From IMG/VR virus record IMGVR_UViG_3300030107_002332: a DNA stretch of 64,000 bases. One strand, written 5' to 3'. Under the pieces are notes generated by a model. The model did no database searches, was not told where the DNA came from, and was given only the letters and a program-made list of their open reading frames with translations. Positions 1 to 64,000 of this stretch are shown here, piece after piece. Position numbers and translations under genes: made by a program. Source of the stretch: a virus. The stretch's first letter is position 1; every line of letters starts with the position of its first letter.

Positions 1-3000
1 ATCCATTGAATTTCAATAACACTTGTACCAATAGTTGCTTTACCTACACACTGATTAATATCCTGAGCAGTGTCTGTTGCTGATACTTCCATCGTGAAGT
101 ATACATCAGTACCATCAATGATTAAATCAGTAATTTTCTCATTTCCAGTAGCAGAAGCTAACTTTCTCTTAACTGAGAAATTACCAGTAGTATCAATAGA
201 TGCAATAAATGCATCAAAAGGTGCAGCAGAGTTAGTATTAGTATAACCACCAATAATATAACGAGTATCTGAATATTTCTGAATTGCAGTTACATTATCA
301 GAACGAGTTGCACCAGATATACCAGCATATGCTTTTTGGAAACTTAATGTTGCACTAAGTCCATTTTCTGCCTGAACATACTTACAAAGAATGATATCAG
401 GGTTATATGCATCGAGTAGAGAACTATTGGGTTTATTATTACCAACTACCCAAATATTATCTCCATCTACATACAATCTCTCAAATTCTACGTATTTTAG
501 ACCAGCTGTACTCTCTAAAGTTTTTTGCCACTCTTTAACACCTGTAGCAGATAACTTCGCTACAAATCCTACTGTATTACCATCAGCATCTAAAGTTTTA
601 CCACAAGTGAATACTTCTTTCTTAATATTAACCTTACAGTCATTAATCTTGACATAATTATTATTTTCAATCTTAGAAACATAATAATCAGCCTTCTTGT
701 ATATCTGAGGATGACTTAAAATAACACGAGGATTGGTAGTATACCCAGATCCAGAGTTAGTAATGTTAACAGTATCAATAGCACCAACAGAACTAACAAC
801 CGCTTGTAAAGCACCTTGGGTTCCGTCGCCATCGATGATAATTGTTGGAGGAATTTCTTCATTATATCCAGATCCTGTCTGACTAATGACTATTTGCTCA
901 ATACCCTTGAATTGACGAACTTTAAATGTTTTGTTCGTGTTATCCATGATAGGTGTATAATCAATAAACACACTATCGCCAGCTATCAAGTTATGAGGTA
1001 CATCTGTCTTTAATGTACCGTAGTTACTTCCACTTACATTCTCAAAACCATAAGTTGAAACTGACTCACCTTTAATACGTGAAACACGAGCAGATACACC
1101 ATCTCCATCAGTATCTGTATTATCAAATACCAGTCTATCATTGACCTGATAGTTAATACCTGGGTTTTCAACTGTAAATCCAGTTACAGAAGCATCTTCA
1201 AACTTAGTAATAGTCTCAACTTCAATATCAACCTTGGAGTCAAACTTAACTGTAGGGAAGTAATCGAATAGTTGTAATGGTGCTTCTTCAAACAACTGAG
1301 TAGGATTAGCAGTCTCCTCAGCATCAATTACACCATCTCTATTAACGTCTTCTGGATCGAATAAGAGGATTTCTCCTGCTTCAGTAGTCAATGCATTAGT
1401 AGAAGCATTTGGAGTCCTTGTAACGTCAATATCAACGTTCTCATAAGGGTCTCTGTAACGTACAACACCTGCAGGAATGTTCTGTTGTGTTGCAGCATCA
1501 ACAAGGTTCCATTTATCAACAACTGAGTTGAAACTTGGACCTAAAACATAAGGGAATACTGGGTTACCATCTTCTGTAGAATCAATAGTAACAAAATAAC
1601 AATATCTACCATCAGTAAAGTCTGGTGTCTTACAGAAACGACCATTATACTGATCTAAATCACCTAAACCGAAGACATACTCATAATCTTCAACAAAGTT
1701 ACCAGCAGCTTCTGAATTTAGTAAAGGACCAGCAGTTCTTGCTGGATATGGGTTAGTTGTTGCATCATAAACTAAATTTGTCTTCAATCTATAAGAAGTA
1801 TTCAGTTTTGTAATAGAAGATGCTTGGTTAGTTGGGTCAGAGAAACCATAAGGACCATAAATTGGGTTACCATCAAACGCCCATCCAATGATAGGTGAGT
1901 GATTTAATTGAGTTTCTTGCTCCTTAATATTACCACTAGCATTTTCAAATAAGTTATCACCAAGAATATATCTTAATTTCTGAGGGTTGGATAAGTGAGC
2001 ATACTCACCACCATATTGGTTATTAAATCCTTCAAATACAGTACCTTTAGCAGAGTCAAATGTTGATGTTGCTTGAAGGTTATAAGTCCATTGGAATACA
2101 TTAGGTGTAAATGTAGCACCTTGACCAACAGATGTTAGGTTAATAATCGTAGTACCTTGAACATAGTTAATACCCTTATTAACAATAGTGATACCAGTAA
2201 CTCTACCAGCATTTTCACCATCAGTATCAATAGTAGCACGAGCAACAGCACCAAATCCAGCACCCTGAACAGAAACTTCAGGTGCGGTAGTATATCCAGA
2301 TCCAGCAGAAATAATAGCGATAGAAATGATTCTACCATTAGTTACAATTGCCTGAGCAACTGCACCACTACCAGAACTTAGTGTGACAGCAGGATTTGAA
2401 GTGTATGAAGCACCACCATCTGTTATAGCAATACTTTGAATTGGACCACGAACAGATGCAGTACCTTCAGCACCAGTTCCTCCACCACCAACAATAGTAA
2501 TTGAAGGCTGGGAAGTATATCCAGAACCACCTTGGTTGATCAGTATACTAGATACAACACCTTTAGTGATAATAGCAGTAGCTGCTGCTCCTGCTCCGCC
2601 ACCACCTACAATAGAGACCAAAGGTGAGGAAGTATACCCAGAACCCCCTGCAGTGACTGTGACTTCAGAGATAGAACCATCAACAGTTACATTTGCAGTT
2701 GCACCTGAACCGCTACCACCAGAAATAGTAATAGTTGGAGGTGAAGCAGCATCATATCCAGCACCAGCATTAGTGATGTTAATTCCAGTTATAGCACCGA
2801 AAGTTTTACTTAATTTTGACTTATATGCCCATATTGATACACCATTAACCCAAGTACCAACAGGACCAGAATCAATAGTATTCTTAGTCGAAATTGTAGT
2901 AGGTACTTTAGGAAATCTGTTTAATTTACGTTGGTTTCCTGGAAGAAGAGCAGATCCTGGGAAAGGACCAATCTTATAGTTAGGAATACCTGTAGAAGCA

Positions 3001-6000
3001 ACGTAAGTATGAGTAGTATCGAAGAATGAGTTTTGTACGTTAGTAGTATAAGAACCAATAGCATTTAAAACTGCACTATTATCTGACTTACCTTTATTAA
3101 GGTCAACAGATACAAGAATATTACCTTGAGGTATTACAGTAGCAGGTTGGGGAAGTTGATACTGGAAAGTATACTCGGAATCCCTTGATGTGACTAAGAA
3201 AGTTCCGTTATAGATTATTGGGTTAGCACCATATACAGTTACCTGATCTCCAACTAATAATCCATGAGGATTAGCACAAGTAAGAGTTGCAGATTGGTCA
3301 TTAACACCACCAAATGTTACAGTATTAACTGATATTAATTTTTTAACGTTATACAACCAAGTTGTAAGATCTGAAGTCGTACCAGTACCACCTAACTTAG
3401 AAACTGTTAATTTATCTCCAGGTAAGTAGTAAGATCCAGTATCTGTTAGATTAGTTTGCTGTGCATCAACAATACCAACAACATTCATTACAACTTCTTG
3501 TAATGTACCCTTATTCAGGTAAACTTTGAAGTTTGAAGTAACTTGTGTAGCAGAATCCCAATCTTCAACAACACCATTTACAGAACGAGTACATTCGATA
3601 AACTGGTTAAGTGATTTTTCCTTATATTGTACAACTTCTGTCGTAGTACCCGAACCAATAACAAACTCACCGTTCCTTTCTGGCCAACCAATGGTAGAGT
3701 CAACCGTAATAATAGAGTCGGTTGCACTCAATGGTTCAGCAAGTTTTGTCTTATATGGAACAGTAAATGAACCAGTAATAGTCTCTTCAGACAATACAAG
3801 TTCAAAAATTTCTACTTCAGACGTTTTAATTGAAATATAATTTTCTACAAGAGCACTCGCTGCTTTAATATTAGGGTCTGATATATCCTCTTCTTGTACT
3901 AATAAAGCATCTTTAATATCAACAGAATTACCAGAAACCTTAGTAGCACGAAGAATAGTATCAATAGACCAAGTAGCATCAGATGGTTTGATAATCTGAT
4001 CTTTTGGATAAGATATACTTACAGTTTCACCATAAAGTAACTTAAAGAGATAAGCAATACTAAAAGATGTACCCTTTGAAGAGTAGAAATCTTTAATAGT
4101 TTTAATTGCTGTACGAACGTCAATTTTCTTATAATCGAGTTCAGGTACATCAGGAAGGAACTGTTCTGTATATTTGTCTAAAAGTCTCTTTATAAACAGT
4201 TGGTCTAAGCACTTAACTGGAGTATTAACAGTAGCTGCAGCAGCAGTAGTTGCACTAGAGAAAACTGCATTACCATCTTCTGTATATGAAGTAATTCCTG
4301 AAGCAGCACGAGCACATCCTTCAAATTGTGCTTTAGTGTATTCTTTTCCTTCCTGTGTTACAGTAAAACCAGTAATTTCCTTTAAACCAATCTCAGCAGA
4401 TGCTTCTGCAGCAGGTGGAGTCTGAATAACGATAGTTGGAGGTGCAGCAGCAGTATAACCAGTTCCAAATGCAGTTATATTAATATCAGTGATTCTACCA
4501 TTGAATATTGCAGCAACAGCAGTTGCTCCAGTACCACCTATTGAATTTCCTTGTGCATCTACTCTTCCATCAACAATGTATACAGATGGAATATCCTCAT
4601 ATCCGCTACCACCATCTAAAAGTTCAATATTAATTACACGACCATCACCGTCAACAGACGTTTGAAGTATTTGAGCACCAACTGGATCAACAATAGCAAC
4701 CCTTGGAACTGTTGTATATCCTTGCCCTGCATTTAATACAGTAATTGAAGCAAGAGTACCGTCTGCAGCAAGGTTTGCACGTAATGATGCTTTAATAGGG
4801 TTAGTTCCTGTTGGTTCATCGACATATATGACTGGGGCAGTAGTATAACCAAATCCTACATTAGTAATGGTTGGAGCAGCTGCAAAAGAACCATTAGTAA
4901 TGGTTGGAGGATCAATTGTAGCACCTCCAGGCTGTCTAAATGTTAATCTTGGTGTAAATGTATATCCACTACCTGAATTAAGTATTTCAAGTCCACTTAC
5001 AGCACCATTAGTAACAGTTGCTTTAAGTTTTGCCTGTGTTGCACCTGGTTTAGTTGGTGATTGTACTTGAACTACTGGTGGGTTAGTGTCACTATAACCT
5101 TTACCACCATCTAATAGAGAAACTGATTTAACACCATTAACTAATGCATTAGCTGAAGCACCACTACCTAATACAGAACTAATAGTTACTTTAGGAGGAT
5201 ACTCAAATCTATATTCTGATCCATTAGTATCAGTCTCAATGCTGGTAAGAGTACCAGTATCACTAATACGTGCATATCCAATAGCACCAGCTCCAAATGA
5301 AGGTACAGGTGCCTCAATAGCATATAATGATAAGAATCTACCGTTTAAAGGGGCAGTTAAGAATATAAATTGATCTCCATCTATGAAGAAATCAACTTTA
5401 GGAACTAAAAGTCTATTATCATAAATTGCAATAACATATTCATCTACAATAGGTTCATACCTTTCAGCATTCTTTGTAATAGTAAATTGTCTCTTAGATT
5501 CACCAAAAGAATTAGATAAATTATCTATTGCTACAATTGGGTTTTCAATAAAACCACTTAAGAAATTAATATATGTCTGATCTGATCCATCTGAAGGAGT
5601 TCTTGTTCTTGGAGCCTCATTAAAGACGATATTAGTACCATTAATGGTATAATCAACAACAGGAACTAAAATTTTACCATAAACACTTACAATTAAGTGT
5701 TGTGGTGTTATAGGAGCAATAGGACTGTCTTGAGATGTTAAAGGAAACTGCGTTGTTGTTCCATCAAATGATAAAAGAGGACTTGCAAGACCTGTCCACT
5801 TAAGTTTTACCTGATCATATGAAATACCTGGACTTAATGCAATATTAGGTGCAGAAGTCGTCTTTTCATAGTAAATTATCTCATCACCAATTAATACAGA
5901 TCCATTATTATCAAGAAATTTATCAACACTCTCTACAACAATAGTATTATTCGTCGAATTTATTGCTTCTACAACTTTAGTCGAACCATCAAGTATCCCA

Positions 6001-6182
6001 ATATCTAACTTATCAATATCAAGATATTGAAGGAAGTTATTGAGTATATTTTGACCTAATCCTGTTTTCTCTTGAGATCTATAATAATACTGTATAAACC
6101 TATTAAATAGGGGATATTCAGACTCCAGAAAATCGGGAGTCTGACTCCTTATAGCTTGAGAAACCTTATTAATATTGCTCAT
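1..6182 (-). CDS. gp7: Giant baseplate wedge / virion structural protein (gp7-like), more than 2060 aa, runs off the left edge of the window
   Basis: Not in the ORF track because it has no stop in the window. ATG at 6182 just after the gp6 stop; reads MSNINKVSQAIRSQTPDFLESEYPLFNRFIQYYY... and stayed open throughout my hand translation. Contains IKDFYSSKGT (wedge-type motif), many GGSGYT-type repeats and a YHYH-like segment (SPIIGWAFDGNPIYGPYG, GDLDQYNGRFC). Follows gp6 as in T4-like cyanophages. Confidence 0.8.
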   Translation of the reverse strand, partial: MSNINKVSQAIRSQTPDFLESEYPLFNRFIQYYYRSQEKTGLGQNILNNFLQYLDIDKLDIGILDGSTKVVEAINSTNNTIVVESVDKFLDNNGSVLIGDEIIYYEKTTSAPNIALSPGISYDQVKLKWTGLASPLLSFDGTTTQFPLTSQDSPIAPITPQHLIVSVYGKILVPVVDYTINGTNIVFNEAPRTRTPSDGSDQTYINFLSGFIENPIVAIDNLSNSFGESKRQFTITKNAERYEPIVDEYVIAIYDNRLLVPKVDFFIDGDQFIFLTAPLNGRFLSLYAIEAPVPSFGAGAIGYARISDTGTLTSIETDTNGSEYRFEYPPKVTISSVLGSGASANALVNGVKSVSLLDGGKGYSDTNPPVVQVQSPTKPGATQAKLKATVTNGAVSGLEILNSGSGYTFTPRLTFRQPGGATIDPPTITNGSFAAAPTITNVGFGYTTAPVIYVDEPTGTNPIKASLRANLAADGTLASITVLNAGQGYTTVPRVAIVDPVGAQILQTSVDGDGRVINIELLDGGSGYEDIPSVYIVDGRVDAQGNSIGGTGATAVAAIFNGRITDINITAFGTGYTAAAPPTIVIQTPPAAEASAEIGLKEITGFTVTQEGKEYTKAQFEGCARAASGITSYTEDGNAVFSSATTAAAATVNTPVKCLDQLFIKRLLDKYTEQFLPDVPELDYKKIDVRTAIKTIKDFYSSKGTSFSIAYLFKLLYGETVSISYPKDQIIKPSDATWSIDTILRATKVSGNSVDIKDALLVQEEDISDPNIKAASALVENYISIKTSEVEIFELVLSEETITGSFTVPYKTKLAEPLSATDSIITVDSTIGWPERNGEFVIGSGTTTEVVQYKEKSLNQFIECTRSVNGVVEDWDSATQVTSNFKVYLNKGTLQEVVMNVVGIVDAQQTNLTDTGSYYLPGDKLTVSKLGGTGTTSDLTTWLYNVKKLISVNTVTFGGVNDQSATLTCANPHGLLVGDQVTVYGANPIIYNGTFLVTSRDSEYTFQYQLPQPATVIPQGNILVSVDLNKGKSDNSAVLNAIGSYTTNVQNSFFDTTHTYVASTGIPNYKIGPFPGSALLPGNQRKLNRFPKVPTTISTKNTIDSGPVGTWVNGVSIWAYKSKLSKTFGAITGINITNAGAGYDAASPPTITISGGSGSGATANVTVDGSISEVTVTAGGSGYTSSPLVSIVGGGGAGAAATAIITKGVVSSILINQGGSGYTSQPSITIVGGGGTGAEGTASVRGPIQSIAITDGGASYTSNPAVTLSSGSGAVAQAIVTNGRIISIAIISAGSGYTTAPEVSVQGAGFGAVARATIDTDGENAGRVTGITIVNKGINYVQGTTIINLTSVGQGATFTPNVFQWTYNLQATSTFDSAKGTVFEGFNNQYGGEYAHLSNPQKLRYILGDNLFENASGNIKEQETQLNHSPIIGWAFDGNPIYGPYGFSDPTNQASSITKLNTSYRLKTNLVYDATTNPYPARTAGPLLNSEAAGNFVEDYEYVFGLGDLDQYNGRFCKTPDFTDGRYCYFVTIDSTEDGNPVFPYVLGPSFNSVVDKWNLVDAATQQNIPAGVVRYRDPYENVDIDVTRTPNASTNALTTEAGEILLFDPEDVNRDGVIDAEETANPTQLFEEAPLQLFDYFPTVKFDSKVDIEVETITKFEDASVTGFTVENPGINYQVNDRLVFDNTDTDGDGVSARVSRIKGESVSTYGFENVSGSNYGTLKTDVPHNLIAGDSVFIDYTPIMDNTNKTFKVRQFKGIEQIVISQTGSGYNEEIPPTIIIDGDGTQGALQAVVSSVGAIDTVNITNSGSGYTTNPRVILSHPQIYKKADYYVSKIENNNYVKINDCKVNIKKEVFTCGKTLDADGNTVGFVAKLSATGVKEWQKTLESTAGLKYVEFERLYVDGDNIWVVGNNKPNSSLLDAYNPDIILCKYVQAENGLSATLSFQKAYAGISGATRSDNVTAIQKYSDTRYIIGGYTNTNSAAPFDAFIASIDTTGNFSVKRKLASATGNEKITDLIIDGTDVYFTMEVSATDTAQDINQCVGKATIGTSVIEIQW

Positions 6183-6186
6183 CTAA

Positions 6187-8217
6187 TTAGAAACAACTAT
6201 CTGTATTCGTTGTGCCAGTGTTTGTCAGGTTCGGAACTTCAACCGTAGTTGGAGTCTGATTGAAAACTGTTGGTGTCAAACTATTTAGAGGTATAGTACC
6301 AGGTGGAGTTGTTCCAATTGGAGAAACCGTAACCTCAGGATTCACAATATTAATAACAGTTCCTGGTGTAGATGCTGGAATGGTAGAATTGTTTGAAGGT
6401 ATAAAGAGCACGGGGATTTGTAAATCTATTGGTAAGAGAGTAGTATCAATCACCGTTCCTACACCAGTAACAGTATCAGTTAACGTTAAGTTAGTGATAG
6501 AAGGTACATTAGCACCAGCACCTATTATATTAACTGCTCCGAAGCATATTTCGCCTGTAGCATAGTTAACTGATCCAGCACTATCATTCGTATATACTTT
6601 CTTATTACCAGTGTTATAGAAGGTTCTTAACTTACCAAATCCATCGTCTTCAAATTGCTGATCGATACCTGGTCTATCAGCAGTCCTAAAGGTTCCTGAT
6701 AATACGACAGGTTCCTTCTTACAAGAGTCACTAGCACCACTATTACTTGGAGCACTATCATATAATTGACCACCAGTTGAAACACAATACGTGTTTGTTG
6801 AGTTAGTACCTGGTTTGATATACTTCAGAATTGTAGTTTGTAGTGAAACGTCACTTATACACTTGTCGGAAAGCACAATTGCCTTCTCAAAGTTCTGACT
6901 TCTAAAGGTAGAGTTAAAGTTATTAATCTGTGTCTGAGAAGCCCAATTAGTGATAGCATCATTAATATGGGTTTTTATATCAGATGTACTAGAACCGCAA
7001 CCAGTATCATACTGTGCAAAGATCTTATTGTAGATATAGATCTGATCTGGATCAACGACAACAGGGTCAATTGATGCCATAGCGTATTTTCTTAAATCTG
7101 CTGCTACTTCTTTCTTAGTTTGGTCATTAAGTAATGATCCAGTCTTAGTTTTGATTGCAACGAAAACTTTACCGTAAATTGGAGGATTTAAAGCATCTCC
7201 ACCATATGCAACAACGGAATCAGCATTAGAATAAACTTTTTTAGTAATAACAGCATAATCTTGTGCTGTTACTGCTCTATACTGTGCAGAGTAGTATCTT
7301 GGAGCATTATATTTAATAGATTCAGGTGATTCTGCAACAGATCCCAGTTGTGACCTGTCTTTTGTTGTAAGATCTACTGAATTTGGTCCATAAGCAACTC
7401 CTAAATTATCCCTCATAGTACCAACGAAGGAGAATCCAGTTACCTCATTTGCTTCAATACCAGAAGTTACAAGATACTCAAGATCAACAACCTCACCATC
7501 TTTTAGTGCTCTACCAGCAGTATCATCACCAAACCTTATCTCATACCTCATATCCTCGCCTTCAGAGAGGAAATAAACCCTTGTGGTAGCAGTTAGGTTG
7601 GTAACAGTATCAACCTTGTTATAGAGGTCAGAAGCAGTCGCAGACTCGTTTGCTTTTACCCTTACAGTTAAAGTATCAATATCAGCGTCTTCAGAAGGAA
7701 CTTTATAATTTTGAGTTGCAAAAGTATTAACAACGTAGTTAAATCTGACAATAGTTCCTTCACGAATCATCAAATTGTCAAATTCGGCAAGTCCAGTGGT
7801 AGTATTAACAACTACAGTAGTATCTTGAAGAATATTCCAAATAAAATTACCACCAGTAGCAACTGCACCCTTAGATAGAGTTATACTACTTGGATATGCA
7901 CCATTTGTCTTAACAGTCTGTACTTCAAGTTTAAGACATGCTTTTGATGAAGCAATTGACTTAGGAACATAATTTAACAGTTTAGCAATATTAACAATAT
8001 TGTCTCTAACAGTGGCAGAAGGCAAAAATGCCTCATTCATTGCCATATTAGCATTAAATGCGGTATAATATGTGTTATACGCTAAAGTATCAATCAAATA
8101 CGTCAGAGCAGAACCTTCAAAGTCATAATCAGTGAACTCTGATCTGGTTCTAAGATAAGACTTAATCGATGCTTTTACATCATCAAAATCTAATGCTGTT
8201 AAATTATTCGGTTGCAT
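6187..8217 (-). CDS. gp6: Baseplate wedge subunit gp6
   Basis: LDFDDVKASIKSYL...FTDYDFEGSAL..LIDTLAYNTYY and APRYYSAQYRAVTAQDY motifs typical of T4 gp6; adjacent to gp25. Confidence 0.93.
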   Translation of the reverse strand: MQPNNLTALDFDDVKASIKSYLRTRSEFTDYDFEGSALTYLIDTLAYNTYYTAFNANMAMNEAFLPSATVRDNIVNIAKLLNYVPKSIASSKACLKLEVQTVKTNGAYPSSITLSKGAVATGGNFIWNILQDTTVVVNTTTGLAEFDNLMIREGTIVRFNYVVNTFATQNYKVPSEDADIDTLTVRVKANESATASDLYNKVDTVTNLTATTRVYFLSEGEDMRYEIRFGDDTAGRALKDGEVVDLEYLVTSGIEANEVTGFSFVGTMRDNLGVAYGPNSVDLTTKDRSQLGSVAESPESIKYNAPRYYSAQYRAVTAQDYAVITKKVYSNADSVVAYGGDALNPPIYGKVFVAIKTKTGSLLNDQTKKEVAADLRKYAMASIDPVVVDPDQIYIYNKIFAQYDTGCGSSTSDIKTHINDAITNWASQTQINNFNSTFRSQNFEKAIVLSDKCISDVSLQTTILKYIKPGTNSTNTYCVSTGGQLYDSAPSNSGASDSCKKEPVVLSGTFRTADRPGIDQQFEDDGFGKLRTFYNTGNKKVYTNDSAGSVNYATGEICFGAVNIIGAGANVPSITNLTLTDTVTGVGTVIDTTLLPIDLQIPVLFIPSNNSTIPASTPGTVINIVNPEVTVSPIGTTPPGTIPLNSLTPTVFNQTPTTVEVPNLTNTGTTNTDSCF

Positions 8218-8636
8218 TATTCAGGTCTCTTTAAGACAAAGGAAATATTCTCAACAACGGGTTGCCCAACAATTTGGTATTCAACATCTATTCCAATAGC
8301 ATTATCATCCCAAATAGGTTGTACGGATACTTCCGTGAGGGCAACTCTAGGTTCATACTGATTAATAGTATTTATGACTTCTTCTTGGATTTGATCAGCC
8401 ACAAAGGGATCTAATGGTTCAAATAGTAATGTATATACATTAGATCCAATTAAAGGTTGGAAAGGTTTCTCTCCAGGAGTAGTTAATATTAAATTCTTTA
8501 TTGATTGTTTAATTGCATTATCATTCTTTACCACATTAACATCATCCGTGAAAGGATTTTTTCCCATCATCACGGCAATATCCTTAAAAGCACGAGACCT
8601 TTTCTGTTCGTTCCTTCCAATCTTCTTTAATGCCAT
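8217..8636 (-). CDS. gp25: Baseplate wedge subunit gp25
   Basis: AIKQSIKNLILTTPGEKPFQPLIGS...INQYEPRV motif of the gp25/GPW family; directly upstream of gp6. Confidence 0.93.
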   Translation of the reverse strand: MALKKIGRNEQKRSRAFKDIAVMMGKNPFTDDVNVVKNDNAIKQSIKNLILTTPGEKPFQPLIGSNVYTLLFEPLDPFVADQIQEEVINTINQYEPRVALTEVSVQPIWDDNAIGIDVEYQIVGQPVVENISFVLKRPE

Positions 8637-8920
8637 TATACCTTATAGAATGTATAGTTCAAAAACAATTCTTCCATAGGACCAATTGGTTTTATAACCT
8701 TTACATAATATTTATCGTCTACTTGGTATTTTTCGCAATTAGGGAAGTTTGAATGATTCAAAAATCCTCCTAATGGTGTCCGAAATATTTCTTCACCTCT
8801 AATAAGGTGAGATAGACCCAATTCAGTTCCAACTTTAAGACTATTCCTTGAGAATATGCCTTGACCAGCAATAGGGCTGTTTGAAATAAACAACCCCTCT
8901 GGTAATGCCCTGTAAGTCAC
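8636..8920 (-). CDS. Minimal SET-domain protein (putative lysine methyltransferase)
   Basis: SPIAGQGIF, GFLNHSNFPNC and EELFLNY match the SET signatures GxG, NHSxxPN and EELxxxY. Confidence 0.8.
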   Translation of the reverse strand: MTYRALPEGLFISNSPIAGQGIFSRNSLKVGTELGLSHLIRGEEIFRTPLGGFLNHSNFPNCEKYQVDDKYYVKVIKPIGPMEELFLNYTFYKV

Positions 8921-8949
8921 ATTAACATATTATAGCTGGAACTATTTAG

Positions 8950-9528
8950 TTACGAATATGACTGCTCATACGCTTTTTGCTTTTTTAGTGCCTCTTGATG
9001 CACTCCCCACATTTCTTTAAAGAGTAATGTAGCAAATTCATAAGCAGTTTCCACTTCACGTTGCATATCATCCTTTAATCTTCCACGGATCTTTGTTATC
9101 AATTCACCAGGATTATTAAATTCAAACATTTTACCAGATCCAGGTACTCTTGCCTTTAACTGCTGACCACCCATAAGGTCTCCCATATGCCTTGTATAGC
9201 AGTGTGCCCAGACTCGTTCTGGTTCATGCCTTAATCCATCTAAGTACGCTCTATAAGCGTATACAGAGTCCAATACGGCAGGAGGTTCTGATTCCTTCCA
9301 TAACTCATCAAAATCCTCTTGTATCTGTGGTGCTCTTAAGAGATCTTCAAAACCTTTTAAAACACCTCCTTGTACTCCAATTTCCTCTAATGTCTGATAT
9401 ATGAGGTAAAGTTGGTACAAATAAGTTGCGTATGTCTCATGAGGACAACGACCACTGAATAAAATGCCAACAAAGGGTTGACTCTCTGCTTGTTTATGAT
9501 GTTGTTGTGTTAATTCTTTTAAACTCAT
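8950..9528 (-). CDS. ho1: Heme oxygenase (ferredoxin-dependent, biliverdin-forming)
   Basis: LKELTQQHHKQAES (proximal His helix), YATYLYQLYLIYQTLE, AHCYTRHMGDLMGGQ (distal helix), EVETAYEFATLLF. Confidence 0.88.
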   Translation of the reverse strand: MSLKELTQQHHKQAESQPFVGILFSGRCPHETYATYLYQLYLIYQTLEEIGVQGGVLKGFEDLLRAPQIQEDFDELWKESEPPAVLDSVYAYRAYLDGLRHEPERVWAHCYTRHMGDLMGGQQLKARVPGSGKMFEFNNPGELITKIRGRLKDDMQREVETAYEFATLLFKEMWGVHQEALKKQKAYEQSYS

Positions 9529-9668
9529 TATCCTTGTCCTCTTGTGCGTTTTTTCGCATGATTGCGACTAGTAGCGGAATATTTAGTGTGTTTTCCATTC
9601 CCTTGACGGGTTTTCTTAGGTTTTGCCTCCACAAAAGTGTCGGGATTCCAATTTATTGATTTTGCCAT
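9528..9668 (-). CDS. Small basic hypothetical protein (46 aa)
   Basis: Hand-translated MAKSINWNPDTFVEAKPKKTRQGNGKHTKYSATSRNHAKKRTRGQG; fills the PAAR-ho1 gap; its TAA overlaps the ho1 ATG. Confidence 0.7.
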   Translation of the reverse strand: MAKSINWNPDTFVEAKPKKTRQGNGKHTKYSATSRNHAKKRTRGQG

Positions 9669-9676
9669 AATTTAGG

Positions 9677-10225
9677 TTATTTTCCTACGTATACATTTGG
9701 ACTAGCTGTTGCGACTAACGATGTGCATGGAAATGCAACCGTTGTATCACCTAAAGGATCACTCATTCTACCTAAACGTAATGTTTGAACAAACACTGTT
9801 GCGGTAGTGGCGAATAGTTTACGAGCATGACCTACTGCTGCTTCTCTACCACCTGCAGTACCTACAGTACAATGCCATGCTGGTGTACTTACAGTACAAA
9901 AGCATTTAAAACCTACGGAAGTAGTTGTATGTTGTACTGGAGTAGGATGGGGAATAAGCAAATCTTGGTCACAGATAGGCATTTTACCATTAATTATCAC
10001 AGTACGCAAGTACGGACCAGCAGGTGTTTGAGAATGAGGTGGCCATATAGTAGTTGCATTCATTGCTGCAACTGGTTTTGGCACCACTTGAGGTGCTAAA
10101 GATGGGTGTGGACAAGGACTAAGTGTACCACCACCTAAACCTGGATGGTGTGATGATCCGCATCCTACTCCATGTCCACTATCAACTCCCATATAGAGAG
10201 CTGCTCCTAAAGGTGATCCTGCCAT
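9677..10225 (-). CDS. PAAR-like spike tip protein (gp5.4-like), extended
   Basis: DSGHG, TVIINGKMPICDQDLLIPH, GHARKL...TVFVQTLRLGRMSDPLG, VATASPNVYVG resemble PAAR repeats with His/Cys metal ligands. Confidence 0.75.
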   Translation of the reverse strand: MAGSPLGAALYMGVDSGHGVGCGSSHHPGLGGGTLSPCPHPSLAPQVVPKPVAAMNATTIWPPHSQTPAGPYLRTVIINGKMPICDQDLLIPHPTPVQHTTTSVGFKCFCTVSTPAWHCTVGTAGGREAAVGHARKLFATTATVFVQTLRLGRMSDPLGDTTVAFPCTSLVATASPNVYVGK

Positions 10226-10227
10226 AA

Positions 10228-12633
10228 TTACTGACTATAAGGGTTACCGTATGCTGCTGTAGCATCTGCGACTTGTCGTGCAGATGCACTCAAGTCATTA
10301 TACATGGGAAATGTGCCTGAACAAGACCATGCTTTACAACCAGATCCCATAAGACTTGACATAGTATATGTAGTATTGTATGTCACACCAGTATCAGGAT
10401 CCGTAGTTGAACCTCCAGTTCCAGGAGCAGGGGCAGTACAACTAAAGTGAGTACATCCCGCAGTTACGGGAGTAGATGCTAATGTTACGTTAATTGTTGT
10501 TTTTCTTGTTGGATCTGGTCTATATTGACGGAGCATGTACTTTGTATACTCTGAAGCATGCGGAAGTTGACTTGTTGCACCTTGAACAGTCTCTACATAC
10601 ATCTCTTTACGCACATCATACTCAATCGCATTCTCTTGTGAGATATCATCTACGTCTTTTACACGCTGAGCTATATCTTCTTGCCTTGCAATTTCCCATT
10701 CATCCTTATATTTTCTATCAATATCAATGTCATTAAGGTACTGTAAGTCATATTGGACTTTAGTTTCCTCTTTATATTTGTCTGTAGCCGCTTTTGTGTA
10801 CTTTTGTTGCGGTAATTTACTAACTCTATTACGATTAGGGTCTTCTTTTACCCTAAATGTCTCATCTGGTATCGTATAATCTTGTCTTTCGGGTGTTAAA
10901 TCAATAGTATTTGATATATCTGTTCTATTTTCACCAGAAACACCAAAATCTGTGCCATATTCATCAATGGCATCCATTACTAATGTAGAATCTTCTTTAT
11001 GTACTGTATTTCCAGCCTCATTAAAGATTGTAATAGATTCTCTCTTCTCATCATTGATGACTGCGAACTGTGGAAGGTTCTCTGTACTGTATCCAGACCC
11101 TCCATCTTCCACTTTTATTGCCGTAAGTACACCATTTGTAAATTCTGCCTTAACTTTTGCTTGTCTTCCTGAGTCAATCAATGGTGGTGTAACAATTAAT
11201 TCTGGCTCTCTTCCTTGTATATTTTGAGCAAGCCACCCAGATCCTCCATCTACGATAGAAACGCCAGAAAGTACTCCATTTGTTAAATTTGGGGTGATTT
11301 TTGGTTGTTTTAGGGTCGAAAATATGTTTGGAGCGTTTTTATCTACGTCTGCGGTGCAATATTGGATACTTTTGTTCAAAAATTCGTATTTTCCGACTAA
11401 AATTGCCCTTTCTGCTATACCTTTACCCGCTTTTGCGGTAATTACGTGATTTCTTGAGCTAGTATACTGTGTATCCTTCGCAAAATCGCTACCATTTCCA
11501 TCTAAGTAAATTATATGATATGGGAAGTTATCTAAGTCAGTAGTGAACACTCTATTGATAGTATGACCGTTAATTGTGTCTCCTGCTCTTAAAACGTCAA
11601 AACCTGTCTGTCCTTCAGTTGCCTGATACGGACCAACACCAGTAATCTTCAATGTTACCTGTAAAGTAGTAGTCGTATTGTCATAATGAGTTACTAAGTA
11701 CTGTAAATTGAACGTATCATTGACAGCATAACCAGTTCCAGGATTCAAAACCTCTGTTGGTTCCCATTTTGTGCCTGTAAAGACAGTAGAACTACCAGAA
11801 TCGTCAAAAATAGGGTAAATATTGAATTTTATACGTAATCCAGTCTTATTATTACCTGTATCGTTGATTTCAAAGACCTGAAAGTCGTTAAATGACTCGT
11901 CTCCACTAACCCAAGGGTTTTGGGTCGATGAATAGATTATACCAGAGACTTCATCTTGATTCCAAGCGTCAGTATAAGTGGTTCCGTCGGCAGAGAGGCT
12001 GAAATCAGTGAGTCCATTAGGTATCGTGGTGGATAAAGAGTCGTATGAGAACGCTAATTTATTCTTATCACTCCCAAACCCGAATAATGTGGGGTGGGGG
12101 CAGTCTGAATCTCCAGTTAGGTCATCGTCTCCCTCTACGGTATAAGATAATGTGGTGCTCGCGGGGGTGCACGTAAATCCAGTACAAGGATGACACTCAG
12201 AAGATGATGTCATACTTCCATCATCACCAGTGGTTACCTCGTCTTCGATATAAAAACAAGGACTACCTATGATGCCCTGTTTGTCGCTTGTATCATATAA
12301 GTATGAAAACCATGTATCAGAGAACCCATAATCAAAGGATAACTCACCAGGATACCAATCATATGCTAATATACATTCACCATCCTCAGGATCTGCTCTC
12401 CATAGTTTTCCACAGTTAGACGCATTCTGTATCTGAGGAGATCCGCTTGAGTTACAAATCTGAGTGGAAGGGTACATTACTACGCTACCTTCCCTTCCAG
12501 GTATGTTGTAACTACCATTAGTTCGGATTACATTCAGAGGATACTCAGTAAATTCTATACTTACACCAGCACCTGTACCAGGCTGAAAGTAATAACATGA
12601 AGTAGTACCTCTATTACCAGGTTTACAACCCAT
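10228..12633 (-). CDS. Cys-rich virion structural protein (801 aa)
   Basis: Long ORF in the late block upstream of PAAR; GGSGW/GGSGY repeats like the wedge protein; Cys-rich termini. Confidence 0.75.
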   Translation of the reverse strand: MGCKPGNRGTTSCYYFQPGTGAGVSIEFTEYPLNVIRTNGSYNIPGREGSVVMYPSTQICNSSGSPQIQNASNCGKLWRADPEDGECILAYDWYPGELSFDYGFSDTWFSYLYDTSDKQGIIGSPCFYIEDEVTTGDDGSMTSSSECHPCTGFTCTPASTTLSYTVEGDDDLTGDSDCPHPTLFGFGSDKNKLAFSYDSLSTTIPNGLTDFSLSADGTTYTDAWNQDEVSGIIYSSTQNPWVSGDESFNDFQVFEINDTGNNKTGLRIKFNIYPIFDDSGSSTVFTGTKWEPTEVLNPGTGYAVNDTFNLQYLVTHYDNTTTTLQVTLKITGVGPYQATEGQTGFDVLRAGDTINGHTINRVFTTDLDNFPYHIIYLDGNGSDFAKDTQYTSSRNHVITAKAGKGIAERAILVGKYEFLNKSIQYCTADVDKNAPNIFSTLKQPKITPNLTNGVLSGVSIVDGGSGWLAQNIQGREPELIVTPPLIDSGRQAKVKAEFTNGVLTAIKVEDGGSGYSTENLPQFAVINDEKRESITIFNEAGNTVHKEDSTLVMDAIDEYGTDFGVSGENRTDISNTIDLTPERQDYTIPDETFRVKEDPNRNRVSKLPQQKYTKAATDKYKEETKVQYDLQYLNDIDIDRKYKDEWEIARQEDIAQRVKDVDDISQENAIEYDVRKEMYVETVQGATSQLPHASEYTKYMLRQYRPDPTRKTTINVTLASTPVTAGCTHFSCTAPAPGTGGSTTDPDTGVTYNTTYTMSSLMGSGCKAWSCSGTFPMYNDLSASARQVADATAAYGNPYSQ

Positions 12634-12937
12634 TTATCTTTTCCTCTAAAGCAGTAAGTCTTTTACCATGATCTGTAGAAGGTGCCTTATGTGCCATTGC
12701 TTCTAATTTCTCTATCCTACGATATATTTCATCGTAGTTCTGTTTAATATTTAGATACTCCTCATACCCTTTAGGCTTGTACAAAACCTTATCTGGGGTA
12801 GGTATTGCCTCAGTGTACTTTACTAACTCTGCAAGACGCTCTGAGAGACCTTTGATGCACTCATTGATAATCTCATGTGCTTCATTATTGTCTTCCCAAG
12901 GGTTATACTCAGTAATGTTCTGATTAGGATCACTCAT
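12623..12937 (-). CDS. Hypothetical protein (104 aa, coiled coil)
   Basis: ORF track; overlaps both neighbours. Confidence 0.7.
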   Translation of the reverse strand: MSDPNQNITEYNPWEDNNEAHEIINECIKGLSERLAELVKYTEAIPTPDKVLYKPKGYEEYLNIKQNYDEIYRRIEKLEAMAHKAPSTDHGKRLTALEEKINGL

Positions 12938-13094
12938 CTGTCTTTTTAAAGGTCAATGTATCATCATTTATTAGTTCATAATCTAATTCATCACCAACTC
13001 TCCAACCTAATTCTTCTATTAAGGTATCTGGTATAGTAATGACTGTTTCTCCGAATTCATTTTCCTCAAGAGAAACGGTAAATCTGTGTGACAT
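12930..13094 (-). CDS. Small AbrB/MazE-like protein (54 aa)
   Basis: Hand-translated MSHRFTVSLEENEFGETVITIPDTLIEELGWRVGDELDYELINDDTLTFKKTDE; ITIP..L.EELGW..GDEL is AbrB/SpoVT-like. Confidence 0.6.
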   Translation of the reverse strand: MSHRFTVSLEENEFGETVITIPDTLIEELGWRVGDELDYELINDDTLTFKKTDE

Positions 13095-13097
13095 ATC

Positions 13098-13313
13098 TCA
13101 TAGGCGATTAACTTGACTGTTTCGCTTGGGATGCGTGTTACACCAGTTCTCCCATGCTTTTACAACGTCTTTAACATCATTTATAATACCAGCACTTACA
13201 CAATAGTCAGCACACTCGTACATACGAGGATCTAAGTACCCTTCGCTCCTGAGCAATTGCTCTAAGATCCATGTGCGATTGTCTTGTCTGTCTTGGCGAA
13301 ACTCTGGTGGCAT
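13098..13313 (-). CDS. Hypothetical protein (71 aa)
   Basis: ORF track; first gene of the late block after a 240-bp intergenic region. Confidence 0.7.
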   Translation of the reverse strand: MPPEFRQDRQDNRTWILEQLLRSEGYLDPRMYECADYCVSAGIINDVKDVVKAWENWCNTHPKRNSQVNRL

Positions 13314-13515
13314 TTTTTACCTCGGAAAAATTTTTAAAATAATTTATATATCAATAGCGTTTGGGAACCTTTGTAGGTTAGGGTCTCTATCTTTTTTAAT
13401 ATAAGGGGCGGGATAGGGCCGGATCAACGGGCGAGATCCCTTGGTATAACTGTCATCTCGACTGTTTTCTTTATACTTAGTGAGTTAATTAACTGTCTTG
13501 TGTGTTACATAGGCA

Positions 13516-13547
13516 ATAAAAAAGGGAGTGCTTGTTAACACTCCCAT
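13516..13547 (-). terminator. Rho-independent terminator closing the early block
   Basis: Minus strand GGGAGTG-ttaacaag-CACTCCC followed by a T-tract, just after the 13555 stop. Confidence 0.8.
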
Positions 13548-13554
13548 TCTAACA

Positions 13555-13785
13555 TTATGCTGCTAAATTGTCAAGAACTGTCTGGGAGACTTCAGAGACA
13601 TTGTTAACACCTTGCAACCACTTATTAATGTGCCTAGATGTTGTTTTGCTCCAAAATCTTTCAGTTCTAACATAACCTTTGCTTGGCAAATATGCTGCAA
13701 CTGGTGTTCTATAACTGAAGAAGATTTGTGTTCCGTCGTTGATAGAAACCTCTGTCTGATTTGCTGCAATGGGTGTTAGTTTCAT
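13555..13785 (-). CDS. Hypothetical early protein (76 aa)
   Basis: ORF track; FFSYRTPVAAY...WSKTTSRHINKWL; own promoter directly upstream. Confidence 0.75.
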   Translation of the reverse strand: MKLTPIAANQTEVSINDGTQIFFSYRTPVAAYLPSKGYVRTERFWSKTTSRHINKWLQGVNNVSEVSQTVLDNLAA

Positions 13786-13817
13786 AAGGATTAATCCCCT
13801 GATTGATTTATATTAAT

Positions 13818-13876
13818 ATAATACATGATTTCCATGTACTTATCAACAACCCTTGTGCCACTTTGTTGACTGTCAC
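13818..13876 (-). promoter_or_regulatory. Early sigma70-like promoter with upstream 22-bp box
   Basis: Minus strand TTGATA-17 nt-TATTAT; box at 13855-13876 (plus strand GTGCCAC-N8-CTGTCAC). Confidence 0.75.
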
Positions 13877-13911
13877 ACCTTATGTGTTACTTAGTGGCAT
13901 TACAGTTTGTG

Positions 13912-14112
13912 TTACTTACCCTGTGCATTTGTGTCCTTAATTGTTAGATACCATCCAATCGATTTGATATAATCAAAGCAAGAATGTTTAGGCAATTGTT
14001 TATACCTATCTCCCCTACGGTTTCTAACACCGTCCATGTACAATTCTAAGTCAGTAACTGAATAGAATGTCCCATGTAATTTGCCGTCTTCGTCTTCAAT
14101 TAGATACTGCAT
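13912..14112 (-). CDS. Hypothetical early protein (66 aa)
   Basis: ORF track; downstream of a consensus promoter. Confidence 0.65.
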   Translation of the reverse strand: MQYLIEDEDGKLHGTFYSVTDLELYMDGVRNRRGDRYKQLPKHSCFDYIKSIGWYLTIKDTNAQGK

Positions 14113-14146
14113 CTTTCTTAGGGTTTGTGTTAACCTCTACAGGGTT

Positions 14147-14176
14147 ATTATACCATAATTTGTTATAATCTGTCAA
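14147..14176 (-). promoter_or_regulatory. Consensus sigma70 promoter
   Basis: Minus strand TTGACA-18 nt-TATAAT with TG upstream of the -10. Confidence 0.75.
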
Positions 14177-14289
14177 GAATGTGTGAGTTCTTCGATATTA
14201 CTTGACAGTCGGTAATCTGCATGCTAAGACTACATTTTCCACAGAGATTTCCACAGGTATTGTTAACACATATAGGTTTAAATTAACAT

Positions 14290-14475
14290 TTAATTGTTTT
14301 CAACATTTTCTGCGGAGTTTTCCCCAAGGGTGTTAATAACTCTCCAATATTTGTGTTTTCTAATATACTCCCATTGCATAATGATTAACTCCTTAAGTGT
14401 TATAAACACATAGTTAATCTGTTCTCCGTAGGTAACACTTTGTTTGTTGTTATTTGTCTCTGTCATGGTAAACAA
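14290..14475 (-). CDS. Hypothetical protein (about 58-61 aa)
   Basis: ORF track; start uncertain (ATG at 14466 possible). Confidence 0.5.
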   Translation of the reverse strand: MFTMTETNNNKQSVTYGEQINYVFITLKELIIMQWEYIRKHKYWRVINTLGENSAENVENN

Positions 14476-14650
14476 TGTCCTTCCAATATGTTCTGTAAAT
14501 TAATAAATTAGTCTCCTTATATCCATGCATACTGTTACTATCTGGTCTACGATTTAAACTCATAGTTATATACTTATCACCTATAAAGTTAACATGTCCA
14601 GTATCATTTTGATAGGTAATCTTCTCTCCTTTAATAAACTTTTCATTCAT
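14450..14650 (-). CDS. Hypothetical early protein (66 aa)
   Basis: ORF track. Confidence 0.65.
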   Translation of the reverse strand: MNEKFIKGEKITYQNDTGHVNFIGDKYITMSLNRRPDSNSMHGYKETNLLIYRTYWKDIVYHDRDK

Positions 14651-14675
14651 GTAATTAGGGGGGAGTTAATAACAT

Positions 14676-14825
14676 TTATATCTCAATAGTTGGAGTTGAT
14701 TTGTGATACCTAAATGAATAACATGGTAGGTATTCTTCACAATCAAGGTCGTATAATTGTACGTCCTTTGTTAACTCTTCCTCTGGCAAGTTTTGTAACT
14801 CTGATAGTAAATCAAGGTAGGTCAT
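14676..14825 (-). CDS. Hypothetical early protein (49 aa, MTYLDLLSELQ...)
   Basis: Part of track ORF 14676..14909; internal ATG preferred. Resembles 18356..18583 (L..L..EEL..EV.I.D...E.YP). Confidence 0.55.
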   Translation of the reverse strand: MTYLDLLSELQNLPEEELTKDVQLYDLDCEEYLPCYSFRYHKSTPTIEI

Positions 14826-14910
14826 TTTGGTTCGGTTGTTGTTAATTTCGGATGATAAACTGTCCCATGCATGTGTATACAAACTAATGGGAATTAACAG
14901 GGGGTGCATG

Positions 14911-15063
14911 TTAAGAACTGTCTGTAATTTGATTTAGATAATCATTTAGTTTGAGATATGTGACCTTAAAAGTATCACTATCTGTGAGTTCACGTTGTTG
15001 TAACAAATAGATTAAATCTTCTGTTTGAGTAACATTTAAGTCAAGATGTGGACGTAGTTTCAT
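14911..15063 (-). CDS. Hypothetical early protein (50 aa)
   Basis: Hand-translated MKLRPHLDLNVTQTEDLIYLLQQRELTDSDTFKVTYLKLNDYLNQITDSS; fills a gap. Confidence 0.55.
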   Translation of the reverse strand: MKLRPHLDLNVTQTEDLIYLLQQRELTDSDTFKVTYLKLNDYLNQITDSS

Positions 15064-15065
15064 TG

Positions 15066-15260
15066 TTAGTCTTGCCAGTAAGTTTGCTCTACTAAAATGT
15101 TAGTTTCTAACTCAAATACCTCAGGTGAGATACCTTCTTCCCTTGCTAATGCTTCCAGGAAAATGTTAGTAACTGACTCTAATTCATCTTCAGTTAGATA
15201 ATCATAGATGTCAATCTTTCTATGATTCTGTTCAAATTCGTAGTCTGCTTTTAGTGACAT
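15066..15260 (-). CDS. Hypothetical acidic early protein (64 aa)
   Basis: ORF track. Confidence 0.65.
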   Translation of the reverse strand: MSLKADYEFEQNHRKIDIYDYLTEDELESVTNIFLEALAREEGISPEVFELETNILVEQTYWQD

Positions 15261-15418
15261 AGTGCCTCGAATCGTTTGTAAGTTTCTTTCTCTATTGATT
15301 CAGAATTCAATTCTGATTCTGATACATAGATGCCGTAATCTGCTAAGTTCTTGATACTTTCTGCTACGATTTCATCATAAATGTTTTCAAGAATCTCTTC
15401 GTTATGTATACATGACAT
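15251..15418 (-). CDS. Hypothetical early protein (55 aa)
   Basis: Hand-translated MSCIHNEEILENIYDEIVAESIKNLADYGIYVSESELNSESIEKETYKRFEALCH; GGAGG upstream. Confidence 0.65.
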   Translation of the reverse strand: MSCIHNEEILENIYDEIVAESIKNLADYGIYVSESELNSESIEKETYKRFEALCH

Positions 15419-15420
15419 AA

Positions 15421-15651
15421 TTAAATACCTCCTTTGAATGTTAATGAGTTTGAGTAATTGTTTTTATTGATTATACATGACTGGTGTATATTAAAGAGAG
15501 TTTCATAATTAACTCCCTCCCAATCTTGCCACTCTGATACATAATCAGCATTGTCAAAATCACCAGTTCCGTCTACATATTGTGGGCAACTTCTGAAGTC
15601 ATTGTTATCATCAACCCAGAATAATCGCCCGAATGATTCACTATGAAACAT
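15421..15651 (-). CDS. Hypothetical early protein (76 aa)
   Basis: ORF track; AGGAGG RBS upstream. Confidence 0.7.
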   Translation of the reverse strand: MFHSESFGRLFWVDDNNDFRSCPQYVDGTGDFDNADYVSEWQDWEGVNYETLFNIHQSCIINKNNYSNSLTFKGGI

Positions 15652-15653
15652 GA

Positions 15654-15893
15654 TTAATCCTCCTGATTTGTTTTATGCCAACCGTTGACAGTTTCTATGA
15701 AATAGTCAAGACGATTAACGTTTAATTCTTCATCATCAAATTCAATCTTAGCACATCCAGTAACACCCCACTCCTCTAATTCTTCTGTGAATTCTTTCCA
15801 ATTAGAGCAGCAACATGCCATATTCTGAAAGTTATCAACCTCTAAGATTCTGTTGATAATTGTTTCTGTTTTGTCTAAAATTGCAGTGGTCAT
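15654..15893 (-). CDS. Hypothetical early protein (79 aa, MTTAILDKTE...)
   Basis: Internal ATG of track ORF 15654..15971, preceded by GGAGG. Confidence 0.65.
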   Translation of the reverse strand: MTTAILDKTETIINRILEVDNFQNMACCCSNWKEFTEELEEWGVTGCAKIEFDDEELNVNRLDYFIETVNGWHKTNQED

Positions 15894-15918
15894 AGTTAGT
15901 TTCCTCCAAAGAATAGGG

Positions 15919-16074
15919 TTAATAGTTTTTAATCGTACGCCAAGGAGTATCATGGTGTTGTGATAACTCAACTGCTACGATTTCACCAGTTTTGTTGAAA
16001 TAATCGTTTGCAATTTCAACTGCTTTGTCATAACTTTTGACGAACTGATTAGGTGCGGTAAATACAATATACAT
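15919..16074 (-). CDS. Hypothetical early protein (51 aa)
   Basis: Hand-translated MYIVFTAPNQFVKSYDKAVEIANDYFNKTGEIVAVEL...; ATG overlaps the upstream stop. Confidence 0.55.
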   Translation of the reverse strand: MYIVFTAPNQFVKSYDKAVEIANDYFNKTGEIVAVELSQHHDTPWRTIKNY

Positions 16075-16328
16075 TATACACTTGCCTCCGCATTGTTTAC
16101 ATATTGTGCGGGAAGTGTACGATTCTCAGTAATAGTGTAGAGACCTGAATCGTTCTTGCTTATTATATCATTTCCAACTGCGTAATCGTTCATCAAAACT
16201 TTATACATTGTCTTACCATAGTTTGTTACAACTTTTAGGTTAAGATCGGGGATTAACTTGTTAGTTAACCAAGATTTTGTAGGGTAGTAATCAATAACCA
16301 TTGCCCCACAGTTAGATTGAATTCGCAT
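16074..16328 (-). CDS. Hypothetical early protein (84 aa)
   Basis: ORF track; first gene after a boxed promoter. Confidence 0.7.
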   Translation of the reverse strand: MRIQSNCGAMVIDYYPTKSWLTNKLIPDLNLKVVTNYGKTMYKVLMNDYAVGNDIISKNDSGLYTITENRTLPAQYVNNAEASV

Positions 16329-16355
16329 GAGTGAAAATCCTTTGTTTACTCTTAT

Positions 16356-16413
16356 ATAATAACCGATTTTGAGGCACTTTCAACATTTTGTGTGCCACTA
16401 ATCTAATTGGCAC
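16356..16413 (-). promoter_or_regulatory. Early promoter with upstream 22-bp box
   Basis: TTGAAA-16 nt-TATTAT; box at 16392-16413 (GTGCCAC-N8-TTGGCAC). Confidence 0.75.
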
Positions 16414-16573
16414 AGTATATCTCCCATTCTGATTTGTTTATACTTTGTCTGCAACATTGACACGTTAATGCACTCCAACTGAAGTGAAATACTCGTGCTT
16501 CGTTGTTACATAGTGGGCATACTATTTGTTTGCCGTTAACACCTGCTCTGGTGTATCTGTTGACATTAGTCAT
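16403..16573 (-). CDS. Small zinc-ribbon protein (56 aa)
   Basis: Hand-translated MTNVNRYTRAGVNGKQIVCPLCNNEARVFHFSWSALTCQCCRQSINKSEWEIYCAN; CxxC...CxxC. Confidence 0.7.
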   Translation of the reverse strand: MTNVNRYTRAGVNGKQIVCPLCNNEARVFHFSWSALTCQCCRQSINKSEWEIYCAN

Positions 16574-16766
16574 TAATTAACCTCCCTAATCTGGTGAATG
16601 ATTTGTTTAAACAAGGGACATATAATACTCCATCATCTTTTAACATAGTGAGTGTATTCATAAACCACTCGTTGTTAACTATGTGCTGTGCTATTGTTAA
16701 ATTAGTGAAGTAAGTTTGACTCCAATTTGAAAAGAATGGTGAGTCAGAATAGGTTAACTGTTTCAT
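16566..16766 (-). CDS. Hypothetical early protein (66 aa)
   Basis: ORF track. Confidence 0.65.
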   Translation of the reverse strand: MKQLTYSDSPFFSNWSQTYFTNLTIAQHIVNNEWFMNTLTMLKDDGVLYVPCLNKSFTRLGRLIND

Positions 16767-16933
16767 AAGTTATCCTGTGCAATATCCCACAGTTCGATAT
16801 AACTTTTCAACCATAATCTCTGGTCTTCAGTTATTCTTTGTGAATACAAAATGTCATCTGCTGATTGTAACTCAAGAGAGTGCAATTTGCAGTAGTCACA
16901 TAATACTTCTGTGAGTAAATCAAGTGTGTTCAT
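16763..16933 (-). CDS. Hypothetical early protein (56 aa)
   Basis: Hand-translated MNTLDLLTEVLCDYCKLHSLELQSADDILYSQ...; ATGA overlap with the downstream gene. Confidence 0.6.
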   Translation of the reverse strand: MNTLDLLTEVLCDYCKLHSLELQSADDILYSQRITEDQRLWLKSYIELWDIAQDNL

Positions 16934-17151
16934 TAATACTCCTCCTGAGCAATAAATGGGGTAATGTTATCAACTTCAACATTATATCCTACAACCTCAG
17001 CATTAACATGCTCACCTAATTCGTCATCATAATATGATAAATTAGAGTTCAAATATACCTGTATTTCTTCACATAAATGCACAGGATTTGGTGCATCATT
17101 GTCTTCACATACTATGCGAAATGTGTAGTTAATTGTTTTCATTTTGCACAC
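16933..17151 (-). CDS. Hypothetical early protein (about 69-72 aa)
   Basis: ORF track. Confidence 0.65.
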   Translation of the reverse strand: MCKMKTINYTFRIVCEDNDAPNPVHLCEEIQVYLNSNLSYYDDELGEHVNAEVVGYNVEVDNITPFIAQEEY

Positions 17152-17327
17152 CCATCTTCGTCAAGTTCTCTAACATCATTGATGTCCCATTCTGATACAT
17201 ACTCATCAATTATCTCGAAAGAGTTAATATTAGCATGTGCTAATTCTCTTGCTTCATCCTCATTTTGTGCATCAACTTCGATTGTGAAGTAGTTAATCTC
17301 TGCACATTCTATTAGAAATGATTTCAT
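17139..17327 (-). CDS. Hypothetical early protein (62 aa)
   Basis: ORF track; FTIEVDAQNEDEARELA motif. Confidence 0.65.
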   Translation of the reverse strand: MKSFLIECAEINYFTIEVDAQNEDEARELAHANINSFEIIDEYVSEWDINDVRELDEDGCAK

Positions 17328-17518
17328 TTTACCTCCGTAATTTGTGAAAGTTTGTTAATAATAGAGTAGGAATCTTCGTACTCTTCCTTATTGAATTCGT
17401 ACATTTGTTGCTCAATACAATATACAATAAGGTTGTATTCATTCTCAGTCAATGTTATTTTATCAGGGGTAATATCCTCTGTAATAATAACAGGCATTGA
17501 GGGATACTTACTGACCAT
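17324..17518 (-). CDS. Hypothetical early protein (about 54-64 aa)
   Basis: ORF track; start uncertain. Confidence 0.55.
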   Translation of the reverse strand: MVSKYPSMPVIITEDITPDKITLTENEYNLIVYCIEQQMYEFNKEEYEDSYSIINKLSQITEVK

Positions 17519-17660
17519 GATAACCTCTACCTTTAGTAAGATTTGTGCCTTTAGGTAATTTAATTACCACAGGTCTTTCATCACTAATTAAGAAGTAATA
17601 CTTGATAATTGGTGATGGATTACATAACAATTCGTATGTAGATTGAGAGAGTTGGTTCAT
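17508..17660 (-). CDS. Hypothetical early protein (50 aa, MNQLSQ...)
   Basis: Internal ATG of track ORF 17508..17729. Confidence 0.5.
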   Translation of the reverse strand: MNQLSQSTYELLCNPSPIIKYYFLISDERPVVIKLPKGTNLTKGRGYHGQ

Positions 17661-17712
17661 AATTAAGAAAGAAAAAATCGGGGCGAACATCCACATGGTA
17701 TGCATGCGGTTG

Positions 17713-18015
17713 TTACACTCCGAGGTCAATTAGCAAATCTTTTAGATAAGTTTCTGCACAATCTTCAGCATCATAGATGTTATCAAATGTGCCGAGATCG
17801 AGTTGGTCACCGATTATGCAACCACTTGCATCATTGTAAATCATGGATCTAACTTCAAAACGGTCTCCACCGTAGTGATAGATTGCAAGGTTTGGATCTA
17901 AATCATTTTCTCTACGATATACATCAAAGATTGAGGTACGGACTCCTTGAGTCCACTCGAAACCTAAGAAGTCATCACATAGATTAAGTGATTGTGAAAA
18001 GAGAGTTTTTGTCAT
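17713..18015 (-). CDS. Hypothetical early protein (100 aa)
   Basis: ORF track; follows a boxed promoter. Confidence 0.7.
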   Translation of the reverse strand: MTKTLFSQSLNLCDDFLGFEWTQGVRTSIFDVYRRENDLDPNLAIYHYGGDRFEVRSMIYNDASGCIIGDQLDLGTFDNIYDAEDCAETYLKDLLIDLGV

Positions 18016-18070
18016 AAGATTGAAATCGTTAAACTTGAATAAATCGGTGGTCTTTCCTGACCACTCTTAT

Positions 18071-18128
18071 ATAATACACGAAAATACCCCCAAATGGGGG
18101 TATAGTGTGCAACTTATCCAACTGTCTA
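18071..18128 (-). promoter_or_regulatory. Early promoter with 22-bp box and overlapping hairpin
   Basis: -10 TATTAT at 18071-18076; box at 18107-18128; hairpin TACCCCC/GGGGGTA between them. Confidence 0.7.
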
Positions 18129-18332
18129 CTCTTTTTCTTCTGCTGCTGAGTCCCATGCGTCTGACATGAGATCCCAGTCATAGTTCTCTGGTTCTGTGTC
18201 TGTTGTATCAAATTCAAGGAAATAATAGTCCAAATTAATACCATTTTTTGAGCATACTTCCATCACTTTCTTATATGCTTTTTTGGAAGTAAAGTCGATT
18301 GAGTGATACTCAGTTTCAACAGTAAATGCCAT
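18126..18332 (-). CDS. Hypothetical early protein (68 aa)
   Basis: ORF track. Confidence 0.65.
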   Translation of the reverse strand: MAFTVETEYHSIDFTSKKAYKKVMEVCSKNGINLDYYFLEFDTTDTEPENYDWDLMSDAWDSAAEEKE

Positions 18333-18355
18333 TTAGTTAATGCAATTTGGGTGAG

Positions 18356-18583
18356 TTAAGTGTTATCGTCATGGACTTTTATACCGATTGTTTGTTGTAT
18401 AAACATTGCATCTTTGTAGATCTCCATGTATACTAATGGGGGATAATTGGGATCTACGTCAGCACAATGAAATGATTTTACAGGATGATATCTGTTATTA
18501 ATATCATCAAATATGGTGACCTCTGAGTCTAACTCAGCATCACTTAATCCTTCAATGTGTTGACGTAATTCCCTGTAATTCAT
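18356..18583 (-). CDS. Hypothetical early protein (75 aa)
   Basis: ORF track. Confidence 0.65.
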   Translation of the reverse strand: MNYRELRQHIEGLSDAELDSEVTIFDDINNRYHPVKSFHCADVDPNYPPLVYMEIYKDAMFIQQTIGIKVHDDNT

Positions 18584-18606
18584 AGTGCTTAAGTAATACT
18601 TACTAT

Positions 18607-18708
18607 CTATGAATTAGCAATGTAGTCATCAATAACCGCAAGCAATTCTGCTGAGGTTTGTGCATCTTCAAGGAGTGCAAATAGAGCAACTTCGGGATTA
18701 AATGCCAT
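18607..18708 (-). CDS. Small acidic peptide (33 aa)
   Basis: Hand-translated MAFNPEVALFALLEDAQTSAELLAVIDDYIANS. Confidence 0.6.
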   Translation of the reverse strand: MAFNPEVALFALLEDAQTSAELLAVIDDYIANS

Positions 18709-18736
18709 GATTAGATGTTTAATTAAGAGGGACAAA

Positions 18737-18766
18737 TTAAGCAGTTTAAAGTCATACTTAAGGACT
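18737..18766 (-). ncRNA. Candidate H-type pseudoknot RNA (abiF-RNA-like)
   Basis: Intergenic AGUC-CUUAAGUAU-GACU-UUAAAC-UGCUUAA: stem 1 AGUC/GACU; loop UUAAGUA pairs with downstream UGCUUAA. Confidence 0.45.
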
Positions 18767-18774
18767 ATAATTGG

Positions 18775-19092
18775 TTATCTTAAGTATAGATAACCACCTG
18801 CCCAGTCTGCTCGTTGAATACACTCATTAAATGAATTATCATCTAATAAGTTATACCTAACGTGACGTGCTGGTTTGTTATAACCTGCTGGTTTAAATAC
18901 ATCACCTGACTTAATGTCAACAAATGCATGTACACCACCTTTAACTTCAACAATTTTATAGTATTTGCGTCCTTCTTTGATATCGAAGTTAACGCAATCT
19001 GCTGTTGAGTTAGTATTATAATCCTGCTGCAATCTCTGTACTAATCTATGAGTTCTCTCATAAACTTTAGTAACAAATGGTGCTTTAGGCAT
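18775..19092 (-). CDS. Hypothetical early protein (105 aa)
   Basis: ORF track; EGRKYYKIV...VHAFVDIKSGDVFKPAG...RYNLLD, AGGYLY; AGGAG RBS. Confidence 0.8.
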   Translation of the reverse strand: MPKAPFVTKVYERTHRLVQRLQQDYNTNSTADCVNFDIKEGRKYYKIVEVKGGVHAFVDIKSGDVFKPAGYNKPARHVRYNLLDDNSFNECIQRADWAGGYLYLR

Positions 19093-19112
19093 GTAATACT
19101 CCTTATAAAATG

Positions 19113-19218
19113 TGTATGGAAGAGGTTCGATTTAAAGACTCTTTCCACCTGACCTATGCTAACTCGTTTACCGAGTCTAATTAAGATCAGGGATGGAGTC
19201 ACCCTTGCCTTCCATACA
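19113..19218 (-). ncRNA. Candidate structured RNA or 5-prime leader (about 105 nt)
   Basis: Perfect 10-bp closing stem TGTATGGAAG/CTTCCATACA, with nested stems GACTC/GAGTC, CCTGA/TCAGG and ACTCG/CGAGT; begins at the expected TSS of the 19222 promoter. Confidence 0.55.
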
Positions 19219-19221
19219 TGT

Positions 19222-19279
19222 ATTATAGCAATAAAAAACCCCCTGTAAAGGGGGTGTGTGTCAGTTTGTTGACTGTCCT
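19222..19279 (-). promoter_or_regulatory. Early promoter overlapping a terminator, with 22-bp box
   Basis: TTTACA (in the loop of hairpin CCCCC/GGGGG)-16 nt including a T6 tract-TATAAT; box at 19258-19279. Confidence 0.75.
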
Positions 19280-19703
19280 AGTTAAATGCTCTGTTGTATG
19301 AGGTTTTGATATAGTTAACAACAGTTGATGAATTCTCAACAACTAATTGATAACCTTTAACCAAATCCTTCCCTAATTCTTGTATCTCATACTCATGAAT
19401 TGCCCATCTGATTTTAACATCTTCAAGGTAATCTGCACGAGATAGTTTAGGTGAATTAGGACGAACTTTAACAGGTTGTTCACCTTTTGCTTCCACTTTT
19501 TTGTTTAACTCATTCATAACAACTGTTGCTGTAGATGGAGTATTTAGTGGAGTAACCTTTTTAGTGGGAGTATCAAGAACTTCTTGAATTTCCTTAATCA
19601 CTTTATCAACTTGTGCAGTTGATTTGGTTACTTTAGGTGAACTCTTACGAGTGCGAGTCTTACGAGGAGTTGTCTTCCTTGTTGTTGACTTAGCAACTGT
19701 CAT
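19278..19703 (-). CDS. Hypothetical protein with basic Thr/Lys-rich N-terminus (141 aa)
   Basis: Internal ATG (MTVAKSTTRK) of track ORF 19278..19751; it lies downstream of the 19732 promoter. Confidence 0.7.
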   Translation of the reverse strand: MTVAKSTTRKTTPRKTRTRKSSPKVTKSTAQVDKVIKEIQEVLDTPTKKVTPLNTPSTATVVMNELNKKVEAKGEQPVKVRPNSPKLSRADYLEDVKIRWAIHEYEIQELGKDLVKGYQLVVENSSTVVNYIKTSYNRAFN

Positions 19704-19731
19704 AAGTACGTTAATTCGTGTGTACCTCCAT

Positions 19732-19789
19732 ATTATACATGAAAAAAGCACCCGATCAAGGGTGCTTGTGACAGTTTCTTAACAGGTTG
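19732..19789 (-). promoter_or_regulatory. Early promoter overlapping a terminator, with partial box
   Basis: TTGATC in the loop of AGCACCC/GGGTGCT, T6 tract, TG-TATAAT; GTGACAG half-site at 19768. Confidence 0.7.
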
Positions 19790-19800
19790 TAATAATGATG

Positions 19801-20112
19801 CTAACTTGCCAAAAATGCATTAACATTGTTATCACTAACTAAATCCTCACAAAATTCTCTAAAACTCTCGTCATCTGCACCATCATAATCATAAACTTCT
19901 TGAAGAACTTCGTTGTCTGATTTATCATCAAGACCGTCTAATATGATGTCAAAGACTAACTGTTCTAAAGTTTTTGTGTCCATGTTATTAACAACTCTTT
20001 CAGCGTATGCCTCAGTAATGTTATTAAACTCTTGACGAGATAGTTTAACAAGTTTAAGGACGTTTTGTGATGCTGAAGTCATGTCGTTTGAACTCATTCT
20101 GTATGTACTCAT
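19801..20112 (-). CDS. Hypothetical early protein (103 aa)
   Basis: ORF track. Confidence 0.7.
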   Translation of the reverse strand: MSTYRMSSNDMTSASQNVLKLVKLSRQEFNNITEAYAERVVNNMDTKTLEQLVFDIILDGLDDKSDNEVLQEVYDYDGADDESFREFCEDLVSDNNVNAFLAS

Positions 20113-20114
20113 TT

Positions 20115-20172
20115 AATATACCATTGATTGAATCCAAATGGTATTTATGTGTGACACTAGGTATACTGTCAC
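20115..20172 (-). promoter_or_regulatory. Early promoter with the most symmetric 22-bp box
   Basis: -10 TATATT at 20115-20120; box at 20151-20172, GTGACA-N10-TGTCAC. Confidence 0.75.
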
Positions 20173-21101
20173 AGTAATTTACTTAAACTATCATTAGGTA
20201 ATCTATCCTGTATTAAGTTACCATATTCCTCATGTAATTCACACCCTAAGTAATACCTACCTAACTCTTTTGCAACCATAGCAGTAGTGCCACTACCCAT
20301 AAATGGGTCAAGAATAATATCATTTTTCTCACTCCCTGCTAATATACAAGGTGTTATTAATTCAGGTGGAAATACAGCGAAGTGACTACCTTTATAGGGT
20401 CTATTTGTTACTTTCCATACACTACGTTTGTTTCTCTTATCATAGACCATTTTGCGTGGTCTTGTTAAACCTGAGAACTGATTATCTGTGTCCTTAGTGT
20501 TATCCATGTTGATAGGTTTGTTACCACCCCAACGTTCACCTACTGCCTTCTCTTTAATACTTTCATGGTCATAATAGTAGTTCTTATTCTTACTTAAGAG
20601 GAACAAATACTCGTGTGATTTAGTACATCTATCCTTAACACTTTCTGGCATTGGATTAGGTTTATGCCATATTATATCCTGACGTAGATACCAACCATCA
20701 GATCTTAGTGCAAATGCTAACATCCAAGGGATGCCAATTAGATCCTTTTCTTTATATCCATCTAACTTATTTGCTCTCTTTGGTGTATACTCTGGTAGGT
20801 CTTGATTAGTCTTACTAACTGTTTGTTTAGGATACGATTTACCTGGTCTATAGTTATAATAACTATCACCAATATTCACCCATAATGTACCATCATCAGT
20901 TAGACAATCTCTCACTTTACTGAATACTTCCACAAGAGATTGTATGTATTCTTCAGGTGTATCTTCCTGTCCTATTTGTTTACTTTCGCCACCATAATCA
21001 CGCAGTCCGTAATAAGGTGGTGATGTAATACAACACCTTGCTTTATCAATAAATGCTGGTAATGTGTCTCTACAATCACCAAATAATATGGTATCTTTCA
21101 T
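20169..21101 (-). CDS. DNA methyltransferase, beta class (N4-cytosine or N6-adenine)
   Basis: ITSPPYY (motif IV) precedes ILDPFMGSGTT (motif I). Start placed at MKDTILFGDC, which overlaps the upstream TAA. Confidence 0.92.
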   Translation of the reverse strand: MKDTILFGDCRDTLPAFIDKARCCITSPPYYGLRDYGGESKQIGQEDTPEEYIQSLVEVFSKVRDCLTDDGTLWVNIGDSYYNYRPGKSYPKQTVSKTNQDLPEYTPKRANKLDGYKEKDLIGIPWMLAFALRSDGWYLRQDIIWHKPNPMPESVKDRCTKSHEYLFLLSKNKNYYYDHESIKEKAVGERWGGNKPINMDNTKDTDNQFSGLTRPRKMVYDKRNKRSVWKVTNRPYKGSHFAVFPPELITPCILAGSEKNDIILDPFMGSGTTAMVAKELGRYYLGCELHEEYGNLIQDRLPNDSLSKLL

Positions 21102-21247
21102 TAGTTTAGTACAACAATTAAACGAACAATCATGCCAATAACTAACAGATAGTATGACCACATTATGACCATACCTATCTTATTATGACGTGAACCTCTG
21201 ACGTATGGATGTACATTTAGGGATGTACTATTCCATCCATCTTGCAT
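21101..21247 (-). CDS. Small membrane peptide (48 aa)
   Basis: Hand-translated MQDGWNSTSLNVHPYVRGSRHNKIGMVIMWSYYLLVIGMIVRLIVVLN; single hydrophobic helix; TAATG coupling to the methyltransferase. Confidence 0.65.
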   Translation of the reverse strand: MQDGWNSTSLNVHPYVRGSRHNKIGMVIMWSYYLLVIGMIVRLIVVLN

Positions 21248-21266
21248 ATATTCTTTTGTATGTATT

Positions 21267-22517
21267 TTACGAGACATAAGATTTAGGGGGAATTCCTTCT
21301 ATAAAAATATATGATACCACAGATTGCAGTCTTTTGGCAATTCTCTCACCATATTTACCTGCTATTGGTACACATATTTGACCAAAAGATTTGGTGTATA
21401 ATTGATACTTACCTGCTGGTATTTTACCCTCTTCCATTAACTTTCTATCATCATTATGTACTCTAATTACTCTACCTATTGTCTGTGCCATTTCAATAGT
21501 AGGTAGATTTCTAAGCATAACTGAATGAGTTAAACCTGGAACATTTATACCCTCTGATAGTATAGAATAGTGGAAGATTATAAACTTCTTATTGTTATCT
21601 TTGCCCCATTTTGTAAGTGTTTCAAAGAACTCTTCCCTACCAACTTTCTTACCATTAATGATAGCACCATGCTTAGATGTTATGTGCATAATGTTATATT
21701 GCTCTGAATATAACCATGACCTAATATCAGTATGTGTGAGCATATTCCATAGAATTCTTGTTGTTGGTGCTGATACAAGTATCTTAGGTGCTTGACATTT
21801 AATGCTATTAATTATATCCTTTAAGTTATCACAATCTACCTCATGTGCGTTCTGTTTAGTTCTCTCTCTATCTGTAGGGAATGGTATTACTTTAGGTGGT
21901 AATATTGTACCACTGTTTATCAACTCCCATGCTTCAGTTTGCTCTAATACATTACCATATACTTGAGCATTATTCATACCACGTTCTGCACTAACATTAT
22001 TCTTAGATCTTGCAACTCTTGGAGTTGCAGTAAAGAAATAACGTGATATACCAGATGCAGCAACCCTCTTTATCTGTTGAAAGAAGTTCTTACCAGTACC
22101 ATTATGTGCTTCATCAAAATACATTCTATCAATATTAATATCACTATCTAACACTCTGTGTAGAGAATGATAGGTAGTAAATATTAACTTATGACCAATA
22201 GTATTATTGTGATATACACTTAACTCATGTGAATTAGTGGTACTAAAGTGATGAGTTTCACCACTATGTACATGTAATATCTTAACATTTTTAACAGTAG
22301 ATTCAAACTCACTAGATAACTGATTAGCAAGTAAGATACGAGGTGCTACTATAACAAATGTCTTGTAATTGCCTTCGGTTTGTGATACTATTCTATCACA
22401 ATCAGCAATCATAATGAATGTTTTGCCACCACCAGTAGGTATAATAATCTGACCAGACTTCTCTGTGGTCATCTTATCGTATGCCCTTAACTGGTGTGGT
22501 CTCAATGTGTCTTTCAA
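21267..22517 (-). CDS. Superfamily 2 (DEAH/ResIII-like) helicase
   Basis: LRPHQ, IPTGGGKT (Walker A), FDEAH, FTATP, SEGINVPGL, QTIGRVIR; TTG start. Confidence 0.9.
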   Translation of the reverse strand: MKDTLRPHQLRAYDKMTTEKSGQIIIPTGGGKTFIMIADCDRIVSQTEGNYKTFVIVAPRILLANQLSSEFESTVKNVKILHVHSGETHHFSTTNSHELSVYHNNTIGHKLIFTTYHSLHRVLDSDINIDRMYFDEAHNGTGKNFFQQIKRVAASGISRYFFTATPRVARSKNNVSAERGMNNAQVYGNVLEQTEAWELINSGTILPPKVIPFPTDRERTKQNAHEVDCDNLKDIINSIKCQAPKILVSAPTTRILWNMLTHTDIRSWLYSEQYNIMHITSKHGAIINGKKVGREEFFETLTKWGKDNNKKFIIFHYSILSEGINVPGLTHSVMLRNLPTIEMAQTIGRVIRVHNDDRKLMEEGKIPAGKYQLYTKSFGQICVPIAGKYGERIAKRLQSVVSYIFIEGIPPKSYVS

Positions 22518-22541
22518 AAGGCATCATTCTCAACTGATTAC

Positions 22542-22599
22542 ATCATAACATGAAAAAACCACCCCAGTGGGGTGGTTGTGACAGAAGATTAATTGTCTA
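22542..22599 (-). promoter_or_regulatory. Early promoter overlapping a terminator, with 22-bp box
   Basis: Hairpin AACCACCCC/GGGGTGGTT plus T-tract; -10 TATGAT; box at 22578-22599. Confidence 0.75.
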
Positions 22600-22770
22600 C
22601 CTTAAAAGATCTGAACATACCCTCCTACAACTTGTTTGTGAACTATCATCACAATCTATTAAACATTCAAAGTAATCGTCCATCAATTCGTCTGTATAAG
22701 AATACATTAGCGAATTGTCTTGATGTTTAGTATATGCTAATTGATTATGTGATATTAAACTGTTTGACAT
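22597..22770 (-). CDS. Small protein with CxxxC-x6-CxxxC motif (57 aa)
   Basis: Hand-translated MSNSLISHNQLA...DELMDDYFECLIDCDDSSQTSCRRVCSDLLR; AGGAGG RBS. Confidence 0.75.
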   Translation of the reverse strand: MSNSLISHNQLAYTKHQDNSLMYSYTDELMDDYFECLIDCDDSSQTSCRRVCSDLLR

Positions 22771-22911
22771 ACTTAACCTCCTGTTTGTTAACTTAGACTC
22801 ATAATATAGAGGAGTTTTCAGTGCATCTTGTTGCCTCTAATTCTCCCAACTATTTATTACTATATCAACACATTTATAATTGTTAGTTACAAAAATAAAT
22901 GCCTACTCCTT

Positions 22912-23094
22912 CTATGACATCCAGAGACCACGAATAGCATTTAGACCATACTGATCCTCAGCACGATTTAGTGCCTCTTCTTCACTCATACAGTCCTCAA
23001 TTAGAACCTCTTTGTTGTAACCATTGTCTCTTTCTAATAAGACTGACCAGTTACTACCAGTTTGAAATAAATTAAATAACATTTTTAACTCCAT
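22912..23094 (-). CDS. Hypothetical protein (60 aa)
   Basis: ORF track. Confidence 0.6.
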   Translation of the reverse strand: MELKMLFNLFQTGSNWSVLLERDNGYNKEVLIEDCMSEEEALNRAEDQYGLNAIRGLWMS

Positions 23095-23302
23095 TAGGAT
23101 TACGTCCCCTTCGATATATCTCCCAATTAGGATCTGTACCGTCAGGTGTTATATAAAACTTAACTCCTAAGTCATAGTTACAAACATACCATTGTAATCG
23201 TCTGTCGTTAATGTATACCCAAGGGCAACCCTCCAAACGATCTCTTAGGAATTGTCTTGCCCATTGTGACTTAGGAACTAATTTTATACGTTCTGCTGTC
23301 AT
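23072..23302 (-). CDS. Hypothetical protein (76 aa)
   Basis: ORF track. Confidence 0.65.
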   Translation of the reverse strand: MTAERIKLVPKSQWARQFLRDRLEGCPWVYINDRRLQWYVCNYDLGVKFYITPDGTDPNWEIYRRGRNPNGVKNVI

Positions 23303-23463
23303 TATATTGAATCAATAATGTCAGCAATTACATCATTTTCTGAACCTAAGAAATCAGATACCCAAGTATCTTCTTTCTCCTGATAATGGTCATGTTGTGT
23401 ATCATAAAATGATTTGTCATTAGGATCAAACTTAGTAGACCATAATGGTTCCTTAAATGTCAT
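23302..23463 (-). CDS. Hypothetical acidic protein (53 aa, MTFKEPLW...)
   Basis: Internal ATG of track ORF 23302..23580; avoids a long overlap with 23453..23641. Confidence 0.55.
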   Translation of the reverse strand: MTFKEPLWSTKFDPNDKSFYDTQHDHYQEKEDTWVSDFLGSENDVIADIIDSI

Positions 23464-23641
23464 AACCAAAACCTCCATTGGTTGCTTGTCGTGCTGATTC
23501 AATATCTTCCCTTGCTTTACGAAGAGATTTCTTGAGATGGTGTATCTCTTCCTCTTTGTAAAGAAATGGATCTTTTTCACTCGCTTTGAGTGCTTTTTTG
23601 ATTAAGTCAACTTGTGACTCAGGTGAGAAGAATTGTCTCAT
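23453..23641 (-). CDS. Hypothetical protein (62 aa)
   Basis: ORF track; ends in GGFG, a motif common in small cyanophage proteins. Confidence 0.65.
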   Translation of the reverse strand: MRQFFSPESQVDLIKKALKASEKDPFLYKEEEIHHLKKSLRKAREDIESARQATNGGFGYDI

Positions 23642-23653
23642 GGTCTTAATATA

Positions 23654-24295
23654 TCATGGATTTGGTAGTTTGCATGCTTTAGCGGACGCTTTGTCATCTG
23701 GCACAACCCAGAAGTTCCCTGATAGCGTCACTCTTTCATGGTCACTATTGTTGGGTGTGACGTAGTGAGGATAGAATGATGGGAATATAACTAAACTCCC
23801 TTGTCTTATCTTAGGTTCAATAGCAAATCCTGTAGGTAAATTAAATACATCTACAAGACCGCATGATTTATATAATGAATGAGAATTATTATAGAACTTA
23901 AAGTTACTCTTTTCTCCAGGAGTTAGAGTATGAAAGTATACCATGCTTAAGTTACATTGAGGAACTGCATGATCGTGATACTCTTGATGATCTCCTTTGT
24001 GATACTTATTAACCCATGCCTCTTGAGGTATGATTTCAATATCACATAATGGTTGTAACTCATCCATGAACTCATCAACTTGAGGTCTTAAACACTCCAA
24101 CCATTGTGTCCAAGGTGCTGACCCATTATTAGCATGTTGGAATGATGTTTGTACATTACAATTCCATCCAACTGCATCACTAAAGTTATCATCATTAGAA
24201 ATGAAAGGTTTAAATAACTCTTCAATTCTTTTTTGATATTCTTCATTCACATCTCCCACATAATACCATGCAGGAGCGAACATTTCAACACTCAT
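23654..24295 (-). CDS. 2OG-Fe(II) oxygenase (TIGR02466-like)
   Basis: WVNKYHKGDHQEYHDH, LSMVYF, GSLVIFPSFYPHYVTPN...RVTLSGN (HxH/D...H...R). Confidence 0.85.
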   Translation of the reverse strand: MSVEMFAPAWYYVGDVNEEYQKRIEELFKPFISNDDNFSDAVGWNCNVQTSFQHANNGSAPWTQWLECLRPQVDEFMDELQPLCDIEIIPQEAWVNKYHKGDHQEYHDHAVPQCNLSMVYFHTLTPGEKSNFKFYNNSHSLYKSCGLVDVFNLPTGFAIEPKIRQGSLVIFPSFYPHYVTPNNSDHERVTLSGNFWVVPDDKASAKACKLPNP

Positions 24296-24483
24296 TGTGA
24301 TAAACCTGTTTTTTTAATGATTTCTGATAATTGTGACATGACCTGTTGGTATGCCTCTACAGATAAAACTTTATCTTTTTTTGCTTTAATTTCTAACTCT
24401 TTAATATAACATAGCATGGCATCTTTCAAGACCTGTTTTTCAGGATCATCAAGTAATATACATGCTGGAAGTTCTATGTTCAT
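24292..24483 (-). CDS. Hypothetical protein (63 aa)
   Basis: ORF track; ATGA overlaps. Confidence 0.65.
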   Translation of the reverse strand: MNIELPACILLDDPEKQVLKDAMLCYIKELEIKAKKDKVLSVEAYQQVMSQLSEIIKKTGLSQ

Positions 24484-24674
24484 CTCCTCAATGATGGTAA
24501 GTATTCTAATACATGTTGACGAACTGCCATAAGTTCATTATAGCATTTCTGATTGTGTGCACAACCTCGCAAATGATGATCCGCCTTATGTACACTTTCA
24601 ATGTAAAGATCTAACCCCCGATTCCATTTAGCATCAGGAGTTTCATCTTCTCTAATTGTATTTTGGTCTTTCAT
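24480..24674 (-). CDS. Hypothetical protein (64 aa)
   Basis: ORF track; WNRGLDLYIESVHK...LRGCAHNQKCYNELM. Confidence 0.75.
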   Translation of the reverse strand: MKDQNTIREDETPDAKWNRGLDLYIESVHKADHHLRGCAHNQKCYNELMAVRQHVLEYLPSLRR

Positions 24675-24812
24675 TTATGACTGAGTTGTGTAGTCGATTT
24701 CAACACCATCAGCACTACCGTCATCAAATTCAATATCATCATAGTCATCATCATCCTCAAATATAGATTGAGGTAATGGTTTGATTGTTGGATCTAACTT
24801 AAGTTGTGCCAT
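24675..24812 (-). CDS. Small acidic protein (45 aa)
   Basis: Hand-translated MAQLKLDPTIKPLPQSIFEDDDDYDDIEFDDGSADGVEIDYTTQS. Confidence 0.6.
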   Translation of the reverse strand: MAQLKLDPTIKPLPQSIFEDDDDYDDIEFDDGSADGVEIDYTTQS

Positions 24813-24981
24813 AGTATTCCTCATTTTGGTACTTTTTCTTGTTAGTTTTAGATCTATATTTGTCTGAAGAATCTTCTCGAAATTCAGATCTATTTAAACC
24901 TCGTTGACGCTTATCTCGGAGTGATTTACCTGGTGAGGAATATCCTCGTTCAGCACCACCTCTTCTAAATGTCTTTCCCAT
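24799..24981 (-). CDS. Small basic hypothetical protein (60 aa)
   Basis: ORF track. Confidence 0.65.
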   Translation of the reverse strand: MGKTFRRGGAERGYSSPGKSLRDKRQRGLNRSEFREDSSDKYRSKTNKKKYQNEEYYGTT

Positions 24982-25029
24982 TGTTAGTTGTTTGAAACAA
25001 TAAACGACTATGTAATTTTATGTATGTTA

Positions 25030-25263
25030 TTAATCACTACTACGATAGATTGTATCTGTAGTGTTTGCTACCCTTTTAATAAGTTCTTCAGATTGAACTT
25101 GAGGTTGCTGTCTATTAACAACATTAATTTCTTCAAAACAAAACCCACACCCTGCTAAAAAATCTCCAACATGCTCAACAGCATCTTGAATGTATACAGA
25201 ATTAAAATGTTTGGTTGTTGTTACTCCATCTTCATCTATGGATTGTAAGTAAAAGGATGGCAT
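25030..25263 (-). CDS. Hypothetical protein (77 aa)
   Basis: ORF track; sigma70-like promoter upstream. Confidence 0.7.
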   Translation of the reverse strand: MPSFYLQSIDEDGVTTTKHFNSVYIQDAVEHVGDFLAGCGFCFEEINVVNRQQPQVQSEELIKRVANTTDTIYRSSD

Positions 25264-25286
25264 TATATTTGCTCAATTACCCTATG

Positions 25287-25315
25287 AGTATAACACATTA
25301 TTTTTGTATTGTCTA
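25287..25315 (-). promoter_or_regulatory. Sigma70-like promoter
   Basis: TAGACA-17 nt-TATACT; a GTGACAC half-box lies at 25322-25328. Confidence 0.55.
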
Positions 25316-25834
25316 TCCTATGTGACACTTTGGATCGTGCACATAGTTGAAGTTGATAACCATCCTAAACGGTTGATCGGTACATGTTGTGCCTGTATGC
25401 TTCATTCTATTATCAAATACTACAAATCTATTCTGTACTGACTCAACTATTGTACCATCCTCAAATTTAGTATATCCATTATTAGTATTCAAATAGAATA
25501 CTGCTGTCTTAATATAATCTAAGTGTACACCATCCTGTATATCATTATGAAATCCATGCTCTATTATATTCTCCGTAGGCATGTTAAGATTTGCTTTAAT
25601 TTTAATTAGTGCTACTGGTTGTATCTTCTGAAAGAATGGAAACAATAGTTCTAGGGTATCCATTGATAAGAAATGTCTCTCGTAAAATACATGTGATAAT
25701 TGTCTATTAGTAAGATAATTGTCCTCAGTATCATCAAGAACCTTAGTCATATTCCATTTAAACTCATGGTGCTTCATGTATGAGAATAGTTTCTGGAATA
25801 TCTCATCAGGTAAGAAGTTATCGTATATCTTCAT
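25313..25834 (-). CDS. 2OG-Fe(II) oxygenase-like protein, cassette copy B
   Basis: MKIYDNFL..., HGFHND, TAVFYLNTNNGYTKFEDG, KHTGTTC...RMVINFN; ATGA overlap with the U32 gene. Confidence 0.8.
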   Translation of the reverse strand: MKIYDNFLPDEIFQKLFSYMKHHEFKWNMTKVLDDTEDNYLTNRQLSHVFYERHFLSMDTLELLFPFFQKIQPVALIKIKANLNMPTENIIEHGFHNDIQDGVHLDYIKTAVFYLNTNNGYTKFEDGTIVESVQNRFVVFDNRMKHTGTTCTDQPFRMVINFNYVHDPKCHIG

Positions 25835-27522
25835 TTCTTCAGTAATAATATATAAAGACCATTCCACCATGAAGAATCATCTTCTGGTTTGTTAGTTAAT
25901 AGTTTACGTTCAAAGATTACATTAAGTTTCATAATACGAATGAACTCATCTACAGACTCAATAACATTAGGCATATTAGCATCATCAATGATAAGAATAA
26001 ACTCATCTTTACAGAACTGGTAAACATGTTTAAGATTAATATATTGTGCTTGAGGATCGTGATCTGCATCATAGAATATAACATTAACTTCCTCTGGTAA
26101 TGCTATGTTCTGTATATCCTCCTCAATTAATTTATAATCATATCTCTTATCAGGATACCAAGGTGGTTCCAATAATACTGCTTTAGGGTTCTGATACCCT
26201 TTAAAGTTTAAATCATCCCTGTTAGGATATGTTGGTTGTTTATAGTTATCAACTGCATATCCCTTAACATTATTATTCTGTAATGCTGAATAGAATGTAC
26301 CACCAGCATAACATCCAAGTTCTAAGTATACTGTATCAGATAATGAACAGATATTATTTAAGAAGTGTTTAGTTATATTTGATGTAAGTGATTCTATTGC
26401 AACTCCTGTATAGTTACTATCTAATCTCTCTGCCTTGTCTATTGACTCTAATATATGAGGTATTTTAGGATTAACTTCTATATCACCTTTACCATGTTTG
26501 TATACTGTATCACAGTAATTACACTTCCAACAGTTAAACTTACATGTCTTTATCTTATCTCTCCATACATCAATAGGTCTCTCTTTAATATCAACAACAT
26601 CAATATATTCTCTGAAATCAGAGAACAAATACTCTTCATTATTTGCCCATCTATCAATAATATCCATAGTCTCTTTAAGACGTAATGGTGCTTCTCTTCC
26701 ATGCATTTTAAATACATCAATTACATCTAAGAACTCAATCCAATCTTCTTTCCAAGGTGGTAGATTTGCTGCCTTAAGTGATGCTGCCCCATCAAGTGCA
26801 TCCCATTTACTACAACTAACTCTGCTAATCCTACTGTTAAAGTATTGAGGATCATCAGCATCTCTAGTATTATTATAGTGATAATGTTCTGGCATGATAG
26901 GACAATTACCCCAACAACCCTCATTAGTTAATAATGATAGTTTAATGGGATATCCCTGTTCAGCACAGTATTCTTTCGCCTCTTTGATTTCATTTAATCT
27001 ATCCCTATCTCTCATCAAGTCTCTATCTAGGTTTATATAATGGAAACCTGCTCTTGCAAGTTCAACTATCTCATTAGGTCTAGTAACTTCTCTTAGTATA
27101 GTATTCTTAATGTATAATTCAGGATATTGTTTCTGTATCTCTCCAGTTAATACCCATGATGTATGAGGTAGAGTAACAATCTTAATGCCAGCATTATATA
27201 ATGATTCAAAGTTATGAATCCATGTTTCTAAATTCTTTTGATCTGGTCTAACATATAGATTATTAAATGTTGCTGATAATGGTATACCTGATTCATTAGA
27301 TAACCATAATGCCATCTCAATGACTTGGAACTCCATGTCTTGAGTATAAAATACGTCACCCATTGCATCCTGTGTAAAGGGTGGCATCCTTGTAGTAAAA
27401 TATAAATCATATATTAGATCCTTATTTCTTATTAAGAACTGTAGATACTCATTCTTAATAAAATCTGGATCTAATTTAGGATTAATAGGAACTGAAAATA
27501 TTTTATTCTTCAACTGCATCAC
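25831..27522 (-). CDS. U32-family (Fe-S) domain fused to a class I SAM methyltransferase, copy B
   Basis: LLTNEGCWGNCPIMPEHY, SRVSC, VFKMHGR, CKFNCWKCNYC; C-terminal YLELGCYAGGT, IFYDADH, LIIDD. Confidence 0.75.
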   Translation of the reverse strand: MMQLKNKIFSVPINPKLDPDFIKNEYLQFLIRNKDLIYDLYFTTRMPPFTQDAMGDVFYTQDMEFQVIEMALWLSNESGIPLSATFNNLYVRPDQKNLETWIHNFESLYNAGIKIVTLPHTSWVLTGEIQKQYPELYIKNTILREVTRPNEIVELARAGFHYINLDRDLMRDRDRLNEIKEAKEYCAEQGYPIKLSLLTNEGCWGNCPIMPEHYHYNNTRDADDPQYFNSRISRVSCSKWDALDGAASLKAANLPPWKEDWIEFLDVIDVFKMHGREAPLRLKETMDIIDRWANNEEYLFSDFREYIDVVDIKERPIDVWRDKIKTCKFNCWKCNYCDTVYKHGKGDIEVNPKIPHILESIDKAERLDSNYTGVAIESLTSNITKHFLNNICSLSDTVYLELGCYAGGTFYSALQNNNVKGYAVDNYKQPTYPNRDDLNFKGYQNPKAVLLEPPWYPDKRYDYKLIEEDIQNIALPEEVNVIFYDADHDPQAQYINLKHVYQFCKDEFILIIDDANMPNVIESVDEFIRIMKLNVIFERKLLTNKPEDDSSWWNGLYILLLKK

Positions 27523-28261
27523 TAATCATCTTGCGTGATGGCATACCCTCTTCCAAGAAACTAATCTCTTGTTCTGCTTTTAGTCTCATTCTTTCCATAC
27601 CTGATTTAATACTACCAGCATACTTTAATGCTATATCAATAGTTTTAGATTGATCTTCTTCAGGCATCATCAAGATAGAATCTATATTACCAACATTAAT
27701 AGTACCATAACCAATAAGATCAACAGCAGATTGCTTTGCCATTCTTGCAACCCAATACTTATGTTCTTCTTCCTTATCTAATACCATATATGATGCAACT
27801 TCCTGTTCATCATCACATTGTTCTTTAATCCAATCTAAAAAGTATCTCAATTCCATTTCAGATTGAGTCAATCGTTTAACATATTCCTTTCTATCAATTT
27901 GCTTATCGTTTAACTCAACATATAATAATCTTGCATCAAAATCAGTTTTACCTGGTATATCTCCCTCTTTAAATCCTAACTTCTCTAACTCATGTACTTT
28001 CTTATCTATCTCAATATCTGCACGTTGTATCTCAATGTGCATCTTATTGATACCATGATTTCTTGTTGCTACTTCTAATAATGCTTGTCTTACTGCTCTA
28101 TACTTAGTAGCATGTGATCCTGCTACAAAGTTAGTACATTGAAATTCTGTTTGAGGAAATGGAGTTACATTGGCGTTCTTTCTAATGAACGTATCAAATT
28201 CATCAAAGGAAACTTGGGGTGACCCGTCCTGCATTGTATGTTCGGTATCCATCTGAGTCAT
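27503..28261 (-). CDS. Coiled-coil protein, cassette copy B
   Basis: QTEFQ..FV.GSH.T.YR..RQA..E and EEEHKYWVARMAKQSAVDL are shared with 33507..34451. Confidence 0.75.
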   Translation of the reverse strand: MTQMDTEHTMQDGSPQVSFDEFDTFIRKNANVTPFPQTEFQCTNFVAGSHATKYRAVRQALLEVATRNHGINKMHIEIQRADIEIDKKVHELEKLGFKEGDIPGKTDFDARLLYVELNDKQIDRKEYVKRLTQSEMELRYFLDWIKEQCDDEQEVASYMVLDKEEEHKYWVARMAKQSAVDLIGYGTINVGNIDSILMMPEEDQSKTIDIALKYAGSIKSGMERMRLKAEQEISFLEEGMPSRKMISDAVEE

Positions 28262-28766
28262 ATTTAGATAATGCTAATGCTTGAGTTCTTGGTAACTCAT
28301 CACCAAGATAGTCCTCATATATTATATTGATATCTTCCATTGTACTGCAATTATCAATAGATGTCAATAAGGCACTGTTATATGTAGCATGTGAATCACC
28401 AAGTTTACTGATACCATACTCAACTAATTTCTTAGCGACTTTCTTCATTAATGATACACATGTTGCTCTATCTTCATCACTAATTTCTGTTTTAATCTTC
28501 TGTGAATTACCATTACCATCATCAGTCCACTCACTTGTATGTGTCCTTACTTCTGCCCATAATTGTCCACCTTTAATTGCTTCATTCTCAGATATCTTAT
28601 CTAATGTCCAACCATTCATATACTCATCTATAGTTTCTTGTGTTACACCACAGATTGCATATTTAATTTTATTATTAACATACATCAATCTACTACCTCT
28701 TACTTCAACAGGTAGATCTTCAACATCATGTATGAAGAATATTAAATTGGGATCGTATAATGCCAT
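28203..28766 (-). CDS. Putative fibre-assembly-associated protein, cassette copy B
   Basis: WAEVR..SE....G...KIK.EI and CSTMEDINIIYEDYLG are shared with 34393..35187. Confidence 0.65.
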   Translation of the reverse strand: MALYDPNLIFFIHDVEDLPVEVRGSRLMYVNNKIKYAICGVTQETIDEYMNGWTLDKISENEAIKGGQLWAEVRTHTSEWTDDGNGNSQKIKTEISDEDRATCVSLMKKVAKKLVEYGISKLGDSHATYNSALLTSIDNCSTMEDINIIYEDYLGDELPRTQALALSKYDSDGYRTYNAGRVTPSFL

Positions 28767-29773
28767 TAGTATGAGGGGGGTGTAATTCCGTAAGAAGAGT
28801 TATTAAATGAGAAAGCAGAAGCATTGCCAGCACTGGACATTCCATTGTGTCCTTTAGGTTCCATACCTCCACCACCTGAACTATATGTATCACTTGTAGT
28901 AGAGAACTTGTATGAATTATTATTCTGTGAACCGTTATAATGTCCTAAACAATATCCTTTAAAGTTACCTTGCTGATAATTCTCTTCACCTGAGTTCTGT
29001 ACGTTGAATGTAGATATATTAGCACCAGTATCATCATTACATTTTGCTAAACCCGTAACACAGTTACCACCCGTCTTCATATAGAAATGACCCATCCAAC
29101 TACCACATGCTTTACCCCATCCGTTAGTTCCTGGTGAATTACTCCATGTTGACCATGACTCATTTGCCCATGTCATATATTGAGCAGTACCACCTGTCTT
29201 CATGTATCCTCTTAATCTTCCTTGTGTCCCTGCTGTATAGTCACCACCACTACCAAATCCATTAGTAGTAGCATTAGAATCATTCTTCATATTAGTTCTA
29301 TCAGTGGTGCTATTACCACCTCCACTAATATAGATATGAGCACCCATGTAATGATAATCAATCATACATCCCATGTCATTCCTACTAACATTCATTCCAG
29401 ATTGATTACCTCTGTTTGATTCATTGCTCATTTGCATTGACCAAACTCTGTTAGACCATCCAGAGAATGAATTATCAGTACCATAGCAATACATGTGAAG
29501 ATCACTAAATGCACCATCAATATATGATCCAGCATCATTCATCTTGTCACCAAGATTAGTTGATGTATCATTACTATGTTGTGTCCTATTTACATTTCTC
29601 CAAGGAGCAGCATTTTTATATCCTCCAGCAACGAACCCATGCGTACATATCCTTGATCTCTCCCAAGGTGTAGCAGTAGGTCCATGTTCACTACCTTGTG
29701 ATCTACTATGCTTTGCTCTACCAGAGGTTACAAATGGTCCTTGTGCAGTAGCACTTGCCGTTAGTCCTGACAT
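28766..29773 (-). CDS. Gly/Ser-rich Kelch-like beta-propeller virion protein, copy B
   Basis: THGFVAGGYKNAAPWRNVNR, GYCLGHYNGSQNNNSYK, EPKGHNGMSSA are nearly identical to motifs in 35190..36581. Confidence 0.7.
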   Translation of the reverse strand: MSGLTASATAQGPFVTSGRAKHSRSQGSEHGPTATPWERSRICTHGFVAGGYKNAAPWRNVNRTQHSNDTSTNLGDKMNDAGSYIDGAFSDLHMYCYGTDNSFSGWSNRVWSMQMSNESNRGNQSGMNVSRNDMGCMIDYHYMGAHIYISGGGNSTTDRTNMKNDSNATTNGFGSGGDYTAGTQGRLRGYMKTGGTAQYMTWANESWSTWSNSPGTNGWGKACGSWMGHFYMKTGGNCVTGLAKCNDDTGANISTFNVQNSGEENYQQGNFKGYCLGHYNGSQNNNSYKFSTTSDTYSSGGGGMEPKGHNGMSSAGNASAFSFNNSSYGITPPSY

Positions 29774-29786
29774 TCAAGTTCCCTCC

Positions 29787-30323
29787 TTATGTGTAGAAGT
29801 TCTGGTTAGCATAAATTCGGAAGTCATTATTACCGATCTTCATTATAGTATATGTGTATACATCAACAGAGTTAGTATGTCCTGAGTTAGGAGTACCAAA
29901 TCCACCTAACCATTTTGGTGTCTTACCACTACCATCTATTTGCCATCCATTATTATAATATGCTGTACTACCTTGCTGAACATATAGTACAAATGTAAGA
30001 GACTGATCTGTACTCATTTCACTATTCAATGTAACTGAAGAACTACCTCTAAAGTTCACTGTCCAGTTACCACCAGCATTACCAGTATAATGATATATTT
30101 GTGCAGTCTGAAAATCTAAATTAATAGTTCCTGATAAAGCACTACTTGAGTTTACTATTGTCTCTTTACCTCCACCACCTCCTGCTGGTGCTGCCCACGC
30201 TAAAACTCCAGCACCATTTGTGGTAAGCACATCATTGGCATTACCTTGTACATTTGGATAGGTATTAGTTCCTGCAATGAGACTGGTGCTTACTGTTGCA
30301 GTACCTACTGTAAGTGCTGACAT
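29787..30323 (-). CDS. Short tail-fibre-like protein (178 aa)
   Basis: QGNANDVLTTNGAGVLAW fibre repeat and a C-terminal beta domain (INLDF...NWTVNFRG...DVYTYTIMK). Confidence 0.7.
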   Translation of the reverse strand: MSALTVGTATVSTSLIAGTNTYPNVQGNANDVLTTNGAGVLAWAAPAGGGGGKETIVNSSSALSGTINLDFQTAQIYHYTGNAGGNWTVNFRGSSSVTLNSEMSTDQSLTFVLYVQQGSTAYYNNGWQIDGSGKTPKWLGGFGTPNSGHTNSVDVYTYTIMKIGNNDFRIYANQNFYT

Positions 30324-30347
30324 TTATTCTATACTATTTCTCTCAGT

Positions 30348-30355
30348 TATTTATA
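30348..30355 (-). promoter_or_regulatory. T4-type late promoter TATAAATA
   Basis: Exact TATAAATA on the minus strand, 25 nt upstream of 30323. Confidence 0.75.
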
Positions 30356-31376
30356 TAATCAATGTGAAGAACCCATACGTTATTAAACATGCACACAATC
30401 CTCCTAATACTTTATAATATTTCTTGATAGGTGTACCAAAATACTGTTGACCAATCATTAAACACTTATGTGCTGGTGATAATAGATAACCAGAATACTC
30501 TGTAGTTAAGAACCATACAAGATATTGTGGTCCAAATATAGCAACTAACGCTGAAGTCATACCAGCATACTTACCACTACTACCCATAATATATGCTGCT
30601 ACTGCTGCTACAATACTAACAGGTATAATCATAGTAGTATCTGCACTCTTAAGATACTCCATCACTGGTGCATGTATCTGTTTAACTACACCACCTAATG
30701 CCAATACTACTGTTGCAATGATAGCAAACTTACCATCCAAATATTTACCCCACTTCCAATCTTTACATATAATACTATAATAACATGCCATAGCAGCAAA
30801 CCAAGGGAAGAAGAATATAGCACCTGCTTTACCTACACATAATAAGAACCATAGTGTAGCAATAAATGGTGCCCATCCTCTTAATGCTCTCTTCCAATTA
30901 AAATCACTAATATTACTCATGTCAGGAACAACACTTTGAGGATCTACCTTAGTAAAAATATACCACCATGTATATGCTAAACATATACACAATGGTACAA
31001 TAGTATATCCTAAAAATGTAGTATAACTTATACCCATGACTGCCATAGGTAGTGCCACAGTCTTTTCAAGTGGACTCCACCAATAGTAATGATGAGTAGA
31101 AAGATAATCAATTATACCAAACTCACTTCTCTTTCTCTTATTTTCTGGTGCTATAGCATCTAATAATGGTGCTGATAGTGCTACTCTACCAGGTATAGGT
31201 AGGACTCCACCAAATATAGATGTAATGATTATCATCACACGATTATCTTTTACATATCTCTTTGCTAATGAATATACATCATCCAATACATGATATTGAC
31301 GAATAAATCCACCCAATATCATAATACCGAAAATGTAACCCATGTAGAGTTCATTCTTAAGGATCGCTGATAACAT
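30351..31376 (-). CDS. Multi-pass membrane protein, DUF401 / ion-transporter superfamily-like
   Basis: Roughly 9-10 hydrophobic segments; GGVLPIPGRVALSAP, THHYYWWSPL and YSGYLLSPAHKCL...YFG resemble DUF401 motifs. Confidence 0.7.
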   Translation of the reverse strand: MLSAILKNELYMGYIFGIMILGGFIRQYHVLDDVYSLAKRYVKDNRVMIIITSIFGGVLPIPGRVALSAPLLDAIAPENKRKRSEFGIIDYLSTHHYYWWSPLEKTVALPMAVMGISYTTFLGYTIVPLCICLAYTWWYIFTKVDPQSVVPDMSNISDFNWKRALRGWAPFIATLWFLLCVGKAGAIFFFPWFAAMACYYSIICKDWKWGKYLDGKFAIIATVVLALGGVVKQIHAPVMEYLKSADTTMIIPVSIVAAVAAYIMGSSGKYAGMTSALVAIFGPQYLVWFLTTEYSGYLLSPAHKCLMIGQQYFGTPIKKYYKVLGGLCACLITYGFFTLII

Positions 31377-31875
31377 AGTTTAAATTTAATACCATTCTAT
31401 ATGTCTGATCGCTGCATGATACAGACGTATGCTTTATATAGTTTGGAAATGTGACCAATCTATTTGCAACACTGTGTATTTTAACACCATCCTCAAATTC
31501 TGTCCACCCATTATTAGTATTCATATAAAATATGGACACCATAACTGATGGATTTGTAGTGTTTGTTATGTCAACATGTAGATTATGTTTTAATTGAGTA
31601 TCATGTTGTAGAGTAATATTTCCTTTAATTCTCAACACAGCAAGAGGATCTATCTTCTTGACTAAAGGAAATAATATATTACACCCATCCATTGCCATAT
31701 TATTTTCATAAAAGTAATGAACGAATTGCATATTACGCAACTTATTACCTTCATGCTCTTCTGCATCAATACTTGATGGATACCAAGGGAATGATGGCAT
31801 GAGTAACTCATTAGATAATGTATTAAATGTACCAGTATCTAAAAAGTTATCAGTAATTTTATAATAGTCTTGCAC
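31357..31875 (-). CDS. 2OG-Fe(II) oxygenase-like protein, cassette copy A
   Basis: ITDNFL, NLHVD, SIFYMNTNNGWTEFEDG, KHTSVSC...RMVLNLN; paralogue of 25313..25834. Confidence 0.8.
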   Translation of the reverse strand: MQDYYKITDNFLDTGTFNTLSNELLMPSFPWYPSSIDAEEHEGNKLRNMQFVHYFYENNMAMDGCNILFPLVKKIDPLAVLRIKGNITLQHDTQLKHNLHVDITNTTNPSVMVSIFYMNTNNGWTEFEDGVKIHSVANRLVTFPNYIKHTSVSCSDQTYRMVLNLNYVISDP

Positions 31876-33628
31876 CTGCTCCCTCTTGAGTCTTATCTAC
31901 AACAACTATATACATACCATTCCACCAATCATTAGCATCTTCTAATTCTTTTGTTAATAACTTCCTTTCAAATACTACAGTCTTATCTTTTAAAAACTTC
32001 TCAGTAGTTTCAATCACACCTTCAAAGTTAGCATCATCAACAATTAAAACATAACTATCTGCTGCTTGACTATGAATCTTCTCTAAGTTAGTGACCATCC
32101 TTGAGTCTTGATTATCAGCATCATAGAATACTACATTAGGTGGGAACTGAGGATTATACTCTACTTCATGTATAGGTCTAACTGATAATCCAACTGAATT
32201 ATCCTCACTCATCCATTTCTCTGTATTATCAACAAATGTTTGTATAGGATTCTCTACCTCAAACTGTGAATGTAAATCTTTACGTCTTGGTTTAACTACA
32301 CCTGCTGAGTAATCATCAATAGCATATGCTCTGACATCTTTATTACCCATTAGTGCTGCAAACAATGTGCTACCCATGTAACATCCAGCATCAACATATA
32401 CTGTACCAGGTACACTACACATATTATTAAGGAAGTGTCTAACTTTAGATGATGATAACCCTAAGACATCATACCCTTCAGGTTTGAAATTAGAATTATT
32501 ATCAACAGCACCATCTATTGCCTTGATAACTCTGTCTATAAGTGGATTCAAAACTCTCTTCTCCTTCTTCATGGATGATTCTACCACAGACTCACAGTAA
32601 TTGCAATCCCAACAATCGAACTTGCATGTCTTGATTTTGTCTCGCCATATATTTATAGGTGCATCCTTAAGATGTAAATCCTTAAAGAATGGATCAAAAT
32701 CATTATATAATAATTCCTCATCTGCATCCCACTTAGCAATAATATCCATTGATTCTTTCATTCTTATGGCATTATCTCTACCATGAAATTTGAATACATC
32801 AATACCTAAGTCAAAGAACTCTTCCCAATCTGCTTTCCAAGGTGGTAAGTTAGATCCCTTAAGTGCACTAGCAGGATCATATACATCCCAACGACTACAT
32901 GATACTCTACTAATTTCACTATAAAAGAACTGAGGATCTCTTCCTTCTCTTGTTGCATTAATATGATAATGCTCTGGCATAATAGGACAACCACCCCAAC
33001 ATCCCTCATTAACTAATAATGAGATCTTAATTGGTTTACCTTTATCTGCACAATATTCCTTTGCTTTTTTAATACGCAACAATAGTTCTTTGTCACGCAT
33101 TAGATCACGATCTAAATTGACATAATGAAACCCAGACGTAGCAAGAGATACTATCTCATTAGGTCTTGCAACCTCTCTAAGTATAGTATTCTTAATGTAC
33201 AGTTCTGGGAACTCTTTTTGTATTTGTCCTGTAGATACCCATGAAGTATGAGGTAACGTAACAGTCTTTACACCAATATTATATAATGGTGTAAAATTCT
33301 CAATCCAAATATCTAAATTCTTCTGGTCAGGTCTTACCCATAGACTATTAAATGTTGCTGACAATGGTATGCCAGTCTCTTGCATTATATAAAATGAATT
33401 CTTAGCAGCATCCTTCGCATCACTTTCTGTACGAAAGGTGTCACCCATTGCATCATTCATAAATGGTGGCATACGACAAGTAAAATACAAGTCGTATATT
33501 AAATGCTTATGCTTTTTTAGAAATGGAATCAGTGATTCTTCTATCAACTCTGGAGGAAGTTTCGGGTTGATCGGAAGACTGAAGATTCCTTTCTTTTCTA
33601 TCTGCGAGGTTACTGGTTGCATAATCAC
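31859..33628 (-). CDS. U32-family (Fe-S) domain fused to a class I SAM methyltransferase, copy A
   Basis: LLVNEGCWGGCPIMPEHY, SRVSC, VFKFHGR, CKFDCWDCNYC; YVDAGCYMGST, VFYDADN, LIVDD. Confidence 0.75.
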   Translation of the reverse strand: MIMQPVTSQIEKKGIFSLPINPKLPPELIEESLIPFLKKHKHLIYDLYFTCRMPPFMNDAMGDTFRTESDAKDAAKNSFYIMQETGIPLSATFNSLWVRPDQKNLDIWIENFTPLYNIGVKTVTLPHTSWVSTGQIQKEFPELYIKNTILREVARPNEIVSLATSGFHYVNLDRDLMRDKELLLRIKKAKEYCADKGKPIKISLLVNEGCWGGCPIMPEHYHINATREGRDPQFFYSEISRVSCSRWDVYDPASALKGSNLPPWKADWEEFFDLGIDVFKFHGRDNAIRMKESMDIIAKWDADEELLYNDFDPFFKDLHLKDAPINIWRDKIKTCKFDCWDCNYCESVVESSMKKEKRVLNPLIDRVIKAIDGAVDNNSNFKPEGYDVLGLSSSKVRHFLNNMCSVPGTVYVDAGCYMGSTLFAALMGNKDVRAYAIDDYSAGVVKPRRKDLHSQFEVENPIQTFVDNTEKWMSEDNSVGLSVRPIHEVEYNPQFPPNVVFYDADNQDSRMVTNLEKIHSQAADSYVLIVDDANFEGVIETTEKFLKDKTVVFERKLLTKELEDANDWWNGMYIVVVDKTQEGAGARLL

Positions 33629-34451
33629 TTAAAACACCTGCGGTGTCAAACATTTGTGGTGGTTGATCTTTCAACATTCTATCAACTTTATCTTCTGCTG
33701 CTTCTTTAATTTTACCAACAGATTTATTCATTGCTGTAGAATATGTCATAGCGAGATCAGTCACTGCTGCTTGATCTTCGGGATTCATCATCAACATACT
33801 ATCTAGGTTACCTGCCTGAATACGTCCTGTAGTAAGAAGATCCGTTGCGGATTGTTTTGCCATACGAGCAATCCAATACTTATGCTCTTCTTCTTCCTGA
33901 AGATTTTTATCAGAAAGATACTTAGTAACCTCACTTGCAGGTAGATCACCTACCTTTTCTTTGATGATACTTAATATACCTGATAGTTCTGATTGACATT
34001 GACGTATTTTATTCTTCCAACTCTGTAAGTCAAGATATAATAGTTCTAATTCATATTTCTTATCTTCTTTCCAATACTCATCCTTCTCTTCATTCATTTC
34101 TGCTTCTACACGTTTGCAATCATTAATAGATCTTTTATACTGTATAATTACTCGTTGTAATGATTGATAACGTGACTGTACTTCCATACATGCCTGTCTA
34201 ATCTGACGGTATGGTGTGACTTGTGAATTAACTACGAACCATCTATTCTGAAACTCAGTCTGTTCAAAGAAAGCAGTATCAGTCCAGTCTATTATACCTC
34301 TATCAAAATCATCAACACCTTTCCAATCCAATGATGGATCAGAAAAGGAGTCGAGATCCTCCATAATATTATCGATTGTATATCTAGGATCCTTAGAAAC
34401 GTATTCCGTACTTAAATGGTTTTTCTCGTTCGACGAGTCCTGTTTCTTCAT
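33507..34451 (-). CDS. Coiled-coil protein, cassette copy A
   Basis: QTEFQNRWFVVNSQVTPYRQIRQA, EEEEHKYWIARMAKQSATDL; start may be internal. Confidence 0.75.
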   Translation of the reverse strand: MKKQDSSNEKNHLSTEYVSKDPRYTIDNIMEDLDSFSDPSLDWKGVDDFDRGIIDWTDTAFFEQTEFQNRWFVVNSQVTPYRQIRQACMEVQSRYQSLQRVIIQYKRSINDCKRVEAEMNEEKDEYWKEDKKYELELLYLDLQSWKNKIRQCQSELSGILSIIKEKVGDLPASEVTKYLSDKNLQEEEEHKYWIARMAKQSATDLLTTGRIQAGNLDSMLMMNPEDQAAVTDLAMTYSTAMNKSVGKIKEAAEDKVDRMLKDQPPQMFDTAGVLSDYATSNLADRKERNLQSSDQPETSSRVDRRITDSISKKA

Positions 34452-35187
34452 TACGAATTCCTCTTCCTGTATCTAATGTTTGTTGGTCAGTCATTTGCTC
34501 ACCATAGTAATCTTCAAGGAATATATTAATCTCTGCAACTGTAGTACATGCTTTAAGTGCACGAATTACTTTTTGTTCAGCAACAGCAAGATCATATAAT
34601 TTTTCTTTCCAACTAACGTGGGATGTTACTATTTTAGTAGCAAACTCCTCTGTTGTCAATCCCCTCAGTTCTGCAAGTCGATTAATCAACTTAGGTTCAA
34701 ACTTATCATCATCTAAAACTGCTTTAGATTCTGCAAGTTGATCTGGGAAGACTGCCTGTTCAAGGTAAGAGTATTTAGTCTTTAATACGTTGAGTCTTTT
34801 CTCAAAAATTTCTTGTGTCTTTAGGGTTATTACGTCCTGCATAAATGGTACGACATACTTACCAAATATACTTTTATCTTCTATCTCTACCTTTTCTTTT
34901 AAAGTAGTTCCTTCATCATTAACACCATATTCAGATCTCTTAAATCTTGTCTCACCCCAATACCTTGCCCCAAAATCTGCTTCCTTATAGGTATAACGAA
35001 GATGTGTAATATCATTAGGAATATAGTCCCAGAACTCATCATCCAGCACATAATATTCTATCCCCATGTTGCCACCAAGAAGAGTACCCCATGTGTCTAC
35101 TTGAGGAAATTTCTCTACATCCAAGACTATCACATCAGAATATCCTGGATTCTCTCTGGTATTAGGACTTGTTAAAACGCTAGACAT
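34393..35187 (-). CDS. Putative tail-fibre assembly protein, cassette copy A
   Basis: YSYLEQAVFPDQLAESKA...LAELRGLTTEEFATKIV...ACTTVAEIN resembles phage fibre-assembly proteins; directly follows the fibre gene. Confidence 0.6.
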   Translation of the reverse strand: MSSVLTSPNTRENPGYSDVIVLDVEKFPQVDTWGTLLGGNMGIEYYVLDDEFWDYIPNDITHLRYTYKEADFGARYWGETRFKRSEYGVNDEGTTLKEKVEIEDKSIFGKYVVPFMQDVITLKTQEIFEKRLNVLKTKYSYLEQAVFPDQLAESKAVLDDDKFEPKLINRLAELRGLTTEEFATKIVTSHVSWKEKLYDLAVAEQKVIRALKACTTVAEINIFLEDYYGEQMTDQQTLDTGRGIRNEETGLVEREKPFKYGIRF

Positions 35188-35189
35188 TA

Positions 35190-36581
35190 TTAGTAGTTCG
35201 GAATGTTAGTACCATAATCATATGATGCTGCCTGTGATGTTACAGAACTTGCAGATGCACAGTGAGCAGATGACATACCACCATGACCTTTCGGTTCAGT
35301 AGTTCCACCCAAGTTATTGTATTGGTCAGTATTATAGTTCACCTTGTAAGTGTTATTGTTCTGTGAACCATTATAGTTACCTAACATATAACCTTTTCTC
35401 ATACCCATCTGATAATTCTCCTCTCCAGTCCTACCAAAGTCAAGACCTCTTGTTGAAATACCAGTAGTATCATCATTTTTCTGCATACCGTTCTGGTTGT
35501 TATTACCAGTACCAACATACATGTGACCTATCATAGTAGACATGATCTTCTTCCAACCATCTCCACCAGGAGCATGTGCCCAAGAACACCAAGTCTCTGT
35601 ATTCCACCAGAAACCTTGTCTTGACCATGTATCTCCTCTCTTCTTCCATCCTTTCAATCTACCATGACCACCCCAAGTTGGGTCATCACCACCATCATAG
35701 TGATCGGGTGGGAATCCTGAAGTTCTCATAACCTCAGTCTTCAGGTTCATAACATCAGTTCTTGAGTTACCACCACCATATAGATATGAATTACCACCAG
35801 CAAATACATGGTCTTGGAATGAACCCATAGAGTTCCTATTCACTGTCATATCCCATGAACCTTGGTGTGTTCTACCAGATTCAGTTGCCATATTATAGGC
35901 AGAAGTATAGTTAGATGATGCTCTGAAACTGTTGTCGAATGAATGACAGAAGTGTGTAATATCATTCCATGATCCAGAGAAATATCCTCCAGATCTATCA
36001 ATGATATCACCAATATTTGTTGTTACGTCAGTAGAGTGAACAGTTCTGTTTACAGTTCTCCATGCAGAAGAGTTCTTATATCCTCCAGCAACATAACCAT
36101 GTGTCCAGATTCTTGCACTTGACCAATCATTATCACCAGCATCAAATGCCCAATATGTATTAGTACCATCTGATTTTAGTGTAGCACCAACAGAATAATC
36201 TGTGCTATATCTATCAGCAGACTGGTCTGGAAATCCTCCTCCACCTGAACCTGCAATCGGTCCCCATTCAACTACGTTTGTACTTGCATTAAGTGAGTAA
36301 CCTTCAAAGGTTCTATCTGTACTATTGTATCTGAATAGACCTTCTACTGCGGTTGCTGGTCTTTGGGCGGTTGTACCTACAGGTACTTTGACTGCATCAG
36401 TAGCATTAATATCTAAACCATAAGACGGAGATGAATCGTTAATACCTATACGATTGTTACCTGCATCAATATAAAGTGTTCCAGAGTCAAAACTAAAGTT
36501 GCCACTAGATTCCAAGTCAATTCGAGCAGTTCCACCACCACCTGCTAGAGATACAATTTTATCGACATTTAACTGTGACAT
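35190..36581 (-). CDS. Tail-fibre / receptor-binding protein with Kelch-like propeller, copy A
   Basis: N-terminal RIGIN.SSP and VPVGTTAQRP...FRYNS fibre module; C-terminal THGYVAGGYKN propeller. Confidence 0.75.
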   Translation of the reverse strand: MSQLNVDKIVSLAGGGGTARIDLESSGNFSFDSGTLYIDAGNNRIGINDSSPSYGLDINATDAVKVPVGTTAQRPATAVEGLFRYNSTDRTFEGYSLNASTNVVEWGPIAGSGGGGFPDQSADRYSTDYSVGATLKSDGTNTYWAFDAGDNDWSSARIWTHGYVAGGYKNSSAWRTVNRTVHSTDVTTNIGDIIDRSGGYFSGSWNDITHFCHSFDNSFRASSNYTSAYNMATESGRTHQGSWDMTVNRNSMGSFQDHVFAGGNSYLYGGGNSRTDVMNLKTEVMRTSGFPPDHYDGGDDPTWGGHGRLKGWKKRGDTWSRQGFWWNTETWCSWAHAPGGDGWKKIMSTMIGHMYVGTGNNNQNGMQKNDDTTGISTRGLDFGRTGEENYQMGMRKGYMLGNYNGSQNNNTYKVNYNTDQYNNLGGTTEPKGHGGMSSAHCASASSVTSQAASYDYGTNIPNY

Positions 36582-36603
36582 GTTTTAATTCTATCCTTCG
36601 TAT

Positions 36604-36611
36604 TATTTATA
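36604..36611 (-). promoter_or_regulatory. T4-type late promoter TATAAATA
   Basis: Exact match 23 nt upstream of 36581; would drive cassette copy A. Confidence 0.75.
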
Positions 36612-36614
36612 GTC

Positions 36615-37622
36615 TTACCTAACCCAGATTTCTGCTCTGATAGTTCTATTCACACCTGTAGTGTTTTGACAACACCAAATGTGGTCACCAGCAGAGGAAT
36701 TTGCCCTATCAACGGCAATACCACCAGAAACGTCGTTAGATCCTTGGTCACCTTCATTGTTCCAACCAAATCCCCAACGTACTCGGTTACTACCATTACC
36801 AGTATAGTTAAAACCATACCATTGGTATCCACCCTGAGATGAGAATCCAGATCCTTGGAACATACTTTCTCCACGAGGATTACCAGATAATTGTCCATTA
36901 CTCTGGAATCTACTAAGACAAGTAGAACTTTGTCCTGTTACATACCAACTCCATCCATTACCATATCCTCCTGCTTGTCCTCCATTATTGAGGTCAGGGA
37001 AGATTGCCATGAAATTTTCTGCTTCAAAGTAATTGAATACATCATACTTTGCATCAGCATCATTTCTTGACATATCAGTCTCATTATATGTATTAGTTGA
37101 TGTCCAATAATTTGTATCATAATCAAATCTACTACCACGTGTACACTTCCATGCTAACATCCATCCACCACCTTGGAAACCTGGATCTAATGCACAGTAA
37201 GTTTGTTTAACACCAATAGAGGGTAAGTTAATATAATATGCACCATTAGTAGTATTACCAGAGTCACGTAGTTGTTTTGCTGAAGTAGCAGGATTTGCTT
37301 CTGATCCTAATGGTTGTGTATTTTGTCCAAATCCTGCAGGTTTACTAAAACCTTCAAGAATATTAATCCATCCTGAACCATTATAACATTCTAAGTAGTT
37401 AGTTTCAATATTTACCCTTATCATTCCTGCTTGAGGACTTGACGGGCGTTGTGCTGTTGTCCCGTATGGTACAGAAAATGCAGATTGATTATGCATATCA
37501 TAAGTACCAGCAACAATTATATTGTTACTCGAATCCATCTCAACTGTAAAGTTGTTATCAGATCCTGCTTCTATTTGATTGACGACAAGTTTACTCATAG
37601 TTAGTGATAGAAAAACAACCAA
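36615..37622 (-). CDS. Tail-fibre subunit with fibrinogen-like C-terminal domain
   Basis: VPYGTTAQRP...GMIRVN, then NGAYYI...QTYCALD...GGGWMLAWK. Likely start is MSKLVV at 37598. Confidence 0.75.
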   Translation of the reverse strand: MVVFLSLTMSKLVVNQIEAGSDNNFTVEMDSSNNIIVAGTYDMHNQSAFSVPYGTTAQRPSSPQAGMIRVNIETNYLECYNGSGWINILEGFSKPAGFGQNTQPLGSEANPATSAKQLRDSGNTTNGAYYINLPSIGVKQTYCALDPGFQGGGWMLAWKCTRGSRFDYDTNYWTSTNTYNETDMSRNDADAKYDVFNYFEAENFMAIFPDLNNGGQAGGYGNGWSWYVTGQSSTCLSRFQSNGQLSGNPRGESMFQGSGFSSQGGYQWYGFNYTGNGSNRVRWGFGWNNEGDQGSNDVSGGIAVDRANSSAGDHIWCCQNTTGVNRTIRAEIWVR

Positions 37623-38635
37623 TACATGTGATTTTGACCACCAGGATTATTAATACCCCATGATCCAGACCAGTTTGGTTCTGGGAAATTTTGTTCAGAG
37701 TAGTTATTATTAGTATTACCTACCCAAGCATGGTGCTCAACGTTACATCCATTAGATGAACATCCAAGAGCATTAATCATACTGAAAGTATAGTTTTCAC
37801 AATTAGCGGGTGATAAATGCCAGACATTATTAGGATCTAACTCACCACGAGAAGATGGTCTATATCTATTGTCTGAGGCACTTGCACTTCCTTTTAAGAA
37901 GGTCATGCCACCTATTTCAGTACCACCAATATTACCATGATTTGCTAAACTAATATGAGATTCAAACATGTTTTTCATGTTACCACCTCTATTAGTAAAG
38001 CACCCATTTATGTATGCTACTTCAGTAGATTGATCGTATGGTGTACCAGAAGTAGACCACCCTTGCATAATCAATACATCATTAGCACCATTCCATGCAT
38101 GATAGTGTCTGGACTTCCAATCAGTTTGCATCCAACTGTTTATTGATCCAAATGTAGTTGTATTAGACCAGTTACCATACCAACTATCACTACCACCAGT
38201 ATAAGTTCCGTGATTAGTATCATCTGCTATTGATGCTACTCCTACCCAATACTTACTATTAGTATCCTTGAAAACATATGCCTGTTCTGCTCCTCCACCA
38301 TCTAAATTAATATAAAATATTCCATTACCTGGGTTTGCAGATGCAATATTCGCCATTGTTGTAAATGGAGATCCTGCTGATCCATCTTCAGATCCAAATT
38401 CTTTCCAAGTACTACCTGTATATACTTCTACCGAAAGAGTACTAGTGTTCCACCTCATGTATCCTGCTTGAGGACTACCTGGACGTTGACCTGTTGTTCC
38501 TGATGGTAGTCTAACAGCACCATACCCATCATGGTAAACATTGCCGTTAACCTGGAGTGTATGACCAGAATTAACAGTTACTTGTCCAATTGTTTGAGCA
38601 ATCCCACCAAGACCACTTACGACAATTTTACTCAT
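37601..38635 (-). CDS. Tail-fibre subunit with lectin/fibrinogen-like C-terminal domain
   Basis: LPSGTTGQRP..PQAGYMRWN module; GIFYINLDGGG..QAYV...YWVGVA. Confidence 0.75.
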   Translation of the reverse strand: MSKIVVSGLGGIAQTIGQVTVNSGHTLQVNGNVYHDGYGAVRLPSGTTGQRPGSPQAGYMRWNTSTLSVEVYTGSTWKEFGSEDGSAGSPFTTMANIASANPGNGIFYINLDGGGAEQAYVFKDTNSKYWVGVASIADDTNHGTYTGGSDSWYGNWSNTTTFGSINSWMQTDWKSRHYHAWNGANDVLIMQGWSTSGTPYDQSTEVAYINGCFTNRGGNMKNMFESHISLANHGNIGGTEIGGMTFLKGSASASDNRYRPSSRGELDPNNVWHLSPANCENYTFSMINALGCSSNGCNVEHHAWVGNTNNNYSEQNFPEPNWSGSWGINNPGGQNHMYWLFFYH

Positions 38636-38657
38636 GAGATGAATACTTTTCTTTTAT

Positions 38658-39560
38658 TTATTTAACCCAGAGATATCCGTTAGAAGCACCTAAACTATCT
38701 TCACGGAAACCGCAGTTATTACCTGACTCTGGATGCCGACCCCAAGCAAAATATGTACCACCTGAAGTATGGTGGTCACCAAATCCTCTCGTACCAGTGT
38801 TCGGACCTCTATCGCTGATACCACCTTCATAAGTAAGTGTTATCCTTGTTCTTTCATTCTGATTAGATGCACTACTTAGTAGGTCAACAGTAGCATTACT
38901 ATCAATAAATACATTCTTATTAAATCCTGTTGCTTCCATCCAGTATCGTGTAGATCCAGTATAAGTTGATTCACCAACTAAAGCATTAATCCAACTATCT
39001 GACATTTTAGTAGTTGAACTATTAGTAAGTGTTGGACCTTGAGTACCAGTGATACGGACACCTCCTTGATTCATATGATCTTGACATGTTGCAGTACGAA
39101 CTGTTGCAACAAGAACCCATCCACCACTATTTCTTGAATTATCAACATACATTTGATATGCACCAGAATTTCCTGGACTAATCCAGTAAGTACCAGATGG
39201 TTGTCCAGATTCTAATATTTCCATACCAGACTTAGCAGCAGCACCCTGACTGGCACCAGGTAATGTTCCTGTAGGATATCCAGTTCCATCCTGCCAAACA
39301 CCATTATATACCATCTCCAGTTTATCTGTAGATGTATTAAATCTTAACTGTCCAATCTGAGGTTGTCTTCTCTTACCGTAACTTATCTCTCTATTTCTAA
39401 AATCTAATGGTGCACCATTTGGTAATGGAAGATAACTTTGTCCTGTAATTACAAGACTACTATCACCTTTAAACGCAAGATCAGTATCTTCTGGTACTGT
39501 TACAGTAAAATTAGGTGATAAACCTTCAATAAGTCCAACGTTAATCTTACCTGCTGCCAT
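38658..39560 (-). CDS. Tail-fibre subunit with fibrinogen-like C-terminal domain
   Basis: LPLPNG...PQIGQLRFNTSTDKLE module; SGTYWISP...QMYVDNSRNSGGWVLVA. Confidence 0.75.
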   Translation of the reverse strand: MAAGKINVGLIEGLSPNFTVTVPEDTDLAFKGDSSLVITGQSYLPLPNGAPLDFRNREISYGKRRQPQIGQLRFNTSTDKLEMVYNGVWQDGTGYPTGTLPGASQGAAAKSGMEILESGQPSGTYWISPGNSGAYQMYVDNSRNSGGWVLVATVRTATCQDHMNQGGVRITGTQGPTLTNSSTTKMSDSWINALVGESTYTGSTRYWMEATGFNKNVFIDSNATVDLLSSASNQNERTRITLTYEGGISDRGPNTGTRGFGDHHTSGGTYFAWGRHPESGNNCGFREDSLGASNGYLWVK

Positions 39561-39982
39561 TATCTAATACTCCATGATGCTCCGTTTTCTATCGTCACAG
39601 TAAAACCATTATTAATAGATACGGGACCAGCAGTCATTCCGTTGGTATACTTAGCATCTCCATTAGCAGTTGGTCCTATCGTAATATTTTCTACAATCGT
39701 TGGTGCATTAGTTCTTATAATACTATCAGTTCCTACAGCAGGTCCACCACCAGATATTGCTGCCCATCCAGCACTACCAGTACCATCATCTGCCTTGTAT
39801 ATCTCAGCAGCATCAGTATCACTGTTAAATCTTATCGTTCCTACACTAACACCAGTTGGTCTTTGTGCTGTAGTACCTGCTGGTACTCTCATAACACTAT
39901 TAGTGTTTAAGAAACTTAGAGTTGTTATAATTGCTTCTGTTGCAGTGGAAATCTGATTTCCACTAATTCTTGAAATTGCCAT
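39560..39982 (-). CDS. Short tail-fibre adaptor protein (140 aa)
   Basis: VPAGTTAQRP..VSVGTIRFNSD; C-terminal IRTN...ENITI...NGMTAGPVSINNGFTVTIENGASWSI. Confidence 0.75.
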   Translation of the reverse strand: MAISRISGNQISTATEAIITTLSFLNTNSVMRVPAGTTAQRPTGVSVGTIRFNSDTDAAEIYKADDGTGSAGWAAISGGGPAVGTDSIIRTNAPTIVENITIGPTANGDAKYTNGMTAGPVSINNGFTVTIENGASWSIR

Positions 39983-39986
39983 GAGA

Positions 39987-42900
39987 TTAGATAGGTAGTT
40001 CTAAGATGTGAACAGTATCAGATGATAGTGGTGCATCTCCAGAAGAGAATACAACGTTAGCACCGTTTGCATCAACTGTATAATTAGTTCCTGCTATTTG
40101 TGCTACACCATTTAAGAATACTAAGAGTGAATCATCAGAGTGTTTGATACCTCCACTATATGTAGTAACAGCAAACGTTAATTGAGTACCATTACCAGTG
40201 TAGGACTTAGTGATATATTTGTCTGAACCTACAACACCTCGACCAGTACCAACAAGGTCACCATCTATTCTTACAGAACCAAGTATATTAACTTTATAAG
40301 AAGAGTTAGGTGCAGTACCTAAACCAATATGTTGATTACCACTAAAGGTTTCAATATTAATTTGTCCAGTATCAGTTAAACCAAACTCTTTCCATACTTG
40401 GTTATAGTATATCCAACCAAGTGATTTACCTGGAGTCCAGTTGATATTATAAACTAAGTCACCATCAGCAGGTGTTGTATACCAAGGTATATTAGAGAAG
40501 TCTGGTAATCCAGTTGCTAACTCTGGTGCAAGTAATGTCTGCTTAATTACAGTACCATCTTGGTTGAAGTAAGATATTCTCTTAGATTGTAATTGACCTG
40601 TAAAGGTAGTTAATCCTTGGAATGTAACTGGACCTGCAAAGATTGATTCTAACTGGTTAGATGCACCACCAATTACGGTTAGTTTATCTGTTAGTACCAA
40701 TTCAGAGAAGGTTTCAATCGTAGTATTTTCTTCACCAACAACGTTTAACTGTGCAACGTCTTCACTTGTGATCTGACCTGTAACTGGGTTAATAACCTGG
40801 TTACCAATGTATAGATCACCTTGAGAGTTAAGTCCTGAGTAGAACGCAACTCCTGCTTCTTCTTTAATAGACTGAGAATATCTAACTTGGTTTGCAGATA
40901 GTGTCTCAACCTGAGTCTGAGGGAACGCTGTACTGTAGTTACCTGGTCCAAAACCAAGATATTCAAACGTATGGTTACCTGATCTTAGAATTGAGTGTCG
41001 TCTAAACTCTACGTTAATCGGTGCTACAGTACCATCATTATTAGATCTAATTTGTATCTTTCTTGTCTCTTCATCACCTGCTCTTGCAGTTAATTCTACG
41101 TTAGATAGTCTCTTATTAACTGAGTCATAGTTTGGTGTTGTACCTGGTTGACTCCAACCTGTATCTTCTAATAAGAATTCAATTGCTTCCTTAGTAATAG
41201 ATCTCTTAGGATCTAAATTAGGAGTTGGAGATGCACCATCTGTTGAATTTACCAATCCAATAGTTTGGTTATCTGCTACTGACTGAGCAGAAAGAGGGTC
41301 AGCAATAGGATTATCTCTGTCAAACGTTGGATAGACTTCATTAACGTTCTGTGAGAAGAATCTGTCATTGAAGTTAGAAGTTGAAGGTGCTATAGATGCA
41401 CATAAGAAGGTAATATAATAGATACCATCCTTGACACCTCTTTCAAATGGTTGAACAACTTCAATATTATAGATGTAATAACACTTACCTAACTTATATG
41501 CAGTAGTATCAGTGTTCAATGGTTGTAATACATAACCAGAGATAGGATCTCTTGGTAATGGATTAGTCTTATCCTTATCAATTACATACCTTACACGATA
41601 AGTTCTGTCATCCAAGTCTCTTGGGTCAGGTATTCTATTAAGGAATGTAGTTGGTGTAAAGTTAACTGTATTGTAGGTAGTATTAGTAGATAGAGTAGTA
41701 TATATTGTGTTATTTGTAGCATTAACAGATAGATACCAACCACCTACTGAGTTTGGTGCACCATTAATTGTATATGTTGCAGCATCATACTGAATAGGAG
41801 AACCAGCAGCACCAGCATCTAATCCAGATACACTTGGACCATAAGGTGATATACTTGCATAATGAACACTTGCAGCAGTTGCACCTTGAGCAACTAATAG
41901 ACAGTTAATCTTATCTGCTATAGCAGATGAACCAGTACCATCTTGTCTTGCACCGATTGTATAACCCTGTACTCTTGTTGTTGGTGGTGATGCTTGAGTT
42001 GTATAACCATATAAGTACAATCTTGTTCCAGGAGTACCACCCTGACCTGCTAATGCAGCGTTAATTGTTTTAGTTCTTGATATATCAATGTTAACCCAGT
42101 TAACAGAAGTTTCTTCACCAAATATTACATTACCATTAATAGTTGCAGTGTTAGTACCTGTCAGAGTAACAACTCTTGTATTAGTATTAACTGAACCAAC
42201 TGTTGCTCCTGTAGCAATACCTGTACCATAAACTGCTACACCTTCAATAACACCGTTGATAGATCCATCATTAGTAAGTGTAATTGTTGATGATCCATTA
42301 ACACCTGTAGCAGTAGTTGAAATAACATTAAGTGCTTTAGGTGGAACGATATGAGTTATAGCACCTGCCTTATCTTTAGAGAATGCTTTTGCTTTAAATC
42401 CAGCAGATCTAAGTGCGATACTACCAAAGTTACTATTACTGTTAGTAATAGACATGTCAGCACCTCTGAATGCAGAGAAGTGTGCAAAGTATCCAACAGC
42501 GAACACAGAAACTGCCTGAATGAAAGCATCATCCGATGCTCTAATGTGCATGTGTCCCCAACCTTTACGGTATTCAGCGAAACCGTCTAAGTGAGCACCA
42601 TCACCAGCAGTTGCTACATCATAGTTACCAGTTGATGCGTTATATCTAACGAATGCTCTGTCATCTTTTTGTAGTGATAGTCCAGTAAACTGTGCCACAA
42701 CCATTGATTTGAAACCAGTTGCTTTAGCACCGTTTGCATGCATACCATTCATACCCCACACACTTCTTAGTGATAGGTTGAATGCGTATGGTGATGCTGA
42801 GTCAACAGTATCAATCTCAGTCTTAACAGTTATGTTTGTACCTACAGCATTTCCTGTAGGTTCACTTGCCATCTGATAAGTAAAGACGTTACCTGATGCT

Positions 42901-43949
42901 GAAGTGACGGTGAAAGATCCGTTATACACTGTCGCATCAACTTCGGATTGTGGTCCCGTTGACCCTGTAACACCAGATATATTAATGTTAACGCCAACAG
43001 AGAAACCGTGATCTCTTGGGTTGTCGAATTCGTCAACAGTAACTGCTGTCGCAGTTTGACCATTTCTTGTGATTTGTAAGACTCTGTATTCATCAGAAAT
43101 AGGACCAACGATTCTGTTTTCTTCTACTCTTGCCTGTAATTGGTCTGTTGAAGGATCACCAGATGTATCAGGTATAGTAGCGAATGCTTTAGATACCTTC
43201 TGATAATATATGTCTAAGTCTGTTCTTGTTAGAATATTAGGAACAGCAGAATAATCTGCATTAGGTACAGTTCCTTGAGATATTAGTGTTGATAAGGGAT
43301 TTAGACCGTCTGCAAACTCAAAGCAGGTCAATCTATGGTGAGAAAATTTTGGAGGTATCGTTTCAACTGAATCGGGTTTAAAGTAGACCCCCTCTTCAAT
43401 ACCATCAAAGAATGAGAACTGCCAGAAATAAGTACCACCAGTTACCTTGAAGATTGCAGTAGTAGGAGGAACTTGTGCTTCAGTGTTAATACCTTTTGCA
43501 GCATATGTTGTAGGATAAGGTATATACATTGGTCGTATCTTTGTACGACGTAAGTCTAATCCAACAACAGAACAACCTCTGGGAACGATAACGCCTCCTT
43601 CGGTTGAGTTATACTTATATAATACGTTATTTGCAGATGTTAAATCTAAGTTTGAGTTAGAGTCAATAGGTGGAACATTGGTATATAAAACTTCACCAGG
43701 TCTATTGTCTATCTGATATTCAGCAGGATATAACATGATGCTGAATGCATCAAATTCGTCATTACTTAAACCAACTCTATATGAAAATCTTGCTACTTCT
43801 AAAAAGGCACGTTGCAACGTCTTAAATGGACGCAAAGCAGAGTTACCTCTGTTGTCAATCGCATCAGAAGCATCAAAGTCGTCTGGGTTGACGTAGATAA
43901 TACGTCCCGTACGGGACGTAATAATATTCTTTAACCTAGTTAGTGACAT
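39987..43949 (-). CDS. Long tail fibre / virion structural protein (1320 aa)
   Basis: IIYVNPDDFDASD...GNSALRPFKTLQRA, beta-helix-like middle region, C-terminal LLVFLNGVAQ..GTNYTV fibre motif. Confidence 0.8.
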   Translation of the reverse strand: MSLTRLKNIITSRTGRIIYVNPDDFDASDAIDNRGNSALRPFKTLQRAFLEVARFSYRVGLSNDEFDAFSIMLYPAEYQIDNRPGEVLYTNVPPIDSNSNLDLTSANNVLYKYNSTEGGVIVPRGCSVVGLDLRRTKIRPMYIPYPTTYAAKGINTEAQVPPTTAIFKVTGGTYFWQFSFFDGIEEGVYFKPDSVETIPPKFSHHRLTCFEFADGLNPLSTLISQGTVPNADYSAVPNILTRTDLDIYYQKVSKAFATIPDTSGDPSTDQLQARVEENRIVGPISDEYRVLQITRNGQTATAVTVDEFDNPRDHGFSVGVNINISGVTGSTGPQSEVDATVYNGSFTVTSASGNVFTYQMASEPTGNAVGTNITVKTEIDTVDSASPYAFNLSLRSVWGMNGMHANGAKATGFKSMVVAQFTGLSLQKDDRAFVRYNASTGNYDVATAGDGAHLDGFAEYRKGWGHMHIRASDDAFIQAVSVFAVGYFAHFSAFRGADMSITNSNSNFGSIALRSAGFKAKAFSKDKAGAITHIVPPKALNVISTTATGVNGSSTITLTNDGSINGVIEGVAVYGTGIATGATVGSVNTNTRVVTLTGTNTATINGNVIFGEETSVNWVNIDISRTKTINAALAGQGGTPGTRLYLYGYTTQASPPTTRVQGYTIGARQDGTGSSAIADKINCLLVAQGATAASVHYASISPYGPSVSGLDAGAAGSPIQYDAATYTINGAPNSVGGWYLSVNATNNTIYTTLSTNTTYNTVNFTPTTFLNRIPDPRDLDDRTYRVRYVIDKDKTNPLPRDPISGYVLQPLNTDTTAYKLGKCYYIYNIEVVQPFERGVKDGIYYITFLCASIAPSTSNFNDRFFSQNVNEVYPTFDRDNPIADPLSAQSVADNQTIGLVNSTDGASPTPNLDPKRSITKEAIEFLLEDTGWSQPGTTPNYDSVNKRLSNVELTARAGDEETRKIQIRSNNDGTVAPINVEFRRHSILRSGNHTFEYLGFGPGNYSTAFPQTQVETLSANQVRYSQSIKEEAGVAFYSGLNSQGDLYIGNQVINPVTGQITSEDVAQLNVVGEENTTIETFSELVLTDKLTVIGGASNQLESIFAGPVTFQGLTTFTGQLQSKRISYFNQDGTVIKQTLLAPELATGLPDFSNIPWYTTPADGDLVYNINWTPGKSLGWIYYNQVWKEFGLTDTGQINIETFSGNQHIGLGTAPNSSYKVNILGSVRIDGDLVGTGRGVVGSDKYITKSYTGNGTQLTFAVTTYSGGIKHSDDSLLVFLNGVAQIAGTNYTVDANGANVVFSSGDAPLSSDTVHILELPI

Positions 43950-43987
43950 TACCTATTTACGTGCTTTTAGTTATTTATTGATGGAAT

Positions 43988-45475
43988 CTAACCTGAACCA
44001 CCGCCACCAACTGTAGCAGCAGGATCGAAGACTCTTGTAGTAAAGGATGCAGCAGTATCCTCAAAACCAATCAAACTAAAGATATTGTTTTGTGAATTAC
44101 TTTCTACAACCAATCGCTCACCAGGTCCAATTACCAGAGAGGTAATCTTAATTACATTATTTGCAGCATTATCATTATTAATATAGAGATAGTTTGATGC
44201 CTCTACAGCAGCAGTTGCAACACCAACACTACTTACAGTTACCGTATTCCTTGTAGTAGAACCAACTTTCGGATTATCCCTGAAAGTATTAGTACCTGCA
44301 AAATCAGCAGAGTTAGTACCCTTGACAACATATGCAGTTGTACCGCTATAACTACGGATGTATCCATAAGGACCAGCAGTTACAGAAGATACTGTATATG
44401 TTGTACCACTATGAGTGAACTGATCTGAACCACCTGACCAATCTCCCTCAATGTCATAAACATATAATGAATCATATGAATATTCAGTTGAAGTTGTTAG
44501 TAGACGATCTGATCCACCATAGTTAGCATTAGCAGCAGTACCAGTACCACCATCATAGAAGTAATAACTTGATGATAAAGTGGAATTCGCTGAAAGATCA
44601 TATTGAACATACGCACCACTGGATCCAGCAGTACCATTGGTCGTTTTACCAGTAGTATATTCAGTACCATCATCAGAGTTACCAAATGTACCATCAGGAC
44701 CCCACTCACCATTAACAGTAGTAGATATATGGAAATCTCTACCACTCATTGAAGCATCAGCAACGTTGAAGCGATATGCTCTGTCACCAAATACTGTGAA
44801 CGTAGTACCTAAGTAAAGGTCATATGTACCACCAGCAGTTGTAGTTGAGAAAGCAAATTCATTATTTGCTGTACCAACACCACCAGATGCAATAGTACCA
44901 GTAGCACCACCAGATGCAGTTACAGAATCACCTGCAACAAATTCTGCTCCAGATCCAGCAAGTGTTGTAGGTCCGATATAAACATTAGTTGTACCAGATC
45001 CTACTGCTGCTGCATATATTGTTGCTGTTGCTGTATTACCACCACTTCCCTTAACTATAGTCTCTCCAACTGCGGGAGTACCACTAACTGATTCTAATGT
45101 TATCTGACGAATAGCAAATGTTTTTACGAATATTTCTGTATATGGTGCAATGTAATACGATTCAAACTTAAACGACTTTTCTCCAGTCGTTGATGTTAAT
45201 AATGTACTACCTGCTAATGTTGCAGCAGCAGGTACAGGAGTGTTAAGATTTACCCTATATCCTGAAACTATATCACCTTTATGTAATGCATAAGTTGATG
45301 CATCTAAAGTTAATTTTTGATCATAATCTTTAAGAGCGAGATCCCATTGGGATGCCGATCCATCGTTTGCAATATTTAATATAGCACTTGCGGAAGCGTC
45401 AATAGGTGCAGCATACAGGACTGTGTTCGTCGTACCTGCAGGTTTCGCTTGTGCTAAGAGTCCTTGATCTGCCAT
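43988..45475 (-). CDS. Virion structural protein (495 aa)
   Basis: Gly/Thr/Ser-rich beta protein in the late fibre block; a late-promoter-like AATAAATA lies just downstream (43972-43979), ahead of the next gene. Confidence 0.75.
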   Translation of the reverse strand: MADQGLLAQAKPAGTTNTVLYAAPIDASASAILNIANDGSASQWDLALKDYDQKLTLDASTYALHKGDIVSGYRVNLNTPVPAAATLAGSTLLTSTTGEKSFKFESYYIAPYTEIFVKTFAIRQITLESVSGTPAVGETIVKGSGGNTATATIYAAAVGSGTTNVYIGPTTLAGSGAEFVAGDSVTASGGATGTIASGGVGTANNEFAFSTTTAGGTYDLYLGTTFTVFGDRAYRFNVADASMSGRDFHISTTVNGEWGPDGTFGNSDDGTEYTTGKTTNGTAGSSGAYVQYDLSANSTLSSSYYFYDGGTGTAANANYGGSDRLLTTSTEYSYDSLYVYDIEGDWSGGSDQFTHSGTTYTVSSVTAGPYGYIRSYSGTTAYVVKGTNSADFAGTNTFRDNPKVGSTTRNTVTVSSVGVATAAVEASNYLYINNDNAANNVIKITSLVIGPGERLVVESNSQNNIFSLIGFEDTAASFTTRVFDPAATVGGGGSG

Positions 45476-45481
45476 TGTTAA

Positions 45482-46804
45482 TTAGAATCCAGCGTAAAAG
45501 AATTGTTGTTGTCTTGTTAACCCAGTAAGGTTGTTTGCTCCAATACCAGCACCAAATGTAACATCTTCAAGAGTTACGTTTTCAGTAGACAATAGTGTAG
45601 CATCAGCATCTGGGAACTTAATAGTTCGAGGACCAGTGATCCCTTCAGCAGAAAGAACAACTGATGCAGCGACATTAGTTGAATCTTTCAACGACATGTT
45701 ATACATTGATTTATAGTATAACCCTTGGTCGCCTCTTTCAGTAACTATTACGTTATGGTTACCAGATCTATTTAGGTTATTGGTTGGAGGAACCTGAAAA
45801 CTCTCATTAGATAATGTGTTCTGATTACTTACATCAAATGTAATCTTTTTAGTTACATCAGTTGTATCTGCAAGTTGCAATGCCTTGATACTTTTGTTAC
45901 TCATAATCTGAGTAGTATCTTCCATTACAACAGTACCACTCTGATCAGGCATTGTTATAATCCTGTTAGAGGTTACTGCATCAGTATTCCACTGAACAGA
46001 TGCTGTTGCAGACTCTGCGTTAGCAGCAAGTTTCAAATTAACGAAAGTCTTGCTTAATGCAGTTTGTTCTGCCTTAGTATCAAGTAAAGTAGATGATGTA
46101 GCAGTTGGTTCAGAAGTTGTAGTTACTGATCCAGCATCAGGTAAGAAATAAGAACGACGAGCACCTGAAGTAGTTGCCCAGTTAATCTGGAAAATTGCTT
46201 CTTCAGTCCCGTCAACGATAACAAAGTTATTCTCATTAATAAGAATAGTTTTGTTAGTCAATGTTTGTTGTGTATCAGCACCAACAAGTGTAGTACCGTT
46301 ACCAGAGGTAATAGCAGGTAATGTCATGATTCTGGTATTAGTACCAGTACCAACATTACTTACTTCAAATCTTGCTTTTGGTCCTTGTGCATCTTCCAAT
46401 ATGAAAGATCCATCTTCCATCAAGAATTGTCCCGTTACTTTAACAGCACCCGTACCTTTCGGTGCGAGAACAATATCAGTATTGGTTGCAACGTCATCTT
46501 GTGCAGTAATGTATAATGATGTGCTACTGTTACCGTTATCAATACGAGAACAATAGAAACCACCATCACCAAATGCGATACCCAATTGATCGTATGCTGT
46601 TTGATAGAAACCAGTGTCTCTGTCCAAATCAAAAGCTATACCTGGTGCTGCTTTTGTACCTTGCGATACTCCTCTAAACAACTGATTAACTTTTGCTTTT
46701 CTATTAGGAATCAATGGGTCAGACACCACAACAGGAAGAATCGCTTCTCCCGACAGGTTAGCGTCCGAAATCGTTTCCAGTTGTGAAATCTTCTTAGTTG
46801 CCAC
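45482..46804 (-). CDS. Tail-fibre-like structural protein (440 aa)
   Basis: MATKKISQL N-terminus, APGIAFDLDRDTGFYQ, DIVLAPKGTGAV and QTLTNKTI fibre repeats. Confidence 0.78.
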   Translation of the reverse strand: MATKKISQLETISDANLSGEAILPVVVSDPLIPNRKAKVNQLFRGVSQGTKAAPGIAFDLDRDTGFYQTAYDQLGIAFGDGGFYCSRIDNGNSSTSLYITAQDDVATNTDIVLAPKGTGAVKVTGQFLMEDGSFILEDAQGPKARFEVSNVGTGTNTRIMTLPAITSGNGTTLVGADTQQTLTNKTILINENNFVIVDGTEEAIFQINWATTSGARRSYFLPDAGSVTTTSEPTATSSTLLDTKAEQTALSKTFVNLKLAANAESATASVQWNTDAVTSNRIITMPDQSGTVVMEDTTQIMSNKSIKALQLADTTDVTKKITFDVSNQNTLSNESFQVPPTNNLNRSGNHNVIVTERGDQGLYYKSMYNMSLKDSTNVAASVVLSAEGITGPRTIKFPDADATLLSTENVTLEDVTFGAGIGANNLTGLTRQQQFFYAGF

Positions 46805-46831
46805 GAATCATCATACGTTTTCCTACAGATC

Positions 46832-46839
46832 TATTTATA
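46832..46839 (-). promoter_or_regulatory. T4-type late promoter TATAAATA
   Basis: Exact match overlapping the NifU-like stop codon, upstream of the fibre block. Confidence 0.75.
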
Positions 46840-47074
46840 CTGATACTACCTGTGTTACTTCAGGAAATCTTTCTTTAACTAAACGTTCGATACCCATAGT
46901 CATAGTCTGAGCACTCATAGAACATCCTGCACATGCACCCAACAATCTCACCATTACAATTGGTCCCTCTTTAAGGTAATCTATTGCAACATATTCAAGG
47001 TATCCTCCATCTGCTTCAATGAAAGGACGTATCTCGTTAAGTACGTTGTTAACGTTTAAATCATTTAGTTCCAT
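46835..47074 (-). CDS. NifU/NfuA C-terminal domain Fe-S cluster carrier
   Basis: VLNEIRPFIEADGG.LE...VRLLGACAGCSMSAQTMTMGIERLVKE.FPEV; CxxC intact. Confidence 0.9.
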   Translation of the reverse strand: MELNDLNVNNVLNEIRPFIEADGGYLEYVAIDYLKEGPIVMVRLLGACAGCSMSAQTMTMGIERLVKERFPEVTQVVSV

Positions 47075-47226
47075 AATCTTTTTAATTGTCTTACATCAGT
47101 AACACCAAACTGTGCCTTACATACATTCTCTGCATCTTCTCTAAGATTAGATACAGACAAAAATTCTACCTTCTGTAACCTATTAGAAGGTAATAAAATG
47201 TATGCTTCCCATCTAATAGGTTTCAT
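47065..47226 (-). CDS. Hypothetical protein (53 aa)
   Basis: Hand-translated MKPIRWEAYILLPSNRLQKVEFLSVSNLREDAENVCKAQFGVTDVRQLKRLWN; ATGA overlap with pcyA. Confidence 0.7.
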   Translation of the reverse strand: MKPIRWEAYILLPSNRLQKVEFLSVSNLREDAENVCKAQFGVTDVRQLKRLWN

Positions 47227-47888
47227 GGAGTACAGAATAGTATGTTGTTTATATAATTATTTGCCCAGTCTTTATCAAACCAATTAGAAAGAACTGCTAA
47301 TGTCTTAGGATTCTTTCTCTGTTGTACAGAGTATCTAATTTGGTCTGCCATCCTTTGTGCTGTTGTTAATGGTGATCCTTGTTGTGCAACCTTAACAGCA
47401 TCACAGTATATAATAAGGTATTCCATTAAAACATCAAGGAATTTTCTTTGTTCCTCAACCTGTCTTATACGTTGAAATTTCATATAAGGTGAAAATATAT
47501 CACCCCATTCTGGTAAAGGACGAGGTTCATTAAAATTAAATACATCACAAATAGGTTTTACCCTTTCATAGATGTAATTTGATCCACTAATAGGAGATAT
47601 ATCAACTATTGCAGCAGTAACCATTGACGGTGTAGCAATAATATCACATCCAAATATAGGAAGAACGTACTTAGGATCTGGAAAGTATACACAATGTAAT
47701 ACATCCAGTTTTCCTGCCTTAGCAACTTCTAAATGAATCTTGCGAAGACCAGTACATTTCCTCATCTCATTAGAAATGTAAAGATCCTCCTTAGTTAACT
47801 CAGGGAAGTCATTATCTAAACATTCTATATCAGGTAAGTCATTCCAAGAGGTGCGAATTACCTTTGCCAAATCATCAACAATAGTCAC
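47223..47888 (-). CDS. pcyA: Phycocyanobilin:ferredoxin oxidoreductase
   Basis: LRKIHLEVAK...LDVLHCVYFPDPKYVLPIFGCDII, AAIVDISP, RPLPEWGDIFS, QQRKNPKT are PcyA-type motifs. GTG start at 47888 preferred over the track TTG at 47936. Confidence 0.85.
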   Translation of the reverse strand: MTIVDDLAKVIRTSWNDLPDIECLDNDFPELTKEDLYISNEMRKCTGLRKIHLEVAKAGKLDVLHCVYFPDPKYVLPIFGCDIIATPSMVTAAIVDISPISGSNYIYERVKPICDVFNFNEPRPLPEWGDIFSPYMKFQRIRQVEEQRKFLDVLMEYLIIYCDAVKVAQQGSPLTTAQRMADQIRYSVQQRKNPKTLAVLSNWFDKDWANNYINNILFCTP

Positions 47889-48037
47889 TATAGTATTATT
47901 GCTCCAATAACGAATCCTTTTGCAAATGCAAGACAAAGCATTTGATAGTCTGTGAGTGAAAATTTATCTTGGATTTTTTTTGCGACTTTTTTGTCCCACT
48001 CTTTAACATTATATACTGCTTGTTTAATTTTTTTCAT
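47888..48037 (-). CDS. Small membrane protein (49 aa)
   Basis: Hand-translated MKKIKQAVYNVKEWDKKVAKKIQDKFSLTDYQMLCLAFAKGFVIGAIIL. Confidence 0.7.
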   Translation of the reverse strand: MKKIKQAVYNVKEWDKKVAKKIQDKFSLTDYQMLCLAFAKGFVIGAIIL

Positions 48038-48225
48038 TTTGTCTCCTTATGTTTTATATCATATTCGATAATAATTTTTTTAGAAGACCTACCAATACTA
48101 TTGAGTGTATTGGTTCTTTCGCAGGTACCACCAAGTAGGGATGCAATTTGCAAACACTCGGATACTAATTCACCCTCATCCATGAGAGTGAATCTATCTT
48201 CTTCACTGGTCACCTTTCGCCTCAC
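48034..48225 (-). CDS. Hypothetical protein (49-63 aa)
   Basis: ORF track; likely start is MDEGEL at 48183. Confidence 0.6.
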   Translation of the reverse strand: MRRKVTSEEDRFTLMDEGELVSECLQIASLLGGTCERTNTLNSIGRSSKKIIIEYDIKHKETK

Positions 48226-48337
48226 GCATACTCTGATGTAATCTATCTAGTGCTTTTCGCACTTCATCAGTCTCTTCCCATTCCCAAGTTTCTTCACGCC
48301 CCTTCTTGTCTATCTTCTTGAATTGTTTCTTCGTCAT
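48203..48337 (-). CDS. Hypothetical protein (44 aa)
   Basis: Hand-translated MTKKQFKKIDKKGREETWEWEETDEVRKALDRLHQSMREAKGDQ. Confidence 0.6.
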   Translation of the reverse strand: MTKKQFKKIDKKGREETWEWEETDEVRKALDRLHQSMREAKGDQ

Positions 48338-48464
48338 GGAGTTTCTTCTCCTGCTTGATACGTCTCTTAATCATCTTAGCATACTTAACATCATCTGTCG
48401 AGTACCATTCTGGATGTTCTTTAGCCCTCTTGATAATTAACTTCGCTGCCTTCTTGTCCTTCAT
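48294..48464 (-). CDS. Hypothetical basic protein (56 aa)
   Basis: Hand-translated MKDKKAAKLIIKRAKEHPEWYSTDDVKYAKMIKRRIK... Confidence 0.65.
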   Translation of the reverse strand: MKDKKAAKLIIKRAKEHPEWYSTDDVKYAKMIKRRIKQEKKLHDEETIQEDRQEGA

Positions 48465-48687
48465 TAAGGTTTTGTACCTTTTCTTTACTTCTGAAGTAAG
48501 TATTTATAACATCAATTTGATCCTGATACTTAGCGATCATATTAATCTCTTCTTCAATTGCTTCAACTATATTAGAATGTTCACCAATACCTACAGGGTT
48601 AGCAAGATAAACTTCTACATTTGCTCTATGCTTTGCAATGTCACCTTGAGCATGTGCTAATAATGCATTAATTAATTGTTTTCTCAT
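48421..48687 (-). CDS. Hypothetical protein (88 aa)
   Basis: ORF track; ALLAHAQGDIAKHRANVEVYL.NP.GIGEH; coupled to the petF stop. Confidence 0.75.
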   Translation of the reverse strand: MRKQLINALLAHAQGDIAKHRANVEVYLANPVGIGEHSNIVEAIEEEINMIAKYQDQIDVINTYFRSKEKVQNLNEGQEGSEVNYQEG

Positions 48688-48977
48688 TAGTATAAATTCT
48701 CCTCTTGTTCAGTTAATAATGTAACATCTGAAGTAGGTTGTGCTACACATGTTAACACATATCCTTCTTCTAATTGATCGTCATCCAAAAAGGATTGCTC
48801 TTCTTGATCTACTGTTCCTTCTACAATCTTCATAGCACATGATGAACATGCACCAGCACGACAAGATGAAGGATGATCTAAACCTGCTTCTTCTAATGCT
48901 TCTAAAATAAAAGTATCTTCATCACATTCAAATGTTTCCTTAGATCCGTCAGGGGATTGAAGAGTAATCGTTGCCAT
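48687..48977 (-). CDS. petF: Plant-type [2Fe-2S] ferredoxin
   Basis: [12 protein letters not shown]...[12 protein letters not shown]...VLTCVAQP. Confidence 0.97.
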
Positions 48978-49052
48978 AGTAGTAAATTCCCAACCGTATT
49001 ATATATCACACTTATTGCGAATAAATGATACACTATTGAGAATGGATCTCAT

Positions 49053-49262
49053 CTACTCTTGCAACAAACTTCCAGTTCGAGTTCTTGCTGCAACAAACAT
49101 ATTCTCTATCTCAAGAACATAGTTGCTATTAATAAGGACACGCTTTGTTTCCGTTACTTCTTCCGAATAAAATTTCGGAGGTTGAGGGTCATGTAAGTTA
49201 TCTCCAGACATCTTTGTATTGTTTTGAATTCTACATAGTATTTTATATGGAAATCCTAACAA
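49053..49262 (-). CDS. Hypothetical protein (up to 69 aa)
   Basis: ORF track; start may be MSGDNL at 49210. Confidence 0.55.
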   Translation of the reverse strand: MLGFPYKILCRIQNNTKMSGDNLHDPQPPKFYSEEVTETKRVLINSNYVLEIENMFVAARTRTGSLLQE

Positions 49263-49291
49263 ATGACGTTTATTTTATAATATCTTTCGTT

Positions 49292-49423
49292 TTATGCAAC
49301 GTTGCGTAATTTCTTTAAAAATCTCTTATTACGCTTCTTAATTTGACGCAAACGAGCAGACGCAAGACGAGATTTAATATTTCGTCCCTGCTTCCTAGGA
49401 GTTTCATGGCGTTTAAGACGCAT
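49292..49423 (-). CDS. Small Arg/Lys-rich protein (43 aa)
   Basis: Hand-translated MRLKRHETPRKQGRNIKSRLASARLRQIKKRNKRFLKKLRNVA. Confidence 0.6.
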   Translation of the reverse strand: MRLKRHETPRKQGRNIKSRLASARLRQIKKRNKRFLKKLRNVA

Positions 49424-49458
49424 CGGTCTGCCTGTTTACTATGGTGAGTATAGGATAT

Positions 49459-49704
49459 TTATGCTACTTTGTCAACTTTTGCTTCTTCTGGAGTAGACTC
49501 CATAAATTCTTTCTTAAACTCTTCCACCTGTGAAATTACCTCTTGATCTATTGGAGGTCCATGTTGTAAAAGAGGTGATAATAGTACTGTACATCCATCT
49601 GGACGCTTAATTCTCCATACAGTACGATTCCTTTCACACATGGTAATGAGAAAGGGTAAGTTACTTTGTGCTTCTTCTTCGGTTATATCTTGTATATCGG
49701 TCAT
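49459..49704 (-). CDS. Hypothetical protein, possibly Phd/YefM-like fold (81 aa)
   Basis: ITEEEAQSNLPFLITMCERNRTVWRIKRPDGCTVLLSP pattern resembles Phd N-termini. Confidence 0.55.
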   Translation of the reverse strand: MTDIQDITEEEAQSNLPFLITMCERNRTVWRIKRPDGCTVLLSPLLQHGPPIDQEVISQVEEFKKEFMESTPEEAKVDKVA

Positions 49705-49943
49705 TGGATAACTGCCTCCTCGACAATATAGGTAACCTCCACACCGTAAGGAAGTACCTGCTTGATTAAATCTACTGTCTCAGCAAATCCCTGAGATCCT
49801 TCATCATCCCATTTCCATTTAATTATCTTATTGTCACCTTCATCCGAGATCAGAGTAATCTGTCTCTTAGAGAAATTAACAATGACTTCTTCAAGAGCTT
49901 CGTCATCCATAGGAACCTCGTTTATATACTCATCATACCACAA
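49701..49943 (-). CDS. Hypothetical protein (80 aa)
   Basis: ORF track. Confidence 0.65.
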   Translation of the reverse strand: MWYDEYINEVPMDDEALEEVIVNFSKRQITLISDEGDNKIIKWKWDDEGSQGFAETVDLIKQVLPYGVEVTYIVEEAVIQ

Positions 49944-49961
49944 GTCGATCAGGATGTCAAC

Positions 49962-52523
49962 CTAATTCAAGAAGATAGTTGCAGCAGTCAGTTTCATAAC
50001 TGCCCCTGCAGTTAGATTCATAGCAGCACCCGCTTTTATAGACGCTGCTGCAGATGCTTGCATGTAAATTAATCCAGCAGCAACATTAACGTTATATGCA
50101 CCTGTAAGTACATTCATATTATATCCAGTAACACCACATGTAGCAGAAATTGGTCCAGAAGGATTCCTTATAACATGCCTTGGAATAGCATCAGTTGCAG
50201 ATCCAGCAGGAAGCATTGTTGTAACATCAGATCCTCCAATAAATCTTCTAATACCAGATACAGCAGCAGGTCCCATTGGAGGGAAGTTAATCATCTCATA
50301 AAGACTAGTTGCAAACAATTCAATAGAGTTGTCACCAGCAATCAATATTTCTCCACCAGCATATTTCTGTACTGTTGAGGAACATTCCATTGAACTACCA
50401 GTGATCTTAGTAGACTGTGAACCAATATCAAGTTCTGCTCCTTGGAAGGTTATCTTAGCACCTGCGGAAGCAATATCTACATCAGAACCAAAGTTGATTG
50501 TATGCTTTTGAATCTTAGTATTCTTCTTATCACCTTTTCTATCAACTGACTTAGGTGCACCCTGAGCATTCATAAAGAAACCACCACCAACATCCAAATG
50601 ACAATCACCAGTAACTTTAAGGAAATAGTCACCATGAACTGTTTCTACCTTATCCTTCTCAATGTTTATACAATCATCACCTTTAACATCCTGTGTACGA
50701 TTACCTGCCCAAGTAATATGGTCAGCAACTAAGTTACCTCTATCACCTGAATTAGTCTTACCATTAGTTTTAGTATATGCTTCTTTAGTTTTCTTAATTA
50801 ATGAATTTCTTACAGCAGTAGTCAGTCTTTCACCTATCTTCTCCTCTTCCTCTCTAATCTTTTTCTTTGCTGCTGCTTCTGCTCTCTTACTGTTATTACT
50901 ATTAACAGAGAAGTGAGTTGAACCACTAGCTAGTCTCTTCTGAGTAATCTGACCACCTGGATTACCTATGTGTAAATCATAAGCACCATCTAAGAAAGTT
51001 TTTGCAGCAGTTAGATAAGGATCTGCCTCTTTTATAAGAGTATCAAAAAGACTACCACTCTCTTTAGCTTTACCACCACTACATGATGGTCTACCACCAC
51101 CTTTTATATTATCAATATTTGCTAATTCTTCTGGTGTACAATGTGTTACACCTAATAATGGATACCAACCAACAGTATCATTACCACCATCAGGTTTTCT
51201 TCCACAATCACTTGCAAGGAATCCAATAATCATTGAAATGATTCCTGTTATACTTGCTTTACCATTCTTAATAAGGTCAAACCCTTCAGCAAATATTTCA
51301 GAACCTTTTTGCCATGTATCAATAATCTCCTTTGCTTTACCTACACTATCAACAATACCCTTAACCTTATTAACAACACTAAGAATGCTATCGATCATTG
51401 ACTGAACGTTACATACAATACTATCAATAGTATCTTGAACGCTTTGTACAACAAATGCTACCTTATCAATTACACCCTGAAGCATAGAATTCAACTTCTC
51501 TTGAATCATTGCCATAGGATCTGCTATCCAAGACAAGATATTAGAGTCAAGCATACACAAAGCTTTTAGTATCATTTGTACTGCTGTCTTAATGATACCG
51601 AATATCACCATCGGTGCACCAGTCTTCGACCCAAGAATACTCACAAGTTTTAGTTGATCTGCCAGATTAGCTAATGCCTGACGCATTGCAGATACAACTT
51701 GAGCAAATATAGCACCCAAGAAATTCTGAATCTTAACTGTAAGTTCCTTTGCTTGTACTAATTTACCACTAACAACATCAATAAAATCACCATCCTCACC
51801 CTTAATTAAAGTACCAGCACTATCAGCAAGATCTTCTACAAGATAATTTAACTGATACTCCATCGTCTTCCAAGGTCCACCTACACCATTAGCAGCAGGT
51901 CTTGGTTGTGATGATAATTTTGGTGCTATGTTACCCAGACCTTTATTGGATATATTGTTAGGACTCGCAGGACCATTAGGTTCCGCTTCATTAAAATCAA
52001 TATTGACACTACTATTACTATCACCCTTATGATAACCTTCTGCTTCAGTTTCTGCTAAGGACTCGTTTGGATATAATGGATGTGTTGCAGCAGGAGTAGG
52101 TGCAATTCCTGGTTCCATCCTCTTACCAGTAAAGGCAAATTTCTTATCTGTCTTAGTCTTATCAGACTTCTGAACTCTTAATACACCAATGACAATAGGC
52201 ATTTGAGCACTATCACCATCCATAAAAAATCCCATGACAATAGCACCTGGTTGTAATTGACCAGATGATTCACCTTGCTTATCATTACCCGCTTGTGCGG
52301 TATGTTGCATTACAGTAGCCCAAGGAAGATACTTAGTAGGAAGATCTGCTGTAGTACCACCTCGTACGTTGGTATAATATCCCAACACACGACACTTAAC
52401 CCTACCTAACTTCATAGGATCTTCGTGGTCTTCTACTTCACCAACCCACCAGTAAAATCCGTCCTTTCCAACGAAATTAATCGACGGTTCTGAGGTTATG
52501 CCATCAATGGTGTCAATTGCCAT
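49962..52523 (-). CDS. gp5: Baseplate hub / central spike protein gp5
   Basis: N-terminal OB fold WWVGEVEDHEDPMKLGRVKCRV...LPWA...GAIVMGFFMDG; C-terminal beta-helix repeats. Confidence 0.9.
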   Translation of the reverse strand: MAIDTIDGITSEPSINFVGKDGFYWWVGEVEDHEDPMKLGRVKCRVLGYYTNVRGGTTADLPTKYLPWATVMQHTAQAGNDKQGESSGQLQPGAIVMGFFMDGDSAQMPIVIGVLRVQKSDKTKTDKKFAFTGKRMEPGIAPTPAATHPLYPNESLAETEAEGYHKGDSNSSVNIDFNEAEPNGPASPNNISNKGLGNIAPKLSSQPRPAANGVGGPWKTMEYQLNYLVEDLADSAGTLIKGEDGDFIDVVSGKLVQAKELTVKIQNFLGAIFAQVVSAMRQALANLADQLKLVSILGSKTGAPMVIFGIIKTAVQMILKALCMLDSNILSWIADPMAMIQEKLNSMLQGVIDKVAFVVQSVQDTIDSIVCNVQSMIDSILSVVNKVKGIVDSVGKAKEIIDTWQKGSEIFAEGFDLIKNGKASITGIISMIIGFLASDCGRKPDGGNDTVGWYPLLGVTHCTPEELANIDNIKGGGRPSCSGGKAKESGSLFDTLIKEADPYLTAAKTFLDGAYDLHIGNPGGQITQKRLASGSTHFSVNSNNSKRAEAAAKKKIREEEEKIGERLTTAVRNSLIKKTKEAYTKTNGKTNSGDRGNLVADHITWAGNRTQDVKGDDCINIEKDKVETVHGDYFLKVTGDCHLDVGGGFFMNAQGAPKSVDRKGDKKNTKIQKHTINFGSDVDIASAGAKITFQGAELDIGSQSTKITGSSMECSSTVQKYAGGEILIAGDNSIELFATSLYEMINFPPMGPAAVSGIRRFIGGSDVTTMLPAGSATDAIPRHVIRNPSGPISATCGVTGYNMNVLTGAYNVNVAAGLIYMQASAAASIKAGAAMNLTAGAVMKLTAATIFLN

Positions 52524-52548
52524 ATTATTATTGTACCTTATGTTTTAT

Positions 52549-53019
52549 TTATGTGACACGAACAAACTTGTATGTTCCATCATCACCCCAAAGGACATTG
52601 CCCTCAGAATCTGTTGACTTATCCTTAGTGAATAGTTTATTACCATAAAGATGTAATTCAGCATGAACATTAGTTTCTTCTCCATCCTGATCTATTTTAC
52701 TATCAAATGATCCAGTCCACTTAGTACCATCCCACCCCAGTCTCATATCACAATTATCAAGTCTTTTCCAATTAGTATATGTTCCACCGTGATGTTCAAG
52801 AACTACTTCTACGTCAGATACTATTACTAGTTTCTTCTGTACCTCAAGATAAGGATCAGGTTCATCTCTATAATGATACGCAGCATGATATAATCCCAAT
52901 CCTCTACCAGGTTTCCTTGTCCAATGTAAAGTTACCTGTCTAAACCCAGTAGGATTTGACTGTGCCTGAGATTTATTACTCCAAGTGCCCAGAAGAAATG
53001 CTTGAAAATATTCACTCAT
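52549..53019 (-). CDS. cpeT: CpcT/CpeT-like phycobilin lyase
   Basis: LLGTWSNKSQAQSNPT.F..V.L.W...HYR....PY, CDM, LFTKDKS.D..G..LWG. Confidence 0.75.
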   Translation of the reverse strand: MSEYFQAFLLGTWSNKSQAQSNPTGFRQVTLHWTRKPGRGLGLYHAAYHYRDEPDPYLEVQKKLVIVSDVEVVLEHHGGTYTNWKRLDNCDMRLGWDGTKWTGSFDSKIDQDGEETNVHAELHLYGNKLFTKDKSTDSEGNVLWGDDGTYKFVRVT

Positions 53020-53672
53020 ACCATTTTACTCACTCTCTGATCAAAATCATACATTATGTTGATTGACATTATATATCTATCTTCATCAGAATGATTGGTC
53101 TCTGTCTTATGCTTTAACCAACCAGGAAATAATAACACATCATTAGTCTCTACATCAACAGTATGCCACTTTAATCCAAGACTATCATAGTTACCATGCA
53201 TAGGTTCAGCACACTTGTATATCTGCATTGGATTTTCTATCAATAAATTTCCACCTTTAGGTGGTACATTTAGATAGCATGATACAGCAACAATAGCTCT
53301 ATTGTGCATGTGTTCTGCAGTCCATCCTCCTTTGGGATGTACATTAACCCATGACTCTGAAATATAATTCTTTACTCTTGGTTCAAGTCTCCAAGTTTCC
53401 CATATCTCTCCAATACGAGACGGCAACCACCCCTGCACAAAATCTCGGAACTCTGTCCAAGTGTGAGGAGGATGGTATTGAGTACCCATAAGAACAACAC
53501 TAGTCTCCGCACCATCTCTCATAAGAGGTTGCGGGACATTATATTGTGTTGTAATATCCTTTGCTATCTTAAGATTATCGACTATCTTCTGCTTATTCTT
53601 TTGAAATTCAAAATCATACTTCCCTTTAAAGATATAGGGAGCAGGATTAACATAATCTAACATAAACTTCAA
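53016..53672 (-). CDS. 2OG-Fe(II) oxygenase (TIGR02466-like)
   Basis: SWVNVHPKGGWTAEHMH, SCYLNVP, DVLLFPGWLKHKT...RYIMSIN. Confidence 0.85.
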   Translation of the reverse strand: MKFMLDYVNPAPYIFKGKYDFEFQKNKQKIVDNLKIAKDITTQYNVPQPLMRDGAETSVVLMGTQYHPPHTWTEFRDFVQGWLPSRIGEIWETWRLEPRVKNYISESWVNVHPKGGWTAEHMHNRAIVAVSCYLNVPPKGGNLLIENPMQIYKCAEPMHGNYDSLGLKWHTVDVETNDVLLFPGWLKHKTETNHSDEDRYIMSINIMYDFDQRVSKMV

Positions 53673-53908
53673 TCATCATAAACTAAACATTCTGGTTCGT
53701 CTGGATTCTGGTCGCAGAATAGTTCTAAGCAGTTAGGATCATGATGATCTCCTGCTACGATCTCGTCATGATGATGCTCTTCATACTCAATAAGATCATG
53801 TAATTCTTCTTTTATATGCCTACGTGCTGCAGGATTGAGTTGAGGATCATCAAGGAGCTCTTTATCGTGCTCAATATGTTGTTCGATTGTTGTCATAGTT
53901 TTCTCCAA
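53669..53908 (-). CDS. cp12: CP12 Calvin-cycle inhibitor (C-terminal Cys pair type)
   Basis: Ends DPNCLELFCDQNPDEPECLVYDD. Confidence 0.9.
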   Translation of the reverse strand: MEKTMTTIEQHIEHDKELLDDPQLNPAARRHIKEELHDLIEYEEHHHDEIVAGDHHDPNCLELFCDQNPDEPECLVYDD

Positions 53909-53927
53909 CTATACCATAATATTTAGG

Positions 53928-55412
53928 TCAATCAACTACTGAATCAGGTTTTCCATATATTGTATCCTTAACAAGGAGCATTTTAGTGACGTACCGTAGA
54001 TTCATGTCTTGTGACTCATGTGCTAATGAAGCTATAATATAGCGTCCGCTATACTTTTTGTCAACCGCAATAGTATCACCAACTTTACCTGTTGCAGGAA
54101 TAGTAACATAAACACCATAACCTACATATAGATCCAGATTACCAGGTACAGTAATCTCTAATCTAATATTCTTCAAAGATTCAATACGCATCCATTGATA
54201 TGCTTGCAACTCAACGAGTTGTTCATAATTCTTTTGAGGATTCTTCTTAAACTTAGGATCAAATATCTGATTAGGTAATGCAGTATACCGTATTCTCTTA
54301 GGATAGTCAAGCAAATTCCGAATACCTTTATCCATTAGAATCATTGGATTCTTATCTTTAGTAGTTCCAAGGTGAGACATCTTTGGCCATATCTCTTTAT
54401 TACTATACCTATAGGTATCAGCAGATATATCCTGACTAACATCAGTTCCTACCTTAGAGTTACCAAGTGTAGTTGGATCAAAACCTATACTATATCCAGA
54501 CCAAGTACCATGCCTTAATCCCATAAGATAACTTCTTTCATCAGGAAAAACAACAGATTTAATTTTCCATTGATCTTGATCACCATCATCTATACTCTTA
54601 GGAACATATTCATAAACATGTAGTTGTGCATCACCAGTAGAAAAATTAGTCTCTGCCTCTGCAGATTGATCGTTAACCTTCTCAATCATACCATCTATAG
54701 ACTTAAAATGATATCCCAAGGCATTTTCAAAGAACGCATATGCATTCTGCAATGTCCCACCTTTCTTTGCCTTACGAATAGTACGCTGACCTATCCAATA
54801 GATAAGATCAAATGGTCTCCAGTTTGATGCTATAAATTGATGATTATTAATAGACTCATTTTCATCAGTAAATACTTTCTTCTTTGAGTAAATATAATCT
54901 TTACCTGTCAATAACTTTTTAACAATAGCCTCTGCCTTAGTACCAGTTTGTGTAGCTAAGTATGCTGTCTTTTTACTTAAATCCTTTCTCTTACCAAAAA
55001 TTACTTCACTATGACCAAATATATTAACAGTCTCATTCTTTAAAAATTCATCAGTAGTAGCCTGAACTATAAAGATATCAGACAATTGGTTAGATCGTGA
55101 ACGATCTTGTATATCATAAGTTCTAAAGAAATAACTCCTATCTAACATTTGACTTCTAATATCCAACCTCCACATCTCAGATCCTGTCAAAACAGCTTGA
55201 AGACCTAATGAATCTCTAATAGCAAAACTTGCTTGAATAGCACCATGAGTAATACTTGTATATACTTCCCAACCACCTAAAAATTCATTAAAATTCCAAT
55301 TACCATCAACTTCAACACGCTTACCATCCCTATAAATTGAGAGGGCAAGTTCAACTTCACCTACCTGATTAGGTTTAAGAGACCCTCTTCTATTTTGAAC
55401 AGCACTACTCAT
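53928..55412 (-). CDS. Baseplate hub protein (gp27-like, inferred)
   Basis: FFENALGYHFKSID and ITVPGNLDLYVG.GV...YSGRYII motifs of hub proteins; lies between the tape-measure-like genes and gp5. Confidence 0.6.
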   Translation of the reverse strand: MSSAVQNRRGSLKPNQVGEVELALSIYRDGKRVEVDGNWNFNEFLGGWEVYTSITHGAIQASFAIRDSLGLQAVLTGSEMWRLDIRSQMLDRSYFFRTYDIQDRSRSNQLSDIFIVQATTDEFLKNETVNIFGHSEVIFGKRKDLSKKTAYLATQTGTKAEAIVKKLLTGKDYIYSKKKVFTDENESINNHQFIASNWRPFDLIYWIGQRTIRKAKKGGTLQNAYAFFENALGYHFKSIDGMIEKVNDQSAEAETNFSTGDAQLHVYEYVPKSIDDGDQDQWKIKSVVFPDERSYLMGLRHGTWSGYSIGFDPTTLGNSKVGTDVSQDISADTYRYSNKEIWPKMSHLGTTKDKNPMILMDKGIRNLLDYPKRIRYTALPNQIFDPKFKKNPQKNYEQLVELQAYQWMRIESLKNIRLEITVPGNLDLYVGYGVYVTIPATGKVGDTIAVDKKYSGRYIIASLAHESQDMNLRYVTKMLLVKDTIYGKPDSVVD

Positions 55413-58408
55413 GAGAATAAACCTTTCAAAGGATTACTAAAAGAATTTAGCATACTAACTGCTGTGCCCCATATACCACGATTACCAGCACTTCCACCTC
55501 CTCTTGATCTTCCACCACCACCTCCACCAACTATTCTTGGTTGATTTGCACTAGCAAGAACTGTCTGAGCCTGAGCATTAGCTTGTTGTGCCCAACTACG
55601 ACTCTGTGAATTTTGTTTTTCAACTGCTGCTAATGCTTCTTGGACAATTGCTAATGTCCTCTTATTCATTTGCATCCTTGCTTTATTTCTTTCTTCTGAT
55701 GCTTTCTTAATTCCTCTAGCATCAGATGTTCTATTAATAGTAACACTTGGTTGACCTGTTTTTCCCCTTGGTAAATTAGGAACAGTATTATTATTCATTG
55801 AGTCAATTTGTCCATCATTTTCCCTTCCACTAATGTTAGCAGGATTATAAGTAGCACCTGGAGAAGAAGCATACCTTCTATTACTTGTTTCAGTTCCTAT
55901 TAAATCTGTTGCAGATTTATTACCAGCAGTATTAAATACATGGTTACCAAACTTAGTCCTATTAACATTCTGGGATGGATCATCCTTAGCACTAACACCT
56001 CTAAACCCAGTAGAAGCAAGTAATTTATTGATTGTAGTATCATCATACCCTGCTGCTCTAAGTTGATTCCTAAACCTTTCTGTATTCAATGCTAAATCTA
56101 TAGCTTTTTGTGCAGAAGCAAGTTGTCCAGCGGACCATTTGTTATTAATAGAACCATCTCTAGTTGGTTGATATTGATTATCTCCATAAATGATATCTGT
56201 AAGACTTTGCCCTGCTGACATAAACAAACCTGGATTACCACCCTGTCTAATAAGTGCTTGTCTCTGTAGAACAGATCTTGCTACTAATGCCATTCCAGTC
56301 ACACCCTCACCTCTTGCCTCAGCAAGTACTAAACTTCTAAGAAGATTCAATTCATTATTAGACATCATTCGTCCATGATATCCTTCTGCCTTTCTCTTTC
56401 CTGGATTCTGCATAAAATTACGCATCATCTGACGTAATCTATCACCACCAGACCCATCAGGATCATTTTTCTTTAACTTAAATAAATCCCAAACTTCACC
56501 AGTACCACCCCAAGCAACAGGACCACGAGCACCTGCAGCTTCTGCTTCTGTCATTACATTCTTACGTGTAACATCCTTTCCTTCCATTCCCCAACCCATA
56601 CCAACTTTTGCTGCCTCTTGCATCATACCAATTAATTGAGAAGATGTAGGAGGAAATTCTTCCCAACCTTTACCACCCATAGCAGCAATACCAAGAGCTA
56701 TATTACTAGATCTACCTCGTTTCGCTACATCACCATAGTCTATATTCTGTGTCCTCTTACCACTACCTCCAAATACCGTATGATACCTACCCTTAGTATT
56801 GGAATAGTCACCACCAGTCCAACCCAATGTTAATGTTTTATTACCATCCTTCTTATTATTAGCTAATAATCCACCAGCATCACGTTCGAGTCCACCTAAA
56901 TGGTAACCCATCCTCTTAGCTTCATCAAGACGATTCATCAAAAGATTAGGATTATTTCTTGTAGCCTTAGTATCAAAAGGAACAATGTATGCTGAACCGT
57001 CACTCTTTCCTCTTGCTACGTACTCAGTACCATGTCCGATAAAATCGATATTGGATCCATCAAGACTAACAGGATATCCAGACTGAGGTCCACTTATCCA
57101 TCCTCCTTGAGAGAAATTATTTAAAAATCTACCAAATGCTTTTTTCTGAGTTCTCTGATCTTCAGGAACTCCCATTTGGATTTCATGAATCTGCTTTTTA
57201 AGATTTAAAATTTCACGATTAGTCCTAAGATTATTAAGATTGAAGGTATTCCCTATTAATGACCATAAACTTTGATCCTTTACTGAATCTGAAAGTTCCT
57301 CAATTTTTTCATTTAACTTATTAACAGTCTCTAAATCTTTTTCACTAATCTGTCCTGTTTCTACTTTATAGTCAAATCCTTCTAAGTTTTTTTCATCAGC
57401 ACCAGGTATCTTTCTACCTTTCCACTTACCTTCTCCTTTTAATCTGTCTATCTGATTATTAATTTCAGAGATCTCATTATTGAGATCCATCCTTCTCCAT
57501 AATTCATGCCAACCAAGTTTATCACGTTCCGCAATTTTCTTTGCTTTCTCCTCTTCCAGTTGCTTTATAGTATTCATTAAACCAACTGCTTCCACATTTT
57601 CATCTACTTTATTGGTAGAACTAGACTTAGCCATCCAAGGGAATAACTCAGTTAACCAACCACCAGCAGTGAATAATAGTCCAGCAGTAAATAAGAATCC
57701 AATAGGACTAGCTGCCAAGGCTGCAAAATCTTTTGCTGCAGCAACAAGACCAGTCTTAACAAACTTTCCTATCGCTACTAACTCTGCCTTAGACTTTGCA
57801 ATTCTAAAAGGATTCAACCACATCATTGGCACTGCCAACGTTGCCCATCCTATTAAAAATTGTGCAAGTCCACCCAACCTTTCCATCCAAGTGGCATCAT
57901 CTCGAAGCATATTATACAGACCATCAAGAGCATTAGTGACACCAAACTTAGCCCAACCAGCAATTGCTTTAAAGACATGTCCTAATGCTACAAGAAATGT
58001 TTCGACCTTTTTCTGATTATTAGGATCAGCAAGCCATTTCATTATCGGAAGGACAACAAAAAGTCCTAATAAACCTCCAAGTAAATTAAGTAAAGACTCT
58101 AAGAATCCAGGTATCCTACCCTTCTTTATCTTGTTCAGAAAACTGAACATACTTTTCCTCTTTTTAGGAACAGTATAATCAGGTTTAAATTTTACTCTAT
58201 TCTTTCTCTCTTGTTCTAACCTTGCAAGGTTAGTCTTCTTAATATCAACTACAACACCTGCAATAGAATTAACCGTCTTACCAAGATTATTGACTGCAGC
58301 AACATTAGACACCATAGTCCTAACCATAGGATTAGACTTGGTTGAAGTAGCACCCGAAGGTACAAACTTATACAGATCAATTTTAGAACTTTTCTTTACA
58401 GTTGCCAT
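55409..58408 (-). CDS. Tape-measure-like tail protein with SleB-type cell-wall hydrolase and degenerate amidase-like domains
   Basis: LVLAEARGEG..GM.LVARSVLQR...DIIY..NQYQP (Hydrolase_2 family); GGWISGPQSGYPV; helical, hydrophobic N-terminal half. Confidence 0.75.
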   Translation of the reverse strand: MATVKKSSKIDLYKFVPSGATSTKSNPMVRTMVSNVAAVNNLGKTVNSIAGVVVDIKKTNLARLEQERKNRVKFKPDYTVPKKRKSMFSFLNKIKKGRIPGFLESLLNLLGGLLGLFVVLPIMKWLADPNNQKKVETFLVALGHVFKAIAGWAKFGVTNALDGLYNMLRDDATWMERLGGLAQFLIGWATLAVPMMWLNPFRIAKSKAELVAIGKFVKTGLVAAAKDFAALAASPIGFLFTAGLLFTAGGWLTELFPWMAKSSSTNKVDENVEAVGLMNTIKQLEEEKAKKIAERDKLGWHELWRRMDLNNEISEINNQIDRLKGEGKWKGRKIPGADEKNLEGFDYKVETGQISEKDLETVNKLNEKIEELSDSVKDQSLWSLIGNTFNLNNLRTNREILNLKKQIHEIQMGVPEDQRTQKKAFGRFLNNFSQGGWISGPQSGYPVSLDGSNIDFIGHGTEYVARGKSDGSAYIVPFDTKATRNNPNLLMNRLDEAKRMGYHLGGLERDAGGLLANNKKDGNKTLTLGWTGGDYSNTKGRYHTVFGGSGKRTQNIDYGDVAKRGRSSNIALGIAAMGGKGWEEFPPTSSQLIGMMQEAAKVGMGWGMEGKDVTRKNVMTEAEAAGARGPVAWGGTGEVWDLFKLKKNDPDGSGGDRLRQMMRNFMQNPGKRKAEGYHGRMMSNNELNLLRSLVLAEARGEGVTGMALVARSVLQRQALIRQGGNPGLFMSAGQSLTDIIYGDNQYQPTRDGSINNKWSAGQLASAQKAIDLALNTERFRNQLRAAGYDDTTINKLLASTGFRGVSAKDDPSQNVNRTKFGNHVFNTAGNKSATDLIGTETSNRRYASSPGATYNPANISGRENDGQIDSMNNNTVPNLPRGKTGQPSVTINRTSDARGIKKASEERNKARMQMNKRTLAIVQEALAAVEKQNSQSRSWAQQANAQAQTVLASANQPRIVGGGGGGRSRGGGSAGNRGIWGTAVSMLNSFSNPLKGLFS

Positions 58409-58437
58409 TAATGATTACAGCTCCACAAGGTTATTTA

Positions 58438-61179
58438 TTATCGATTCATCAGACGTTGAGCAGCATCATATACTATAACTGCCTTTTCCTTAACTTCAGG
58501 AGCAATAACAATTTGATCCTGTAATATTGGCATGATGATTGGCATAATTTCTATTGGTTCTTCAGATAGAGCAACAGATTTAGCTCGTTCATATAGACTC
58601 TTACCTTTATCAATTGCTCCAAGTGTTTCAGGACTAACTCCCAACTCACCTGCAAGTTCTTTCAATCCAGTATATTGATCACCACCACCAAGTAATCCCA
58701 TTGCAGACTTATATATTCCTCCCAATCCTTGTCTATCTGCAAGTTTACCTATTGCTTGAGTAGGAGAGAATTGACCTGAGAATATATCACTTATACCAGG
58801 AAGATTGGTAAATCCAGGTATACTTGCTGCAAAGTTTGACAGACCAGGGAACATATTACCAAGACCACCAAGATGATGCTGTTGCATCCAATCACCAAAC
58901 TGTGCCATACGACCACCTTCACCAAAGAATCCCCCTTCACCAAAGAGTCCTCCTGGTTTAGTCATACCAGTCATATGACCAAGTTGACTTATAGTACCAC
59001 CCCATCCTTGACCAGTCAGTCCACCATAAACACTCTTACCCAATTTACCAATATCCGTCTGCATGAAATTATTAAATCCAGACGAGATACCACTAACCCA
59101 GTTAGAGACACCAGTATAAGCATTAGCAACTCCTTGACCAAAACTACTCATACGCAAGTTCATTAACCAATTTGGTGTGTTTACTACAGACTGAGCAGTA
59201 GAACCAATAGCAGCAAAGTTACCTAAACCACCTGCAATACCACTAACTGCTTGCATAATGTTGCCATTAGCAATTCCCTGAACACCATTGATAATAGCCA
59301 TTGGTATTTGCATACCAGGAATGAATGATAATGCCGTGTTTACTATAGGATTACTTGCTACCTTACCAACAGTTTCAACAACACCACTAACTGCCTTACT
59401 AACACCATTAAATACACCACTAGCAACTTTCTTTACACCTTTCCATATTCTACCAAAGATAAACCCTGGTAACTTATGTAATCCACCTTTACCCCAAAGT
59501 TTCCACCAAGGTTTTTTCTTTGTTTCCTTCTTCTTCTCAACAACTTTTGTATCCTTCTTTTTAAAGAGGTTACTAAACCAATTACCACTAGATTTCTTCT
59601 TAACAGGAGGTGGATCCTTCTTCTTCTCTTCTTTAGGTTTAAAGAGATTTGTAAACCAATTACCACTACTACTATCGTGCTTCTTCTCCTTCTTCTCAAT
59701 TATAGGAGGTACTTTTTTATTATCTAACTTACCCTTCTGTTTTATAGCATACTCAAGATCATGCTCAAGCATTTCAAGTCTTCTATCATCCCGATAGTTC
59801 TTACTACCAGAAGTAAATCCTAAATGCCACCACGGAGGTTTTGATTTACCTAGTTCAAGTTCTACCTTCTTCCTACGATCATTGATAACAGCTTCAACAC
59901 CATGTTTCTGTATCTGATCTCTAACTATCTTCTCACCAAGTCTATCAAAACCCCACTTAACACCAGCATCAACAGTCATATCAGCGAGAATACCAATACC
60001 TAATGAAGCACCACCTTTTGCAACACCCTTACTAACAGAACTTGCTCTCTTCCAAGTCAATGGATTTTTAAGAACGTTCTTTCCTTTAGTTAAGGTAGAC
60101 TTGAAAAGATTAGTTAAATTTGCTTTAGGTTTTGCTTTAAAAAGCTTTACCTGGTTTTTTGTTGTCTTCCAAAGTTTATCCCACTGTCTCTTCGCACCAT
60201 CCTTTAACCATTTATTACCTTCTTGCCAGAATTTCCGTTTTGTTTTTATCTTAAGATTTGAACTACCTTCAACACTTGGAGCTCTACCTCTTGTTGCCCC
60301 AAACTTACCATCTTTAAGTTTAAGATTTCTTGGTTTAATACCCTTTGAGGATTTCTGACTCTTTAACCTTTGCTTATTCGCACTTGTCTTCGACTTACTA
60401 CTATCAGCACTAGAACCTGCACTAATTCCTTTTGCATTTGGTTTACTCTTAAGAATAGTAGTAACATTCTTAAGGAACCAACCAATAGATCCTGATATAA
60501 ACGCTAAGGAAGATAATGGATTGAATATCATTTGCAGCACTGCTGCTGCTTGGACCAGATCCCATAATCCTGAGATTCTGTCTCCTATGGTACTTTCTTT
60601 CCCTAATAACTTAGCATAACCACCAATTATCTTCTTCCCTACTAACCAATTAAAGAAATCATAAAACTTCTTAGTAACAAAATGAAGTTTATGTAAAAAT
60701 ACCTCTAATTTCTTTTGATTCTCTTCATCAGCACACCACTCCAACATCTCCTTGATGATTGCAATGGATCCTAATTTTATGAAGAATTCAAAAATGGGCA
60801 TCATTGCCTGTGCCCAAAGTGGAAGTGCACTCTTCAATGCATTTCCAACCTTAGACTTACCCAACATCTTCCGCATTCTTGACTTACTGACCTTCCCCTT
60901 ATCGGCTTTACTAAGGTCGTTTATCTCTGCATCTTCTTCTGCCTGTTGGTCTCTCTCAAATTGTGCTCTTTTACGTGCCTGTTTTGCTTGAAATTGATCT
61001 TCTTTAAGACGTGATATCTCAATATTTTCAATATCTTTAATGACATTACCCATACCAGTCAGGGTTTTGCCAAGACGATTATATCCTAAGACTAATTTTC
61101 TAGCTACAAGGGATCCATCACTGGCATTATCTTGTGCCATGCCAGGATTGATAAACTTGTATGCTTCGATCTTAGCCAT
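58438..61179 (-). CDS. Tape-measure-like tail length / baseplate hub protein (gp29-like)
   Basis: 913-aa Lys/Gly-rich helical protein directly after gp26/gp51; N-terminus is paralogous to 55409..58408. Confidence 0.65.
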   Translation of the reverse strand: MAKIEAYKFINPGMAQDNASDGSLVARKLVLGYNRLGKTLTGMGNVIKDIENIEISRLKEDQFQAKQARKRAQFERDQQAEEDAEINDLSKADKGKVSKSRMRKMLGKSKVGNALKSALPLWAQAMMPIFEFFIKLGSIAIIKEMLEWCADEENQKKLEVFLHKLHFVTKKFYDFFNWLVGKKIIGGYAKLLGKESTIGDRISGLWDLVQAAAVLQMIFNPLSSLAFISGSIGWFLKNVTTILKSKPNAKGISAGSSADSSKSKTSANKQRLKSQKSSKGIKPRNLKLKDGKFGATRGRAPSVEGSSNLKIKTKRKFWQEGNKWLKDGAKRQWDKLWKTTKNQVKLFKAKPKANLTNLFKSTLTKGKNVLKNPLTWKRASSVSKGVAKGGASLGIGILADMTVDAGVKWGFDRLGEKIVRDQIQKHGVEAVINDRRKKVELELGKSKPPWWHLGFTSGSKNYRDDRRLEMLEHDLEYAIKQKGKLDNKKVPPIIEKKEKKHDSSSGNWFTNLFKPKEEKKKDPPPVKKKSSGNWFSNLFKKKDTKVVEKKKETKKKPWWKLWGKGGLHKLPGFIFGRIWKGVKKVASGVFNGVSKAVSGVVETVGKVASNPIVNTALSFIPGMQIPMAIINGVQGIANGNIMQAVSGIAGGLGNFAAIGSTAQSVVNTPNWLMNLRMSSFGQGVANAYTGVSNWVSGISSGFNNFMQTDIGKLGKSVYGGLTGQGWGGTISQLGHMTGMTKPGGLFGEGGFFGEGGRMAQFGDWMQQHHLGGLGNMFPGLSNFAASIPGFTNLPGISDIFSGQFSPTQAIGKLADRQGLGGIYKSAMGLLGGGDQYTGLKELAGELGVSPETLGAIDKGKSLYERAKSVALSEEPIEIMPIIMPILQDQIVIAPEVKEKAVIVYDAAQRLMNR

Positions 61180-61312
61180 TTTGTCGTGCTTGTTGCTCTT
61201 TTGCTCTTCGCTCTTCCTCTTTGAGGAATTGCATCAACAAATTCACGTATATCTCCTTTTCAAAAGGAATCATATTATCGACATAATCTAAGTGCCACTT
61301 ATGATGATGCAT
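61172..61312 (-). CDS. gp51: Baseplate hub assembly protein gp51 (frame open upstream without an ATG)
   Basis: MHHHKWHLDYVDNMIPFEKEIYVNLLMQFLKEEE; the same frame continues upstream as IALLHTNLQAYYEGNFAL to the gp26 end. Confidence 0.75.
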   Translation of the reverse strand: MHHHKWHLDYVDNMIPFEKEIYVNLLMQFLKEEERRAKEQQARQNG

Positions 61313-61362
61313 TAAAGCGAAATTACCTTCATAATAAGCTTGTAAATTGGTATGAAGTAGAG

Positions 61363-62079
61363 CTATGCGAAAAAACTCGCTAGTCCCTCCAATGTTACAT
61401 CACTTTCAACACCTGTTTTAGGGTTCTTAACCTTAACAGTATGTGATAGTTTAGGCATAGTTTCAAAGAAATCTTGAACAGCCATAAACTGCTTACTACT
61501 TAAGTTTTCAAAGAATTCAATAATTTCAGACTTAGGCATATCAGTACAATCATATACCTGTTCTGGATCAGTGATAGTTTTTACACAATCTGCTGCCATT
61601 TCAAATACTTGATCAGCACCAAAGGAATCATCATCTCCAATGAAATTCATTTCAACGAAAGTTGCCATACTGGGATATTGCATCTCCATGACAATCTCAT
61701 CAGATAATCTAACCTCTGTCTTATGCTTTTTATTCTTTTGAATTTTAATATCAGCCAAAGGTATCTTAACAGGAACTTGAGTCTCATTATCATCGGGACA
61801 AGTTAGACTGAGTTCAACACTCTCTCCAACAGATTTTCCACGAATTTGAAGAAACAAATATTCAATATCAAAAGTTGCCAAATCATCCACTGTTGTTAAA
61901 TCAGTGCAATTTGTAATAATATCTTTAATAGCAGTAACCAAATCTGACTGTTCACCAGTTTCGGTTGCTAAAAGAAGCAACTTTTCTTCTTTTACAAGAA
62001 AAGGTCTATAATTTACTACCTGTCCAGTAGACGGTAGTTTCATTTTGTACTTCGGTACGTTTAATTTAGGTAATGCCAT
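61363..62079 (-). CDS. gp26: Baseplate hub assembly protein gp26
   Basis: MALPKLNVPKY...YRPFLVKEEKLLLLA, FDIEYLFLQIRGKSVGE, ends LEGLASFFA. Confidence 0.92.
   Translation of the reverse strand: MALPKLNVPKYKMKLPSTGQVVNYRPFLVKEEKLLLLATETGEQSDLVTAIKDIITNCTDLTTVDDLATFDIEYLFLQIRGKSVGESVELSLTCPDDNETQVPVKIPLADIKIQKNKKHKTEVRLSDEIVMEMQYPSMATFVEMNFIGDDDSFGADQVFEMAADCVKTITDPEQVYDCTDMPKSEIIEFFENLSSKQFMAVQDFFETMPKLSHTVKVKNPKTGVESDVTLEGLASFFA
61369..61390 (-). promoter_or_regulatory. Candidate -1 ribosomal frameshift signal
   Basis: GGAGGG-9 nt-U_UUU_UUC in the gp26 frame, with a hairpin 9 nt downstream. Confidence 0.55.
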
Positions 62080-62106
62080 AGGTATTCAATTCAGTATAAT
62101 TATTTA

Positions 62107-62952
62107 TCAAGCCATATTAGAGGAATTTGTAAAGAAGTCACCAACATATACTGTTCCGTAATTATCAATAAAGTTATTAATACTTGCCGTACCAGCTCCA
62201 TCCCAGTAACTACTATTGGGAATTTCAACCCATTGTCTAACATCGGGCTCCTCAAATCTAACTTCAGGATAGAATCTATATCGTTCATAATAGAATGATA
62301 CACCAATAGTCATTAGAGATGAAGAAGAGTTATTTAACTGAGCACTACCAATATTATATGGATAACAATTTCTCAACTCCCACATGGCAGTAACCTTATT
62401 CATCCTTCCAAAATCATTAAAAAATTTCTTATCAATATCATCCTGATGTCCTGAACCAACTCCCCATGCACCAACCTTCTCACCACCACCTCTTTCATAC
62501 TTGTAAATTCTTATATGAGGTGAAACATAATTATTATAAAATTCTGTATATTGATTAGCATCATTAGCTATTTTACTAACCCATCGTTCAAAGAACAACC
62601 TTGTTAGTTGTGATTCTGGCATTACGAAGTTAACTTGGAACTGACTAAATGCAGATCCTGTAGCATATTTAACAGGAGATCCCACATTAATAGCCTGACC
62701 AGAAGTAACTTGCTTACTTGGAAGACTTACACTCGCTGCATAGAAATCCAAAAGTTTTTCTAAGTCACCAGTCTCTGCCTGTAAATCAGCACCTTGATGT
62801 GGTCCCATCCCTCTAGAGAAGATAGGAGGTGAAGCAAACCTAAGAGAAAATAAGTTAGTATAACTCGGAGTATTATCTTCACCCCGCATGAAAGCCTGAA
62901 ACTCCTGTAAGGAGTTATATCGTGCATATTGCCAATGAGGTGCTTGTGCCAT
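62107..62952 (-). CDS. Tail-tube-fold baseplate protein (gp54-like)
   Basis: SVSLPSKQVTS, FFERWVSKI, WELRNCYPYNIGSAQLN...IGVSFYYERY. Confidence 0.65.
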   Translation of the reverse strand: MAQAPHWQYARYNSLQEFQAFMRGEDNTPSYTNLFSLRFASPPIFSRGMGPHQGADLQAETGDLEKLLDFYAASVSLPSKQVTSGQAINVGSPVKYATGSAFSQFQVNFVMPESQLTRLFFERWVSKIANDANQYTEFYNNYVSPHIRIYKYERGGGEKVGAWGVGSGHQDDIDKKFFNDFGRMNKVTAMWELRNCYPYNIGSAQLNNSSSSLMTIGVSFYYERYRFYPEVRFEEPDVRQWVEIPNSSYWDGAGTASINNFIDNYGTVYVGDFFTNSSNMA

Positions 62953-63383
62953 TAGATCCTAAGTTCTTTTTCTGTAATTAACATAAATTCCATTCCATAA
63001 TCTTTACAAAACTCAGTTGCTGCTTTCCACTTTGCTTGATTAACACCCCAAGTGAAAACTTCATTAATATATGATTTAGTCATTCTTTTTTGAGTTTTGG
63101 GTTCTTTAGTTTGCCTAAAAGGTTTAACTTCAACGATATATTTCTTACCTCTCACCTTTACATAAAAATCAGGGTAATATCTATGTCGTTTACCATCAAC
63201 AGGACTGATATAAGGAATAGCAATCTCTTCACTACCCCATTCCTCTACTACTGAGCGAGAATCACACCACTGCATAAATTTATACTCCCAAGACGACCTA
63301 AAAACTACATTGCGGGAATCCCCTTTGTACTTAGAGGGTAATCTAAGGCGATACTTACCTTGTAAATATCTTTTTTTTCGCAT
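62952..63383 (-). CDS. gp4: Head completion nuclease gp4
   Basis: KYKGD..NVVFRSSWEYKFMQWCD, WGSEEI.IPY.SP.DGK.HRYYPDF, EVKP, NQAKWKAA. Confidence 0.92.
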   Translation of the reverse strand: MRKKRYLQGKYRLRLPSKYKGDSRNVVFRSSWEYKFMQWCDSRSVVEEWGSEEIAIPYISPVDGKRHRYYPDFYVKVRGKKYIVEVKPFRQTKEPKTQKRMTKSYINEVFTWGVNQAKWKAATEFCKDYGMEFMLITEKELRI

Positions 63384-63411
63384 AAATAAGTATAGGTCAC
63401 ATAGTATTTAG
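63382..63411. promoter_or_regulatory. Divergent late promoter pair at the strand switch
   Basis: Plus strand ATAAATA at 63382-63388 faces gp48; minus strand CTAAATA at about 63405-63411 faces gp4. Confidence 0.55.
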
Positions 63412-63418
63412 TTAAAAA

Positions 63419-64000
63419 GTGTCAGGTAACCCTATTTACAAGTATCCCTTAAAACCGCCCGTCACGATGACTAATGGTGATTGGGACAACAGAGATGCAA
63501 CAAGTAGTAATATTAATGCTGAGGCACCTACTGAAGCTATAGACTATCTTGTATTAAAACGGTCAAGAGTAAGATATTCTAAGACCAAACACACAACACA
63601 CCATTCTGTTGGTGTTGATTCTACAAATGCACCACTTCAAGGTCAAGTTGAAAAAGAACGTAAACCTGGATGTGTATACCTTGCTATGCCACCACAGTTA
63701 TCAACAGCATACCAAGCATCTTATTCTCAACAGAATTTAGGTGTTGCTGGTATGGCAGTCACTGACATGATTGGTAGATCAGAGGATGGTTTTTCAGGTA
63801 TTTCTCAAGCATTAAGTGATGCTGCAGGTGCCAGTTTACCAGAATTTACAGATGCTTTAGCAGCAGGTGTATTTCAATCAATGGGTAACGCACTTGGTCT
63901 TCAAGGTACAGTTGACGCTAATACTATTGAACAAATGGCAGCAGGAAGGGTATTTAACCCCTTTAGTGAGCAGATATTTAAAAGTATGGCATTTAGAACC
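63419..64000 (+). CDS. gp48: Baseplate tail-tube cap gp48 (partial, runs off the right edge)
   Basis: Not in the track. GTG start; MSGNPIYKYPLKPP...VYLAMPPQLSTAYQASYSQQNLG...GRVFNPFSEQIFKSMAFRT. Confidence 0.85.
   Translation, partial: MSGNPIYKYPLKPPVTMTNGDWDNRDATSSNINAEAPTEAIDYLVLKRSRVRYSKTKHTTHHSVGVDSTNAPLQGQVEKERKPGCVYLAMPPQLSTAYQASYSQQNLGVAGMAVTDMIGRSEDGFSGISQALSDAAGASLPEFTDALAAGVFQSMGNALGLQGTVDANTIEQMAAGRVFNPFSEQIFKSMAFRT

What the first reader, a model, noticed from the sequence alone, without database searches (positions are those of the whole stretch)
19113..19218. Highly structured RNA of about 105 nt at the start of an early transcript
Seen: an intergenic region closed by a perfect 10-bp inverted repeat (19113-19122 / 19209-19218) with nested stems GACUC/GAGUC, CCA-CCUGA/UCAGG-UGG and a terminal ACUCG-GUAAA-CGAGU hairpin. 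Its 5-prime end coincides with the TSS expected from the TATAAT at 19222-19227. It also encodes a 12-codon uORF (MEGKGDSIPDLN). I do not recognise the family. Inference: an early sRNA (protein decoy or anti-defence RNA) or a regulatory leader for the 105-aa gene.
Basis: seen in the sequence. Interest (0 to 1): 0.7.

Follow-up and report, generated by a model that had tools for sequence, protein, structure and literature searches.

The report
Conserved modular leader RNA of cyanophages
The flagged 106 bases are a real folded RNA at the start of an early message of an ocean cyanobacterial virus; it belongs to a family absent from Rfam 15, relatives keep its stems through matching double mutations, and its job is untested.

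Summary
On the minus strand, 19218 to 19113 folds into a nested rod (-40 kcal/mol, z = -4.97). It starts 3 nt after a strong sigma-70-type -10 box and ends 20 nt before the ATG of a DUF7717 gene.

It is a member of a conserved RNA family. I found 120 distinct copies in marine T4-like cyanophage contigs and in isolates P-RSM6, P-RSM1 and S-SSM5. Complete genomes carry one copy. No convincing copy turned up in 185,579 cellular genomes.

- **Core:** P1, then GGCANGGGU, then P2, then UUUAANNCGAACCUC, then P1'.
- **Covariation:** P1 and the base of P2 covary strongly (93.7% paired; score 0.606 against 0.137 shuffled, 0 of 500 shuffles as high).
- **P2 tip:** it is hypervariable. In the window it carries a second, independently conserved hairpin ("M3"), found in 74 contigs, mostly without the core.
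- **Known families:** no Rfam 15 family matches.
- **uORF:** the 12-codon uORF is not conserved.
- **Context:** the downstream gene differs between phages, and some copies lie in 3' UTRs. It is therefore not a gene-specific switch.

My best reading, at modest confidence, is an autonomous factor-binding and 5'-end-clamping module of early transcripts.

This scan has reported shuffled, uncatalogued leader RNAs in other cyanophage genomes. A sequence look-up found this core in no other window.

The parts
19238..19255 (-). Intrinsic-terminator hairpin of the upstream gene (ACCCCCUUUACAGGGGGU plus a U run); its loop holds the -35 hexamer
   Evidence: about 89% identical to intergenic cassettes in P-SSM2 and P-SSM5; PeSL-like arrangement
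19222..19249 (-). Sigma-70-type early promoter: TTTACA (19249-19244), 16-nt spacer with TG, TATAAT (19227-19222)
   Evidence: 11 of 12 matches. Across the family, 66 of 120 copies have a -10-like box ending 2-12 nt (mode 6) before P1
19113..19218 (-). The whole structured RNA element (106 nt)
   Evidence: 61-65 bits with the family models, E about 1e-16 to 1e-19; the only copy in the window
19209..19218 (-). P1, 5' strand (UGUAUGGAAG)
   Evidence: pairs with 19113-19122; 7 of 8 modelled P1 pairs show double compensatory changes in 101 sequences
19201..19208 (-). 5' half of the conserved core: GCAA bulge plus GGGU (family consensus GGCANGGGU, counting the last P1 G)
   Evidence: GGGU can pair with ACCU, but neither side varies, so the pairing is untestable
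19196..19200 (-). Base of P2, 5' strand (GACUC)
   Evidence: pairs with 19137-19141; all 4 modelled pairs covary (GC/AU/CG/UA types; 98.7% paired)
19149..19190 (-). M3 module, the tip of P2 in this phage: basal stem CUGAUC/GGUCAG, internal loop UUAAUUAG / UUAGCAUAG, stem ACUCG/CGAGU, pentaloop GUAAA
   Evidence: an independent motif in 74 viral contigs, mostly without the core; the basal and apical stems covary
19137..19141 (-). Base of P2, 3' strand (GAGUC)
19122..19136 (-). 3' half of the conserved core: UUUAAAUCGA bulge plus ACCUC (family consensus UUUAANNCGAACCUC)
19113..19122 (-). P1, 3' strand (CUUCCAUACA)
19093..19112 (-). 20-nt G-poor spacer holding the Shine-Dalgarno AAGGAG (19104-19099)
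   Evidence: In promoter-proximal relatives the next ORF also starts about 19-23 nt after P1
18775..19092 (-). Downstream gene, 105 aa, DUF7717 (function unknown)
   Evidence: PF24835, E = 3.5e-29; AlphaFold model pLDDT 88, with no significant fold match
19278..19703 (-). Upstream gene, 141 aa from the first ATG, with a Thr/Arg/Lys-rich N-terminus (TTRKTTPRKTRTRK). In many relatives its homologue lies directly downstream of the element instead

Best explanation
The 106 nt are an autonomous, self-closing RNA module transcribed as the first part of an early phage mRNA.

Shown:
- It belongs to a conserved family with a fixed architecture: a covarying closing helix P1; an invariant core of two opposed bulges (GCAN, and UUUAANNCGA) around a 4-bp GGGU/ACCU helix; and a covarying P2 whose tip is freely exchanged between phages.
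- In this phage the tip of P2 is the independently conserved M3 hairpin.
- Complete genomes hold one copy.

Inferred mechanism: transcription starts at the promoter at 19249-19222, so P1 ties up the 5' end of the message. This is the arrangement of a 5'-terminal stem-loop stabiliser against 5'-end-dependent decay by RNase E or RNase J. The rigid conserved internal-loop surface, and M3, would be docking sites for a conserved trans-acting factor. That factor could be a host protein or the Arg/Lys-rich early phage protein that is often encoded next door. It would set the stability, processing or translation of the early transcript. The G-poor 20-nt spacer leaves the ribosome-binding site open.

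The module acts wherever it is placed in a transcript (5' leader here, 3' UTR in some relatives). It does not act as a switch for one particular gene.
For: - **Fold:** z = -4.97.
- **Covariation:** in 101 distinct sequences, 93.7% of cells are paired against 66.8% shuffled; the covariation score is 0.606 against 0.137 (0 of 500 shuffles as high); slid controls give 0.15 or less.
- **Strand:** G-U pairs occur in the inner P1 and P2 pairs but A-C never does, which fixes the RNA strand.
- **Start of P1:** it begins 2-12 nt (mode 6) after a -10-like box in 66 of 120 copies.
- **Distance to the ORF:** the next ORF starts about 19-23 nt after P1 in those copies.
- **Downstream genes:** they are diverse (DUF7717, a basic protein, DUF7249, DUF6267, DUF1281_C and others).
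- **Other positions:** some copies sit 17-24 nt after a stop codon and 31-36 nt before a terminator; one contig has tandem copies.
- **Copy number:** one copy in each of four complete genomes, and one in the window.
- **Expression platform:** I saw no alternative pairing with the ribosome-binding site or with a terminator.
- **Basic-protein gene:** a gene with a basic N-terminus is the nearest neighbour in 8-16% of loci, against 1% of all ORFs.
- **M3:** it is conserved on its own, with covarying stems.
Against: - No transcript data: the start site, the stability effect and any bound factor are all inferred.
- A plain stabiliser would not need about 25 invariant nucleotides, so the core must do something more specific that I could not identify.
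- The 3' UTR copies cannot clamp a 5' end unless the RNA is processed.
- One copy per genome is odd for a general mRNA-protection device.
- The invariance of the core in my set is partly imposed by the search patterns used.
- The link with the basic-protein gene holds in a minority of loci and may only reflect conserved gene order near the helicase gene.
Confidence: 0.4

Rival explanations
1. It is a free-standing functional RNA that acts in trans, as a decoy or sponge for a host or defence protein, or as a self-assembling RNA like manA. It is merely carried in UTRs and released by processing.
For: - The module is self-closing and position-independent: 5' UTR, 3' UTR and tandem.
- One copy per genome, like a dedicated RNA gene.
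- In L010, L024 and L028 it forms a 150-230-nt structured block that ends at a terminator.
- The bulge holds the self-complementary words UUAA and usually UCGA.
- manA, another cyanophage UTR motif, forms RNA-only cages in vitro according to a 2026 preprint.
Against: - In the window there is no terminator or recognisable processing site between the element and the ORF.
- The self-complementary words are only 4 nt, and UCGA is lost in 21 of 120 copies.
- There is no expression or abundance data.
Confidence: 0.25
2. The M3 tip is a boxB-like hairpin bound by the arginine-rich early protein encoded next door. This would give lambda N/nut-style antitermination of early transcription, or autoregulation of that protein.
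For: - The M3 apex is a 5-bp stem with a GYAAA pentaloop (GNRNA type), just downstream of an early promoter.
- Genes for proteins with a T/R/K-rich N-terminus lie next to core or M3 elements 8-16 times more often than the 1% background.
- In the window that gene is immediately upstream.
Against: - Most core copies carry other P2 tips with no such pentaloop.
- I saw no boxA-like sequence.
- Adjacency holds in a minority of loci.
- The similarity to boxB is by inspection only, and the protein has no family match.
Confidence: 0.12
3. It is a small self-cleaving ribozyme or a dedicated RNase processing signal that cuts the early transcript at the conserved bulge.
For: The conservation pattern is that of small ribozymes: about 25 invariant nucleotides in junctions, covarying helices, an optional stem of variable length, varied genomic contexts and tandem copies.
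Against: No match to any ribozyme family of Rfam 15, even at E <= 10, on the window copy and on the minimal form. No biochemical data.
Confidence: 0.1
4. It is a riboswitch aptamer for a small molecule that controls the downstream gene.
For: A compact minimal form of about 50 nt, with a closing P1 and conserved junction nucleotides, in a 5' UTR. manA and wcaG are orphan riboswitch candidates in the same phages.
Against: - No expression platform. P1 ends about 20 nt before the start codon, with no alternative pairing.
- Terminators after the 3' UTR copies are separated from the element and do not overlap it.
- The downstream genes share no pathway.
Confidence: 0.08
5. It is a DNA-level feature (a MITE-like inverted-repeat insert or a recombination cassette), or a short coding uORF, and not an RNA structure.
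For: - A 19-nt imperfect inverted repeat reaches into the promoter DNA.
- The same promoter plus P1 flanks carry different P2 tips and different downstream genes in L006, L009 and the window, so recombination acts here.
- Databases annotate ORFs over the element.
Against: - One copy per genome.
- Strand-specific G-U pairs, and compensatory changes in internal helices.
- No conserved reading frame or start codon.
Confidence: 0.04

Closest known systems
manA (RF01745) and wcaG (RF01761) RNA motifs of T4-like cyanophages (Weinberg et al. 2010, PMC2864571)
   Same: Orphan, covariation-supported structured RNAs found almost only in marine T4-like cyanophages and marine metagenomes, usually in 5' UTRs of assorted genes, with no known ligand or partner.
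   Different: No sequence or structure match: cmscan found neither family in the window nor in 15 related loci. The core and architecture differ. This element also occurs in 3' UTRs and carries a swappable P2 tip.
5'-terminal stem-loop mRNA stabilisers (such as the E. coli ompA leader; from general knowledge)
   Same: The helix begins at or within a few nucleotides of the predicted +1, and is followed by an unstructured ribosome-binding region.
   Different: Such stabilisers need no conserved sequence. Here about 25 nucleotides in the internal loops are fixed across very divergent phages, and some copies are not at a 5' end.
Lambda nut site (boxA + boxB) with N protein
   Same: A promoter-proximal RNA hairpin with a 5-bp stem and a GNRNA-type pentaloop (the M3 apex), and a small early protein with an arginine-rich N-terminus encoded nearby.
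   Different: No boxA. The pentaloop hairpin is only one of many interchangeable P2 tips. The protein has no detectable relation to N. No evidence for antitermination.
PeSL cassettes of T4-type phages (Arbiol et al. 2010, PMC2839356)
   Same: The terminator hairpin fused to a strong early promoter just upstream (19255-19222) has this layout. It lies in a plastic early region where modules are shuffled.
   Different: A PeSL is the promoter-terminator DNA cassette. The element studied here is the transcribed RNA downstream of it, with its own conserved fold.

Membership tests
Any Rfam 15 family (including manA, wcaG, glnA, PhotoRC-II, abiF, and the hammerhead, twister, pistol, hatchet and HDV ribozymes) | Covariance-model score at or above the family's gathering threshold | tested here: not met
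   - Nothing at the gathering threshold in the 64-kb window or in 15 related loci.
- At E <= 10, only chance-level hits of 19 bits or less on the window copy and on the minimal form.
New family defined here (core GGCANGGGU / UUUAANNCGAACCUC) | Both core halves in order, enclosed by a paired P1 and enclosing a paired P2 | tested here: met
   The window copy scores 61.4 bits (model R1) and 65.2 bits (R2, E = 4e-19). P1 is 10 bp and the base of P2 is 5 bp.
New family defined here | Helices supported by compensatory changes | tested here: met
   7 of 8 P1 pairs and 4 of 4 P2 pairs have changes on both sides; score 0.606 against 0.137 shuffled. The middle GGGU/ACCU helix never varies, so it is untested.
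Riboswitch | Aptamer coupled to an expression platform (a terminator/antiterminator pair, or SD sequestration) | tested here: not met
   By inspection of about 120 contexts, I saw no pairing that competes with P1. The ribosome-binding site is 20 nt away, and terminators, where present, do not overlap the element.
Riboswitch | Ligand binding | not testable with these tools
   Needs in-line probing or ITC.
Lambda-type nut/N antitermination | boxB: short stem with a GNRNA pentaloop, downstream of an early promoter | tested here: inconclusive
   The M3 apex is ACUCG-GUAAA-CGAGU, and the family loop is GYAAA in 39 of 40 copies. This is resemblance by inspection only.
Lambda-type nut/N antitermination | boxA element and an N-family protein | tested here: not met
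   I saw no boxA-like word in the element. The neighbouring basic protein has no Pfam or PHROG function match.
MITE or other mobile DNA insert | Many dispersed copies with terminal inverted repeats | tested here: not met
   One copy in the window and one in each of four complete genomes. The pairing pattern is specific to the RNA strand.
5'-terminal stem-loop stabiliser | Helix starts at the transcript's 5' end | tested here: inconclusive
   Predicted only from the spacing between the -10 box and P1 (3 nt in the window; mode 6 nt in the family). There is no mapped 5' end.
PeSL cassette (for the upstream promoter/terminator) | Strong sigma-70-like promoter fused to a terminator stem-loop in a plastic early region | tested here: met
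   (promoter 11 of 12; terminator hairpin plus a T run). The cassette recurs in P-SSM2, P-SSM5 and AG-345-L05. Definition taken.

The most novel reading that the evidence does not exclude
The invariant core is a new small functional RNA fold in its own right: a catalytic RNA, a ligand sensor, or, like manA in a recent preprint, a unit that assembles into RNA-only oligomers. Cyanomyoviruses would carry it once per genome and decorate it with exchangeable protein- or RNA-binding tips such as M3. The early region of these phages would then hold a toolkit of undescribed RNA devices.
Probability: 0.15. Interest if true: 0.85.

Novelty: new variant of a known kind. Interest (0 to 1): 0.62.

Why it matters
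T4-like cyanophages are among the most abundant viruses in the ocean, and how they control their early genes is poorly understood. They lack the MotA/AsiA system of T4.

- This RNA is fixed in about 25 positions across phages of both Prochlorococcus and Synechococcus.
- It is present once per genome.
- I found it in no RNA catalogue or paper available to me.
- Public genome records annotate it over as "hypothetical protein".
- It is built from modules that phages swap.

Together with manA and wcaG, this suggests a largely unexplored layer of RNA-based function in these viruses. Three cultured isolates carry it (P-RSM6, P-RSM1, S-SSM5), so the question can be tested directly.

Tried and rejected
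- **Rfam searches** of the window, the minimal form and 15 related loci found nothing.
- **tRNA or tmRNA:** none in the window.
- **uORF:** rejected. Most members lack the ATG, and insert lengths break any common frame.
- **Kink-turn, T-loop and sarcin-ricin readings of the core:** I checked these by hand against the consensus rules, recalled from memory. The required G-A pairs or U...A positions are not conserved, so I dropped them.
- **SRP RNA:** a 9-nt identity to E. coli 4.5S RNA, recalled from memory, was treated as chance. SRP RNA was not among the Rfam hits.
- **Pairing between variable core positions:** I looked for pairing between the N of GGCAN and the NN of the bulge and found no association.
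- **Cellular homologues:** the scan gave 3 hits. One lies in a 194-kb contig labelled as a Synechococcus MAG, part of which resembles phage S-CAM1. One lies inside a Chloroflexus response-regulator gene. One lies in a Bacteroides stretch that looks coding and lacks a convincing P1. The last two I take as chance.
- **blastn of two short family members** against phage isolates found nothing; the queries are too short.
- **DUF7717 structure:** a confident model (pLDDT 88), but no significant fold match, so no clue to an RNA-binding partner.
- **Literature:** I searched for this motif and found nothing. The supplement of the paper reporting 10,000 viral structured-RNA candidates is not held, so prior detection there cannot be excluded.
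- **Not done:** the metagenome scan, and phylogenetic profiling across all Kyanoviridae genomes.

Full report
**Setting.** The window is from a T4-like cyanophage (Kyanoviridae). blastn of the region hits only Prochlorococcus and Synechococcus myoviruses and marine viral single-cell records. An IMG/VR record shares 59% of the window's sampled 31-letter words and holds an identical copy of the element. Around 19 kb all plausible genes run on the minus strand.

The order on that strand is:
- a 141-aa gene with a Thr/Arg/Lys-rich N-terminus (19703-19278);
- a terminator hairpin (19255-19238) whose loop and tail hold a promoter, TTTACA-16-TATAAT with an upstream TG, 11 of 12 matches (19249-19222);
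- the flagged 106 nt (19218-19113);
- a 20-nt spacer with AAGGAG;
- a 105-aa DUF7717 gene (19092-18775).

**Observation.** RNAfold of the minus-strand RNA gives exactly the nested rod: -40 kcal/mol, z = -4.97, none of 200 shuffles as stable. The complementary strand is weaker at z = -3.14. A 10-bp inverted repeat alone would mean little, because 91 such pairs lie within 120 nt of each other in the window. The evidence is the nesting and what relatives show.

**Relatives and architecture.** blastn found partial matches in P-RSM6, P-RSM1 and P-TIM68. These showed two conserved sequence blocks flanking variable helices.
- An exact-pattern scan of IMG/VR with the 3' block gave 33 contigs. Of these, 30 also had the 5' block.
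- Two gapped scans requiring both blocks brought the total to 158 loci and 120 distinct elements.
- The architecture is P1 (usually 4-9 bp, sequence free), then GGCANGGGU, then P2, then UUUAANNCGAACCUC, then P1'.
- The stretch between the two conserved blocks (P2 with its tip) runs from 17 nt, giving a minimal element of about 50 nt, to 78 nt.
- The P2 tip is built from recurring, interchangeable hairpin modules.

A covariance model built from 11 short members scored the window copy at 61 bits. It also found two copies missed by the first scan, one of them a tandem second copy.

On 101 distinct sequences aligned to the model:
- 93.7% of cells form standard pairs, against 66.8% after shuffling.
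- The covariation score is 0.606 against 0.137, and 0 of 500 shuffles reach it.
- Sliding the partners by 1-3 columns drops the score to 0.15 or less.
- 7 of 8 P1 pairs and all 4 basal P2 pairs show double changes.
- G-U pairs occur at inner pairs but A-C never does, so the pairing is read on this strand, as RNA.
- The short middle helix GGGU/ACCU never varies and remains a prediction.

One caveat applies. The invariance of the two blocks in this set is partly imposed by my search patterns. However, the first scan required only the 3' block and still recovered the 5' block in 30 of 33 hits.

**The window's P2.** Compensatory changes appear in the CUGAUC/GGUCAG stem and in the apical stem.

That tip, which I call M3, has:
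- a 5-bp basal stem;
- an internal loop UUAAUUAG / UUAGCAUAG;
- the stem ACUNN/NNAGU;
- the pentaloop GYAAA.

M3 is a conserved motif in its own right. A pattern scan found it in 74 viral contigs. Only five also hold the complete core, and in one of these (L084) M3 lies outside the core element. The rest place M3 inside other leader RNAs that also start at early promoters. Its basal pairs 1-3 are paired in 44 of 44 distinct copies with several pair types, and the apical pairs switch among UA/GC, GC/AU, UG/CG and CG/GC. The window RNA is therefore a composite of two conserved modules.

**Distribution.**
- Model R2, with filters off, finds one copy in the 64-kb window (65.2 bits). The next-best hit scores 8.7 bits.
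- Complete genomes of P-RSM6, P-RSM1 and S-SSM5, plus a further 181-kb record, have exactly one copy each. P-TIM68 has none, only an M3 hairpin.
- A scan of one genome per prokaryote species (185,579 genomes) gave three hits. One is a 194-kb contig labelled as a Synechococcus MAG, part of which resembles phage S-CAM1. One lies inside a response-regulator gene. One lies in a stretch that looks coding, with no convincing P1. I take the last two as chance.
- The family therefore appears to be restricted to phages.

**Known families.** Rfam 15 has nothing: not in the window at gathering thresholds, not at E <= 10 on the element or the minimal form, and not in 15 related loci. The known cyanophage RNAs (manA, wcaG, glnA, PhotoRC-II, CfrI) are therefore not what this is. 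GenBank annotates "hypothetical protein" CDSs over the element in P-RSM6 and S-SSM5. No reading frame is conserved, so these calls are probably spurious or over-extended.

**Context.**
- In about 55% of copies P1 begins 2-12 nt (mode 6) after a -10-like box, mostly strong forms such as TATAAT or TATTAT.
- In those copies the next ORF starts about 19-23 nt after P1. The window is of this type.
- The downstream genes are diverse: DUF7717, proteins with a basic N-terminus, DUF7249, DUF6267 (which carries a ligase-like KxDG motif), DUF1281_C and several without any family.
- The remaining copies are nested in, or follow, another recurrent motif. This is a helix with the internal loop CAU / NGUAAGU.
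- Those copies lie 17-24 nt after the stop codon of an upstream ORF and often 31-36 nt before an intrinsic terminator, which is a 3' UTR position.
- I saw no alternative pairing that would link the element to a ribosome-binding site or to those terminators.

This argues against a classical riboswitch and against a leader dedicated to the 105-aa gene. The promoter and P1 sequences of the window recur in L006 and L009 with different P2 tips and different downstream genes. Recombination therefore shuffles both, as described for PeSL cassettes in other T4-type phages.

**Mechanism.** What is shown is a conserved, covarying, strand-specific RNA fold, present once per genome and placed at the head of an early transcription unit here. 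What follows is inference.

The best-supported reading has three parts:
- It is an autonomous module whose closing helix ties up the 5' end of the message, the layout of 5'-terminal stabilisers.
- Its fixed internal-loop surface and its M3 tip are docking sites for a conserved factor.
- The G-poor spacer leaves the start site open.

Candidate factors are a host protein or the Arg/Lys-rich early protein. The gene for that protein is the nearest neighbour in 8-16% of loci, against 1% of ORFs in general. This may be no more than conserved gene order near the helicase gene.

The M3 apex resembles lambda boxB (a 5-bp stem with a GNRNA pentaloop). That makes an N/nut-like reading worth testing, but most family members carry other tips.

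Several rivals cannot be excluded without experiments: a trans-acting or self-assembling RNA, a ribozyme or processing signal, and a riboswitch. manA, the best-known cyanophage UTR motif, has just been reported to form RNA-only cages in vitro. The structure of the downstream DUF7717 protein was modelled with confidence but matched no known fold, so it gave no hint.

**Earlier notes of this scan.** The same stretch was noted once more as a rod-like leader. Several follow-ups on other cyanophage genomes describe "modular folded leader RNAs" built from uncatalogued, shuffled and nested blocks, with function unknown. My results agree with that picture. They add one precisely defined core family and the M3 module. 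A sequence look-up found this core in no other window.

**Verdict.** The feature is real: a new RNA family of the same general kind as manA and wcaG. It is well supported by covariation, and its function is open.

Noticed in passing
window 19149-19190 (-); L002 about 1497-1540; L167 about 155-200; L168 about 163-205; loci L169-L237: The M3 hairpin is an independent conserved motif in 74 viral contigs. It has the internal loop UUAAUUAG / UUAGCAUAG, the stem ACUNN/NNAGU and the pentaloop GYAAA. Mostly it sits inside a different, larger conserved leader RNA (...ACUACUCUGACA-M3-...AAGAAGCAGAGACAUGA...) that also starts at early promoters. Neither the two M3-bearing loci I searched (L002, L084) nor M3 in the window matched any Rfam family.
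   Followed up: partly
L010 7445-7350 (-); L024 6280-6165 (-); L089, L078, L113, L131 and others around the core: A second uncatalogued motif: a helix with the internal loop 5' CAU (or CGU) / 3' NGUAAGU (or AUAAGU). It either encloses the core element or stands beside it with other inserts, often in 3' UTRs just before terminators. The window itself has no significant copy.
   Followed up: partly
window 19222-19255 (-): Terminator hairpin and early promoter fused in one cassette, with the -35 hexamer in the hairpin loop. It is about 89% identical to intergenic cassettes in P-SSM2, P-SSM5 and AG-345-L05. The layout is that of PeSL cassettes.
   Followed up: partly
P-RSM6 CPXG_00171 (L001 1509-1859) and S-SSM5 SSSM5_057 (L166 2424-2618): The annotated 'hypothetical protein' CDSs start inside or run across the RNA element. 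They begin at the conserved GUG of GGGUGA, which follows an SD-like GGAGG of P1. They are probably spurious or over-extended calls.
   Followed up: partly
window 19278-19703 (-) and homologues in L025, L033, L008, L001 and L014: A family of small early proteins with a Thr/Arg/Lys-rich N-terminus (TTPRKRRTRK and similar) and variable C-termini. They have no Pfam or PHROG function and are repeatedly encoded next to the structured leaders.
   Followed up: partly
L016, L017, L018 and L022, just 3' of the core element: The sequence CUAAUCCCCUUUGGUAGUUUCAGGAUUAGGGGCGAUAGGAAACUACC can form an H-type pseudoknot (CUAAUCC/GGAUUAG and GGUAGUUUC/GGAAACUACC). It is conserved in four contigs.
   Followed up: no
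L170 about 5640-5760 (-): A leader that keeps the 5' core block (GAGGCAAGGGU) and M3 but lacks the 3' block UUUAANNCGAACCUC. It is either a diverged core or a recombinant.
   Followed up: no
L019, L031 and L034 (first scan): Three contigs carry GGAAACANGUCUUUAAAUCGAACCUCCAC without the 5' core block, in what I take, without checking, to be coding sequence. This is either chance or a remnant.
   Followed up: no

Follow-up and report, generated by a model that had tools for sequence, protein, structure and literature searches.

Two anciently diverged versions of a fibre-linked gene cassette lie side by side in the DNA of a T4-like cyanophage, a marine cyanobacterial virus, and it is this tandem of two cassette lineages that is particular to this DNA. 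Within the window (the whole 64,000-nucleotide stretch that was analysed), each of the two colinear cassettes encodes a Kelch propeller (PROP), a helper protein (ASM), a coiled-coil protein (CC), a U32-methyltransferase (U32-MT) and a 2OG oxygenase (OX). We tentatively read the cassette as a late virion-morphogenesis module with a core of propeller, CC, ASM and U32, usually accompanied by an O-methyltransferase. With the same reserve, we propose that, late in infection, it may first hydroxylate and then O-methylate an aromatic group carried by a fibre-tip propeller, its putative substrate.

Layout, timing and origin of the two copies

All ten open reading frames of a preliminary description of this DNA were found at the coordinates it had given, on the minus strand (Table 1), and the four motifs that it quoted were each seen in both copies. 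Its view of the copies as colinear held, but it had omitted two intervening genes, MEM and FIB. By pairwise BLASTP, paired genes are about 32-52% identical: U32-MT at 52% (E 0), PROP at 44% (E 4e-76), OX at 41% (E 2e-42), CC at 35% (E 2e-37), and ASM at about 32%, confined to two short segments (E 2e-4 and 8e-4), with PHROG 1604 as the match for both ASM copies.

Table 1. Features of cassettes A and B and of the genes between them, with positions in the window.
Feature	Description	Position	Strand	Basis
Late promoter A	T4-type TATAAATA, 5' of cassette A	36604..36611	-	sequence and positional conservation
PROP-A	fibre-type N-terminus (~150 aa) and six-bladed Kelch propeller; T4-GC351, PHROG 1417	35190..36581	-	fold from copy B model
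ASM-A	helper protein; T4-GC352, PHROG 1604	34393..35187	-	PHROG match; helical domain by hhalign
CC-A	coiled-coil protein; T4-GC353, PHROG 1409	33507..34451	-	PHROG match
U32-MT-A	U32-like TIM barrel, Cys cluster, class I O-methyltransferase; T4-GC354, PHROG 1458	31859..33628	-	structure matches and alignment
OX-A	2OG-Fe(II) oxygenase-like, accessory; PHROG 274	31357..31875	-	PHROG match; BLASTP to copy B
MEM	DUF401/TIGR00529-like membrane protein, accessory	30351..31376	-	profile match
Late promoter B	TATAAATA, 5' of cassette B, overlapping MEM stop	30348..30355	-	sequence and positional conservation
FIB	small fibre-adaptor, 178 aa; PHROG 5906	29787..30323	-	PHROG match
PROP-B	six-bladed Kelch propeller without stalk	28766..29773	-	AF2 model and structure match
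ASM-B	shortened helper, no helical insert	28203..28766	-	PHROG match; comparison with ASM-A
CC-B	coiled-coil protein	27503..28261	-	PHROG match; BLASTP
U32-MT-B	invariant Cys/His and SAM-binding motifs all kept	25831..27522	-	alignment
OX-B	2OG-Fe(II) oxygenase-like; alternative ORF start 25870	25313..25834	-	Pfam 2OG-FeII_Oxy_3 match

An exact late promoter had been described for each copy. Both TATAAATA sites are present, but the second precedes the FIB adaptor gene, not the propeller gene. Across the window the sequence shows no enrichment, with 5 occurrences against 9.7 expected. Near the gene start, TAAATA occurs in 18 of 19 adaptor genes and 70 of 142 propeller genes against a background of 5.9%, both gene sets containing close relatives. 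The late expression that had been proposed is borne out in P-HM2, whose cassette orthologues (P-HM2_098-101) are all classed as 'Late' in light and dark (PMC5082946 S2 Table). Contigs of four RNA libraries span parts of both cassettes, a signal in which DNA carry-over is possible and timing is unreadable.

Simple tandem duplication, as first suggested, does not fit the U32 tree (a quick IQ-TREE run with SH-aLRT support only and a midpoint root): copies A and B group in different clades, each of which also contains single-copy relatives, and B-type cassettes occur alone in other phages. The copies are therefore no recent duplication. Two U32 genes are also found on seven other contigs, so an assembly artefact does not explain the tandem; among isolates, all 126 records that match U32-MT have one copy. 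Every gene in both copies has a dN/dS of 0.04-0.29, which indicates purifying selection. The cassette parts also co-diverge, in that pairwise identities of the other parts track those of U32 (Spearman 0.67-0.70), a correlation to which shared ancestry contributes. Both copies are maintained, probably because the helpers and enzymes of one copy do not fit the propeller of the other.

A four-gene core across phages

Examination of gene neighbourhoods revealed tight co-occurrence. At 53 non-redundant viral U32 loci, a propeller and CC were always present (53/53 each) and ASM nearly so (49/53), and the linkage of U32, propeller and CC holds across rearranged gene orders and hosts from cyanobacteria to Ralstonia. 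The cassette is present in the cultured phages Syn33, P-HM2, P-SSM4, S-RIM2 and RP31, the copy A U32-MT being about 66% identical to that of Syn33. U32 searches returned viral-type contexts only. Among cellular genome contigs, searched with two short patterns that distant relatives could escape, the phage-type cassette was found on just two short MAG contigs, which we take as viral contamination.

The preliminary description had a five-gene unit. An oxygenase of the OX family directly follows the cassette at only 12 of 44 loci, and that of P-HM2 is encoded away from the cassette and is middle-expressed; because the oxygenase is optional, the core is four genes. As candidates for the HxD...H triad, HVD/HND and a distal His are seen in both OX-A and OX-B, and OX-B matches Pfam 2OG-FeII_Oxy_3 at E 6e-4, under the curated cut-off. 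The PHROG 274 label 'endonuclease V' was rejected as a probable misannotation.

The core corresponds to the cyanomyovirus gene families T4-GC351-354 (Sullivan 2010, PMC3037559), catalogued merely as hypothetical or 'sericin-like'. These families are without a structural flag in the virion proteomes of S-SM1, Syn9 and S-PM2, phages that may or may not encode them (PMC3037559). Incomplete as literature coverage was, no paper was found on the gene block, on U32 with phage, tail fibre or hydroxylation, or on Kelch with virion modification.

Predicted propeller, helper proteins and enzyme

The AF2 model of PROP-B (pLDDT 86) has six four-stranded blades with GG motifs and matches the Kelch protein KLHL17 (Z 31.8, rmsd 2.2, 269 aligned), which identifies the predicted propeller as a Kelch fold. 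PROP-B, unlike PROP-A, has no fibre stalk. Elsewhere, fibre-like proteins of 1,300-2,800 aa carry the propeller as their C-terminal domain, and the C-terminal domain of FIB terminates giant fibres that are encoded upstream of other B-type propellers. Six residues (Y52, Y84, E263, Y279, Q283 and S314 in copy B numbering) are 93-98% conserved across 56 propellers, and Kelch topology with secondary structure suggests that the conserved residues cluster on one (top) face. Two loci with Kelch and CC and no U32 are without this residue set. Twelve conserved pocket residues are identical between copies A and B, and 19 of 48 loci have two or three propellers per enzyme set; hence the earlier proposal of two receptor specificities is unsupported, and the statement that each propeller has its own enzymes does not hold in general.

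The helical domain of ASM-A resembles fibre-adjacent PHROG 2618 proteins (hhalign probability 98), which is consistent with a chaperone role for ASM; ASM-B is without this insert. CC also partners Kelch proteins at loci without U32 and had no match in the Atlas. Complex prediction for the U32 domain with CC scored 0.00, a result that counts neither for nor against pairing. A PDB sequence search with propeller, U32-MT, ASM and CC profiles gave no significant match.

Both folds proposed for the enzyme were recovered by structure comparison. Among 48,161 chains, the best TIM-barrel match of the U32 domain is Mk0906 (PDB 5d88; Z 15.1, rmsd 3.4, 215 aligned), but at 9% identity its function is not transferable. 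The methyltransferase domain has the class I fold and resembles O-methyltransferases (Z 15.5-16.8), including TrmR (5zw3, Z 15.5). In the U32 barrel, E208, C210, C214, H220 and C244 are invariant in all 70 aligned rows, with a spacing unlike that of TrhP (conserved E162, C170 and C177), and H282 of U32-MT-A is likewise invariant. The methyltransferase motif residues G415, G419, D438, D503, D531 and D532 are invariant as well, and PF13578 (Methyltransf_24-like) matches 23 of 32 U32-MT members (best E 1.5e-8). The predicted layout is barrel, helical Cys4 region and methyltransferase, with no TrhP-type C-terminal beta domain between barrel and methyltransferase. An Atlas feature match to a bacterial U32 and methyltransferase cluster at 0.80 is a lead only. 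A triple fusion, radical SAM-U32-MT, exists. Foldseek likeness of the two-domain model to PRMT5 and pyruvate kinase (TM ~0.2) was rejected as a coincidence of architecture.

Possible functions and related systems

In the modification that we tentatively propose, the block would be transcribed late, as is shown for orthologues. From fusions and gene position we infer that the Kelch propeller is a subunit of the fibre tip, joined to it through its own stalk in copy A and through the FIB adaptor in copy B, and that CC and ASM aid its folding or attachment. By analogy with TrhP plus TrmR and with UbiUV, the putative Fe-S U32 domain would add a hydroxyl to an aromatic ring, perhaps taking the oxygen from prephenate, and the methyltransferase would O-methylate the new hydroxyl, giving +16 then +14 Da. 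The least secure step is the target, which may be the propeller itself, most likely its top-face tyrosines Y52, Y84 and Y279 (copy B).

In Bacillus subtilis, TrhP/TrhP1-TrhP2 (U32) and TrmR convert tRNA U34 to ho5U and then mo5U (PMC6599085), likewise coupling a U32-type barrel to a class I O-methyltransferase; the cassette differs in being viral, late and fibre-linked, in its Cys spacing and extra four-Cys cluster, and in having neither the TrhP C-terminal domain nor a tRNA context. UbiU-UbiV carries out prephenate-dependent, O2-independent ubiquinone hydroxylation (PMC10990095), in a pathway where O-methylation follows hydroxylation as proposed here, and shares with RlhA and the cassette enzyme the U32 fold and conserved Cys, which in the cassette enzyme may bind an Fe-S cluster. 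Unlike UbiU-UbiV, the cassette has a single U32 gene, partnered by a Kelch protein and two helpers, in an oxygen-rich host, and genes of the ubiquinone pathway are missing from its surroundings. That an O2-evolving host should harbour an O2-independent hydroxylase is odd and counts against our favoured explanation.

It is also conceivable, but unlikely, that the enzymes produce or modify a small-molecule or metal cofactor for the propeller pocket, such as a methoxylated aromatic ligand or an Fe(III) site formed by Tyr/Glu, with the DUF401 protein MEM importing metal or precursor and the tip acting as a cofactor-bearing adhesin or enzyme. A conserved polar pocket would be unusual in a variable adhesin. 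MEM (PF04165, 43.4 bits versus a cut-off of 24; far under the TIGR00529 equivalog cut-off; motifs HHYYxWSPLEK and SPxHKC) adjoins U32 at 14 of 44 loci in several U32 clades, and is found beside U32 in a freshwater clade and in the Ralstonia phage RP31 too. Twelve isolate records contain MEM, each from a phage that also carries U32, and at two loci a secreted, outer-membrane-like protein precedes it. Frequent cassette neighbours (Trp halogenase, radical SAM, carbamoyltransferase, 2OG oxygenases) resemble metabolite clusters, and the same accessory enzyme types occur in Syn9 dioxygenase/halogenase arrays (PMC2938197) and jumbo-cyanophage tailoring clusters (PMC7824862); neither paper mentions U32, and the four core genes lie outside their descriptions. 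PMC2938197 proposes hydroxylase operons that act on co-encoded tail-collar or collagen-like proteins. Against a cofactor, most U32 loci have no MEM, the gene often sits at another place in cyanophage genomes, and close relatives of the window have lost or replaced it; nor does the core include a scaffold-building enzyme.

We consider it rather unlikely that in the infected cell the four proteins act as a complex outside the virion and modify a host target, with Kelch as substrate adaptor; the target could be tRNA or rRNA (as for TrhP plus TrmR or RlhA), a quinone-like lipid or an envelope component. Kelch domains are classic adaptors, and TrmR is among the best methyltransferase matches. The U32 proteins characterised so far have RNA bases or quinone precursors as substrates and none has a protein (PMC10990095, PMC6599085), and virion proteomics of RP31, which listed 32 proteins at low coverage, missed the propeller and ORFs 135-139; both points also count against our favoured explanation. 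In favour of that explanation, the product of ORF140, the gene directly ahead of the propeller gene, was detected in the virion (PMC5468394). Late timing, a constant place among fibre genes, propellers fused to giant fibres, zero tRNA genes in the window and the missing TrhP-type domain all argue against a host target.

More improbable still is a U32-like domain that serves tip assembly as an Fe-S/Zn maturation factor (protease, oxidoreductase or cross-linker), the methyltransferase acting separately. By sequence, none of 32 members matched the U32 profile PF01136 in Pfam, nor was there a U32 match in NCBIfam; the motif Cx3C-x5-H-x23-C is non-canonical, and U32-MT-A has an extra four-Cys cluster (Cx3Cx2Cx2C, C335-C345). 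Methylation is not universal, since the RP31-type clade has no methyltransferase. Fusion or adjacency of the methyltransferase to U32 at 55 of 61 loci nevertheless fits generation of a hydroxyl, and protease activity of U32 proteins is, to our knowledge, poorly established. That the enzyme gene hitchhikes in a variable fibre island with no functional tie to the propeller is very improbable: the oxygenase and MEM partly behave so, and 12 genes separate CC from U32 in S-ShM2, but the 53/53 linkage spans rearranged orders and unrelated phage groups.

A broader form of the proposed propeller modification, which we regard as doubtful, is a widespread phage system representing the first case of a U32-type Fe-S enzyme acting on protein. 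Conserved propeller tyrosines would become catechol or methoxy groups and might make the tip adhesive or able to chelate iron; radical SAM enzymes, halogenases and oxygenases would add further tailoring that varies with the lineage. If that is true, the U32 family would extend to a further class of substrate. It would also show that phages abundant in the sea and in fresh water use chemical modification to mature the tips with which they touch the host, a point that bears on host range and on iron at the virion surface. The tandem is a smaller point: two old lineages side by side would offer a natural test of enzyme-substrate matching, useful for cross-complementation.

Two cassettes among the tail genes

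The window is a portion of a T4-like marine cyanophage, with Synechococcus and Prochlorococcus myoviruses as its nearest isolates, and baseplate, tail tube and fibre genes lie on either side of the cassette region. Both colinear copies, A and B, are real; identity between them is 44% for the Kelch propeller (PROP), 35% for the coiled-coil protein (CC), 52% for the U32-like barrel-O-methyltransferase fusion (U32-MT) and 41% for the oxygenase, and ~32%, in two short stretches only, for the helper protein (ASM). The five genes per copy listed in the preliminary description are present, but it omitted the intervening DUF401-like membrane gene (MEM) and fibre-adaptor gene (FIB), and the second of the late promoters that it placed ahead of the copies sits before FIB. 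The promoter word shows no overall excess across the window, and its position is conserved among relatives. Seven other contigs, forming two sub-lineages, also carry the double arrangement; one copy each was found in 126/126 isolate records with a U32-MT match. Upstream lies a 1,320-aa tail fibre gene, then four small genes for a series of interchangeable proteins resembling fibre tips. The self-complementary stretches (see table) are probably chance in AT-rich DNA.

Coordinates of features in the window and at comparison loci
Sequence	Coordinates	Feature
Window	23654-24295	Third, unrelated gene resembling 2OG oxygenases (TIGR02466-like, E 1e-8), 1 kb past copy B on its downstream side; recurs near many cassettes
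Window	25313-36581	Cassettes A and B, minus strand
Window	27401-27487, 46219-46256	Imperfect self-complementary stretches within coding sequence
Window	28766-29773	PROP-B
Window	29787-30323	FIB
Window	30351-31376	MEM
Window	36615-39982	Four small genes (335, 344, 300, 140 aa); N-terminal motif common with PROP-A, C-terminal domains differ
Window	47223-47936	Ferredoxin-dependent oxidoreductase-like host gene (PHROG 7278), among tail genes
L003	12290-12640	Small hydrophobic ORF (~116 aa) replacing MEM, close relative
L022	12257-12615	As L003
L244	9574-16883	Cassette, then carbamoyltransferase, Trp halogenase, several 2OG oxygenases
L260	8988-13951	Metagenome clade with L252 and L281: three propellers, radical SAM, split U32 and methyltransferase
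L281	9710-10588	Same clade
L326	132-2663	P0364, 843-aa triple fusion U32-methyltransferase-radical SAM
L327 (S-ShM2)	4487-12794	Twelve genes, including petE and gnd, between CC and U32-MT

A four-gene core

Among non-redundant U32 loci having sufficient flank, the predicted co-occurrence holds, with propeller and CC beside U32 in 53/53 loci and ASM in 49/53, but gene order varies. The methyltransferase (MT) is present in 55/61 non-redundant U32 loci, a 2OG oxygenase of any kind in 32/44 and MEM in 14/44; the cassette-type oxygenase family lies immediately downstream in just 12/44, contrary to a five-gene unit. The order in the Ralstonia jumbo phages RP12 and RP31 is fibre fragment, propeller, ASM-like, CC, U32 without MT, MEM, and in one clade U32 and MT are separate genes accompanied by a radical SAM gene. 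Because of these counts and variants, we regard four genes as the core, and the oxygenase and MEM as accessory. Nor does each propeller have its own enzymes, since 2-3 propellers accompany one enzyme set in 19/48 loci. CC also pairs with Kelch proteins at two loci without U32 (L112, L243).

The MEM slot is empty at L018, and MEM often stands alone in cyanophage host-gene regions apart from the cassette (L179, L193, L195, L212, L224), with talC, nrdAB, psbA and petE as neighbours. In the L260/L252 clade, a secreted outer-membrane-like protein and then MEM follow U32/MT; at L281 a prepilin-type N-methylation protein occupies that slot.

Descent of copies A and B

The U32 tree separates the copies, with SH-aLRT 99 for either grouping: copy A joins Syn33-like cassettes, and copy B joins L025-B and four loci with one U32 gene each (L088, L177, L182 and L325); propeller and CC trees give the same separation, and at L182 and L325 the B-type cassette comes after a giant fibre ending in a FIB domain. 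Because A and B fall in separate groups and B-type cassettes are single elsewhere, the proposal of a tandem duplication as a unit is not sustained; the tandem is a juxtaposition of two old lineages, via ancient duplication or later acquisition. Against close relatives, dN/dS is 0.04-0.29 for all genes of both copies.

Folds, timing and candidate function

In the AlphaFold model of U32-MT (pLDDT 84.5), a TIM barrel that matches the U32 protein Mk0906 best (Z 15.1) precedes a C-terminal domain with the class I O-methyltransferase fold, for which Z is 16.8 against O-methyltransferases and 15.5 against TrmR; sequence-profile searches missed the U32 family. Residues without variation across 70 diverse rows include E208, C210, C214, H220, C244 and H282, as well as C335/C339/C342/C345, which form a second cluster. 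The propeller model (pLDDT 86) shows the Kelch fold with six blades (Z 31.8), and the RP12 protein in the same cassette position matches it at TM 0.71. ASM has a helical domain common to fibre-adjacent PHROG 2618 proteins; profile searches against PDB and a search of the Atlas found no known relatives of CC.

The late expression proposed for the cassette agrees with P-HM2, in which four orthologues, PHM2_098-101, are late in light and dark alike, but the oxygenase homologue PHM2_041 is of the middle class (PMC5082946); the latter is unlinked to the cassette genes. The propeller is the terminal part of proteins reaching 2,832 aa. The list of 32 proteins from RP31 virions includes ORF140, whose gene directly precedes that for the propeller, but neither the propeller nor ORFs 135-139 (PMC5468394). 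Late timing, long fibre-like fusions and ORF140 detection together make a virion location of the propeller likely.

By analogy with TrhP+TrmR and UbiUV (PMC6599085, PMC10990095), U32-MT would add a hydroxyl group to an aromatic ring and afterwards methylate its oxygen, a plausible mechanism for a cassette that is itself real. Given the strict linkage to a propeller, the late timing and the fusions to fibres, the fibre tip is the suggested target, and we tentatively favour modification of the propeller itself. Y52, Y84, G262-E263, Y279, Q283 and S314 (PROP-B numbering) are 93-98% conserved among 56 propellers and identical in copies A and B, and Kelch topology would give them top-face positions near blades 6, 1 and 2; the motif set is absent from the Kelch proteins paired with CC but without U32, in only two cases (L112, L243). 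Pocket lysine K221 is kept in MT-bearing cassettes and missing from RP31-type and L109 propellers, whose cassettes have no visible MT, a correlation resting on few independent cases. A ligand or metal cofactor loaded into this pocket is a less probable reading. Modification of a host target, such as RNA, is slightly less probable still. U32-MT has the domain logic of TrhP+TrmR, but by the criteria of that tRNA pathway the cassette lies outside it. Maturation chemistry other than that of a hydroxylase is unlikely, and mere hitchhiking of an enzyme gene so strictly linked to propellers is very improbable.

The gene families were catalogued as hypothetical T4-GC351-354 (PMC3037559), papers on cyanophage oxygenase or halogenase arrays do not mention U32, and the literature searched held no description of the cassette, which is thus undescribed within that search. 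The contribution of the window is two maintained cassette lineages in tandem, together with the conserved pocket.
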